Made by a program: the position numbers and the translations under genes. Of a stretch of 64,000 nucleotides of DNA, positions 1 through 64,000 are shown piece after piece. The stretch covers positions 372,001 to 436,000 of the forward strand of contig JANJGN010000140.1 in NCBI GenBank assembly GCA_026770705.1. The letters are read 5' to 3'. The notes under the pieces are model-generated. The model was given only the letters and a program-made list of their open reading frames with translations. It was not told the origin of the DNA and did no database searches. How positions within the stretch are numbered: the first letter of the stretch is position 1; the number at the start of each line of letters is the position of its first letter. The DNA is from Isurus oxyrinchus (lineage: Eukaryota).

Positions 1-552
1 TCAGGATGATATGTGACGTGGAGGAGAACTTCCAGGTGGTGGAGTTCCCATATATCTCCTGTCCTTGTCTTTCGAGGCGGTGCAGGTTGCAGGTTTGGGA
101 CGTACTGTCGAAGTATTTGGTGAGTTGCTGCAGTGCATCTTGTAGATGGTGCACACTGCTGCCACTGTGCGTCTCTGGTGGAGCGAGTGAATGTTTTTGG
201 ATGTGGTGCCATTCAAACGGGCTGCTTTGCCCTGGATGCTGTCGAACTTCTTGTGTGCTGTGGGAGCTGCACTCATACAGGCAAGTGAAGAGTATTCCAT
301 CACACTCCTGACTAGTGCCTAGTAGATAGTGGACAGGCTTTGGAGAGTCAGGAGGTGAGTTGCTCACCTGAGAATCCCCAATCTGTAGCTCTCATAGCTG
401 CAGTATTTATATGGCTGGTCCCGTTCAGTTTCTGGTCAAAGGTAACCTCCCAGGATGTTGATAGTGGGGGATTCAGTGATGGTAATGTCATTGAACATCA
501 ACGGGAGATGGTTAGATTCTCTCTTGTTGGCAATTGTCATTGACTGGCACTT
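1..552 (-). mobile_element. Non-LTR retrotransposon fragment (CR1/L2 group, called 'family A' here), RT C-terminal region
   Basis: ORF MMEYSSLACMSAAPTAHKKFDSIQGKAARL...; homologous copies at 5190-5600, 20220-20840, 28290-28920 and 59545-60125. Confidence 0.8.
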
Positions 553-1054
553 AATGATTCACGAATTTTACTTAATGAAATGGTTCAAATGGTTCATCCC
601 CCAAGATGCTCCTGAGTTTAGTGTGTCACTGTACAATTTAGCTGAAAGCACTGCTAAAGTTCTACTGAATGGCGAACTTTAATCTGTCAGACAGTAGATT
701 ATTAGGCAAGAAGGGGCCAGCTTGGAGCAGAAGGAGAATATTCAGCCCCTCGGGCCAGCTCTGCCATTCAGTAAGATCGTAGCTGATCTTCTAGCTCACT
801 CCACTTCTTCGTCCGACATATCCCCATATCCCTTAATATCCAAAAATGTATCAATCTCAGTCCTGAATATACTCAACGACTGAGCATGCACAGTTTTCTG
901 GGGCAGGGAATTCCAAAAGTTCACAATGCTCTGAGCGAAGAAGTTTCTCCTCATCTCGGTCCAAAATTGTCAAGCCTTTATCCTGAGACTGCACCCCACC
1001 CCCCCTCCTCCCCCACCACCACCAAGTTCTGCCTCTCCAGCCAGGGGGGAAATC

Positions 1055-1270
1055 CTGACTTGGAAACATATCGCTGCCCCTTCACTGTCGATGAGTCAAA
1101 ACCCTGGAACTCCCTCCCTAACAGCACTGTGGATGTACCTACACCACATGGACTGCAGCGGTTCAAGAAGGCAGCTCACCACCACCTTCTCAAGAGGAAA
1201 TTAGGGATGGGCAATAAATGCTGGCCCAGCCAACGAAGCCCACATCCTGTGAACTAATTTTTTTAAAAAA
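1055..1270 (+). mobile_element. 3' tail of family A LINE
   Basis: cctccctaacagcactgtgg...ttcaagaaggcagctcaccaccaccttctcaag...ttagggatgggcaataaatgctggcc, ending in an A-rich tail. Confidence 0.75.
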
Positions 1271-1750
1271 GTGATCGCCTATTGTCTCAAATTCTAACTT
1301 GATGGTGGACAGATTGGCATGTGGCATTTTTTTCAGGCACCATCTCGTTACTTGGACAGCTTCGCTGAATCATCTTGCACAGTGTGCATGATTAGAGGTC
1401 TATAAAGAGTTGAGCTTTCCATCACAATCTGTAAAGTAAGACAAGGACAGAGGTCACATCTCTACCCAAACGGGAATCAGGATAATTGCGTATATTTCTC
1501 AGTATATTCACTGCTTCTAGGCATTATGCCGTCAAAGAGTGGATTAAGGAGAAGAAAAGGCTTGCGTTGCCATTAATTTAGAGCACAGAAGATGGCCATT
1601 TGGCCCATTGTGACTGTGCTGGCTCTCTGAAAGAACAGTCATGCAAGATCTAGTACAATCACGTTGCTTTATATTCTGTGCCTCCTTTTATAAACTCAAG
1701 GAACCCCTATGCTTTTATTACCATCTTACCCAACTCTGTTGAGATGAACA

Positions 1751-2112
1751 GTAGCCTTGTGGTCATGTTACTGGATGAATAATCAAGAGACTTGAGTTCA
1801 AATCCCACCGTGGCAGGAAGGAATTTAAATTAGGTTCATTAAATAAATCTGGAAGTAACAGTGATCATGATACTATCATTCTTGTTGTAAAAACCCATCT
1901 GGTTCACTAATGCCCTTTAGGGAAGGAAATCTGCCATCTTTACCCGGTCTGGCCTGCATGTGATTCCAGAACCACAGCAATGTGGTTCACTCCTAGCTTC
2001 CCTCTGCAATGGACCAGCAAGTCACTCAGTGGTATTCAAGAAAGTAAATCCCCATCGTCTTCTCAAGGGGAAATGAGGGAAGGGCAATAAATGCCAGCCA
2101 TGAATGAATGGA
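1751..2112 (+). mobile_element. tRNA-derived SINE sharing its 3' tail with family A LINE
   Basis: B-box-like gagttcaaatcc; body ggttcactaatgccctttagggaaggaaatctgcc; tail agggcaataaatgcc; other copies at 16345-16746, 20975-21275 and 42960-43285. Confidence 0.75.
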
Positions 2113-2627
2113 AAGTAAGGGACCTGCCACCTTTAGGTTTGGGCTAATGTCTTTCTGCTCATCTGCACATGACCCATACGTTGCATTTCGTGGTGGCACA
2201 ATGATCAAGGGTTGCATTTAGTTCTGAGGACACTAGCTTGGGTGCCAGGAAGTGGGAACTTCAGTAAGGAACACAACAACTAAACTCAGAGCAGGTGGTG
2301 ATGGAAGGTGTTTAGGTGTAGAGAGACTGTATGTAAACTACGTAACATTGTGGTGTGAGCACTCATCCTTTTATTGTCGTGTTCAGAAAGTGCCAGTGTG
2401 TGGTGCACTCATGTTCCTCCATCTTTGGCAGGAAGGGATCATTCTGGCTTCCTGTTATGGTGTGGTTAAGACAGCAGAGATAAGGTGTTTATAGTCTGGG
2501 ATCCTTAAATTCCTGTGTCTCTCGTGTGGAGACATCAGTTGCAAGTTTCATGGTCTGGTCCACTTGGCTCTCAGTTGCCAGTGACTGTGCATCAGTCCCT
2601 GTTCCAGAGTCATTCCCTGTTCCAGAG

Positions 2628-2815
2628 TCAGCAATGCAAGTTCTTCATGAAGGCTTTGCGGAATGCCACGTTGAAGATCGTGTAGATGATGGGGTTGATG
2701 ATGTAACCCAGCCAAGCGCAGGCGCTATAGACCACCGGCAGGATGTAGCACCTCTAGTAGTGGACGTTCAGGATGTGAGTGATGAAAAATGGCAGCCAGC
2801 AGATGATGAAGACGC
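2628..2815 (-). pseudogene. DRD2: DRD2-like last coding exon (TM6-TM7, C-terminus)
   Basis: ggcag|[61 protein letters not shown]; ends in the D2-type terminal Cys; AATAAA about 250 nt downstream (~2370). Confidence 0.93.
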
Positions 2816-3019
2816 CTGCCAATCTGACACAGAGAGGAAAAGAGTCGTCAATGCACCTGTCCATTTGTCATTGCAACGCAGTGACTCGCGAAAGGGTTCC
2901 TACCCCACTCAGAGCTCCTCAACCATATGGCAACAGGGCTCCATTAATTACTTGCAGTTGCTACTTCTTTGATAAAATTCACATTACATTCATGGCACAC
3001 AAGCTTATACATTTGGTAT

Positions 3020-3680
3020 CATTGGTATAGAATACAATCCTAGAACATAGTGATTCCATACAACTTAGCCTATTGTTCTATATCATTGTAACACTATAGG
3101 ACTCAGACTAATCTACTGGGAGTATAGTACACCATCCATAGCCAATTAGTCTAGATCATTACATTTCCATGCAGCTTGGCCTATTACTCTAGAACATTGT
3201 GGTCTGGTGGAATGCAGCCTATTGTTCTGGATTACAGCAAAACCCATAGAACTTGGACTGTTGATCTAAATTATTGTGCTACAATGCAACTTAACCTATG
3301 GTTCTCGATCATTGTGCCACAAGGCAACTTTGCCTATTTTCTCAATCATTTCAAGACTATGGAAGTTAGTCCACAGTTGTAGAGCACGTAATTTAGCCTA
3401 CAGTCCAAGATCATTGCAAAATCCATGGAATCTATCCTGTTCTTCTAAATCATTGAGACACAATGGAACCTCGTCTATTGTTCCAGATAGTTGTAACTAC
3501 ATAGAACTCGGTCTGTTGTTCTAGATCATTGTAAGAACCGATAGATGTTTGCCTATTCTCGATCAGTGTGACACAACAACACCTAACCAATTGTTCTAGA
3601 CCACCAAGACGATGGATCTTGGGCTATTGTTCTAGATCATTGTGACTCGTTGGAACATAGTCTATTTGTTCTAGTTTGTT
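3020..3680. repeat. Degenerate ~39-41 bp tandem repeat
   Basis: Recurring cctattgttctagatcattgt...ga(a)ctt unit. Confidence 0.75.
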
Positions 3681-3690
3681 CTGGACTCAC

Positions 3691-4017
3691 CTAAGACAAC
3701 CACCAACATTTGTTGCTTTCTTCTCCTTCTGGTGGGACAGTTTGCTTTCCCTGCTGATTTGGCCGCTGGCACCTGTTTCTCATCTGACACCCTCCGCACC
3801 TCAAAAGCGCTCCGCCTGAAGAACCTTGCTTGGCCATTGCACTTGGAGTCTGCGGATACCTCGAAGGAGGAAGGTGACTTCCATTACCAGCCATCAGGCA
3901 GGATCTGGAAGTGGTCTCGAGCCGGAAAGCCAGTGGAGTTCCTGTTGGCCTTGGCCTCTCGGGAGGCCCCACAAATCTGGCTCCCTCAGAGTAAGGGATT
4001 GCTTCTCGTACCAGTGT
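3691..4017 (-). pseudogene. DRD2: DRD2-like coding exon 6 (ICL3 to start of TM6), frameshifted
   Basis: Polypyrimidine tract plus tag acceptor; motifs PPER, LPDP, NGQA...FEV and KLSHQKEKKAT are spread over different frames; about 2 nt lost in AT[Q]MLVVVL; gtgag donor. Confidence 0.8.
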
Positions 4018-4179
4018 CTAGGATGCCAAAAAGAAGAGGAAATGGGTGTTACCAACAGCCAATAGCACAGACCAGAGCACACACAAATCACAGGAGAGGA
4101 CAAGCAAGGGAATGACAAAGGGTCCTTGTCTCCAAGTCACCATTTTGTACATGGGGTGTGGGCAGTTAACTTGTTCACA

Positions 4180-4625
4180 GAATCATACTGCACAGGAGAA
4201 GGCCATTAAGCCCAGCGAGCCTCTGATGGCTTTTTGAAAGAGCTTTCTAATTAGTCCCACACTTCAGCCCACTCTTTGCCCAAAAGCCCAGCAAATTTTT
4301 CCCTTTCAAATATTTATCCAACTCCCCTTTTGAAAGTTCCTACTGAATCTGCTTCCACCACCCTTTCAGGCAGCGCCTTCCAGATCACAGCAACTCACTG
4401 TGCAAAAAGAAAAAAAAATCTCCCCATCTCCCCCTCTTTCTTTTACTGATTCTCTTCGATCTGTGTCCCTCTGGTTACCAACCCTCCTGATACAGGAAAC
4501 AGTTTCTCCTTATTTACTCTATCCAAACCCCTCATGATTTCGCCCACCTCGATTAAATCCCTCTCTGTACCTTCTCTGCCCTAAGGAGAACAATCCCAAC
4601 TTCTCCAATCTCCCTATTGAAGTGA
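4180..4625 (-). mobile_element. CR1-type LINE 3' fragment
   Basis: Typical shark CR1 3' end (ccaccctttcaggcagcgccttccagatcac...). Confidence 0.7.
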
Positions 4626-4916
4626 AAGGAATTGGGGTTCTGTGCGATGGGAATGGATCGATCTATTGACATTCTGCGCAATAGGAGCGAAGGAGAAGGG
4701 GTTTGTTCCATTGGATTGTGTGCAATGGGAATGAGTGGGAAATGGTTTGGGTCCATTGAGATTCCATGCGATGGCAGCGAATGGGAAGAGAGTTGATCAA
4801 TGACCTTTGGAATGATTGGTGACCTTTGTGACAAGTGGGAATTTCGGCCACTGAAATTGAACTGGGAATTTGTCAATCAGCTCCGAGGATTCTGATGTCT
4901 CCAGGTAAGGCCTTAC

Positions 4917-5000
4917 CAATTTCTTTTTACTCACACTAGTGCTCCCGTTTGATTGGACCATTAAAGTGCAAAGTTTGACATCTGGGTGTGTGCACTTATT
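4917..5000 (-). pseudogene. DRD2: DRD2-like coding exon 5, homolog of the D2-long alternative ICL3 exon, 84 bp
   Basis: tttcag|NKCTHPDVKLCTLMVQSNGSTSVSKKKL|gtaagg; resembles the mammalian D2L insert [29 protein letters not shown]. Confidence 0.85.
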
Positions 5001-5189
5001 CTGAAACTAAATAAAACAAAAAAAAAATGGAATTATCGACCCTAGCAACAGAGTAGGCACGAACATGGATACTAATACTTCATATTGGCCGTAAAGAAAA
5101 GCCATTGTTTACAATTTGAATTGAGAGATTATCCAATAAATAGGGCAAAAATCCTTTCAAAATTACTGACTTAAGTATTACATTTTTTA

Positions 5190-5600
5190 AAAAATATATT
5201 CATTCATGGGATGTGGGCTTCGCCGGCTGGGTCAGCATTTGTTGCCCATCCCTAATTGCCCCTTGAGAAGGTGGGGGTGAGCTGCCTTCTTGAACCATTG
5301 CAGTCCATGTGGTGTAGGTACACCCACATTGCTGTTAGGGAGGGAGCTCCAGGATTTTGACCCAGCGACAGTGAAGGAGCAGCCGATGTATTTCTAAGTC
5401 AGGATAGTGAGTGACTTAGTGAGGAACTTCCAGGTGGTGGTGTTCCCTATCTGCTACCCTTGTCTTTCTAGATGATCATGGTCATGGGTTTGGGAGGTAC
5501 TATCTAAGGAGGCTTGGTGAGTTGCTGCAGTGCGTCTTGTAGATGGTACACTCTGCTGCCACTGTGCGTCGGTGGTGGAGGGAGTGAATGTTTTAGGTGG
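5190..5600 (-). mobile_element. Family A LINE 3' fragment
   Basis: Reverse complement of the 1055-1270 tail plus RT C-terminal codons. Confidence 0.75.
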
Positions 5601-6113
5601 AATATAATTATGTGATATGCACAGTAATATTGCACAAGGAAATATCACCTTGAAAAGCATATTTTTTTAAATAATAAAGCAAGACACTGTCCCTTCCAAA
5701 CACTCCCAGGACAGGTACAGCACGGGATTAGATACAGAGTAGAGCTCCTCTGCACTGTCCCCACCAAACACTCCCAGGACAACGTGAGGTTAGATGTACA
5801 TTTCCCTCTATACCTGCCAATCTGCAGCCTCCTACAAAAGACCAACATCCTATACCTGTGATGACATCACTTCCTCAGTCATCCTGTATCCTCCCTTAAA
5901 TGGCAGGTTGAAAGCAACTCTGCATCATTGGCAGCGTGTCTGGTACAAAATGGATCGAAGCAACTCTAACCCATGTCGAATTGAACCCGTGCAGCCTCTA
6001 CACAAAGCAAACTTGTGCAGGATTTAATCGCAGAGTCTAGAGGTTAAAGGTCAGTCACTTACTACCCACATCCCTTCATTTTAATATTTGAGCCTGTTAT
6101 TTACGCTTCTGAC

Positions 6114-6313
6114 CTTTATGGGCGGTTGGGTTTCATGTTCCAAGGCAACGCTAATCCTCTTAGCTGCCACGCACTTCCTCCTCCATCTCAGCATGGCATA
6201 GATCTGGACATAAACCGACAGCGTCATGATGAAGGGAACATAGAAGGAGACAATAGAAGAATATAAAATAAAAGAAGGGTTCATGATGGCACAGATGGTC
6301 TCGTTCTTTTTAT
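6114..6313 (-). pseudogene. DRD2: DRD2-like coding exon 4 (TM5, start of ICL3)
   Basis: ttccag|DKKNETICAIMNPSFILYSSIVSFYVPFIMTLSVYVQIYAMLRWRRKCVAAKRISVALEHETQPPIK|gtcaga. Confidence 0.92.
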
Positions 6314-6419
6314 CTGGAACAGGACAGAGCACATTCCTGGTCTCCATAATTGCAAAAACTCTCATTGAGTCACTGGAGAATATGCAACTAAAGGTTCACA
6401 AAGATGACATCCGAATTAC

Positions 6420-7160
6420 GAGCTTATAACTACCAGGCAAGACTGAAGAGGTTGGGGCTCTTTCCTCTAGAAAAGAGAAGGCTGAGGGGTGACCTGATAG
6501 AAACTTTTAAAACTATGAAAGAGTTTTGACAGTGTGAACCAAGAGAAATTGTTTCCACTTTTGGGGTGGGGGAGGGTAACGTGGGTGGGAGACTAGAACT
6601 GGACGGCCATCAAAATAAGATAGTCACTAGTGTTGTATGTGCCGGCATGCCACTGTAATGTAAAGGTGTTCAGCAGAGTAAGAGTTAGAGTGGGACTGGA
6701 GAATAACACCATGCACGGTATGATGTATAAAGTCACATGGTAACAGACTGAGAGAACAGTCTGGAGAGAACACTCTGCAACCAGCCTGCATGGAGGTAGC
6801 AGCGCCATGCATGACAGTAACCTGAGATCTGTAAATAGATAAAGAGTTCATGTTTAAATCTACAATTCTCAAGGTCTCATCATTGAGACACCACTGCACA
6901 CCAGAATACAACATGGTTGGCAGTGGTGAGATACCAGCACTATCAGCGTAGTACAACAACTAGTAAATCCAATGGGGAATTCGGGAGAAACTTCTTCACC
7001 TAGAGAGTGGGGAGAATGTGTAACTCACTCCCACAGGGAGTGGTTGAGGTGAATAGTATCGATGTATTTAAGGGGGAAGCTAGATAAACACATGAAGGAG
7101 AAAAGAATATGTGATGGGAGAGATAAGGAGGGGGTGGGCAGGTGCTCGTGTGGAGCATAA
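6420..7160 (+). mobile_element. CR1 LINE 3' fragment interrupted by an LTR-derived insertion
   Basis: LGLFSLEKRRLRGDLIE-type codons at 6450-6510; CR1 resumes after 6963. Confidence 0.7.
6631..6958 (+). mobile_element. Minimal LTR element: LTR + PBS-like motif + second LTR terminus, 5-bp TSD
   Basis: Starts TGTTGTA and ends TACAACA; ACTAG on both sides (6626-6630, 6959-6963); internal TACAACA ending at 6912 is followed by tggttggcagtggtgag. Confidence 0.75.
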
Positions 7161-7480
7161 ATTCTCCTAATCTCCTCTGGTTCTTTTCCTGATTCTCTTC
7201 AATCTGTGGCCCTCTGGTTACCGGCCTTCCTGCCACTGGAAACATTTTCTCCTTATTTACTCTGTGAAAACCTATCATGAATTTGCATGCCTCAATTAAA
7301 TCTCCCCCTTAACCTTCTCTGTTCTGAGGAGAAAAACCCCAGCTGCTCCGGTCTCTCCATATAACTGAAGTTCCCAATCTCTGGGACTGCTGTGAGAATT
7401 CTCATGCCCCTCCCTCACTATAGAAGGAGACAATAGAGGAATAAAAGGTGAAAGTAGGGTTCATGACGGGCACAGCTTAC

Positions 7481-7620
7481 CAGGGTGGTTTTTTAGCCTG
7501 AAGAGCAGCGGGCATGAGATGGCGAAAGACAGCACTCAGACCATGGTTATCATCAACGTGACTCTCTGCTTGGAGCTGAGGTGGGTTTTGTAGAGCATTG
7601 GCATGGCAATCGCTGTGTAG
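7481..7620 (-). pseudogene. DRD2: DRD2-like coding exon 3 (ICL2-TM4), 140 bp
   Basis: ttgcag|c [45 protein letters not shown] g|gtaag; the TM4 Trp codon is TGA (7536-7538). Confidence 0.92.
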
Positions 7621-7829
7621 CTGCAAGGGGTGGACAAGAAACAGGTTAGAGCTGTTGATGAACCGGACGGTCTTTAAGAAGCTCCAAAATAGGTGGTGAG
7701 TGAAGCAGGGAAGTAAGTTCAGTAAGCCAAATGGCCTGCTCCTGTAGCCATGGCAACCAAGGGAGGTTGAGGATGAGGATCCATTGATCCAATCGGAAAA
7801 AGGTACACAGTATTCCCAAGAACTAGCAA

Positions 7830-8760
7830 ACATCCAGACAAATAGGAGCAGGAGGAGGCCATTCGGCCTCTCGAGCCTGCCCCACCTATTCATTAAGATC
7901 ATGGCTGAGGTTCTACCTCAACTCCACCTTCCCACCCTCAGAGCCTTAAAATCTATCAATCTGAGTCTTGAGTATACCCAATGACATAGCATCCATAGCT
8001 CTCTGGGGTAGAGAATTCCAAAGATTCACAACCCTTTGAGTGAAGAAATTTCTCCTCATCTCAGTCCAAAATGGCTGACCTCTAATCCTTAGCCTGTGAC
8101 CCCACCCCACTCCCCCCACATTGTTCCAGACTCCTCTGCCAGGGTGGGGTTAACTGCCTCTTAGAATTGACCGTGTTAAACTCCCGAAGAATTTTGTACA
8201 TTTCAATGAGATCACCTCTCATTCTTCTAAACTCTAGAGAATATGGGGCCATTCTACTCGATCTCCCTTCATAGGACATCCCTCTCATCCCAGGAATCAG
8301 TTTAGTTTAAGTTAGGGATGGGGTTAGGGAGTTAGGGATGGGGTTATGGAGTTAAGGTTAGGGGTAGGGAGTTAGGGATGGGGTTAGGGTTTGGTGTAGG
8401 GAGTTAGGGATGGGGTTGAGATGTTAGGGTGGAGGTAGGGAGTTAGGGATGGGGTTAGGGCTGGAGTTAGGAGTTAGGGATGGTGTTGGAGAGTTAGGGA
8501 TGGGGTTATGGAGTGAGGATTAGGGATAGGGAGTTAGGGATGAGGTTAGGGTTGGGGTTGGGGTTAGGGGAAGGGTTAGGGGTTAGGGGTATGGTTAGGG
8601 ATCAAGAATTGTGCACAATACTTCAGGTGTAGTCTCACCAAAGACCTATATAATTATTTGAAGACTTCTTTACTTTTATATGCCAATCCGTTTGCAATAA
8701 AGGTGAACATACCATTTACCTTTCGAGTTCCTTGCTGTACCTACATGCTGACCAATATTT
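7830..8760 (-). mobile_element. CR1 LINE 3' fragment interrupted by a telomere-like repeat
   Basis: ORF MRGMSYEGRSSRMAPYSLEFRRMRGDLIEMYKILR. Confidence 0.75.
8302..8600 (+). repeat. Interstitial telomere-like (TTAGGG-variant) array
   Basis: Repeated gttagggatggggttagggag and ggttagggg. Confidence 0.8.
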
Positions 8761-9199
8761 CGCAGTTTCCCACCGTTTCCAACCAGGATCACAAGCGGGA
8801 CAGCCTCTCTCATGGGAGGGTCCCATTCTCTATTGAGCTGCCAGGAGGAGGGGTGGGGGGAACCTTGTAAATGCACATCAGGACAACCTAGAGTCATGAA
8901 AGGGCCTATCACTGCCCGTTGGGTCTCGCTGGCCCCACTCATTCCAAAACTAGGGAGCCCAGGGAAAGTAATGGAGGAAGGAGGGAGGATGGGGGGGGGG
9001 GGGGGGCCGTAAAGGCCTGAGGAGGGAGGTGGTGGGGGGGGGGGGGCGGGGGTGGGGGGGCGTGGTGAAGAGATGGAAGAACAGAAGAGCTACCTTTGTG
9101 CAGCCCAGACGGCATTCCACTGACAATGGCACAGATGTGTCATGTACTCTCATGGGACCCTGATGTGTATGAATTCAGATGGACACATCGCAAATTATG

Positions 9200-9920
9200 A
9201 AATATGAGCAGGAGCAGGCCACTCAGCCCCTTGAGCCTGTTCCGCCATTCAATAAGACCATGGCTCACCTGATTGTAACCTCAACACCACATTCCTGCCT
9301 AACCCCAATCACCTTTCAAACCCTTGTTAACCAAGAATCTATCTAGCTCTGCCTTAGAAATATTCAAAGACTCTGCGTCCACTGCCTTTTGAGGAAGAGA
9401 GCTCCAAAGACTCACGACCCTCTGAGAGAAAAAACATCTCCTAATCTCTGTCTTAAAAGAGCGATCCCTTATTTTTAAACAGCGACCCCTCGTTCTAGAT
9501 TCTCCCACAAGAGGAAACATCCTCTCCACATCCACCCTGTCAAGACACCTCAGGATCTTAAATGTTTCTTACACATCTAAATTCCAGTGGATACGTGCCT
9601 AACCTGTCCACCCTTTCCTCATACGACAACCCACGCATTCCTGGTATTAGCCTGGTAAACATCCTCTGAACTGCTGCCTTCAGACCTTTCCTTAAATAAG
9701 GTGACCAATACTGTACACAGTACTCCTGATACGGTCTCACCGGTGCCCCGTAAAACTGCAGCATAGCCTCCCTACAATCAATTCCCCTCGCAATAAACTA
9801 TAACATTCTATTAGCCTTCCTAATTAGATGATGTGCCTGCATTTTGTGATTCATGCACTAGGACACCCAGATCCCTCTGCATCTCAGAGCTCTGCAAACT
9901 CTCACCATTTAGATAATATA
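9200..9920 (-). mobile_element. CR1 LINE 3' fragment
   Basis: ORFs MDVERMFPLVGESRTRG..., LQFYGAPVRPYQEYCVQYWSPYLRK and QRDLGVLVHES. Confidence 0.85.
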
Positions 9921-9943
9921 ACTCGTACTTTCGGGAAGGAAAG

Positions 9944-10161
9944 TGTGATAGAGTTGATTTTCTAGGCAGCTTTGCTTGGTGGAAACGTTGGACTTTATTT
10001 ACAAGACGGCAGCAGTTACATGTGTGCAAAGGACTCTATAACGAAAGAAGAATTCTCTCCTCGAGGGTCCCCGTGCTTCTAATTCATTGGTTTATACAGT
10101 TCATGTTATTTTACAACACAGGCATACTCTTAAAGCGTTTATCAGAACTATAATTACTGCA
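9944..10161 (-). mobile_element. 3' LTR of the Gypsy element (~218 bp)
   Basis: TG...CA termini; AATAAA on the element strand (tttatt ~9994); preceded by a purine-rich PPT-like tract. Confidence 0.75.
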
Positions 10162-10830
10162 GCCCCCACCCACCACCACCCCCCCAACACACACACACCT
10201 CCCACTCCACCCGTAAACTTTTCTGTACCTTTTGTATTTTAGAGGAGATTTATCTCATTACATCACAATATTTACACAGGTCATCAAATTACAAGTTCAG
10301 TCTTTAAGATGGTTTCCCGATCCCTGCGGAACGTCGCAGCTCCTGACTTCCGATTATTTTGCAGGAACCACATGCTCTGGAACTGCATTAACATCAGATA
10401 CAGGCAGTTCAGTGTCTTCCACTCCAACAGAGACATCGGGCACGTCTGTCCTTGGCTGAGCAACTTCAACAGGAACCATAGGTTCAGCAATGGTTACAGG
10501 TGGAATATAATTTTGTTGGGATATCTCTCTTCCTCAATGATCCACATACTTACAGGTGATCCGCCCCTCCACTTCCATGTGGTATGACAATGGTCCGGTC
10601 ACAGAGCTTACTTTACCAGCTAGCCACTTCGGTCTTCCACCGACATTCCTTACACACACTGTTTCTCCAAGTAAATTGTTGCTCATGACTATGCCAATCA
10701 GGAGTTGCTTTTTGGTTCCCTTGACTTTTTTCCACCTTCCCCTCCAAATTGGGATTGTTCTGTATTGAAATAGGAAACGAGCAAGTTTAGTTTCTGATGA
10801 TTCACCTGTTAACTTTTTCATTCCTGCCTT

Positions 10831-11541
10831 TTATTGTCTTTTCAAGATCTTCCTCCTTTTTGTCCTCTGCTTTCTACCACAGAGTTTAGTCTTGGCCTTC
10901 CTCTTGACTTCACTGTCGGCCAGACTTCTCTCAGGTAGTTTCTCAACTTGTCTTAGTTCAGTAATTGAATTACCCATGACTTCATTATCTACTTGCATCT
11001 TGGACAGTTCTACGATCTTTCCTTTCAAGGTTCCTTTAGCTGCATTCAGCTGATTCTTCAGCTCTTCTGTCTCTTTCATGTATCTGTTGGCTTCCTCCTG
11101 GAACCTTGAACATTGCTGCGTCTTCTGTGCCAACTGGTTCTTCAGTTTGTTCATGGTGACGTTAAATTCTTCCTGCTTCTCTTTGTAATTTTCCAGAGGT
11201 ACAAATTTTGACCTGAGGGATCCTTGTAGTGTGTGAGGGTCTTTCAACAGGGTTTTTCTTTTCTTTGTGCGAAACTCATTCACTTCAACTTGAACTCTAA
11301 TTCAGCAGAGTCGCCTTGAGTTTCTTTTGCTGTTCTTGCATGTCATTGTTTAAAACAGTCTTCATTTCTTCAGGTTGCTGAATAGCTACACACTCCATTT
11401 GCATCCAATTGCGGTCCTTGGACTTTCCAGGCTCTTTCTGAAGGGCCTTGACTTGTTCCTTCTTCAACTCAGGAACTATTTCTGCTTCCTTTTGAAATCT
11501 CACTGGCCAATCAAGGTTAGTTTCCCTCAACCAGTTTCGAC
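10831..11541 (-). other. Captured cellular coiled-coil gene fragment (UACA/RAI14/ANKRD24-like) inside the Gypsy element, decayed
   Basis: Heptad-rich ORFs (LQGSLRSKFVPLENYKEKQEEFNVTMNKLKNQL; CVAIQQPEEMKTVLNNDMQEQQKKL) sit where RT/RNaseH/integrase core should be; no retroelement motifs. Confidence 0.6.
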
Positions 11542-13022
11542 TTAGAAGGCTTGGTCTAATACCATCACTGGTAGTTGTGCTGTTTGGTATCTATAATAAG
11601 GAGGTGCTCTGGTGATATATTTTACCTGGATTTCTTCGCCTGTGCACGTTTTCAACTTGGTAGCCGTTTGTTCCAAATTTAATTGTTGAGCACCTTTATT
11701 TAAATATTTGAAAGTGTGTTCTACTACTACAGTGATAGAAGCACCAATGTCTACTTCCATTATTAAGAATTTCCCATTCACCTGTAAAGTGACAGTGACT
11801 AGCTCTGCCTTCCCAACTCTCATGTTGAACAAGGATTAAATATCAGAATTGGTTGTTTCTGGCTCTTCCTCACTATATACTTCATTGGACTTTGTTTGTT
11901 GCCCGGAAGCCTGTTTTAATGTCGCTTTGCAATGTTTTAATATGTGTTCTCTTTTGCAACAAAAATAACATTCCACTTTTTTAAATTGCCAATCATTAGG
12001 AGTGTGATCGTTTCCACGTCGATAAAATTAGTTTTCAAATTTGCTAATAAACTGGTTCCTCAGTTTTCGGTTATTGGGGGCTGTTTCCCGCTTCACGGCG
12101 GAGTCCTGGATTTTCGTGCTCCTTTCAGTTGACCATTTCTGCCCAACTAGGAAAATGGCGCCATTTTGTGCACCTTGAATCGCTCGTGAATCCCTTCCAG
12201 CACTTTCCATCGCAAGCACTATTTCTAATGCTTTCTTAATATCAAGGTCCACTTCAGTCAGCAATCTTCACTGAATAGCATCCTCTTGCACGCCAGAGAC
12301 AAAAATGATCTCTGAGCATATCCTTCAGGCTTTCACCAAAATCACAATATTCCATTAGTTGTTTTACTTTCGCCACATGGGTAGCAATGGTCTCTCTCGG
12401 GGCTGTATTCAGTGAATTGAACCTGAACCTCTGCATTGTGACTGAGGGTTTGGGTTGAAAATGTTCCTTATTGTTACTAATTTACTGAGGGTCTTCAAGT
12501 CAGGGGCACTGGGGGTCGTCAAGCTTCGAATTAAACTGTAGGATTTGCCCCTATAAATACTCAGGAGAATCACTCTCCTCTTTTCCCTCCTCTGTGGTTA
12601 AAGGTACAATCCTATATTTATCAGAACTATAATTACTACAGAAAACCCTTTTATAGACCCACAGATATGTGGTTGACTCTAACCCTAACACTGACGGGTC
12701 ATTCAAAATTTGAAGGGTGATATTGACCTTGCCAGCAGATGCCCACATTCCTAAAAATAAATCCAATGGTGAATTCAGGAGATACTTCTTTACCCAAAGA
12801 TTGGGGAGAATGTGGAACTCGCATCCAGGGAATGGTTGAGGTGAATAGCATCGATGAATTTAAGGAGGAAGCAGGATAAACACACGAAGCAGAAAGAAAT
12901 AGAGGATATAGTGAAGATGGGGAGGGAGGGACCTCGTGTGGAGGAGAAATACTAGCATGGAACAGATGGGCCGAATGGCCTGTTTCCACAATGGCGAACG
13001 TCACTGAAAGCCCTCCAATTAC

Positions 13023-13132
13023 CTGTCGATGCTGATGGCACACAGGCCGAGGATTCTGGCTGTGCACAGCATCACATCCAGTGTCACAAAGATGTCACAG
13101 TTAACCCAGCTGAAACGCCACTCGCCAACCAC
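13023..13132 (-). pseudogene. DRD2: DRD2-like coding exon 2 (TM3), 110 bp
   Basis: ag|[36 protein letters not shown]+ag|gtaatt; keeps the TM3 Asp; absent from the ORF track. Confidence 0.93.
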
Positions 13133-13659
13133 CTTTAACCAGAGCAAAGTACAAACAGCATCAGCAACAGTTCACAGCCAGGTTAGCATCCCTTCAAACA
13201 AACCTTTCCACGAGATCACAGAACACCTCCAACCATCTGGAACTCTATATCCAGCCTTAAATCCAGATAAAAGATCTGCATTCCTACAGTGCCTTACCCT
13301 TTGGTTCTGACCTGAATCGTTAACTCTGTTTCTCTCTTCACAGATGCTGGGTCATTCCAGCATTTTCTGTTCTTATTTCGGATTTCCAGCGTCCTCAGTG
13401 TTTTGTTCTTCGACTGCCTTTGGGCACAAGACACCTAAGAGCAGTGCTTCTAAAACACTTTCGTTAGTAGATCACTTTTGCAGGGGGTGTGGGAGGGGCT
13501 GGGGAGGCTGCAGGGAACAGGGCCAAAGGGCCACCAACCGCTCCTACCATACGCACTTCCAGTAGTTACCCCCAAATAGGCTCATCAGAATTAACGGGAA
13601 GAATGGCTCCAAGGAATATGTTTATGGAAACTTAAGGTTCACCCAAACTCAATTTTATA

Positions 13660-14695
13660 ATTCTCATCCCTGTTTTCAAATCTTTCCTTGTACCCCCTGC
13701 CTATCTCTGGAACCTTCTCCAGCCCCTACAACCGCCACCCCCCCCACCCCCCCATCTCTGTAAACTCGTCCAGCCCCTGCAACGCTCCCTATCTCTGTAA
13801 CCTCCTCCAGCCCCTACAATGCTCCCTATCTCTGTAACCTCCTCCAGCCCCTACAACCTTTCCTATCTCTGTAACCTCTTTCAGTCCCTACAAACTTTCC
13901 TATCTCTGTAACCTCCTTCAGTCCCTACAACCTTTCCTATCTCTGTAACGTCCTCCAGTCCCTACAATGCTCCTTATCTCTGTAACCTCCTCCAGCCCCT
14001 ACAACCCTCCCTATCCCTGTAACCTCCTCCAGTCCCTACAGCTCTCCGTATCTCTGTAACCTCTTCCAGCCCACACAATCCTCCCTACCTCTGTAACTTC
14101 CTCTAGTCCCTAAAGCTTTTCCAATCTCTGTAATCTCCTCCAGTCCCTACAAACCTTCCTATCTCTGTAACCTCCTCTAGTCCTTAAAACCCTTCCTATC
14201 TCTGTAACCTCCTCCAGTCCCTACAACCTTTCCTATCTCTGTAACCTCCTCCAGTCCCTACAACCTTTCCTGTCTCTGTAACCTCCTCCAGTCCCTACAA
14301 CCATCCCCATCTCTGTAACCTCCTCCAGCCCCTACAACCCTCCTTATCTCTGTAACCTCCTTCCACCCACACAACCCTGTCTATCTCTGTAACCTCCTCC
14401 AGTCCCTACAATCATCCACATCTCTGTAACTCACTCCAGCCCCTACAACCCTCCCTATGTCTGGAACCTCCTCCAGCCCCTATCTCTCTCTCTCTTTCTT
14501 TCTATCTCTCTCTCTCTTCTGCTTTAAGACGTTCCTTAAAACCTCACTCTGTGACTGAGCTTTTGGTCACCGATCCCTCATATCTCCTGATGTGGCTTGG
14601 GGTCAAATATTGTTTGATAATCACTCCTGTGAGGCATCTTGGAGACACTTCATTAAATTGAAGGTGCTGTAGAATCATAAGTTGTTGTTGAAATT
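13660..14695 (+). mobile_element. L2-type LINE 3' end with an internal ~37-38 bp tandem expansion
   Basis: Unit cctcctccagcccctacaaccctccctatctctgtaa about 20 times (13690-14480), followed by an L2 3' UTR (tttaagacgttccttaaaacc...). Confidence 0.8.
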
Positions 14696-16344
14696 ATAAA
14701 CTTTCTGCTGCTGTTTTGCTGTTGACAGATTTGCACTCATTGTCTTTTTCATTAAATGACACATCAATTATTAGTTCATGCCAGAGAAAAAGCCTAGACA
14801 TTTTCAAAGTCTAAACATGAATATGCTAAGAGAATGTATTGATTTGAATCATTGAATATGTGTTATAACATCATCTTAACAATCTTCTGTTGAGAAACTA
14901 ACATTTATTCTGCACCTACATTAATCAAGCTTGGAGAACATTGGCTTAACACTTGGGTCATTTTATGCATTTGTCACTGATGTGGTGTCTTGGATGAACA
15001 GACCACAGGAGGCTCAGATACAGGTTATGATCGTTCATTCGAGCAATTGCAAGGAGGTCACCATCTCAATACAGCTTGAGACAGTGCTCTGTTAACATTT
15101 TTATATTATTGGTCACATACAAGAACATGCTCCAGATTCCGATCTTGTTAACATATAGGTTTACATTAAACAGACAAGTCTCTGGTACATGCATCATCTG
15201 ACCCTGCTTTCACCCAGGCAGAGACCTGCCTTCCTATCTAAACTGGGACCGTCTGTCCTTCCCCTATCTGTTGAAGAGCACACTTAATCTATGTTATTGC
15301 CACCCTCTGACTCCAGTCTAATTCCCAGGACCTTGCTGGTGATTGCAAACCCTGAGGGTGTCCAAAGTTCGAGAGTGTAAAAGGTTCATCTGGTTTAACT
15401 GTTTAATTGTTGATTTACTGATTTGCATTGGCCTGCCTATAGATTCTAATTTAAGTAATTCATTCCCTTTTAATGAATTCTCCCTGACCATAAATTCTCA
15501 TTTACTTTCTTCCCCCAAAAGTCACTGAGGTCCATAGAGATATTACATCTCCATTGAAAAGAATATAAAAGGCGAAAATAGTAATTCGGTTAATTTCAAG
15601 ATGAAGAATGTTCCAAGAGATTAAACGCTTGTAGACAATCTAGATAGTGCGAAGTATAAATTAGTTTGACAAGCGCTGCAGCAAAGAATATTACAGTAAT
15701 TCTCATTTCCTATAAAACTAATTTTGCTCCATGTTTAATTGTGTGAAAGTAGTATGATTAGATATCTAGCGGAGACATTATACAAAATTAATCATTTAGC
15801 AGTTGGATGATAGTTAATGAATATTTTATCATTTGTGCACTGAATACCTTCATTATGCCGGCTGATTTCATGTTTGTTTTTTCTTTATTTGAAGTAGTAA
15901 TGAAAGCAATTGAGAGATGGGATTGCGAGATTCACTCTTAGGAGGATCACAACACTCAGAAGTGTGCCCGACAGCTGCAATACTATCCCCCATCCATGAA
16001 GATCGTTCAGCGGCTGAGGGTTGGCCGCGACAACATGGGAAAGGTTTTTGCTAAGGCAGATAAGCCTTCGGTGCAAGTGAGCGTCACCAGCAGGGGGCGA
16101 GATGAGGAAGAGCGGCTTTTAATCACACAGCGAGTTGTGATCTGGAAGGCGCTGCCTGAAAGGGCGGTGGAAGTAGATTCAACAGGGACTTTCAAAAGGG
16201 GGGAACTGGATAAATACTGGAAGGGAAGACATTTTCAGGTCGACGGGGGAAAGAGCAGCGGGGGACGGGGGTGGGGGTGGGGGGGTTGCGGGGAGAGTGG
16301 GGACTAATTGGATTGATCTTTCAAAAAGCTGCAGCAGACTCAAT

Positions 16345-16746
16345 TTTCTTTTTATCTTTTTCATGGGATGTGGGCGTCGCTGGCAAGGCCAGCATTTGTT
16401 GCCCATCCCTAATTGCCCCTGAACTGAGTGGCTTGCTCGGCTATTTCAGAGGGCAATTAAAAGTAAACCATATCGCTGTGGATCTGGAGTGACATGTAGG
16501 CCAGACTGGGTAAGGACGGCAGATTTCCTTCCCTAAAGGGCATTAGTGAACTAGTTGGGTTTTTATGACAATCGATGATAATTTCATGGTCACCAAGACT
16601 GAGAGTGGCTTTCAATTCCTGATTTATTAATTGAATTTAAGTTCTACCAGCTGCCTTGTCGGGATTTGAACCCGTGTCCCCAGAGCGTTAGACTGGGCCT
16701 TCAGATTACTAGCCCAGTGACATTGCTACTATGCCACTGTCTCCCC
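16345..16746 (-). mobile_element. Full-length tRNA-derived SINE
   Basis: A-box-like tggcatagtag, B-box ggttcaaatcc, family A tail. Confidence 0.8.
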
Positions 16747-16852
16747 ATTTGATGGGCCAAATGGGCTCCTTCTGTGCTGGACCATTTCATGATGACCCAA
16801 TCGAATGGTGAAACAGGCTCGATGGACTGAACGGCCTGCTCCTGTCCCTATT

Positions 16853-17380
16853 GTGTGCAGTTTTGGTCTCCTTACCTAAGAAAGGATATACTTGCCATAG
16901 AGGGAGTGCAGTGAAGGTTCACCAGGCTGATTACTGGTGTGGCAGGATTATCTTATGAGGAGAGATTGGGCTGACTAGGCCTGTATTCACTGGAGTTTAG
17001 AAGAATGGGAGGGGATCTCATTGAAATGTATAAAATTCTGACAGGGCTGGACAGACTGGATGCAGGGATGACGTTTCCTCTGGCTGGTGGGGTGGTCTAG
17101 AACAAGGCATCATAGTCTCAGGATATGGGGTAGGCCATAGAGGGAGGAGATGAGGAGAAACTTCTTCACTCAGAGGGTGGTGAATCTGTGGAATTCTCTA
17201 CCACAGAGAAGTCACTGAGTATATTTGAGAAGGAAATAGATGGATTTCTAGTCTCCAAAGGCATCAAGGGATGTGGGGAGAGCACGGGATTGTGGCATTG
17301 AGATAGAGGATCAGCAATGATCATATTGAATGGTGGAACAGACTCCAAGGGCCGAATGACCTACTCCTGCTCCTATTTTC
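16853..17380 (+). mobile_element. CR1 LINE 3' fragment
   Basis: CVQFWSPYLRKDILAIEGVQ*RFTRLI...GDLIEMYKIL codons. Confidence 0.85.
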
Positions 17381-17383
17381 TAT

Positions 17384-17512
17384 AGCCAGGATTTTATGGC
17401 CCCACCGCAGTGTGTCTCTCCCTCAGAGGAAGTGGCGAGCCATTTAAATCTCCATTTAGTTCGGCGGGATCGTAATATCCCGCCGGGCAGGAGGGGCCAT
17501 AAAATCCTGGCC
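17384..17512. mobile_element. MITE (PIF/Harbinger-like) with ~20-bp TIRs and 3-bp TSD
   Basis: (a/g)gccaggattttatggcccc ... ggggccataaaatcctggcc, flanked by TAT/TAT. Confidence 0.8.
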
Positions 17513-17771
17513 TATGTTTCTATACGGTCACGTTCAGTCTTGTGTTGTTCACCAATCGCCTGGTATTGAAATGGATGACCAGAAGAGAGACTTTGTTCTG
17601 GCTGTGACTGATGCGCAAGTGACTGGCTCCAGGAAGGGAAGTGGGAAAAGGACATAGGACGTCTTTGGCGGTGAGTGGGATCATTGAGGCATGATGTCGG
17701 TAGCTGCGAGGCCCAACGCCCTTCGGGGCCCTCCCACCTATCGATACGCGGGACTGAACTAACGGTTTTGC

Positions 17772-18050
17772 CTCTAGATAGATGACCCAGGGCATCACCA
17801 GCATGGCCACCAGTAGGTCTGTCACAGCCAGGCTGATGATGAGGTAGTTGGTGGTGGTCTGCAGTGCCATCTCGCTGGGCACTGCCATGCACACCAGCAC
17901 ATTGCCAAACACCACCACGAAGATCAGGAGGCTGAGCAATGCCACGTAGTAATTGTAGCGATGCCTCTACTGCTCACCGGTCGAGTCGCTCCAGTGCCCC
18001 AGCTCCCTCATCTGCGAGTCATTCAGGGCAGCCATGTTTGGAGCAGCCAT
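17772..18050 (-). pseudogene. DRD2: DRD2-like coding exon 1 (N-terminus, TM1-TM2)
   Basis: [92 protein letters not shown]; in-frame TAG at 17967-17969; donor is GC (gcaaaa) rather than GT. Confidence 0.92.
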
Positions 18051-18189
18051 TGGCCGCGGCCTTTGAACTCCAACCTCCTCAGGAGCATGCAGAGAAAAGA
18101 AGGCAAAAAATTTAACTTCAACCAAGTTTGAAAATGGTGCAACAATACCGGCGATCCAGGCACCAAGGGTAAAAAGGAAGCAATAGCGG

Positions 18190-18485
18190 CAACAACAACT
18201 TATATTTATCGAGCGCCTTTAGCATGGCAAAGCGTCCCAAGGTGCTTCATAGCAGCATTATTACATTTGACACCGAGTCACATAAGGAGATATTGCAGCC
18301 AATAATTCAGTCAAAGAGGTCAGTTTTTAAGGGGTATCTTAAAGGAGGAGAGAGAGAGGGAGAGTCGGACAGGTTTAGGGAGGGAATTCCAGAGCTTAGG
18401 GCCCCAGGCAGCTAAAGGCACGGCCGCCAATGGTGGAGCGATGGGAATCGGGGATGCTCAAGAGGGCAGGATTGAGGAACGCAAG
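18190..18485 (-). mobile_element. L2-type LINE 3' end
   Basis: Encodes STIGGRAFSCLGP; same 3' UTR as 14520-14695. Confidence 0.75.
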
Positions 18486-19409
18486 GAGGGTTAAATCAGA
18501 TGATCTGGTCATTAACCACCTTGAAGTTGGCGGGATCTTGCTGTGCTCAATTTGGCACCTGCGTTTGGTACTTCCGTCATTTGTTATAAAAGGCTTTGGG
18601 ACATGGGCAGGTCTAAAATGCGAACAATAGTTCTCTAAAGTGTTCATATAAACAACCCTTAAACAGTGCCTCTTAATCCAATCTAATTGGCTTTGTTCAA
18701 CAGGATTATGGTCAGTGAAGGTGTTTTCTCCAGATGTTCAATGGTAACTTAATCCGATTCCATTAAAACCGCCACATTAAGACATTTATTAATTCAGTAA
18801 AACCTCTTCTGTGTCAAGCATTGTGCACAGACCATTTATAAGCATTAATCAGTTCACATGAGGGATGTGTGTTCACAATATCTTGAGAAGATAATTATAT
18901 GAAATCTATCAGCAGCCATGATATGAACTACACAATTGTGGTCCCCAAACTATACTTAACTCATTCATTGTGTGTCGACTGGTCTACACACAGAACTAAA
19001 TTAATCAATAGATAATGATCTGCAGAGGTAGGATTATACTCAGGGACAAAAACTTGCCAGTCTGCTTTGCCTCCTCCCCTCTCTCTCTCTCTAGATTCTT
19101 TCCCTACATAAATCCGCCTCATCCTCTCTACTTACCTCTTTGAAGACTGTCCAATCATCTCCTCTTTTCCTGCTAAGTGGACCTCCAATCCCAATGTAAA
19201 CCACATGGGCCAATCTCACCGGGTATCAACCAGCCAATCCTGTCCCTCAGGCTAACCCTCGGGTGCCCTCCTCTCTCTTCCGAGGTTAAAAGAAGGGGAG
19301 GGAGGAAATGCATGAGGAAGGAAGGATGAAGGAATGGAAGGAAAAAATTGTGGAAATTGTTGGAAGGGAGGGAGGGAGGGAGGAAAAAATATGAGGGAAG
19401 GAAAGAATA

Positions 19410-19720
19410 AACCACTGGATTCCATCCAACTTTTTCTCCCCTGTATAACTCACTGGATTCTACCCTGACCCTCTACCCTCTGTAAAAACAACTGGATCCC
19501 ATCCTGACCCTTTCTCCTCTGTAAAAACCACTGGGTTCCACCCTGACCCTCTCTCCTCTGTAAAAATCACTGAATCCCATCCTGACCCTTTCTCCTCTGT
19601 AAAACCCATTGGATTCCACCCGACCCTCTCACCTCTGCATCACCCACTGGATTCCACCCTGACACCCTCTCCTCTCTATAACACACTGGATTTCATCCTG
19701 ACACTTTCCTCTGTATAAAC
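19410..19720. repeat. ~41-bp tandem repeat
   Basis: accactggattccaccctgaccctctctcctctgtaaa about 7 times. Confidence 0.8.
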
Positions 19721-20220
19721 AGGGAGAGGGAGAGAAAGAGTAGGAGACCAGGGGAACGGGAGAGAAGGAGAGGGAGCAGGAGAAATGGGAGAGTGGGAGA
19801 GAAAGAGACAGAGTTGGGATTCAAACCCTCTATTTTCCAAAGATGGGGTGGAAGAAAGCGAAGGGAGAGGGGGTGGGGGTTGGGGTGAAGAGTGAAAGAG
19901 AGGGAAGGAGACAGAGAGGGGAAGAGAGAGACAGAGAGAGGCAGATGGAAGGGGGTTGGGGGGGGGAGAGAGGGGAGAAAGAGAGAGATTGAGGTAGAGA
20001 GGAAGAACAGGTTAGAGGAGAGCGAGGGAGAGAGAGAGAGCGAGAAAGGGTGATGATGAATGGGGATGGAAGAAAGGGAAAGGGGGAGAGAGAGAGCAGG
20101 AGGCAGGGTGAGTGGGACAGGGAGAGAAGGAGAGGGAGACCAGGGGAAATGAGAGAGCTGGAGAGACGGAGAAGGAGACCTTGGGGAATGAGAGAGCAGG
20201 AGAGAAGGAGAGAGAGACTT
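19720..20220 (+). repeat. Purine-rich low-complexity tract
   Basis: GA/GGA-rich sequence. Confidence 0.8.
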
Positions 20221-20840
20221 TTTAAAAAATTCATTTATGGGATATGAGCCAGCATTTATTGCCCAGCCCTAATTGCCCTTGAGAAGGTGGTGGTGAGCTG
20301 CCTTCTTGAACCGCTGCAGTCCCTGTGGTGCAGATACATCCACAGTGCTGTTAGGGAGGGGGTTCCAGGATTTTGACCCAGTGACAGTGAAGGAATGGCC
20401 GATATATTTCCAAGTCAGGATGTGAGTGACTTGGAGGGTAAATTCTGGGTGGTGGTGTTCCCATCTATCTGCTGCCCATGTCCTTCTAGATGGTAGTGGT
20501 CGTAGGTTTGGAAGATACTGTCAAAGGAGTCTTGGTGAATACCTGCAGTGCATCTTGTAGATGGTACACACTTCAGTGACTGTGTGTTGGTGGTGGAGGG
20601 CGTGAATGTTTGTGGATGGGTTGCCAATCAAGTGGGCTGCTTTGTCCTGGACGTTGTCCAGCTTCTTGAGTGTTGAGGGAGCTGCACTCATCCAGGCAAG
20701 TGAGGAGTATTCCATCATACTCCTGACTTGTGCCTTGTAGATGATGGACAGGCTTTAGAGAGTCAGGAGGTGGGTTACTCGTCGCAGGATTACTAGCCTT
20801 TGACCTGCTCTTGTAGCCACAGTATTTATATGGTTCCTCC
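20220..20840 (-). mobile_element. Family A LINE 3' fragment
   Basis: MMEYSSLAWMSAAPSTLKKLDNVQDKAAHLIG. Confidence 0.8.
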
Positions 20841-20974
20841 AGGTGTTATTAAGGAGGACTTAGGGTCGATGGGGCTGAGATTGCTGTTGTAATTTCCGGT
20901 GCCTATGTCGATGCCAGATGGCCCATCCAGTTTCGTTCCTTTGTCGAGACGTTATAGCGGTTTTGAGTGGCAGC

Positions 20975-21275
20975 TCGGCATTTCAGAGGGCAGTTAGGAG
21001 TCAACCACTTTGCTGAGGGTTTGGGGTCACATGAAGGCCAGACCAAGTAAGGATGACAGATTTCCCTCCCTAAAGGGGCATTAGTGAACCAGGTCGGTTT
21101 TTACAACAATCGGCAATAATTTCATGGTTATCATACGACTTTTAATTCCAGATTTTTACTAAATTCAAATTCCACTATCTGAACCCACAACCATTCGAAC
21201 CCGGGCCCCCAAAGCATTACCCTGGGTCTCTGGATGACTAGTCAGGCGACAATGTCACTGCATCATCGCCTCCCC
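20975..21275 (-). mobile_element. tRNA-derived SINE
   Basis: B-box ggttcgaatgg; body homologous to 16345-16746. Confidence 0.75.
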
Positions 21276-21279
21276 TAAC

Positions 21280-21930
21280 TGGGGAGTGGGAGAGCGGGAG
21301 AGAAGGAGAAAGAGACTGGAGAGAACGGGAGAGCAGAAGACAAGGAGGGAGAAACCATGTAGAATGGGAGTGTGGGAGAGAACGAGAGAGAGACCAGGGA
21401 GAGTGGGAGAGTGGGAGAGAAGGAGAGAGAGAGAGACCAGAGAGAATGGGAGAGCGGGAGAGGAGAGAGACACCATGGGGAGTGGGAGAGTGGGAGGGAA
21501 GGAGAGACCGGGGAGAACGGGAGAGCAGGAGAGAGAGACCGGGAAAAATGGGAGAGCAGGAGAGGAGGAGACAGCGGGGGTGTGGGATAGCAGGAGAGAA
21601 GGAGAGGGAGACTGGTGTAGTGGGACAGTGGGAGGGAAGGAGAGGGAGACCAGGAGGGAAGGAGACAGAGAGACCAGGGGAGTGGGAGAGCAGAAAGAAA
21701 GGGAAGGAGACCAGGGAGTGGGAGTGGGAGAGAAGGAGAGAAAAAGAGACCGCTGAGAATGGGAGAGAGGGTGGGAAGGAGAGGGAGACCAGGGGGAGTG
21801 GGAAAGTGGAAGAGAAGCAGAGAGAGACCAGGGGAAGTGGGAGAGCGGGAGGGCAGGAGAGAGAGAGCGGGGGGAGTGGGAGAGCGGGAGAGGAGGAGAG
21901 GGAAAATTGAAGAGCAGGAGAGGGAGGCGG
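21280..21930 (+). repeat. Purine-rich degenerate minisatellite (gagaccagggg...gggagagcgggagagaag)
   Basis: Direct inspection; it generates several spurious low-complexity ORFs. Confidence 0.8.
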
Positions 21931-22029
21931 GTATGACAGAGAACAGAATAAAACTGACAAAAACAAGCAAACGTGCTAGTTAGTGACGGTGGAGGGTGCA
22001 CAATCCAGTGTGTGGGCAGAAATAAATGA

Positions 22030-23310
22030 TTCATAAAATCTTACAACACAGGAAGAGGCCATTCAGCCCATTGTGCCTGTGCCGACTCTCTGAAAGATCT
22101 ATCCAATTAGTCCCACTTTCCCCACGTCGCTCTTTCCCCCATAGTCCTGCCACAATTTCCCCTTCTACTATTTATTCAATTCCCGTTTTGAAAGTTCCTG
22201 TTGAATCTGCTTCCATCGCCCTTTCAGGCAGCACTTCCCAGATCACAACAACTCGCTGTGTAGAAAAAAAAATCCCCTCATCTCCCCCTCTGGTTTTTTT
22301 CCCGATTCACTTCAATCTGTCTCCCTCTGTTCACCGACCCTCCTGCCACTGGAAACAGTTTCTCCTTGTTTACTCGAGCGACAACCCTGATGGTTGTAGG
22401 GAAGGTGTCACGATATCAATGCCCAACCATTTACAGTTCAAATAACTGACTGTGAAGGTGCCAGGCTTTACCAAGTGTGGCAGGAGGGCACCAGCAGCCA
22501 TTTCCCAGCCCCGTACTGATTTCCCCAAAGCTGTCCCCCGTCCCCCACAAGGGAGGCAGTGCGGCACCTTCGAGAGGGAGTGGGTTATCACAGGGTGGTA
22601 CAATTAGGTTTTGACAGGTCTTAACCCAACCAGTTTGGATATAGAAAGAAAGCTTGGCTGAAAGTTTGCTCCCGTTCACCCAATTGTGCAGCACTGAAGG
22701 AGACCATTCAGCCCATCGAGTCCGTGCCAGAACTTCTGACGAGCGATCGGGTTAGTCCCACTACCACCACCCCCACCCCTAACTCTTTCCCTTAAATGCT
22801 ATACACCTCGACCACTCCCTATGGGAGCGAGTTCCACATTCTTCCCACTCTCTGGGTAAATTGTCCTGAATTCCCCTTTGGATTTATTAATGACTATCTT
22901 ATATTGATAACCACTAACCGTCCCTACACCCACAGTCCAGTTCTGGTCTCCTCCACATCTTCTCTATGGCTACCCGCTCGAAACCCTTTCATCATGTTAA
23001 GGACCATGATCAGGTCATCCTCTCAGCCTTCTCTTTTCTGGAGAAAAGAGCCTCAGCCTGTTCAGTCTTTCCTGATGGTTATAACCTCTCAGATCTGGAA
23101 TCATCCTTGTAAATCTTATTTGTTTTGCATCTTCTCTGGTGCCTCTATATCCTTTTTTATAATATGGAGGCCAGAACCGTGCACAGTGCTCCCATCTCTT
23201 GATACAGGGTAGAACAAAACCTCTGTTTTTCAATGCTCACCCTCTAGAAATGAAACCAAGTGTTTATTGCTCTTCTAAATGTCTCTATCAACCTGCATCA
23301 CCAACCTTTT
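22030..23310 (-). mobile_element. CR1 LINE fragments (22030-22370 and ~22690-23310)
   Basis: CR1 3' ends; ORF ...RFTRMIPDLRGYNHQERLNRLRLFSPEKRRLRG. Confidence 0.7.
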
Positions 23311-23530
23311 GCTGCTGGTGTTTCATTCCTGTTTTCTCCCCTTGATAATTTGGTGTTGAAAATTGGGTAGCACATTCACTTCCGCTCCGTCCAGAGACCG
23401 AGTTCCTCATTGCAAGTGTCCTTCCAATCTTCCTTCCCTGCAGCATCCACATAGCGGACAGTCTCGCTCCAGCAGAGAGAGATGTTCTCGATCATTCAGG
23501 GCTGCACTGGTGCTGCCTGTACTGAACTCT

Positions 23531-23722
23531 NNNNNNNNNNNNNNNNNNNNNNNNNNNNNNNNNNNNNNNNNNNNNNNNNNNNNNNNNNNNNNNNNNNNNN
23601 NNNNNNNNNNNNNNNNNNNNNNNNNNNNNNNNNNNNNNNNNNNNNNNNNNNNNNNNNNNNNNNNNNNNNNNNNNNNNNNNNNNNNNNNNNNNNNNNNNNN
23701 NNNNNNNNNNNNNNNNNNNNNN
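23531..23722. other. Assembly gap (192 N)
   Basis: Run of N. Confidence 0.99.
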
Positions 23723-24334
23723 AACATCATCCCTCTCCCTGTCAGTTTGATGTTCTCTCACAACAAGCCAGACACCCAATCGGATTACAACTCAACAGAC
23801 CAGAAATTAATTCCCCCCACTAACCATTGCAGTCCTGGGGAGGGGTTTAAGAGTTGCGGGATCCCGCCTGGGGGATCCATCACTCGCCTCTTAGCAGCAG
23901 GTAAGGGTTTAATGAGAAATCTAAGTCCAGCCAGAATTAAACATTTAACAAGGAGAGAGAATATTAAATTCACTAAGTGTCGGTCGACTACCACTGGGTC
24001 TCACCGTGTTTCACCTTACCATTTATCTGTTTAATCCATTGGTTTCCTGCAACGAAGGGATGCCACCAAAGTTATGAGATTTATAGCACAGGAGGAGGCC
24101 ATTCGGCCCATCGTGCCTGTGCAGTCTCTTTGAAAGATCTATCCAATTAATCCAACTGTCCCCCCTGCTCTTCCGCCCACAGCCCTGCCACTATTTACCC
24201 CTTCAAGCAGATGAAGTAATTAGTTACAGCTTAGCTAATCTTAGGCAGGTAATTAGCAAGGGGGACAACTTTTAGACACAGTGATCCCGGACGAGAGCAG
24301 AAATACCCAGCTCTCAGTCCTAGAGCCATAGAAG

Positions 24335-24900
24335 GTATTGCATTTCTCTAGCGCCTTTCACAGCTTAAGGATGTCCCAAAGAACATCACAGCCAATTATA
24401 TCACTTGTTGAAATGTTGTCCCTGTTGTAATGAGACGCCATTTTGTGCACAGCAAGCTCCCACAAAGAGCAACGTGATAATGACCCAGATCATTGGAAGA
24501 GGGATAAATATTGGCCCCAGGACACCGGGGAGAACTTTCTCCTCTTGGCTTCCAAATAGCGGCCATGGGATCTTTTATATCCACCAGAGAAAGCAAACGA
24601 AGTGGTGGTTTAACATCTCACCTGTCTTCAACAGTGCAGCACTCCCTCAGTGCTCACCCTCCGACAGTGCAGCACTCCCTTAGTACTGACACTCTGACAG
24701 TGCCGCACGCCCTCATTACTGACTCTCCAACAGTGCAGCTCCCCATTGGTACTGACCTTCCGACAGTGCAGCACTCTCTCATTACTGACTCTTCAAAAGT
24801 GCAGCTCTCCCTCACTTCTGCGTCTCTGATAGTGCAGTGCTCCCTCAGTGCTTACTCTCCAACAGTGCAGCGCTCCCTCAGTACAGACCCTCCCTCAGTT
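24335..24900 (-). mobile_element. Deu-domain-type SINE (SacSINE1/AmnSINE-like) with a ~33-bp tandem expansion
   Basis: ccccaggacaccggggagaac...gccatgggatcttttatatccac, then repeats of acagtgcagcactccctcagtactgaccctccg (24630-24900). Confidence 0.7.
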
Positions 24901-25019
24901 GGTAGAAATAGATTTTGATTCATGGGCCACTAGCACCAACAATGGGGAAAGAGGGAACCATAGCATTGGGGTGGCCTTCACTTGAACCACACTGGGATCA
25001 GTGCTCAGGTGAATCACAT

Positions 25020-26100
25020 AGATAGGGCTGTAGAGTGGGCTCTAAATTAAATAGTGGAGGAGGGGGCAGGTTTGGGATGAAGGGAAAGTTAGAAAGTTGA
25101 CGGGAAAGGACAAGGCAATAGTGCAGGCTAGCAATATGGGTAATGATAACCAGAGTGTGATAGGAAGGAACAGAATGTACAAATATAAGAGTGCAACAGC
25201 AAGCAGGGTCAGAGTAGGGAAAACTGACAGAAAGACAGATTTAAAAGCTCTTTATCTGAATGCTTCAGCATTTGTAACAAGATGTATGAATTGATGGAAC
25301 AATTAGAAATAAAGGTGTATGATATCACAGCCAATACAGGGATGTGTATGCAACGTTCTTAAGGAAGGGGGCTGAATATTCAGGAGTATTTGACATTTCT
25401 GAAGGATAGAACAAAATGAAAAAGTCACGGGTTAGGTATAGTAATAAAGGCTGAAATCAGCACAGTCATGAGAAATTATCTTGGCTCAGAAGATGAAGAT
25501 GTGGAATCAGCTTGTTTGGAGATAATACAAGTGAGACCAAGAAGCCACTGTTGGGAGTATTTTATATGTCATCGAACAGTAGTGATGTGGTAGGATTGAT
25601 AGTAACAGAAGAAAACATGGGGACTTGTGAGAAAAGTACTTCAATAATCATGAGTAAGTGTAAATTTGCTTATAAATTGGACAAAGCGAATTGGCGGAGG
25701 ATGAGTTCATTGAATATAATCAGGACAGTTTAATCCAAAAATATATTCTAGAACTAATGAGGAAACAGGCAAGTAAATGTGTAATGAGGCAGAATTAGGA
25801 ATGATTTCATACTAAAACATCATCTGGTCAAGAGTGATCATAACATGAAAGAACGTTACATTCAATTTGACGATGAGGAACCTCTAGGTCTGAAACTGGG
25901 TCTTAAAGATAAATAAAGGCAACGATAAAGGGATGAACTCAGAGGTTGGCTGCAGTGGACCGGAACAATATGTTGAAAGATAAGGCTGTAGATCGGGAGT
26001 GGCAGATATTTAATTCATAACTCTGAACAACAATGTATTCCATTGACAAAGAATGACTCTATGAGAAGGATGCACAATCCATAGTTAACTAAGAAACTTA
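25020..26100 (+). mobile_element. Old, degraded CR1 ORF2 endonuclease region
   Basis: LKALYLNA, LLGVFY and SDHN-like remnants. Confidence 0.6.
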
Positions 26101-26103
26101 AGT

Positions 26104-27575
26104 ATGGCCACGGGGGTGGTGCCAGAGGACTGGAGAACAGCTAATGTGGTTCTGCTATATAAGAAGGGTTGTAGAGATAAGCCAGGGAACTACAGGCTAG
26201 TGAATATCACGTCAGTGGTAGGGAAACTATTGGAGAAAGCTCTGGAGGAGAGTGCCTATCTCTACGTGGAGAAGCAAGGTTTGATCAGGGATAGTTAGCA
26301 TGGCTTTGTCAGAGGGACGTCATGTCAAACAAATTTGATTGAATTTTTTGAGGAGGTGTCCAGGTGTGTCAATGAGGGTAGTGTAGTTGATGCAGTTTAT
26401 ATGGATTTCAGCAACACCTTTGACAAGGTTCCACATGGGAGACTTATAAAGAAGGCAAATACACATAGGATACAGGGTAATTTGATAAGGTGGATTCAAA
26501 ATTGGCTTAGTTGTAGAAGACAAAGGGTGATGACAGAAGGATGCTTTAGTGACTGGAAGTCAAGGTCCAGTGGCGTACCACAGGGATCTGTGCTGGGTCC
26601 CCTATTATTCATGATTTATATAAATGACATAGATGACTATGTAGGGGGTAAGTTTAGTAAGTTTGTGGATGACACAAAGATTGGCTGGGTGGTTAAAAGT
26701 GAGGTTGAGTGTCTTGGACTACAGGAAGATATAGACGGGATGGTCAATTGGGCAGATAAGTGGCAGATGGAATTTAACCCTGAAAAGTGCGAGGTGATAC
26801 ACTTTGGAAGGAGTAATTTCACAAAGAAGTATTCAATGAACTGCGTTACACTAGGAAGTTCTGAGGAACAAAGGGACCTTGGCATGTGTGTCCATAGATC
26901 TTTGAAGGCACAGGGGCATGTTAGTGGGATGGTGAAAAAGGCATATGGGACGCTTGCCTTCATCAATCGAGGCATAGATTACAAAAGTAGGGAGGTCATG
27001 TTGGAGTTGTATAGAACCTTAGTGAGGCCACAGCTGTGTGCAGTTCTGGTTGCCACATTATAGGAAGGATCTGATCGCACTGGATGGGGTGCAGAAGAGA
27101 TTCACCAGGATGTTGCCTATGATGAAACATTTAAGTTATGAAGAGAGGTTGGATAGACTTGGGTTGTTTTCGTTGGAGCAGAGAAGACTGAGGGGCCACC
27201 TTATCGAGTGTACAAGATTATGAGGGGCACGGACAGGGTGGATAGGGAGCAGCTGTTCCCCTTAGTTCAAGGGTCAGTCACGAGGGGACATAAGTTCAAG
27301 GTGAGGGGCAGGAGGTCTAGGGGGAATGTAAAGAAAAACATTTTTACCCAGAGGGTGGTGACAGTCTGGAATGCGTTGCCTGGGAGGGTGGTGGAGGCAG
27401 GTTGCCTAACATCCTTTAAAAAGTACCCGGATGAGCACTTGGCACGTCATAACATTCAAAGCAATGGGCCAAGTGCTGATAAATGGGATTAGGTAGGTAG
27501 GTCAGGTGTTTCTCACGTGTCGGTGCAGACTTGATAGGCCAAAGGGCCTCTTCTGCACTGTATGATTCTGTGATG
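26104..27575 (+). mobile_element. CR1 LINE, 5'-truncated, RT domain and 3' UTR
   Basis: VPEDWRTANV, YMDFSNTFDKVPH, GVPQGSVLGPLLF, KFVDDTK; tail tgattctgtgat. Confidence 0.92.
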
Positions 27576-27745
27576 AATCACCAGGACATTCACACTACGT
27601 AAAGGCCATTTGTCTGTTCAATTATAAGATTGAATTCACTGATTCATCCAATCTCCAGCGGCACTTCACACTGGGCTGAGGCTGTTCACCTGCTCCATGT
27701 GTCGGAAAGGATTCACTCAGTCATTTAAACTTCCAACACATCAGT
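27575..27745 (+). pseudogene. C2H2 zinc-finger remnant
   Basis: cacactgggctgaggctgttcacctgctccatgtgtcggaaaggattcactcag (HTG.RLFTCSMCRKGFTQ). Confidence 0.6.
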
Positions 27746-27952
27746 GAAGTGTGTCTGAGTATGTGGGTGTGCATGTGTATGAGTTTGTGTGCCTATGTGT
27801 GCTGCTTCTCATTAGCTGTAACACAAACCATCCTCTCCAAGCAGATGATGTCCCATCGAGCGATTTGAATGGTACCATTCAGGGATTCCTCATACAGGGT
27901 GAAACCACAGGCTGACCACGTCCTGTGTAAAACCTGACATCTGCACAACCAG

Positions 27953-28177
27953 TAAAATAAAAGCAAAATACTCGGATGCTGAAAATCTGAAATAAAAACA
28001 GAAAATGCTGGAAAAAACTTAGCAGGGCTGGCAGAATCTGTGTAGAGAGAAACAAAGTAAACGTTTCGAGTCCATATGATGCTTTGAAGAAGTCATATGG
28101 ATTCAAAACGTTAACTCTGCCTCTCTCTCCACAGATGCTGCTAGACTTGCTGAGTTTTTCCAGCATTTTCTGTTTTT
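27953..28177. mobile_element. Penelope-derived inverted dimer of terminal repeats with 14-bp TSD
   Basis: Palindromic arms centred near 28080; atctgcacaaccag at 27939-27952 and 28178-28191; arms match 41640-41740. Confidence 0.75.
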
Positions 28178-28289
28178 ATCTGCACAACCAGACCTCACTC
28201 CTCCTGGAACAACATTAAGAGTCTGTTGTTTTCCAGATACCTTTCTTTCCCCTCACTATGACCCTCAGATTGTTCACAGCTTCATCCTC

Positions 28290-28920
28290 CAGAAACTGAA
28301 CGGGACTAGCCATATAAATACAGTGGTGACAAGAGCAGGTCAGAGGCTGGGAACTCTGTGCAGAATAGCCCACCTCCTGTCTCCCCAAAGCCTGTCCATA
28401 TTCTACAAGGCACAAGTCAGGAATGTAATGGAATACTCTCCACTTGCCTGGATGAGTGCAACTCCAAAAACATTCAAGATTTTCCACACCTTCCAGCCTG
28501 CTTGATTGATAGCCCACCCACCACCTTCAACATTCACTCCGTCCACCACCAATGCACAATGGCAGCAATGTGTACCATCTACAAGATGCACCACAGCAAC
28601 TCACGAAGGCTCCTTTGACAACACCTTCCAAGCCTGTGACTTCTACTACCTAGGACAAGGGCAGCAGATGCATGGATATACCACCACCTGGAAGTTCCCC
28701 TCCAAGCCATTCACCATCTTGATTTGGAAATATACCACCGTTCCCTCACTGTCATTTGGTCAAAACCCTGGAACTCCCTCCCTAACAGCACTGTGGGTGT
28801 ACCTACACCACATGGACTGCAACAGTTCAATATGTTGGCTCACCACCACTTCTTCAAGGGCAGTTAGGTATGGGCAATAAATACTTAATGCTAAAATCCC
28901 ATTAATGAATAAAAAAATGT
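28290..28920 (+). mobile_element. Family A LINE 3' fragment
   Basis: RAGQRLGTLCRIAHLLSPQSLSIFYKAQVRNVMEYSPLAWMSA. Confidence 0.82.
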
Positions 28921-29139
28921 CCAATGTCTCCACTTTGAACACTTTCATTGGTCTTACTAACAGATAGCAATGGGATTGCTGCTCTCACAGGATTCAGTTC
29001 TGAAAAACTGCCACTCTGACTTTAAGGCTTCCTGGAGTAAGATACTAATCCAGATCTTCCCACCGAAAACCAATCCACATCCCTATCCGAGTTCCAGATT
29101 TTAAATTGATTATTCAACATAGAAAACATATATAATTTA

Positions 29140-29282
29140 ATTCAGTTCTGAAGAAGGGTCATATTGGATTCAAAACATTAACTCTGTTTCTTTTTTCACA
29201 GATGCTGCCAGAACTGCTGAGTTTTTCCAGCACTTATATTTTTATTTCAGACTTCCAGCATCCTCAGTGATTTGCTTTTACA
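29140..29282 (+). mobile_element. Penelope terminal-repeat fragment
   Basis: ctgaagaagggtcatattggattcaaaacattaactctgtttc...cagatgctgccag. Confidence 0.65.
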
Positions 29283-29659
29283 TATCTTTTAACCCCTTAA
29301 GGTCTGATTGTTAATTTCTGTTAGCACTGCCAGAGATTGTCTTTGAGATCAGTTGTTTCTTTATAATCTGTGTTGTTTTGAAAGTCACCCTTATCCCTAA
29401 CCTGTCCTAACCTGTCTTGCCAGTTCATTTATTGAAACCAGGGACTCTCCTTGGTCTGAAGGTGACATTCCCTCTCTGCCCAGTTATTGCTTTAAGTCAG
29501 CCCTTGAATTGATTGTGCTTTTATCCTCATGTTACCGCAGTTCACTAAAAAATGTTGAAATGTTCTTCACACCCACAGGGTTTCATCTGTTTAAAGCCAC
29601 AAACGGAAAGGTGCAGTTTTCTCCTGGAGTTTGAGACAAATCAGCTTCCAAAATGATGC

Positions 29660-30110
29660 AGTTTCAGCCAATGAGGGAGATCTGGGCCTAGCCCCGCCCC
29701 TCTTTCACTCCGATTGGTTAGTCTCCGACACAGTCCCGCCCCCTCTTCCTATTGGTCCGCAGCTGCCGTCAACCAGACGGGCAGTGATTTGGAGCATGCG
29801 CAGTGCGAGTGACGTCATTGGACGGACGCTTGTTTGTTGCATTTTCAGGCGGTGAGTTTTAGACCACACTGTGGCGGTATTAGGGGCCGTGGGTGGGCGG
29901 AAAGGTTTCATAAACACCCATTGTAGGCGAGAAATGCCAACCAAGAGGCTATCGGCCTGCGGCTACACCGAGCGGCATCTATGGGCCCTTCCCCGGTTTT
30001 GAAACCCGGGGTAACGGGTCCACCTTTATCGGGGGGGCGCAAAGAGCAGCAGGACGCATGCGCAGTCACCATCTTTCTAGGGGGCAACTTGTAGCAAGGC
30101 GCATGCGCTG
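29660..30110 (+). promoter_or_regulatory. CpG-rich housekeeping-type promoter and first exon, probably of the ZNF gene
   Basis: CCAAT/ATTGG boxes; GC boxes (ccccgcccc); NRF1-like gcatgcgca, perfect gcgcatgcgc at 30099-30108; CRE tgacgtca at 29810-29817; donor g|gtgagt at 29851/29852. Confidence 0.75.
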
Positions 30111-30129
30111 TCATCACCGTCTCTGGCTG

Positions 30130-30850
30130 TAGGAACATGTGAATGAGGAGCAGACCTTTCGTCCCCACCAGCGTGCTCCGCCATTCAATAAGATAATGGC
30201 TGAACTGATTGTAACCTAAACCCCACATTCCTGCCTCCCCCGATAACCTTCCACCCTCTTTGCTTGTTAGGAATCTATGTAGCTCTGCCTTAAAAGTAAA
30301 AGACTGCTTCCACCGCCTTTTGAGGAAGAGAGCTCCAAAGACTCTCAACCCTCTGAGTGAAAAAAACTCCTCATCAGTGACCCCTAATTCTAGATTCTCC
30401 CACAAGAGGAAACATCCTCTCCACATCCACCTTGTCAAGGTCCCTCAAGATCTTGAACAAAAATGAAAATACCTGGAAAAACTCAGCAGCTCTGACAGCA
30501 TCTGTAGAGGGGGATACAGTTGATGTTTCAAGTCCGTATGACCCTTCATCAGACCCTCCCCTCGGGATCTTAAAAGTTTCAATCAAGTCCCCTCTTACTC
30601 TCCTAAACTTCAGTGGACACAAGCCTCGCCTGTCCAACCTTTCCTCTTAAGGTAATCTGCCCATTCTTGATATTAATCTGGTAAACCTTCTCGGAACTAC
30701 TTCTAATGCATATATATCCTTCTTCAAATACTCTACACTACAAGATCTCTCATGGGTGTCCCGTACAACTGAAGCATAACCTCCCCAGTTTTGTATGCGA
30801 TTTCCCTCACAATAAACAATAACGTTCTTTAGCTTTCCTAACTACTTGCT
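30130..30850 (-). mobile_element. CR1 fragment with a nested Penelope terminal fragment (~30456-30553)
   Basis: RVRGDLIETFKIP...DVERMFPLVGESRIRGH; insert flanked by ccctc(aa/gg)gatctt direct repeats. Confidence 0.75.
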
Positions 30851-31341
30851 TACCTGAGAGAATGTGGTGAATTCCTATCCTGGACTGACAGGGATGGATT
30901 TTGCAAACTCCCTTTCCGGGGGTTAAATGGGAAAGATTTACACACAGCAAACTCAAATCGAGAGATATGTTTGTCAACTAGGTCTTTAAATTCTGATTGT
31001 GTTGGGCAGGTAGACGTGGACAGAATGTTTCCACTTGCAGGTCTAACCAATACTGGGGGTCATGAATACACAATAGACACAAATAAATCCAAGAAGAACA
31101 CAGGAGATATATGCTTCCTCAGACAGCTATGAAAATGTGGAACTCAGCACTACTGGATGTGGTCAAGAAAAATAACAGATATTTTTAGAAGGAAACTAAG
31201 TGAGAACATGGGAGAAAAGGGATTAGAAAGATGAGCTGAAAGCCTGAGATAGGGTTGGCAGAATGGGGGAGACTTGTGTGGACTAGAAACTCCAGTACAA
31301 ACTGGATAGACTGAATGGCCTGTTTGTAACTTACTTTACAG

Positions 31342-33053
31342 GATAATAGAGGAGGAGGATTTGCAGTCAGATAAAGCAAACCAAACCTCACGTCTGACAG
31401 GGTCAATCGGTTCATTGGAATCTGAAGATTCATACATCTGAAAGGATTTAATTGACTGCCTCAGCTGGAAACTGGTGAGAGGCTGCTTACCTGCTCCTCC
31501 TGTAGGAAGGGATTGATGGAGCTGGTAAACATGCTGACACGACAGCGAACTCACAATAGCGAGAGACCGTTCACCTGCTCAGTGTGTGGGAAGAAATTCA
31601 TGTGTTCATCCAACCGGCTGGCACACCAGCTTGATCACATTTATGAGGATCCTCTTCAATACTCTGACTCTGAGAAAAGCTTTGAAATCTCCAAGGAACT
31701 GGCCCAACACCAGCAAGTTCACACTGACGAGAGACCGTTCAGCTGCTCCCACTGTGGGAAGAGGTTCAGGCTGTCCTCCTGCCTCGTGGATCACCAGCTC
31801 CTTCACACACACGAGAGGCCGTTCAGCTGCTCCCAATGTGGGGAGTCATTCAGCAAGTCAGTGCATCTCACTGAGCACCAGCAAGTTCACACCAAGGACA
31901 GGCCATTCAGCTGCTCCCAGTGTGGGAAGAGATTCGCTCAGTCCTTCCACTACACTGAGCACCAATTGGTCCACTCAGAAAAGAGACCTTTTAAATGTAC
32001 TGAATGTGAGAAGACCTTCAAAAGAAGCATTAATTTGCTGAGACAACGGTGCATTCACACTGGGGAGAGGCCGTTCCCCTGCTCCGTGTGTGGGAAGACA
32101 TTCACTCATTCAATTCACCTTCTGACACACAAGCGTGTTCACACCAGGGAGAGGCCATTCCTCTGCTCTGTGTGTGGGAAGACATTCACTCGATTTTCAC
32201 ACCTTTTGACACACGAGAGTATTCACACTGGAGAGAGGCCGTTCACCTCCGCATGTAGGAAGGGATTCGTTCAGCCAGCTGACCTGCTGAAGCACCAGTG
32301 GGTGCACACTGGGGAGAAGCCATTCACTTGCTCGCTGTGTGGGAAGGGATTCACTCGATCCTGCTATCTGCTGAAGCACCAGCGAGTTCACACCGGGGAG
32401 AGGCCGTTCCTCTGTTCCATGTGTGGGAAGAGTTTCCCTCGTTTGTCCCACCTTGTGATACACGAGCATGTTCACACTGGGGAGAGGCCGTACCTTTGCC
32501 CCGTGTGCAAGAAGAGATTTACTTGTTTACAACACCTGCTGAGACACTGGACTATTCACACTGGGGAGAGGTGGTTCACATGCCCTGTGTGTGGGAAGGG
32601 TTTCACTGAGTCATCCAGCCTCCAGAGACACTGACGCACTCACACTGAGGACAGGCTGTTCACCTGCTCTGTGTGTAGCAAGAGATTTGCTCAGTTGTCC
32701 TACTACACTGAACACCAACGCGTTCACACTGATAAGAGACCTTTTCAATGTTCTGAATGCAGAAAGAGCTTTAAAAGAAGCAATGACCTGCTGAAACACC
32801 AACGCACTCTCACCAGGGAGAGCCGTTCCTCTGTTCCGAGTGTGGGAAGGGATTCGCTCATTCGTTCGGCCTGCTGAGGCATCAATGTACTCACAGCGGG
32901 AAGAAGCTGTTCACCTGCTCTGAGTGTGGGAAAGGATTCATTGATTCATCCCGCCTGCTGAGACACCAGCGAGTTCACACTGGAGAAAAACCGTTCACCT
33001 GCTCTGTGTGTGAGAAGCGATTTACTCAGTCTTACAGCCTGCTGAAACATTAG
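31342..33053 (+). pseudogene. Tandem C2H2 zinc-finger gene, truncated or decaying (open frame 31516-32634)
   Basis: Acceptor tttacag at 31335-31341; HTGERPF linkers. TGA at 32632-32634 interrupts a finger; fingers continue in frame, frameshift ~32820, TAG 33051-33053; several Cys/His losses. Confidence 0.85.
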
Positions 33054-33330
33054 TGGCTTCACATGTTACTGACAAAGTTAGAATCGGTTGTTGCTGCTAA
33101 GAATCACGTCCAGCACTGAACCTTTTCTCCTTTCTAACTTTAGATTATTTCAGTTCTCAGACCTTCAGTTACTCTCATAGACAAGTCCCAGCTCCCCCTA
33201 CCTTCCCGAGTGTCTGTCTTAGCCTTGAGATCCAGGGAAGGTATCAGTAACATGCACTGGATCAGGAAACCCAAACTCAGTCTGTTAATTAGTTCAGCTA
33301 CTGGACTTAGTGTGTGTACGTAGCATCTCA

Positions 33331-33850
33331 AAGAACAAAGAAAAGTACAGTACAGGAACAGGCCCTTCGGCCCTCCAAGCCTGCGCCAATCACATTGCCT
33401 GTCAACTAAAACATTTTGCATTTCTGGTGTCCGTATCCCTCTATTACCATCCTATTCATATATTTGTCAAACTGCCTCTTAAACACCACTATCGTACCTG
33501 TTTCCACCACCTCCTCTGGCAGCGAATTCCAGACACTCACTACCCTCTGCGTTAAAAACTTGCCCCACACATCTCCTCTAAAGTTTACTCCTCTCACCTT
33601 AAATCTATGTCCCCTAGTAATTGACTCTTCCACCTGGGAAAAAGCTTCTGACTATCTACTGTGTCCATGCCACTCATAATTTTGTAAACTTCTATCAAGT
33701 CATCCCTCAATCTCCGTTGCTCTAGTGAAAACAATCCGAGTTTCTCCAACCCCTCCTCATAGCTAATAACATCCAGACCAGGCAGCATCCTGGTAAACGT
33801 CCTCTGCACCCTCTCCAACGCCTCCATATCCTTCTGGTAATGTGGCGACC
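33331..33850 (-). mobile_element. CR1 LINE 3' fragment
   Basis: WSPHYQKDMEALERVQRTFTRMLPGL...; aagaacaaagaa tail. Confidence 0.88.
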
Positions 33851-35408
33851 AATGTGTGACTAGAGCATCACATCTGAAAACCTGGTTTAAATTGAAATCC
33901 ACTCAGTAAATGTATTGGAGAGGAGCCTGCAGGCTGTTGAGCCTCTGTTAGACTGTCAATGTGCTCCTGTACTGCTTTGTATTTAACAGGAGCCTGCAGG
34001 CTGAGGAAAGTCTCTTAAACTTTCAGTGTGCTCATGTACTGCTCTGTATGTGCCTGTGATGGAAAATGACTGAACCTTTGTCCCAGTGGAACCTTTGCTG
34101 TTATGAAATATGGGTCTATATTAATGAGCCTCACATCCTTGCTCATGTCTCCTGCAATTGTGTAGAAAGGGGATATGCGTAAAGAGCTGGTCTTTGTATG
34201 GAGATGTGAACCAAGGAAACGGTATCTATGTGTGATAGTGACACAGCCTTGTGCTCACAATCAGAGTAATGCACAGATATCCTTGTGGTTATGGTTTGAG
34301 CAGGGCCAGATCACGGATGTAGTGAATTCCTTGTGATAAACAATTCCAGGAGTACTGCTGCTCCTGGAATGTAAAGATAAACTAATACAGTTGTTCTGGA
34401 TTAAGGGGAAATGATCAAAATCTGCTTGATGAGCCAATCGGGTCAAAGTAGAGAAGCTATTTCCTCTGGTGGGGGAATTGAGAACAAGGGGACAACATCA
34501 TCTTAAAAGGCAGGTCAATGGAGTTCAGATAGAAATCAACCCTGACCTAACTGGTGGAGCAGGTTTGAGGGGCTGAATGGCCTCCTCCTATATCTAATGG
34601 TGCCTATGACATACTCAGAAATGTCCCTGAGCAGTGAAGGCCCACGGGGCCCCAGCACATGCTCAGCAGAAAGCCAGGCCAAACACGAACCCAGCGTGTC
34701 CATTCTGAACCAGGTTTGCTGCTCCCTCTATGTCCAGCACTGTCTGCATCCCCTAACATGGAAATGGAATTTCAAAAGAAAGAAAGAATCTGTCAGTGTT
34801 TGAAAGACACTTACAAAGAGCTGAAGGGGTTTTCAGAGAGCCAAGATCGTTCCTTATTCTTGGGGAGTTGGACATCAGACTGTCACTTGACAATATAGAA
34901 CTGCATAAAGAGCCGGGTCATCTTTGAAAGAGCTGCCAATTAGTCCCACTCCCCTGCCCTTTCCCCAGAGCCCTGTAGCTAGAGATTCAATTCTCTTTTG
35001 AAAGCTCCTATAGAGTCTGCGTTCACCTTTCAGGCAGTGTGTTCCAAATCACAACTCGCTCAGTAAAACATCTTTTCTCATCTCCCCTCTGGCTTTTTGC
35101 CAATTATTTGATGTGATCGGTTTGCTCTTCACCTTTTGTTAAATTAATTTGCTGAGTGGATTCAGATTTAAATTTAAACCAGGTTTATAGGTGTGATGGT
35201 CTCTTCACACATCGAAGGTGGGAGACATGCTGTGGGACTAAGGTCACTGTTAGAGAAATCAAGGGCACAACACACTATTTGTTTGAAATAATGCAGATTT
35301 ATTTGGCACTTGTCACAACATTAAATTCACACCATTATATGGGATTATTAACACCAGCAGAAACAAAGCCCAAATATCAGGATGAACATGGTTCATTCCT
35401 GGATGTCA

Positions 35409-36543
<1,135 letters not shown>

Positions 36544-36869
36544 CTGGAAAAGGAGTTTACAAAGTCATTCCTGTCAGTCCAGGATAGAAATTCAGAGCAG
36601 ACAATTCTAGTTTCTATGGAATATTTTTTCCTCCCTAGTTCCCCCAAAGCTGTAAGTCCCCACCCCACACACTCTCCCTCCTCCCTGGGCTGAAATCCAA
36701 ACCCATGTCACCATCTCCAGCATTTCTTTCCTCCACTCCCAGTTTTCTCCCTCTCTCTCCTCTCGCTGGGTTCAGTTCTCCAGCTCCTGTCTGCAGAGTG
36801 AGAATAAAATAAATGAGTCAATTATTTTCTCTCCTGGTCACTGGGACTGTGACTCGCTTCAGCCCCACA

Positions 36870-37330
36870 AAGAGCACCATTTACAGCAGGGAGAAACCAG
36901 ATATGTGTTCTGTGCATAGTCAAGGCTTCACTGATCATCTCTTTTGTTAAAACACAAGTGCAATCACACTGGAGAGAAACTGTGTCCATGCAGGGATCTT
37001 GAAAGCAATTCAATTATCTGTCAGATCTGGAAACTCAATGCCACAGTCACACAGGGTAGAGGCTGTTCTCCTGCACTGAGTGTGGGAAAGGATTTATATC
37101 ACACTTTCAGTCACAGCAGGGAGTGCACACTTACAAGAGACTGTTTAAATGTTCTGACTGCAAGAAGAGATTCAAAAGCACAAGGGATCTGCTGAAACAC
37201 CAGCGAGTTCATACTGGGGAGGGTCTGTTCACCTGCTCCGTGTGTGAAAAGAGCTTCACTCATTAATCTAACCTGCAGGCCAACCAGGGAGTTGACAAGT
37301 GACAGCAGGGGTTGGATTCTGCTGTTATTG
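36870..37330 (+). pseudogene. Degenerate C2H2 zinc-finger remnant
   Basis: [51 protein letters not shown] with frameshifts. Confidence 0.75.
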
Positions 37331-37394
37331 CTGCTGTTAATCACATTGAGGACTGAACCATGTTGACTTTGACATTGGGGTTTATTTCTGCTGA

Positions 37395-50229: not shown

Positions 50230-50769
50230 CTGGGAAAGAATGGCCGATTGAACAAGTTAGACTCTGTGATTTGTGATCATTAAGTAACCAAACAACTCAA
50301 AATTTGACTATAACTATAAACATGTCCAACTAAAACCCACATCCACATTTCATCGTTTATTATTTCCATCATTTGATGGCCCTCGCTTGTCGGTTCCCTC
50401 TTTAGAAACCCACACCTCATTTTTCTGCCTCTATCCCATTACTAAAAGAGAACATTTTGATATCATTTGAATGACGTACCTTTCATTGGATTAAAGTGGA
50501 AGAGCAGAGGATTTTCCCCATTATTTCGCCACCATTTATTTCTCAATCAGCAGCACTTGGTGACAGAGAAATTGTCTCGTCATTTATTTCATTGCAGTTT
50601 GGAAATTGGCTTTGTTCAAATTGACTGAAGCCCCCTCCCCTCTCCACGTCCCCCCAAAACAAAGAATTGCAAAAATCCTTCGAAAGTACCTTTGTAATGG
50701 TACCTACATAATGACCATAGAACCCTAAATTGAATACCAGTGACAGTAAGTACGACATTTCCATTCGTA

Positions 50770-52320
50770 TGTACATGTGAACATGCGGATTAGTAGCAGG
50801 AGTAGGCCATTCGGCCTCTCGAGCCTCCACCACCATTCACTACCGATCATAGCTGACCTGATTGTGGCGTTAACTCCACATTCCCACCTACTCTCCGCTA
50901 ACCTTTGACTCCCTTGTTAATGAAGAATCTCTCTACCTCTGCCTTGAAATATTAATGACTCCTCATCCATCGCTCTCTGGGGAAGAGAGTTCCAAAGTTT
51001 CACGACCCTTTGAGAGAAAAATAAAATCCCCTCATTTCTGTCTGAAATTGGAGACCTCTTATTTTTAAACTGTGTTACCTATGGTTAGTCTCTCTCACAA
51101 GGGGAAACATCTCTTCAGCACCCACCCTGTCAATTTCCCTTAGGATCTTATATGTTTCAATAAAATCTGCTCTCATTCTTCTAAACTCCAATGGATACAG
51201 GCGCAGCCTATCCACACTTTCCTCATAAGATAGTTGACGACATCTCCCAGTAGCATTTGAATGAGCATTCTCTGAACAGCTTCTAATGCTTTTATATCCT
51301 TTCTTAAATGAAACCAAATCTGTACACAGTAATTCAGACGAGGCCTCATCGATGCCCCGTTAAACTGTAGCAAAATTTCCTTCCATTTATATTCTATTCC
51401 CTTTGTAATAAATGACAAGATTCCCTTTGCCTTCCTCATCACTTGTATTATAACTTTTTGTGATACAGGCACCAAGGGATCCAGGTCCTTCTGTACCTCA
51501 GGGTTCTGAAATCTCTCTCTCTTTCAATAATATGCTGCTTTTGTATTCTTCCTGCCAAAGTGGACAAATTTATATTTTCCCACATTATACTCCATGTGTC
51601 AATTTTTTGCTCACTCACTTAACCTATCTATATCCCTTTGTTGACCCTTTATCCCCTCTTCACCATTTACTTTCCTATCTATCTTTGTGTCACCAGCAAA
51701 TTTAGCAAATTCATTCAGCCCTTTCGTTAAGTCATTGATATAAATTACAAATAGTTGAGGCTGCAGCATTGATCCCTGTGGTACTCCACTTGTCACATCT
51801 TGCCAACCTAAAATAAACAATTCATCCCAACTCTGTTTCCTGTTAGCTAACCAAACGTCTACCCATACTGAAAGGTTACAGCCGACACCACTATTTTGTG
51901 CAGTAACGTTTCATGTGCCACTTTGTCAAATGCCTTCTGGGAGTGCAAGTACAGCACATCCACAGGTTCTCCTTTATTAATGTTCCTTTTTGATTCCCCG
52001 AAAGGCCTCAAATAAATCAGCCAAACATGATTTCCCTTTAACAAAGCCATAATGGATCCACATAATTGCATTTGGATTTTCTGAGTGATCCATGATAGAC
52101 TCCATAATAATCGATTCCAGCATTTTCACTCTGACAGATGTAAAGCTCACTAGCCTGTAGTTTCTTGCTTTCCCTTTCCCTCCTTTAATTAATATAAAAG
52201 CCTCATTCTCTGTTTTCCAATCTGATGAGACCTTTCCAGAATCTAGGGAATTTTGGAAAATTAAAACCAATGCCTCTGCTACTTTAGCAACCAGCTCGTT
52301 AAGGCCAAAATATTTGTGCA
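50770..52320 (-). mobile_element. CR1 LINE, degraded RT region and 3' end
   Basis: SGVPQGSMLQPQLF, KFAGDTK, QKAFDKVAH. Confidence 0.88.
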
Positions 52321-52839
52321 ACATCTCAGCCCATTTCCTTATTTTCCTTTATTACGGGCATGTCCAATCCATGTCCCACGGTTGGATTGTGGCCTCCGAA
52401 GCCCCTCTATATGGACTCTGGAGCTGTTGTTCAAAATGCTGGTAAGTCGGGTAAGTGGAGTTGAAGGTATCAGTAAGGAGCTGCTCCTCCAATCACAGGC
52501 CGGCCTTCTATCCCATTAGCAGCTGACAGACTGGCTTGTGGGCCTATCAGCAGTAAAAGTGGGAGACAAACAGATTGTGATTGCAGGGGCAGTGAGCACC
52601 CGCTGGAGAAAGGTGCAGGGAGCCGGGAGGAAGCGCATGGAGACATTGTCTTTCTTCTATCTCTGGCACTTAGCGCCTTTCCCTGGGAATAGAAAGGATT
52701 TCAGGAGGACGAGAGACACTGAGGGAGAGAGAGAGAGAGAGAGAGAGATAGAGTGGGACCTAGGGCGGCTGGGGCCTCGGCTCACAACTGCTTTCGCCCT
52801 GCTCTCCCCGCTATAGCCCGACTCTGCACTTTTGCCGCC

Positions 52840-55800
52840 TCTCTGCCCGCTGCAACCTCGCCTTCTGCCCTGTCCCCAGCCTCTCTGCCCTTCCCCCTGC
52901 CTCTCAGCCCTTTCCCACACGCCTGTATGCCCTTTGCCCCCGCTTCTCTGCCCTTTACCCCTCCTGCCTCTCTGCCCTTTCTCCCTCAGATCTCTGCACT
53001 TAATCCAAGATTCCCTGCCCTTTCGCCCGCCTCGCTGCCCTTTCCACCTCCCGCCTCTCTGCCTTTTCCCCCTCCCGCCTCTCTGTCCTTTCTCCCCCAG
53101 CTCTCTGCATTTACACCATGGTTCTCTGTGTTTTCGCCTGGCTCTGACATTTTCCCCAGTTTGCTGACCTTTCCGTCACCTCACTGCCCTTCATCCTCCG
53201 CCTGTCTGCCCTGTTGCCCTCCTGCCTCTCTGCCCTTTCCCCCCTCCACCTCTCTGCCCTTTCTCCCCCAGCTCTCTGCACTTAGTTCAAGATTGTCTGC
53301 ACTTTCGCCCGGCTCTCTGACCTTTCCCCCATCTCTCTGCCCTTTCCCCCTCCTCTCTACCCTTTCTCCACCTCCTCTCTGACATTTCACCCCTCCCCTC
53401 TGCCCATTCCCCCCTTCCCTCTGCCCTTCCAACCCCCCAATTCTCTGCCCTTTCCACCTCCCGCCTCTCTGCCCTTTCTCCCCTGCCTCTCTGCCCTTTA
53501 CCCCTCCCGCCTCTCTGTCCTTTCTCCCCTGCCTCTCTGCATTTACTCCAGTGTTCTCTGTGTTTTTGCCTGGCTCTCTGACCTTTTCCCCGGCTCGCTG
53601 ACCTTTCCATCACCTCACTGTCCTTCATTCCCTGCTTGTGTGTCCTGTCACCCTCCTGCCTCTCTGCCCTTTCTCCCCCAGCTCTCTGCACTTAGCCCAA
53701 GGCCCTCTGCACTTTTGCCTGACCCTTTGACCTTTCCCCCGGCTCGCTGACCTTTCGCCCATCTCTCTGCCTTTTCCATTGTCTCTCTGCCCTTCCTGCA
53801 CCCCTCACTTCTCTGCCCTTCATTCCAACCCACTTCTCTGCCCTGTCCCCCTCCTGTCTCTCTGCCCTTTCCGCCTCTCTGCCCTTTCCCCCCCGCCTCT
53901 CGGCCCTTTCTCCCTCCCACCTCCCTGCCCTTTCCCCCTCCCGCCTCCCTGCCCTTTCCCCACTGCCTCCCTGCCCTTTCCCCCTCCCGCCTCTCTGCCC
54001 TTTCCCTACTGCCTCCCTGCCCTTTTCCCCCACCTGCCTCTCTGCTCTTTCCACTTCCTGCCTCTCTGTCCTTTCCCCCTCCTGCCTCTCTGCCCTATCC
54101 CCCCTCCCGCCTCACTGCCCTTTCTCCCCCGGCTATCTGCATTTACTCCACGGCTCTCTACGCTTTCAGCCGGCTCTCTGACTTTTTCCCCAGTTCGTTA
54201 ACCTTTCTGTCAACTCTCTGCCCTTTCCGACTCCCACCTCTCTGCCCTTGCCCACTCCCGCCTCTCTGCCCTTGCCCCCGTCTCTGCCCTTTCCCCCCTC
54301 TGCCTCTCTGCCCTTTCCCCCTCCCTCCTCTCTGTCCTTCCCCCCATCTCTGCCCTTTCCCCCCTCCGTCTCTCTGCCCTTTCCCCATCCCGCCTCTCTG
54401 TCCTTTCTCCCCCGGCTCTCTGCATTACTCCACGGCTCTCTGCACTTTCATCCGGCTCTTTGACATTTTCCCCAGTTCATTAACCTTTCTGTTGCCTCTC
54501 TGCCCTTTCCCCCTCCCGCCTCTCTGCCCTTTCCCCCTCCTGTCTCTCTGCCCTTTCCCCCTCCTGTCTCTCTGCCCTTTCCCCCTCCTGCCTCTCTGCC
54601 CTTTTCCCCTCCCGCCTCTCTGCCCTTTTCCTCTCCCGCCTCTCTGCCCTTTTCCTCTCCCACCTCTCTGCCCTCTCCCCCTCCTGCCTCTCTGCCCTTT
54701 CCCTCTCCCGCCTCTCTGCCCTTTCCCTCTCCTGCCTCTCTGCCCTTTACCTCTCCCGCCTCTCTTCCCTTTCCCCCTCCCTCCTCTCTGTCCTTCCCCC
54801 CCTCTCTGCCCTTTCCCTCTCCCGCCTCTCTGCCCTTTCTCCCTCCCGCCTCTCTGCCCTCTCCCCCTCCCGCCTCTCTGCCCTCTCCCCCTCCCGCCTC
54901 TCTGCCCTCTCCCCCTCCCGCCTCTCTGCCCTTTGCCCCTCCTGCCTCTCTGCCCTTTCCCTCTCCCACCTCTCTGCCCTTTCCCCCTCCTGCCTCTCTG
55001 CCCTTTCCCTCTCCCGCCTCTCTGCCCTTTCCCCCTCCCGCCTCTATGCCCTTTCCCCCTCCCGCCTCTATTGTCCTTTCTCCCTCCTGCCTCTCAACCC
55101 TTTCCACCTCCCACCTCTCTGTCCCTTCCCCCTGCCCCATCTCTGCCCTTTACCCCCCCGCCTCTTTGCCCTTTCCCCCCTCCACCTCTCTGCCCTTTCT
55201 CCCCCGGCTCTCTCCATTTACTCCACAGCTCTCTGCGCTTTTGTCTGGCTCTCTGACTTTTTCCCCAGTTCATTAACCTTTCTGTTGCCTCTCTGCCTTT
55301 TCCTCCTCCCGCCTCTCTGCCCTTTCCCCCTCCCGCCTCTCTGTCCTTTCCACCTCCCGCCTCTCTGCCCTTTCCACCTCCCGCCTCTCTGCCCTTTCCC
55401 CCTCCTGCCTTTCTGCCCTTTCCACCTCCCGCCTCTCTGCCCTTTCCCCCTCCTGCCTTTCTGCCCTTTCCACGTCCCGCCTCTCTGCCCTTTCCACGTC
55501 CCGCCTCTCTGCCCTTTCCACGTCCCGCCTCTCTGCCCTTTCCACGTCCCGCCTCTCTGCCCTTTGCCCGCCTCCTCTCTACGCTTTCCCCCTCCCACCT
55601 CTCTGTCCTTTCTCCCCCAGCTCTCTGCATTTACTCCACGACTCTGTGCTTTTGTCCGGCTTTTTCCCTTGTTCATTAACATTTTGTACCCTCACTGCCC
55701 TTTCCCTCTCCCGCCTCTCTGCCCTTTCCCCCTCCTGCCTCTCTGCTCTTTCCCCCTCCGCTGCTCTGCCCTTCCCCCCTCCGCCTCTCTGCCCTTTCCC

Positions 55801-56180
55801 CCCTCTCGTCTCTCTGCCCTTGCCCACTCCCCACTCTCTGCCCTTGCCCACTCCCCCCTCTCTGCCCTTGCCCATACCCCCACTCTGACCTTGCCCCCTC
55901 TCCTCTCTCTGCCCTTTCCCCCTCCCGCCTCTCTGCCCTTTCCCATCTCTGCCACCCTGCCCTTTCCCCCTTCCGCCTCTCTACCCCTTCTCCCATAGCT
56001 CTCTGCACTTATTCCACGGGTGCCTGCCCTTGCCCCGGCTCTTCCCATTCCTTTGCCTCATCTATATGCACTTTCCACTGGATCGCTACCCTTTCCCCCA
56101 ACTCTCTTTCCTTCCCCCCACCTGCCTGCCCTTTCCCCCAGGCTCTCTGTGCTTTAGCCCCGCCTCTCTGCATTTTCCAC
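52840..56180 (-). repeat. ~3.3-kb 24-bp tandem array, G-rich on the IgM sense strand
   Basis: Plus-strand unit cctctctgccctttccccctcccg (sense cgggagggggaaagggcagagagg); most homogeneous at 54490-55600. Confidence 0.92.
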
Positions 56181-56299
56181 CGATGCTCGATGCTCCCTTG
56201 GGCCATGCTCCACTTTCTGGAATTGCTAGGCCTCAGTCCTCACTTCCAGGTCTCTCTTCCCCGCAGTTCTCGCCTTCCCATACACCGATTTAGGAAAAG

Positions 56300-56625
56300 T
56301 GATCATGTGAGTGAGCATGTGCCTGATTGACAGGGTGAGAATGACTGAATGACAGAGCGAGGGTGCGTGGGTGAATGAAGGAATGAGTGAGGGTTGGTGG
56401 TGAGTGAGCGTGGGTGGGTTTCTGAATGTGGGTGAGTGAGGGTTGGTGGTTATGTGAGGGTGGGGATATGAGTGAGGGTGAGTGGGTGAGTGAGGGTGGG
56501 TGAGTGAGTGCGGGTGAATGAGCAATTGATGGTGAGTGAATGAGGATGAATGAAGTTGGGTGAGTGAGCGAGGGTGAGTGAGTGAGGGTGAGTGAGTGAG
56601 GGTGAGTTATTGTGGGTAGTGAGGG
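56300..56625. repeat. (GTGA/GAGG)-type low-complexity tract
   Basis: gtgagtgagggtgagt repeats. Confidence 0.7.
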
Positions 56626-57259
56626 TGCGCAGGTGCTGCAGGCTCATCAAGGCGATGTTTCTCCGGATGATTTTCCACTTTGGCTCAGCTTTCCGTTGCC
56701 TGTTGCCCACAGCTGAGCTGGGGGCTCCGCCATTCAGCTCCACCACCTACACCTCCTCCTCTTCCTCCCCAAAGATCCTGTCCTGATTCTCCATCTTTCC
56801 GTAACACTGGCTGTGTAAAGTCAGGCAGCAGTGTAGATCACTGGCCAGCTGCTTTAATGCCGATGCCTTTCTTTGAGAAAGCCGTGTCAGTGCGTGAATA
56901 GGCAGACTGAGGGGGCTGGAGGGGAAGGTTACAGCAAAACCAGAAAGGGCCGTGCAGGCATCTTGCACCAAGTGTGCACCAGTGTTGGGGATCCAGGCGG
57001 CCGTGGTCTCTGCCACACCCTCCCTTTCTCTTGTTTCTTTGCGTTTGGTTCCACACTTGGAAATTCTCCACATATATAGTGATGTCACTTGTGTAATTTC
57101 ATTTTACACAAAAATACATCAGAAATGGAACAATGAACATGCCTGCAGCTTAGCCGATTTTTATTCTGCAATGAATCTTTTCAGCCCACATCTGTGTGTG
57201 AGAATGTGTGTATGTGTGCGTGAGAGAGAGTGTACATGCAATTGAGTGTGTATTTATAT

Positions 57260-57615
57260 AGAAACATAGAAACTAGGAGCAGGAGTAGGCCATTCAGGCC
57301 TTCGAGTTGCTCAGCCATTCACTATGATCATGGCTGATCATCCAACTCTATAACCTGCTCCCGCTTTCTCCCCATACCCTTTGATCCCTTTTGCCCCAAG
57401 TTCTTTATCTAACTCACTCTTGAAAACATACAATGTTTTGGTCTCAACTACTTTCTGTGGTAAGGAATTCCACAGGCTCACCACTGTCTGGGTGAAGAAA
57501 TTTCTCCTCATCTCAGTCCTAAATGGTCTACCCCATATCCTCAGACTGTGAACTCTGGTTCTGGACTCCCCCACCATCGGCAACATCCTTCCTGCATCTA
57601 CCTGTCTAGTCCTGT
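57260..57615 (-). mobile_element. CR1 LINE 3' end, cut by the gap
   Basis: MLPMVGESRTRVHSLRIWGRPFRTEMRRNFF; tail atagaaac. Confidence 0.85.
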
Positions 57616-57828
57616 NNNNNNNNNNNNNNNNNNNNNNNNNNNNNNNNNNNNNNNNNNNNNNNNNNNNNNNNNNNNNNNNNNNNNNNNNNNNNNNNNNNNN
57701 NNNNNNNNNNNNNNNNNNNNNNNNNNNNNNNNNNNNNNNNNNNNNNNNNNNNNNNNNNNNNNNNNNNNNNNNNNNNNNNNNNNNNNNNNNNNNNNNNNNN
57801 NNNNNNNNNNNNNNNNNNNNNNNNNNNN
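57616..57828. other. Assembly gap (213 N)
   Basis: Run of N. Confidence 0.99.
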
Positions 57829-58800
57829 TGTATGTATGTGTGTGTCATAGGGAGTATACTTGTAAGAATATCTGAGATAGAGAAAGTGTGTGTCTGTGGG
57901 AGAGAGAGTATGTGTGTATAAGAGAGAGCGACTGTGTGTGTGTGTGAGAGAGAGAACGACTGTGTGTGTGAGAGTGAGAGACAGAGGGAGAGGAAGTATA
58001 TGTGTACGGGTGTGAGTGAAAGGTAGTATAAGTGTGTGAGAGAGAGTGTGTGAGAGAGAGAGTACATGTGTGTGTGGGAGAGAGTGTGTGTGAGAGAGAG
58101 AACGTGAGAGTGTGTGAGAGAGAGAAAGAGTGTGTGAAAGAGTGAGCCACGGTGTGTATCAGAGGGAGAGAGAAAGAGAGAATGAGAGAGAGTGCATGTG
58201 TGAGAGAAACAGAGTGTGTATGTTTGAGATGGAATGTGTTTGTGTTTGTGTGTGTGCGTGAGAGAGAATGAGGATGCTCATGTGAGAGACTGTATGATGT
58301 GTCTGTATGTGTGTGAGAGAGAGAATGGAGAGCGTGTGTGTGCATAGGTGAGAGTGTGTCTGTGTGTGGGAGAGAGGGTACATGTATGTGAGAGAGAGAG
58401 TGGGTATGCATGTGTGAGAGAGAGAATGTGTGTAGGAGAGTGCATGTATGAGAAAGAGTGAGTGCATGTGTGTGTGAGAGAGTAAGTGGGCACATGTGTA
58501 AGACAGTGTGTAGTTGCGAATGTATGTGTATGAGAGAATGTGAGTGCCTGTTTGATAGTGTGAGTAGAAGAGAGGAAATGCGTGAGAGACAGTTTGTGCA
58601 TGTTAAAGAGAGTTTGTGTGTGAAAGAAAGAATATTTGTGTGCGTGTGTGTGTGTGTGTGGTGCATGTGTGTGATAGAGGGAGAAATAGAGAGTGTGTGT
58701 CTGTCAGAGAGAGTGCATGTGAGAGAGAGTGCACGTGTGTGAGAGAAAGCGTGTGTGACAGAGAGAGTGAGCGAGTGAGGTGTGTGGTAAAGAGACTGAG
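57829..58800. repeat. Degenerate (GT/GA)n tract
   Basis: Direct inspection. Confidence 0.85.
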
Positions 58801-59544
58801 TGTGTCGAGGTAGATCAGCCATGATCTGAATGAACGCAGGGAAGGATCAAAAGGCTGAATGTCCTCCTCATGCTCTCATTTCTGTCATTCATTCCTCCCC
58901 CTGCAGGCGGCAATCCAATGCCTCAGTTTTTGATGGCAGCTCCATTTCCCCAAATCCCTCGTGGCTGACTATTTGGAGCAGGAGGCTGGTCATTGTCCAT
59001 TTCAATCATTTAAAAAGCTTGCAGCCTCTGATCAGATCAGAACAGGCGCTGCTCTCTGGAGCCTCACTGTCACTCCCTGATTCTGTTTGTTCTGAAATTG
59101 TGTTCAAGTTCAGCTCACTCACATTCAATGATTTTCTGATACTCAAAATGTGAAACATAATTAATTCATTAAAATATATGCATGTTCTCTTCAAAAATAT
59201 TGCTAAAACAATTAATGTGCGTAATTTCACCCGAGCAATGGAACAATTTATTTTCACAGATCTGGCTGGAGGACTCACAGCTAGTTAGTTCGATGCTGAT
59301 CTCTGCTGGGAGAAGGCTCTCAGGTCAGGGACAGGACAAGTTAAGATATGAGTTAAAGCCCCCACTCCACCCCAGTACAATCCTGCCATCAGCTGCAAGG
59401 GTGGAATTCAACAGAAAGCCATCTCTCCACTAAACTGGCAAACACTCCGGGTCAGGTACAGCACTGGTTTGATATAAAACTCCCTCTACATTGTCCCATC
59501 AAATATGCCCAGGAGAAGGTTCAATCCACTTTTAATATAAATGC

Positions 59545-60125
59545 TGCAGCTGCAAAAGTCGGTCAGAGGCTGGGAATTCTGTGGTGAGTAATTCAACTCC
59601 TATCACCCAAAGACAACTCACCATCTCCAAGGCACATTGCCTCAGTGAGTGAAACATCAAAAAACCCCAAGAAACTCGATATTATCCAGGACAAAGCAGC
59701 CTACAGAATTGGCACCCCATCCGCTACCTAAAACATTCACTCCCTCCTCCACTGACGCACAGTGACAGCAGTATGTACCATATACAGGATGGACTGCAGC
59801 AACTCGCCAAGACTCCTTCGATAGCACCTTCAAAACCCACAACCTCTCCTAACTAGAAGGACAAGGGCAGCAGGTGCTGGGAAACACCACCCTCTGTACG
59901 TCCCCCTCCAAAGCACCCACGATCCTGACTTGGAATTATGTCGTCGTTCCTTCACTGTCAATGGGTCAAAATCCCGGAACTCCCTACTGATCAGCACTGA
60001 GTACACAGGGAATTATTGTTATTCTAGGAAGCGGCATATCAACAGTTCCGCAAGGGGTAATTAGGGATGGGCAACAAATGCTGGCCTTGCCAGCGTCCCC
60101 AACATCCTATGATAGGATTAAAAAT
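59545..60125 (+). mobile_element. Family A LINE 3' fragment, degraded
   Basis: Homologous to 28290-28920. Confidence 0.75.
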
Positions 60126-60399
60126 AAGATACAGGCTAATTTCTTCATCCACACTGTCCAACCAAATAGGTCAAGGACTGCTACAGCACTGATTAAAATA
60201 GAATAAAGCTCTCTCTGCATTGCCTAACCAAACACTCCAAAGACAGCTACATCACTGGTTTAAAATCGACCAAACCTCCTTCGACAGTCTGTCTGTCATT
60301 TCTGAATTGTCCTTTCTGACTGTTACAATGGATTGGGTATCTCATTTCTGAGGGGCCTGGTCAGAAAATCAAACATTCACATTTCTCACAGATACAATT

Positions 60400-62300
60400 T
60401 TTTGAATAAATAAATGAAATTGCACTTCCTGAAATACAGGAGAGCGAACCAGAAGGTTAACAACCAGTCAAGAAGATTTCTGGTCCCAGCACAGTGACCA
60501 CACGCACAGAAACAGAACAGACACAAATGGTGCAACAAGCGAGTTCCCAGCAGATAGATCTGTTCAATCTGTCTATTTCATTCAAGCTGTTTGATTCTAA
60601 TTAATCAATGGTCAATTTACTCCAATTATTCCATAACTTCTTTGAAATTAATCTGATTTTCATTTCAAAACTCCCTTTGAAGTCCAACTAATTCTCCCTG
60701 TCAATCTCCAATCTCCAAACAATGTAAGATTTAAGTTACCCTGAAAGTGAGCACAGCAAATATTACAGATTCAGGGTAATTTGGTGTCCGTAACAGAGAA
60801 TCAATGACAGGGTAAGAATTAAACAAATCAGAAAACATTCACATTGAAACCAACTACCTGCTGATTTGATTTGATTTTAGGGATAAATATAACCAATAAA
60901 ATCATCGAGATGAAACACCTTATCGATCAGAGCACAGCTGAATAAGAAAAATATTCTTTTCTAAATTCATTTTGGATAAAATTAAAAATTCTCTCCACTG
61001 AGAATTTGCATTCACAATAATGAACAGTATACTATTTAATTGTTGGAGTTCATTTATGTTGAATTAATTATCACTAATATTATATTGTAAGTTAATTATT
61101 TTGTTATTGTCAATTTATTTCCTTGTTAATTGATTTCTATTCTACAATATGAAAAATATGGTTTTCAAAAATTGAAAATTTGTTTCTCCCTGGTACTTTG
61201 TGAAGTAATTGGGGTTTATTTAAATCAACTTGACACTGAAACAATGTTAAACAATAAACTTCAAATTACGAGATGGTAACCTTCAGGCAAGAATATCAAT
61301 TTTACTTAAATTTAATCACTATTTACTATTTTACTTTTACTTCCACTGCTCTGTTTTAACAGACAAAATTGTAAACTATGCGTGTTTCTGAACGCATTGA
61401 GAAATCATAAATTCCATCTATTCTCATCGAGTAATTCACAAGACGAATTTATGAGTGGAATATTTTAAATACTTTCAAATCTGGCCGAGGTAACATCACA
61501 TCAAGTGTCTACGAACTGTAACATCATTTGTTTGCTAAAGCAAACTTGTCTTAACTCAAAACTACATGTAAAAAAATGTTCCTCGCAGTTACTTATTATC
61601 AATAAAAGTACTTCCTTGATAAAATCACTATAATTTAATTGTTAAATATATTGTTCATTGAAAGACGATCCAAATTAATCAGTATACAATTTGATGAGAA
61701 AAAAAATTATTCAGATCACCTGCGCCACTGAAATATAACCAGCAAAACGATTAGAGATTTTGCTCTTCAATTTAATAGTTAATAAGTATTAAGCATGAAT
61801 TTCAGATATAATCTGTTCTTCTCCTATAATTCTATCCTGTGCACAGTACAGCAATGGGAGACAGAATGTTGTTATTAAAATCAAAACTAACATTAATGTT
61901 TGCAATTAAATTAATCTGTTCGAATTTCAAGCGTTTCCTTGTCAATCTCTATTCATACGCAGTTTGCACCTTCCTGCAGTTCAAAAAAAAATAAGAACAA
62001 TTCCTTGACTGCCAGCGATTTCCACCCCCCAGAAAACTATTTCTCCATATTGACTGAACAGCTTTCATATTAACCTAATTGATCATTAATCACCTTTCAC
62101 ATTCTGCTGAGCTCTGCGCACAATTAACTTGATCGGGAAAATTTTTAGGGTGGAATCATTTTGTGATTATGTATGAAAACATTTCAAAGAGAGTATACTG
62201 ATTCTACAGAATTGTTCATTTCCACAAGAGATTTTGAATTCTTTAAATCCCTGATAACGTTTGCATTGATTTAAAAACGAGTTTGACATTGCAGTTTGGC
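60400..62300. promoter_or_regulatory. Candidate IgH intronic enhancer / MAR-like AT-rich block
   Basis: Perfect octamer ATTTGCAT 61004-61011; E-box CACCTG 61717-61722; ETS cacttcctg ~60423; no recognisable transposon and very AT-rich. Confidence 0.4.
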
Positions 62301-62396
62301 AATGTGTCTATCCGGTTATTACATTCTTTCTGTGCTAATGTCGGAAGCAGCAACGAAAATCGACATTTTCACAACATCTGCAATAGTAGGGTCCGT

Positions 62397-62410
62397 CCAG
62401 TAGATGGCAG
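62397..62410 (+). promoter_or_regulatory. Consensus CTCF core motif
   Basis: CCAGTAGATGGCAG matches CCASYAGRKGGCRS. Confidence 0.6.
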
Positions 62411-62439
62411 TGAAACAGTGAATACTGACATATGAAACA

Positions 62440-64000
62440 AGCACTGTCTCAATCATTTCTGCACTGAACCCTTTCCCTGTTCATATTAAACTTGACATTT
62501 GACTGTATATATTACACTCAGTGATGTCTCTGATCATATTACAACAGGTTGTGTCTCAGTTGTTTCTATAATAGGTCAATCTCAGTCAATATACATGACA
62601 AAGACCATGTTACACTATACATTCTCTCAGTTATCACTGCACTAAACCATATCTTGGCTAATATGACAGTAGTCCATGTCTCAGTTGTTACTGCACTGGT
62701 ACTTGTCTCTACTTAAATGAAACCAGAACATGTTCCTGTTTACATGACACGAGGCTCTGTCTCAGTTATTGCACTACTAGACTTTGCCATGTTTATACTA
62801 AACTAGGGGATGTCTTGGCGAACGCTGCACCGGTCTATGTCTCTGTTTATATCACACGATGCCCTGTCATTGTTATTATTGTATAATACCGTGCCTCTTT
62901 CTTATTGCTGCACTTGCCCACATCTCTGTTTATATTAATCCAGGTCCTATGTTGGTAGTTATTGCACTAGGCGCTGCCTCAGTTTATATTAGACAAGGTC
63001 CTATATCAGATGAAACTGCAACAGACCCCGTGTCAATTTCCTTTCACTAGATCCTGCCTCAGTTATTACTGAACTAGACCATGTCGGTGTTCATATTACA
63101 CAAGACACTGTCTCAATTATTACTGCACTCGGCACTGTCTCACATTTTACTCCACTACATCATGCCTCTGTTTATATTACACTAGATCACCTTTTTGCTC
63201 ATATTCTGTTAGACCCTATCTCAGTTTATATAACACTCGACCCTGTCTCAGTTTATATTACATTAGACCCCGTCTCAGATAATATTATACTGGAGCCCGT
63301 CTCGGTTTATATTACACCAGAGCACATCTGTGTTTACATTACAATAGACCCTCTCTCAGTTTATATTACACTAGACCCTGTCTCAGTTAATATTACACTA
63401 GACATTTCCTCTGTTTATATTAAAATAGGCCCTGTCAATGTTATTTCTGTGTAGGACATGTCTCTGTTTATACTACACAAGGCCAAGTCTGTTATCACTG
63501 CACTAGATGCCGGCTAAATAATTGCTGATACTAGGCCCAGCCTTCGTTTGTATTACCGTGGATGCTGTATCAATAATTGGTGCACTCAGCCCTGTCTCAG
63601 CATTACTGCACCAGACCCTGACTTTGTTTATATTGAAATAGAGTATGTCCATGATAATATTACACCAGTTCCTGCCTCAGTTATTTCAGTGCTCGGCCTC
63701 GCCTCAGCTGCTTCTGAATTCGCCCGTGGCTCTGGTTGTATTGCATGCGGAAAAGTCTCAGTTATTACTTCTCTGGGCCCAGCATCTGTATATACAACGC
63801 TAAACCCTGTCTTAGTAGCTGCTGCATTAATCCAGACATCTCTTTTTATTACACTTTCCCTGTCCTTGTTTTTATTCCGCTAGATCATGTTTTTGTTTAT
63901 CTTATACTATAGGCAATCTGAGTTATTATAGCACCAGACCCTGTCTAGGGTGTTATTAATCCATGTGCCGAATCAATCATTACTGTTCTAGCCCCGAGAG
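62440..64000. repeat. ~27-bp tandem array, continues past the window end
   Basis: Unit accctgtctcagtttatattacactag; clearest at 63210-63420. Confidence 0.85.

Follow-up and report, generated by a model that had tools for sequence, protein, structure and literature searches.

A D2-type dopamine receptor gene that carries stop codons and frameshifts and lies on the same strand as an IgM gene raises the question of which receptor it derives from, and whether its decay records the loss of a gene or the fate of one duplicate among several. The locus was examined within a 64,000-nt stretch of Isurus oxyrinchus DNA (the window), for which an earlier note had proposed either the loss of the paralog drd2l or a segmental duplicate.

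Structure and lesions of the receptor gene

The dopamine receptor pseudogene spans 18050-2628 on the minus strand and consists of seven coding exons separated by six introns of 875-5402 nt. An intact basking shark protein matches 7/7 exons in tblastn searches (E 1e-48 to 8e-12), whereas the top match in triplet-shuffled control windows has E > 1 in 10/10 cases. The exons and one remnant are as follows.

17772..18050, minus strand: coding exon 1, N-terminus to TM2; 279 nt, phase 0; stop TAG 17969-17967, then a GC donor
13023..13132, minus strand: coding exon 2, ECL1 and TM3; 110 nt, phase 2; S3.39 to R, N3.42 to G, D3.32 kept
7481..7620, minus strand: coding exon 3, ICL2 and TM4; 140 nt, phase 1; R3.50 to S (DSY), TGA 7538-7536
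7420..7476, minus strand: remnant of ~56 nt with similarity to exon 4 (5' half), directly past the exon 3 donor
6114..6313, minus strand: coding exon 4, ECL2 and TM5; 200 nt, phase 0; S5.42, S5.43 and S5.46 kept
4917..5000, minus strand: coding exon 5, D2L-type loop exon with phase-0 introns on either side; 84 nt, one codon deleted
3691..4017, minus strand: coding exon 6, ICL3 to the start of TM6; 327 nt; 9-nt deletion and three frameshifts
2628..2815, minus strand: coding exon 7, TM6, TM7 and helix 8; 188 nt; TAG 2756-2754, 9-nt TM7 deletion near 2699

All six splice acceptors are AG and five of the six donors are GT; the exception, the GC donor of intron 1, is probably a mutated GT, as the basking shark read-through model P0003 reads V-K-P where the window reads A-K-P. 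The exon phases are 0,2,1,0,0, with exon 6 in phase 1 once its net -4 frameshift is counted, which is the D2-class pattern; the human D2-class gene has seven coding exons with phases 0,2,1,0,0,1. Another candidate for exon 5, near 5860-5990, was rejected in favor of 5000-4917, and a coiled-coil piece in intron 2 obtained no identity from Atlas or Pfam.

When the window is aligned to P0004, the intact basking shark protein, with frameshifts allowed, identity is 371 of 442 aligned residues. Relative to this protein, the second of the three listed stops replaces W4.50, the exon 6 frameshifts are -1 near 3885, -1 near 3745 and -2 near 3713, and in-frame deletions remove 3 nt near 4982, 9 nt near 3993 and 9 nt near 2699, the last eliminating TM7 residues N7.45-S7.46-A7.47. 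The altered DRY motif spans the exon 2/3 junction. Dopamine pocket residues D3.32, S5.42/43/46, W6.48, F6.51/52 and H6.55 are kept, and R3.50, W4.50, S3.39, N7.45 and S7.46 are lost. The open frame, DRY motif, W4.50 and whole TM7 of a functional class A GPCR are all lacking and, because the first stop falls at codon 28, no receptor can be made. The alignment thus bears out the inventory of damage in the earlier note, as well as its reading of seven exons in DRD2-like order and phase. Its view that the gene is not a retrocopy also holds; a processed pseudogene has no introns and this one has six, and the kept introns together with 5.4 kb of copied flank (see below) exclude such an origin.

Assignment to drd2l

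Coelacanth XP_006010333.1 and gar XP_015224221.1, identified as DRD2L and drd2l in the supplement of PMC12198306, served as anchors for drd2l. Phylogenetic analysis of the repaired exons, a check suggested with the original observation, indicates that the pseudogene is derived from drd2l and not from DRD2. The window nests among shark proteins that join both anchors. In an unrooted tree of 33 rows, one shark group (shark A), bony-fish drd2l and the window split from all DRD2 at 100/100. Across this tree and those with outgroups, the window sits with two intact lamniform drd2l genes inside shark drd2l (100/97-98). With D3-like outgroups, support for the drd2l grouping is 94/98 in one tree and 89/68 in another, the latter including two partial outgroup sequences; these sequences are presumed to be D3-like on the basis of their motifs. 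A search of protein clusters at 50% identity yielded outgroups only. Eight alignment columns unite shark A and bony-fish drd2l against both DRD2 groups, and none supports either of the other two groupings; at these eight columns the window has the drd2l state in four and the DRD2 state in none. The exon 1 search retrieved 492 proteins among 632 candidates, and the top five of the best 120 are four basking shark models and one white shark model (82-84%). In a full-length search with a horn shark protein, shark A-like models rank first, followed by lungfish, coelacanth, gar, bichir, bowfin and sturgeon.

Full-length drd2l models are found in nine sharks, including both sampled lamniforms, and these nine entered the trees; S. 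torazame (model insertion) and C. plagiosum (partial) were excluded, as was C. punctatum (low quality) after an early tree. Eight shark species possess both drd2l and DRD2, the two genes being located on sequences of unequal length where lengths are given. The two intact lamniform proteins, XP_078391688.1 (basking shark) and XP_041032699.1 (white shark), are 94% identical to each other and share ~85% protein identity with the window. Their exon layout is identical to that of the window copy, and the upstream sequence at 18.5-18.6 kb matches too; unlike the window copy, they have open frames, DRY, W4.50 and a full TM7. RefSeq thus already contains shark drd2l models under D2-like names, in these two cases "D(2) dopamine receptor (A)-like".

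Judged by these sequences, sharks retain drd2l, contrary to the literature. PMC5900934 reports that DRD2l was lost in cartilaginous fish, with synteny work on elephant shark, and also in tetrapods, and PMC12198306 describes the extra dopamine receptor paralogs as unique to bony fish; in both papers, the absence claims apparently rest on elephant shark data. No report of shark drd2l or its dead copies was listed in searches of the open-access literature. Batoid, sevengill and chimaera drd2l are absent from the best 120 of 5003 matches, which is no evidence that these groups lack the gene. So are amphibian sequences, which is weak evidence but, alongside the tetrapod loss reported in PMC5900934, leaves the suggestion that drd2l survives in amphibians unsupported.

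The window copy falls in the same tree clade as drd2l/DRD2l, the D2-beta branch described in coelacanth, lungfish, gar, bowfin, bichir, sturgeon and teleosts (PMC5900934, PMC12198306). Like bony-fish drd2l, it has seven coding exons, a loop exon with phase-0 introns, and common loop residues; unlike bony-fish drd2l, it has decayed, occurs in several copies and shows none of the published flanking genes in the window. XRCC1, ETHE1, PHLDB3 and IRGQ left no Pfam sign in 119 of the 158 ORFs between the gene and IgM, and the window holds only 2.6 kb downstream. ANKK1, TTC12, TMPRSS and ZW10, which mark DRD2 synteny, were likewise not seen in the window, with its little downstream DNA. A relocated duplicate need not retain the drd2l flanking genes.

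Dead copies shared with the basking shark

Five drd2l models, one intact and four degenerate, are located on four sequences in the basking shark, where the comparison uses predicted proteins rather than DNA. The intact model lies on a 282,690-bp scaffold; two degenerate models lie on the 65.16-Mb chromosome 23 and the others on scaffolds of 301,784 bp and 85,902 bp (PMC13044535). The degenerate models (XP_078425993.1, XP_078425876.1, XP_078391629.1 and XP_078392795.1) resemble the window copy in the TM7 deletion, exon 6 frameshift(s), and several substitutions. The TM7 deletion occurs in 4/4 of them and 0/7 intact shark proteins, and all four also share a T to A change in TM7 and a G to S change near the N-terminus. 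Three of the four follow the window's out-of-frame exon 6 reading past the frameshift near 3745, and the fourth follows the window's other frame. The window's three stops, its DSY and its in-frame deletions in exons 5 and 6 are missing from them, and they are annotated as protein-coding. Three of the four also have an upstream flank segment of the window:

23406..23495, minus strand: upstream segment, predicted first exon of three basking shark dead copies; tblastn match to P0005 residues 1-30, 73% identity, E 3.5e-7

The N-terminus from this segment recurs in P0003 and P0122, and the segment is single-copy within the window. Since it precedes three dead copies, the duplicated unit extends upstream of the ATG by 5.4 kb or more.

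The five dead copies form one group at 91/90 (out-of-frame parts masked, gaps ignored), while AU tests leave alternatives to a single dead clade unrejected (p 0.083, 0.155). When the other dead copies are omitted, trees pair the window with the intact gene of the white shark (93/84 to 96/87). The end branch of the window measures 0.13-0.18, compared with 0.024-0.039 for intact genes, a difference that fits release from selection. By its common TM7 deletion and exon 6 frameshifts, the window copy belongs to a multi-copy lineage.

Unprocessed duplicated pseudogenes can travel in segmental duplications. Like such pseudogenes and the Pogona Drd3 pseudogene described in PMC12198306, the window copy has kept its introns, accumulated lesions and changed faster at the protein level. 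However, Pogona Drd3 is presented there as a single lost gene, whereas the window family was copied again after death and kept across species. A unitary loss of drd2l, one of the two origins first proposed, finds no support, given the intact models in both lamniform species with proteins and the window copy being one of several. The other, a segmental duplicate, is borne out by the contig depth signal (see below), the shared TM7 deletion and the grouping of dead copies. The choice between paralog and duplicate was itself too narrow, as the gene is both drd2l and a duplicate.

Short-read contigs and copy number

Twenty runs from two organisms, A and B, contain part of 2600-7700, and the contig comparison was limited to this interval (exons 3-7, with exons 1 and 2 outside). 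Four runs (X1, X4, X6 and X11) were analysed, representing at most three samples and 50-65% of each run; X1 and X4 come from one sample, which may be the source of the assembly. Of the listed contigs in organism A, six that match the window with 0-2 differences have depths of about 175-235, and those ~7-10% diverged have depths of 19-36, except X4 record 21 (depth 53, in a repeat). For organism B, listed contigs 1.5-3.5% from the window have depths of 95-280 and those 7-13% away have depths of 20-54; X11 record 16 does not fit cleanly, being 7% away yet at depth 114. Taken over all four runs, contigs close to the window stand at depths of about 95-280 and those 9-13% diverged at 19-54. The depth ratios suggest ~4-6 similar copies per species, a rough figure since contig depth is no copy number.

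Several lesions recur in these contigs as well as in the basking shark. X1 record 8 (7469-7650, depth 172.5) shows 0 differences across the exon 3 stop, X1 record 4 covers exon 5 without gaps, codon deletion included, and X1 record 3 and X4 record 19 cover the exon 6 deletion and first frameshift gap-free. In organism B, the TM7 deletion is covered by X6 record 25 and, with only 2 gap letters, by X11 record 9. The low-depth diverged contigs were considered as the intact parent, a candidate that was dropped when X11 record 9 proved to have the TM7 deletion too. The exon 7 stop base is present only in X1 (~140/317 of depth) and in 0 listed contigs of X4, X6 and X11. At the first frameshift, where the window is missing a base, the depth with the base is 31.7/263.9 in X4, 0/78.1 in X1, 265.8/314.9 in X6 and 54.2/80.6 in X11, a hint that the copies that expanded are not the same in organisms A and B.

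Origin of the dead copy

The most satisfactory explanation, which we regard as highly probable, is an unprocessed duplicate of shark drd2l that died in a lamniform ancestor and was re-duplicated in larger segments while its parent stayed intact elsewhere. The duplicate of the intact locus would have lost N7.45-A7.47 and its reading frame early; the dead copy would then have been re-duplicated repeatedly, with each sub-lineage adding its own lesions. From the relatives we infer an intact drd2l parent in the window's species also. The pseudogene has no role as a protein; it would be carried along neutrally as segments duplicate in a region rich in zinc-finger and immunoglobulin sequences. The neighbors in question are:

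31456..33050, plus strand: C2H2 zinc-finger array, broken by stops and frame changes
35412..37263, about 35.4-36.3 kb on the minus strand and 37.06-37.26 kb on the plus strand: two more interrupted C2H2 zinc-finger remnants
44176..50229, minus strand: IgM constant-region gene with CH1-CH4, secretory tail, TM1 and TM2; open frames, AG/GT splice sites

A weak TAS2R match at 40.5 kb (E 0.0012, below cutoff) was taken as chance.

These neighbors raise a further reading, which extends the explanation above and does not exclude it: the multiplying unit may be an IgM minicluster block comprising IgM, zinc fingers and dead drd2l. We place it a little short of an even chance. The IgM TM2 stop at 44176 lies 26.1 kb from the pseudogene ATG, both genes being on the minus strand, and the flank is common for at least 5.4 kb in the IgM direction. 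The IgM constant-region gene is therefore where the earlier note had placed it, but the window does not show it to be a cluster; over the 13.8 kb that precede CH1, Pfam (V) and pattern scan (J/RSS) found neither a V or J nor a usable RSS. The V search covered 45 of 56 upstream minus-strand ORFs, the 11 omitted being LINE-like or low-complexity, and is blind to decayed V or V beyond the window edge. Such a V-less IgM gene has counterparts on white shark chromosome 27, where 9 IgM entries are tabulated, 2 of them flagged as missing V and 3 as "pseudo?" (PMC12227049, table S1). The window thus resembles the elasmobranch IgH miniclusters and antigen receptor complex of that paper in its IgM constant gene; unlike the window, the paper makes no mention of a dopamine receptor in its main text and two supplements. 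In the white shark, coordinates on chromosome 27 reach 17.12 Mb, more than the 16.52-Mb length of the sequence with the intact drd2l, so the intact gene is not on that antigen-receptor chromosome; in the basking shark, the two chromosome-borne dead copies are both on chromosome 23. Against the block stand the lack of a second copy tied to IgM, with contigs compared over 2600-7700 only, and the occurrence of IgM loci outside the main complex as well. The zinc-finger homolog search also gave no close shark paralog among the best 120 of 4363 matches, with at most 51% identity. If the block does multiply as a unit, the first frameshift, found in about one copy-equivalent in one species and in nearly all copies in the other, would mean that different block members expanded in each lineage. 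The fuller scenario is more tentative still: drd2l would be kept in sharks, a dead copy fixed in a multiplying IgM/zinc-finger block of mackerel sharks, and its lesions would record antibody minicluster birth and death.

Complete loss, in which all drd2l copies in the window's species are dead, with or without extra copies, is improbable. Among the listed contigs of organism A, none covers an intact allele at every lesion, and the diverged contigs at low depth may represent paralogs that died earlier, a case exemplified in organism B by X11 record 9. However, both lamniforms with proteins keep the intact gene at 94% identity, the lesions are older than the copies of the window's species, and the X4 contig of depth 31.7/263.9 is without the first frameshift.

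Still less probable is a duplicate of DRD2 proper or DRD3. In its favor is the fall in support for shark plus bony-fish drd2l to 89/68 with the two partial D3-like outgroups. AU tests reject two alternatives, a window that groups with shark DRD2 (p 2e-53) and a duplication confined to sharks (p 4e-113), the columns split 8 to 0, with none of the eight in the DRD2 state in the window, and eight shark species hold both genes. With respect to DRD3, pseudogene exon 1 scores 103 bits against human D2 and 81 against D3, and the loop exon is present in the pseudogene but missing from four elasmobranch Drd3 genes (PMC12198306).

Finally, it is hardly credible that the gene is intact and that its stops and frameshifts arose in assembly: the window does contain two gaps in repeat-rich DNA, and the exon 7 stop base appears in X1 only among the listed contigs, but the recurrence of lesions at other loci in the independent basking shark annotation and the contigs that cross the exon 3 stop, the first frameshift and two deletions gap-free refute this reading for the lesions in exons 3, 5 and 6 and the TM7 deletion.

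Implications for shark dopamine receptors and antibody loci

The object itself is ordinary, a duplicated pseudogene that multiplied, once dead, in two or more shark species, and by itself it likely has no function. Its interest lies in correcting the dopamine receptor repertoire. Shark drd2l confirms the origin in the gnathostome ancestor that PMC5900934 inferred from tree shape alone, and removes, for sharks, one proposed loss of drd2l. Studies of shark dopamine must deal with two D2-type genes. In addition, four models that the basking shark annotation lists as D2 receptors have the look of dead copies, and a naive count of such models would produce a false receptor expansion. If the dead copies travel with IgM genes, they would offer a selection-free marker for the multiplication of shark antibody clusters, and if the IgM/zinc-finger block is real, the pseudogene may act as a neutral clock by which the turnover of IgM clusters could be dated.

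Related copies in other species

In the short-read run X11 (organism B), a low-depth contig spanning window positions 2650-2856 (record 9), ~10% diverged, carries the TM7 deletion, the 9-nt in-frame loss seen in the dead drd2l duplicate of the window; it is an older dead paralog, alongside the high-copy subfamily of the same organism. The four degenerate basking shark RefSeq models P0002, P0003, P0005 and P0122 carry the name D(2) receptor-like and a coding annotation, yet each is probably a pseudogene. A drd2l-clade gene is also retained in lungfish (P0013), which is not among the carriers of DRD2l named in the accessible text of PMC5900934. The S. torazame drd2l model (P0008) has ~200 additional residues in loop 3, which look like a transposon piece drawn into the gene model.

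Intron elements and flanking genes

The following features were identified within and beside the dead gene.

Features of the window
7420-7476, exon 4-like remnant (~56 nt), directly behind the exon 3 donor
8290-8590, degenerate GGGTTA-rich tract
~9970-12640, decayed LTR-retrotransposon-like remnant in intron 2, weak aspartyl protease match (E 0.012)
13640-14570, array of 37-nt period in intron 1
31456-37263, three C2H2 zinc-finger genes, all interrupted

The exon 4-like piece is an old local duplication. Within the intron 2 remnant, ~250 codons of coiled-coil-like frames occupy the place of much of pol; searches of Atlas and Pfam returned no identity for these frames, and the piece is possibly a captured host fragment. 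A promoter-like GC-rich stretch with CCAAT boxes (~29.7-30.1 kb) lies ahead of the first zinc-finger gene.

In the stretch 44176-64000, the constant exons of the IgM gene appear intact. A long purine/pyrimidine-biased repeat occupies 52600-56000, upstream of IgM. The 13.8 kb upstream of the constant exons, which include one 213-nt gap, yielded neither a V or J segment nor an RSS. V-less IgM entries are listed for the white shark in PMC12227049, and the IgM gene of the window may be a V-less IgM resembling them.

What the first reader, a model, noticed from the sequence alone, without database searches (positions are those of the whole stretch)
9944..12640. Gypsy LTR retrotransposon whose RT/RNaseH is replaced by a captured host coiled-coil gene fragment
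Seen: on one strand, in order, an LTR start, gag, protease, ~710 bp of non-retroelement heptad-rich coding sequence (10831-11541), integrase C-terminus, PPT-like tract and 3' LTR, all within a GAAAG/GAAAA TSD. The insert is in sense orientation and intronless. It has repeated VP/VA-x3-EE/KE-x-K/Q motifs, which I recall from the coiled-coil region of UACA/RAI14/ANKRD24. Inference: mRNA capture by template switching, as in transducing retroviruses, giving a non-autonomous gene-carrying Gypsy element. It is now decayed by stops and frameshifts.
Basis: partly seen in the sequence, partly recalled or inferred. Interest (0 to 1): 0.75.

Follow-up and report, generated by a model that had tools for sequence, protein, structure and literature searches.

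The report
Shark retrotransposon family carrying UACA fragment
This is one decayed copy of a shark jumping-gene family that swapped its own copying enzymes for a piece of the host gene UACA and then appears to have spread to many places, a known kind of gene capture at an unusually large scale.

Summary
The chimera is real. It is a decayed Gypsy-type LTR element on the minus strand (TG…CA ends, GAAAG/GAAAA target duplication) in a shark genome, with no recognisable RT or RNase H. The insert matches shark UACA, but only ~455 bp is demonstrably UACA (11404-10951), not 710. It consists of two UACA segments joined in frame across a ~150-codon gap, followed by a 120-bp tail that is not UACA. It is not a one-off. 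In public DNA runs the insert is as deep as gag, protease and the integrase end, about 100-500 times the locus-specific bin, and diverged contigs bridge the protease-UACA junction. Related short ORFs occur at two basking-shark loci, in a catshark and on an unnamed contig. Best reading: a non-autonomous Gypsy family that captured UACA, most likely by RT template switching, and was then amplified by a helper element. 'Intronless' does not prove mRNA capture, because this part of UACA probably lies in one giant exon. Junction microhomology and the target duplications of other copies could not be tested. The mechanism is known (Tan et al. 2016); the scale and cross-order spread are not found in my searches.

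The parts
9939..9943 (.). left target-site duplication GAAAG
   Evidence: 4 of 5 match to the right copy, chance 0.018
9944..10161 (-). 3' LTR, 218 bp, TG...CA, AATAAA at 9999-9994
   Evidence: start 96% identical to the 5' remnant; an identical contig 9925-10136 in run X2
10162..10215 (-). G-rich PPT-like tract with a (GT)n expansion; lies in the lowest-depth, locus-specific bin
   Evidence: sequence; bin 10131-10227 depth 74.5/114.4/18.4
10290..10830 (-). integrase C-terminal remnant (after the catalytic core), broken by stops; lower edge approximate
   Evidence: recalled Gypsy motifs and position only; no Pfam/PDB hit; as deep as gag in DNA runs
10831..10950 (-). non-UACA tail of the insert ORF, source unknown, shared with P0004, P0005, P0007, P0008; ends in a stop directly before the integrase-like stretch, same frame
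   Evidence: not UACA: 116-290 of 300 shuffles as high; tail-vs-tail 0-1 of 300 in all 10 pairs
10951..11061 (-). UACA segment 2 (residues 1142-1178 of Scyliorhinus UACA P0003), 18 of 37 identical
11064..11404 (-). UACA segment 1 (P0003 residues 877-991), frame broken near 11300 in this copy
   Evidence: P0005 spans this point as one ORF
11405..11500 (-). 5' junction zone, unassigned (Gypsy pol linker or a further short UACA piece); same open frame as the protease end and the start of UACA segment 1
   Evidence: bridged by 4 listed diverged contigs in 3 runs
11500..11835 (-). aspartic protease, decayed, frame break near 11545-11556
   Evidence: Pfam PF13650 E=0.012, PF13975 E=0.037, both under cut-off; recalled C-terminal motif
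11836..12597 (-). gag, 5'-truncated and broken, CCHC knuckle 11970-11929
   Evidence: Atlas Retrotrans_gag 0.95
12598..12640 (-). 5' LTR remnant (first ~43 nt); rest of LTR, primer-binding site and gag start absent
   Evidence: 115 (X4) and 105 (X2) contigs leave the window at 12598 with sequence matching the 3' LTR at 10100-10129 in 24 of 30 positions
12641..12645 (.). right target-site duplication GAAAA

Best explanation
The locus is one old, dead copy of a multi-copy, non-autonomous Gypsy family of sharks. Step 1 (inferred): during reverse transcription in a Gypsy particle, RT switched from the element RNA just after the protease onto co-packaged UACA RNA, perhaps onto a second template that gave the tail, and back into the integrase C-terminal region. 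RT, RNase H and the integrase core were thereby replaced. Step 2 (inferred from homolog structure): the captured piece was later shortened by an in-frame internal deletion of ~150 codons. P0007 keeps UACA sequence upstream of that joint, while the window ORF, P0004 and P0005 lack it, and P0008 appears to. Step 3 (multi-copy state shown, mechanism inferred): keeping both LTRs and the PPT, the chimera was copied in trans by an autonomous relative to many dispersed sites. Step 4 (shown/inferred): this copy inserted with a 5-bp target duplication, apparently before organisms A and B separated, lost most of its 5' LTR and gag start, and decayed. It has no present coding function.
For: UACA is the only named host match, 55-58%. 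The exhaustive search of 1.84 billion representatives gave 5 hits: four short ORFs with the same tail and one full-length ray UACA; no full-length host protein has the deleted layout. Median summed depth over 5 insert bins vs 10 gag/protease bins vs 5 integrase bins vs the locus-specific bin: X4 22,598 / 13,135 / 10,829 / 74.5; X2 36,769 / 15,589 / 19,146 / 114.4; X9 6,136 / 2,589 / 2,752 / 18.4, so insert/unique = 94-532. 51-101 contigs per DNA run carry another letter at single positions 11401, 11462, 11481 and 11520. Of 32 listed pieces, four bridge or cross the junction zone with 31-39 other letters: X2 11306-11532, X2 and X4 11344-11556 (one sample, probably one contig), X23 11298-11553. 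A contig links 10597-10754 to 10870-11010 (X23 record 9; the same joint in 2 X4 contigs and 1 X2 contig). Depth falls from 10,672/15,003/1,939 to 552/131/90 just outside the right end, so the copies do not share this flank. P0004 and P0005 lie on contigs of different length (250 and 212 Mb) in Cetorhinus. In a tree, the window ORF and both Cetorhinus ORFs form one group (96/95) among shark UACAs; identity is 53-59% to shark UACA and 42-46% to ray UACA. Replacement of internal ORFs by partial host sequence, with secondary retroposition, is the pattern in Tan et al. 2016.
Against: No exon junction is known inside the insert: none of 26 isoform/ortholog comparisons shows an indel between residues 389 and 1312, human residue ~1234-1243 is in exon 16, and exon 16 is recalled as ~2.7 kb. 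An RNA origin is therefore unproven. Microhomology could not be tested at DNA level. Summed contig depth is not a copy number (tool caveat), and only 32 of about 64,300 pieces were shown. No other copy was seen with its own target duplication. The genomic context of P0004, P0005, P0007 and P0008 is unknown. Insert depth is about twice that of the Gypsy body, and X23 record 12 aligns only over 11128-11382 of its 738 nt, so the insert may also sit in other backbones. Integrase and protease-end calls rest on recall. The tree has no outgroup, and the shark UACA branching is unresolved.
Confidence: 0.72

Rival explanations
1. Same multi-copy family, but the capture was DNA-level: a break inside a Gypsy copy was repaired from genomic UACA (synthesis-dependent gap repair or ectopic conversion), and the product then retrotransposed.
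For: The captured part probably lies in one exon, so it looks the same under either route. No splice evidence.
Against: Sense orientation and an open frame from the protease end into UACA (ORF 11297-11590), and replacement rather than interruption of pol, fit the template-switch pattern. Earlier AI notes of spliced CLIP1 and SUDS3 captures in cartilaginous fishes are unchecked leads only.
Confidence: 0.14
2. Two-step origin: the insert came from an earlier UACA retro-fragment, a shark-specific UACA paralogue or another mobile element that already joined UACA to the tail, and it entered one or several Gypsy backbones.
For: The tail is shared by all five short ORFs but is not UACA. The Atlas gave only generic coiled-coil look-alikes. 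The insert is about twice as deep as the Gypsy body.
Against: No full-length protein with this layout among 1.84 billion representatives or in the 274-2000 aa search (weak evidence).
Confidence: 0.1
3. A single LINE-made UACA retrocopy that inserted later into this one Gypsy copy.
For: CR1-like LINEs are abundant in the window.
Against: No poly(A) or long target duplication; pol is missing rather than split; many diverged contigs share the junction zone; P0004 ends at the same stop as the window ORF.
Confidence: 0.02
4. The insert is a native Gypsy accessory ORF, and its likeness to UACA is a coiled-coil composition artefact.
For: Coiled coils give many weak Pfam hits.
Against: 42 of 68 identical residues, collinear with one UACA stretch; 0 of 300 composition-preserving shuffles reach the score (229 vs max 79); closer to shark than to ray UACA.
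Confidence: 0.02

Closest known systems
LTR-mediated retrocopies of animals (Tan et al. 2016, Genome Res, PMC5131818; abstract and sections 5, 6, 9 read)
   Same: Partial host coding sequence replaces internal ORFs of an LTR element; no poly(A) or own target duplication; the chimera can be re-retroposed as a non-autonomous element.
   Different: There the cases are young, mostly single-locus or at a few sites, defined by intron loss and microsimilarity. Here intron loss and microsimilarity are untestable, the family looks like hundreds of diverged copies, and related ORFs occur in two shark orders.
Maize Bs1 (as described in the Discussion of PMC5131818; primary papers not read)
   Same: Multi-source host coding fragments inside an LTR element, with shared switch points among copies.
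   Different: Bs1 has 1-5 copies and three identified parent genes. Here one parent (UACA) is identified, the tail source is unknown, and amplification seems about two orders larger.
Transducing retroviruses (v-onc capture; recalled, no paper read)
   Same: Host sequence replaces replication genes in frame; helper-dependent spread.
   Different: No env, no evidence of infection, and no evidence that the captured protein was ever made or selected.
Mag-type Gypsy (Metaviridae) elements of fishes (clade label recalled from gag/protease motifs)
   Same: Short TG...CA LTRs, 5-bp target duplication, Retrotrans_gag-like capsid with a CCHC knuckle, aspartic protease, PPT.
   Different: RT, RNase H and integrase core are absent, so clade membership by RT phylogeny cannot be tested.

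Membership tests
Gypsy/Ty3 LTR retrotransposon | Two LTRs with TG...CA termini and a 4-6 bp target duplication | tested here: met
   5' LTR is only a 43-nt remnant; duplication 4 of 5
Gypsy/Ty3 LTR retrotransposon | gag and aspartic protease homology | tested here: met
   Atlas Retrotrans_gag 0.95, CCHC knuckle, Pfam protease E=0.012 under cut-off: met but weak
Gypsy/Ty3 LTR retrotransposon | Domain order PR-RT-RH-IN with integrase last | tested here: inconclusive
   RT/RH not recognised; integrase end identified by recalled motifs only, with no database hit
Gypsy/Ty3 LTR retrotransposon | PPT before the 3' LTR; primer-binding site after the 5' LTR | tested here: inconclusive
   G-rich tract present; PBS region deleted in this copy
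Mag clade | RT-based phylogenetic placement | not testable with these tools
   no RT in the element; no intact relative retrieved
LTR-mediated retrocopy (Tan et al. 2016) | Host coding sequence replacing internal ORFs between LTR-element parts | tested here: met
LTR-mediated retrocopy (Tan et al. 2016) | No poly(A) tail or own target duplication | tested here: met
LTR-mediated retrocopy (Tan et al. 2016) | Intron loss relative to the parent gene | tested here: inconclusive
   captured part probably within one large exon (exon size recalled)
LTR-mediated retrocopy (Tan et al. 2016) | Microsimilarity at switch points | not testable with these tools
   no UACA DNA or parent-element DNA available; the internal joint shares two residues (LK) at protein level
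Non-autonomous LTR family (secondary retroposition) | Many dispersed copies sharing the chimeric junctions | tested here: met
   depth, contig counts, bridging contigs and depth drop at the right flank; indirect
Non-autonomous LTR family (secondary retroposition) | Different target duplications at different copies | not testable with these tools
   no genome held; individual flanks not listed

The most novel reading that the evidence does not exclude
Gypsy elements of cartilaginous fishes repeatedly captured host coiled-coil exons in frame with Gag-protease, and the captured coil was kept by selection on the element (for example as an oligomerisation or trafficking module that helps a helper-dependent element get into particles). 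The UACA family would then be a long-lived 'transducing retrotransposon' with a functional accessory protein, present before lamniform and carcharhiniform sharks separated, and some copies (basking-shark P0005, an open 177-aa frame with two RefSeq accessions) might still be expressed or co-opted.
Probability: 0.15. Interest if true: 0.82.

Novelty: new variant of a known kind. Interest (0 to 1): 0.55.

Why it matters
It would be a vertebrate case in which an LTR-captured host gene fragment became a high-copy repeat family across shark lineages, far beyond the 1-5 copies described for Bs1 or the few sites in Drosophila (PMC5131818). Such families escape standard retrocopy counts: the VGP pipeline demands an exon-junction-crossing alignment and filters repeat-masked candidates (PMC13320880, passage in section 43). 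They can also inflate annotation with 'uncharacterized' coiled-coil genes (P0004, P0005, P0007). Hundreds of copies make an open question testable: is cargo captured by a non-autonomous LTR element neutral filler or under purifying selection during amplification?

Tried and rejected
No whole genome was held, so genome-wide junction BLAST was impossible. A protease-fragment search for an intact parent polyprotein gave 0 of 66 candidates. Integrase and insert queries in viral contigs and insert queries in metagenome contigs gave no confirmed locus. A 21-nt LTR-tip pattern gave 2 metagenome loci: L001 is bacterial coding DNA and neither matches the element interior, so these are chance. PDB searches of protease and integrase fragments gave only chance hits. 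Rfam: 0 matches in 9000-13600. The profile search at 50-310 aa found no ORFs beyond the same four. The idea that the tail is diverged UACA 1200-1330 was rejected by shuffles; its source stays unknown (generic coiled coils). The idea that UACA starts at 11541 was rejected. The left and right flanks belong to different repeats, so an empty-site continuity test failed. Expression: no RNA holder was listed. Run X23, only guessed to be RNA, holds diverged family contigs, but DNA may be in it, so it is not used as expression evidence. Earlier-findings look-ups by place and sequence were empty. Literature: 0 papers for UACA+shark+retrotransposon, 0 for shark+genome+LTR+Gypsy+retrocopies, 1 work for cartilaginous+retrocopies+LTR+shark (UACA occurs 0 times in its main text; supplements not examined). 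Searches were seen as listings only, apart from the three papers opened. The library lacks most subscription journals, and Repbase/Dfam were not searchable, so a repeat-library entry for this family cannot be excluded.

Full report
Setting. The window is cartilaginous-fish DNA: it holds immunoglobulin heavy-chain constant-like exons at 47.4-50.3 kb and CR1-like LINE pieces (labels recalled from the translations), and the insert's best named relatives are shark proteins. No whole genome is held.

Anatomy. On the minus strand the element runs from 12640 to 9944. The ends read TG...CA and are flanked by GAAAG and GAAAA; a 4-of-5 match arises in 1.8% of random pairs. The 3' LTR is 218 bp with an AATAAA. 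The 5' LTR matches it over 25 nt at 96%. Laid contigs show that it extends to 12598, where 115 (X4) and 105 (X2) contigs leave the window with sequence matching the 3' LTR at 10100-10129 in 24 of 30 positions. This copy has therefore lost most of its 5' LTR, its primer-binding site and the gag start. gag is supported by the Atlas (Retrotrans_gag, 0.95) and by a CCHC knuckle at 11970-11929. The protease is weakly supported (Pfam E=0.012, under cut-off). The integrase C-terminus has no database support and is named from recalled motifs and its position before a G-rich tract and the 3' LTR. No RT or RNase H was recognised, and only ~670 bp separate the protease end from the integrase-like stretch. 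All frames are broken.

The insert. ORF 10834-11301 hits only UACA among 806 long-protein candidates (3 hits, 55-58%, best E 4.5e-21). Gapped alignment shows a mosaic. Window 11404-11064 equals Scyliorhinus UACA 877-991 (42 of 68 identical in the core). The frame then jumps ~150 codons to UACA 1142-1178 (window 11061-10951), with the residues LK on both sides of the joint. Three segments each beat 300 of 300 composition-preserving shuffles against each of three shark UACAs. The last 120 bp are not UACA, 11503-11405 is ambiguous, and 11590-11492 is not UACA and carries a recalled protease-end motif. So ~455 bp is proven UACA. The protease end and the first UACA segment share one stop-free frame (ORF 11297-11590). 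There is no poly(A) run and no insert-specific duplication over 7 nt.

Not a single event. The exhaustive representative search returned 5 proteins: two basking-shark ORFs on different large contigs (P0004, 68%; P0005, 56%), ray UACA, a Scyliorhinus torazame ORF (P0007) and an unnamed ENA ORF (P0008). All four short ORFs share the non-UACA tail (0-1 of 300 shuffles in all 10 pairs). P0004 and P0005 share the internal deletion and P0008 appears to; P0007 keeps the undeleted UACA start; P0004 ends at the same stop as the window ORF. Their genomic context could not be fetched. In DNA runs of organisms A (X4 and X2, one sample) and B (X9), laid at 80% likeness, insert bins are 94-532 times deeper than the locus-specific bin and have higher medians than gag/protease and integrase bins. 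51-101 contigs per DNA run differ from the window at single positions in and beside the 5' junction zone. Four of 32 listed pieces cross that zone with 31-39 other letters, and one joint links integrase-side and UACA-side sequence in 5 contigs of 3 runs. Depth collapses outside the right end, arguing for dispersed copies rather than a duplicated segment. Caveats: summed depth is not a copy number; only the longest pieces are shown; bridging pieces reach only ~45 nt into the protease end; no second target duplication was seen. An identical contig in X2 (9925-10136) and a 97% contig in X9 across the locus-specific tract (10136-10431) suggest that both organisms carry this very insertion.

Direction and age. 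On 114 columns the window ORF and the two Cetorhinus ORFs group together (96/95) and attach on the galeomorph side of a Heptranchias+ray pair (92/92). Identities are 53-59% to shark and 42-46% to ray UACA (P0007 and P0008 left out as too short, no outgroup). Since UACA is a full-length ankyrin-coiled-coil host gene in all these species, host-to-element transfer is the simple reading. A shared tail in a lamniform and a carcharhiniform suggests an old origin if inheritance was vertical (inference).

How it most likely arose. Template switching by RT onto co-packaged UACA RNA, then amplification in trans, is the best reading (0.72). It matches Tan et al. 2016, where host sequence replaces internal ORFs and chimeras re-retropose (abstract and sections 5, 6, 9 read). 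None of 26 isoform/ortholog comparisons shows an indel between UACA residues 389 and 1312, a human frameshift at residue 1234 stops in exon 16 (PMC12881209, 3 passages), and that exon is recalled as ~2.7 kb. DNA-level capture followed by amplification therefore stays open (0.14), as does a two-step origin that explains the foreign tail and the insert's roughly twofold excess depth (0.10). A late LINE retrocopy and a native-ORF artefact are rejected (0.02 each).

Novelty. The mechanism is known. I found no paper on UACA-bearing elements or LTR retrocopies in sharks, within a library that lacks most subscription journals and repeat databases. Earlier AI notes report similar captures of CLIP1, SUDS3 and KMT2D in cartilaginous fishes. 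They are unchecked leads, but they suggest that this is one case of a recurring pattern rather than a unique event. What sets it apart from published cases is apparent amplification into a large family spanning shark orders, and a cargo that exon-junction-based retrocopy surveys would miss (PMC13320880, 12 passages read). Whether the cargo was ever functional is untested. Verdict: new variant of a known kind, interest 0.55; 0.82 if selection on the captured coil is shown (probability 0.15).

Noticed in passing
window 47393-50296 (-): Four ORF stretches that translate like immunoglobulin heavy-chain constant domains, the last with a secretory-type tail (IgM/IgW-like; label recalled).
   Followed up: no
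window 17523-17966 (-): Isolated stretch translating like the first transmembrane helices of a dopamine D2-type receptor (label recalled); possibly an exon or pseudogene fragment.
   Followed up: no
window 31456-33070 (+) and 35433-36170 (-): Two C2H2 zinc-finger arrays in opposite orientation.
   Followed up: no
window 26105-27574 and 37394-38850: Two CR1/L2-like RT-encoding LINE pieces, 85% identical over 1.5 kb, inverted.
   Followed up: no
window 13640-14568: 37-bp tandem array, about 25 units, 1 kb from the element.
   Followed up: no
window 8290-8601: Degenerate TTAGGG-like repeat with a 20-bp period, resembling an interstitial telomere-derived array.
   Followed up: no
P0005 (Cetorhinus LOC144678955): Open 177-aa frame of the rearranged UACA piece with two RefSeq accessions, which hints at transcript support; candidate expressed or co-opted copy.
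   Followed up: partly
P0007 residues 42-120: Longest version of the non-UACA tail, a predicted coiled coil of unknown source; possibly a second captured gene.
   Followed up: partly
joint 11407-12139: Contigs in X4 and X2 skip 731 nt and join gag sequence directly to the start of UACA segment 1, suggesting further deleted variants of the family that lack the protease.
   Followed up: no
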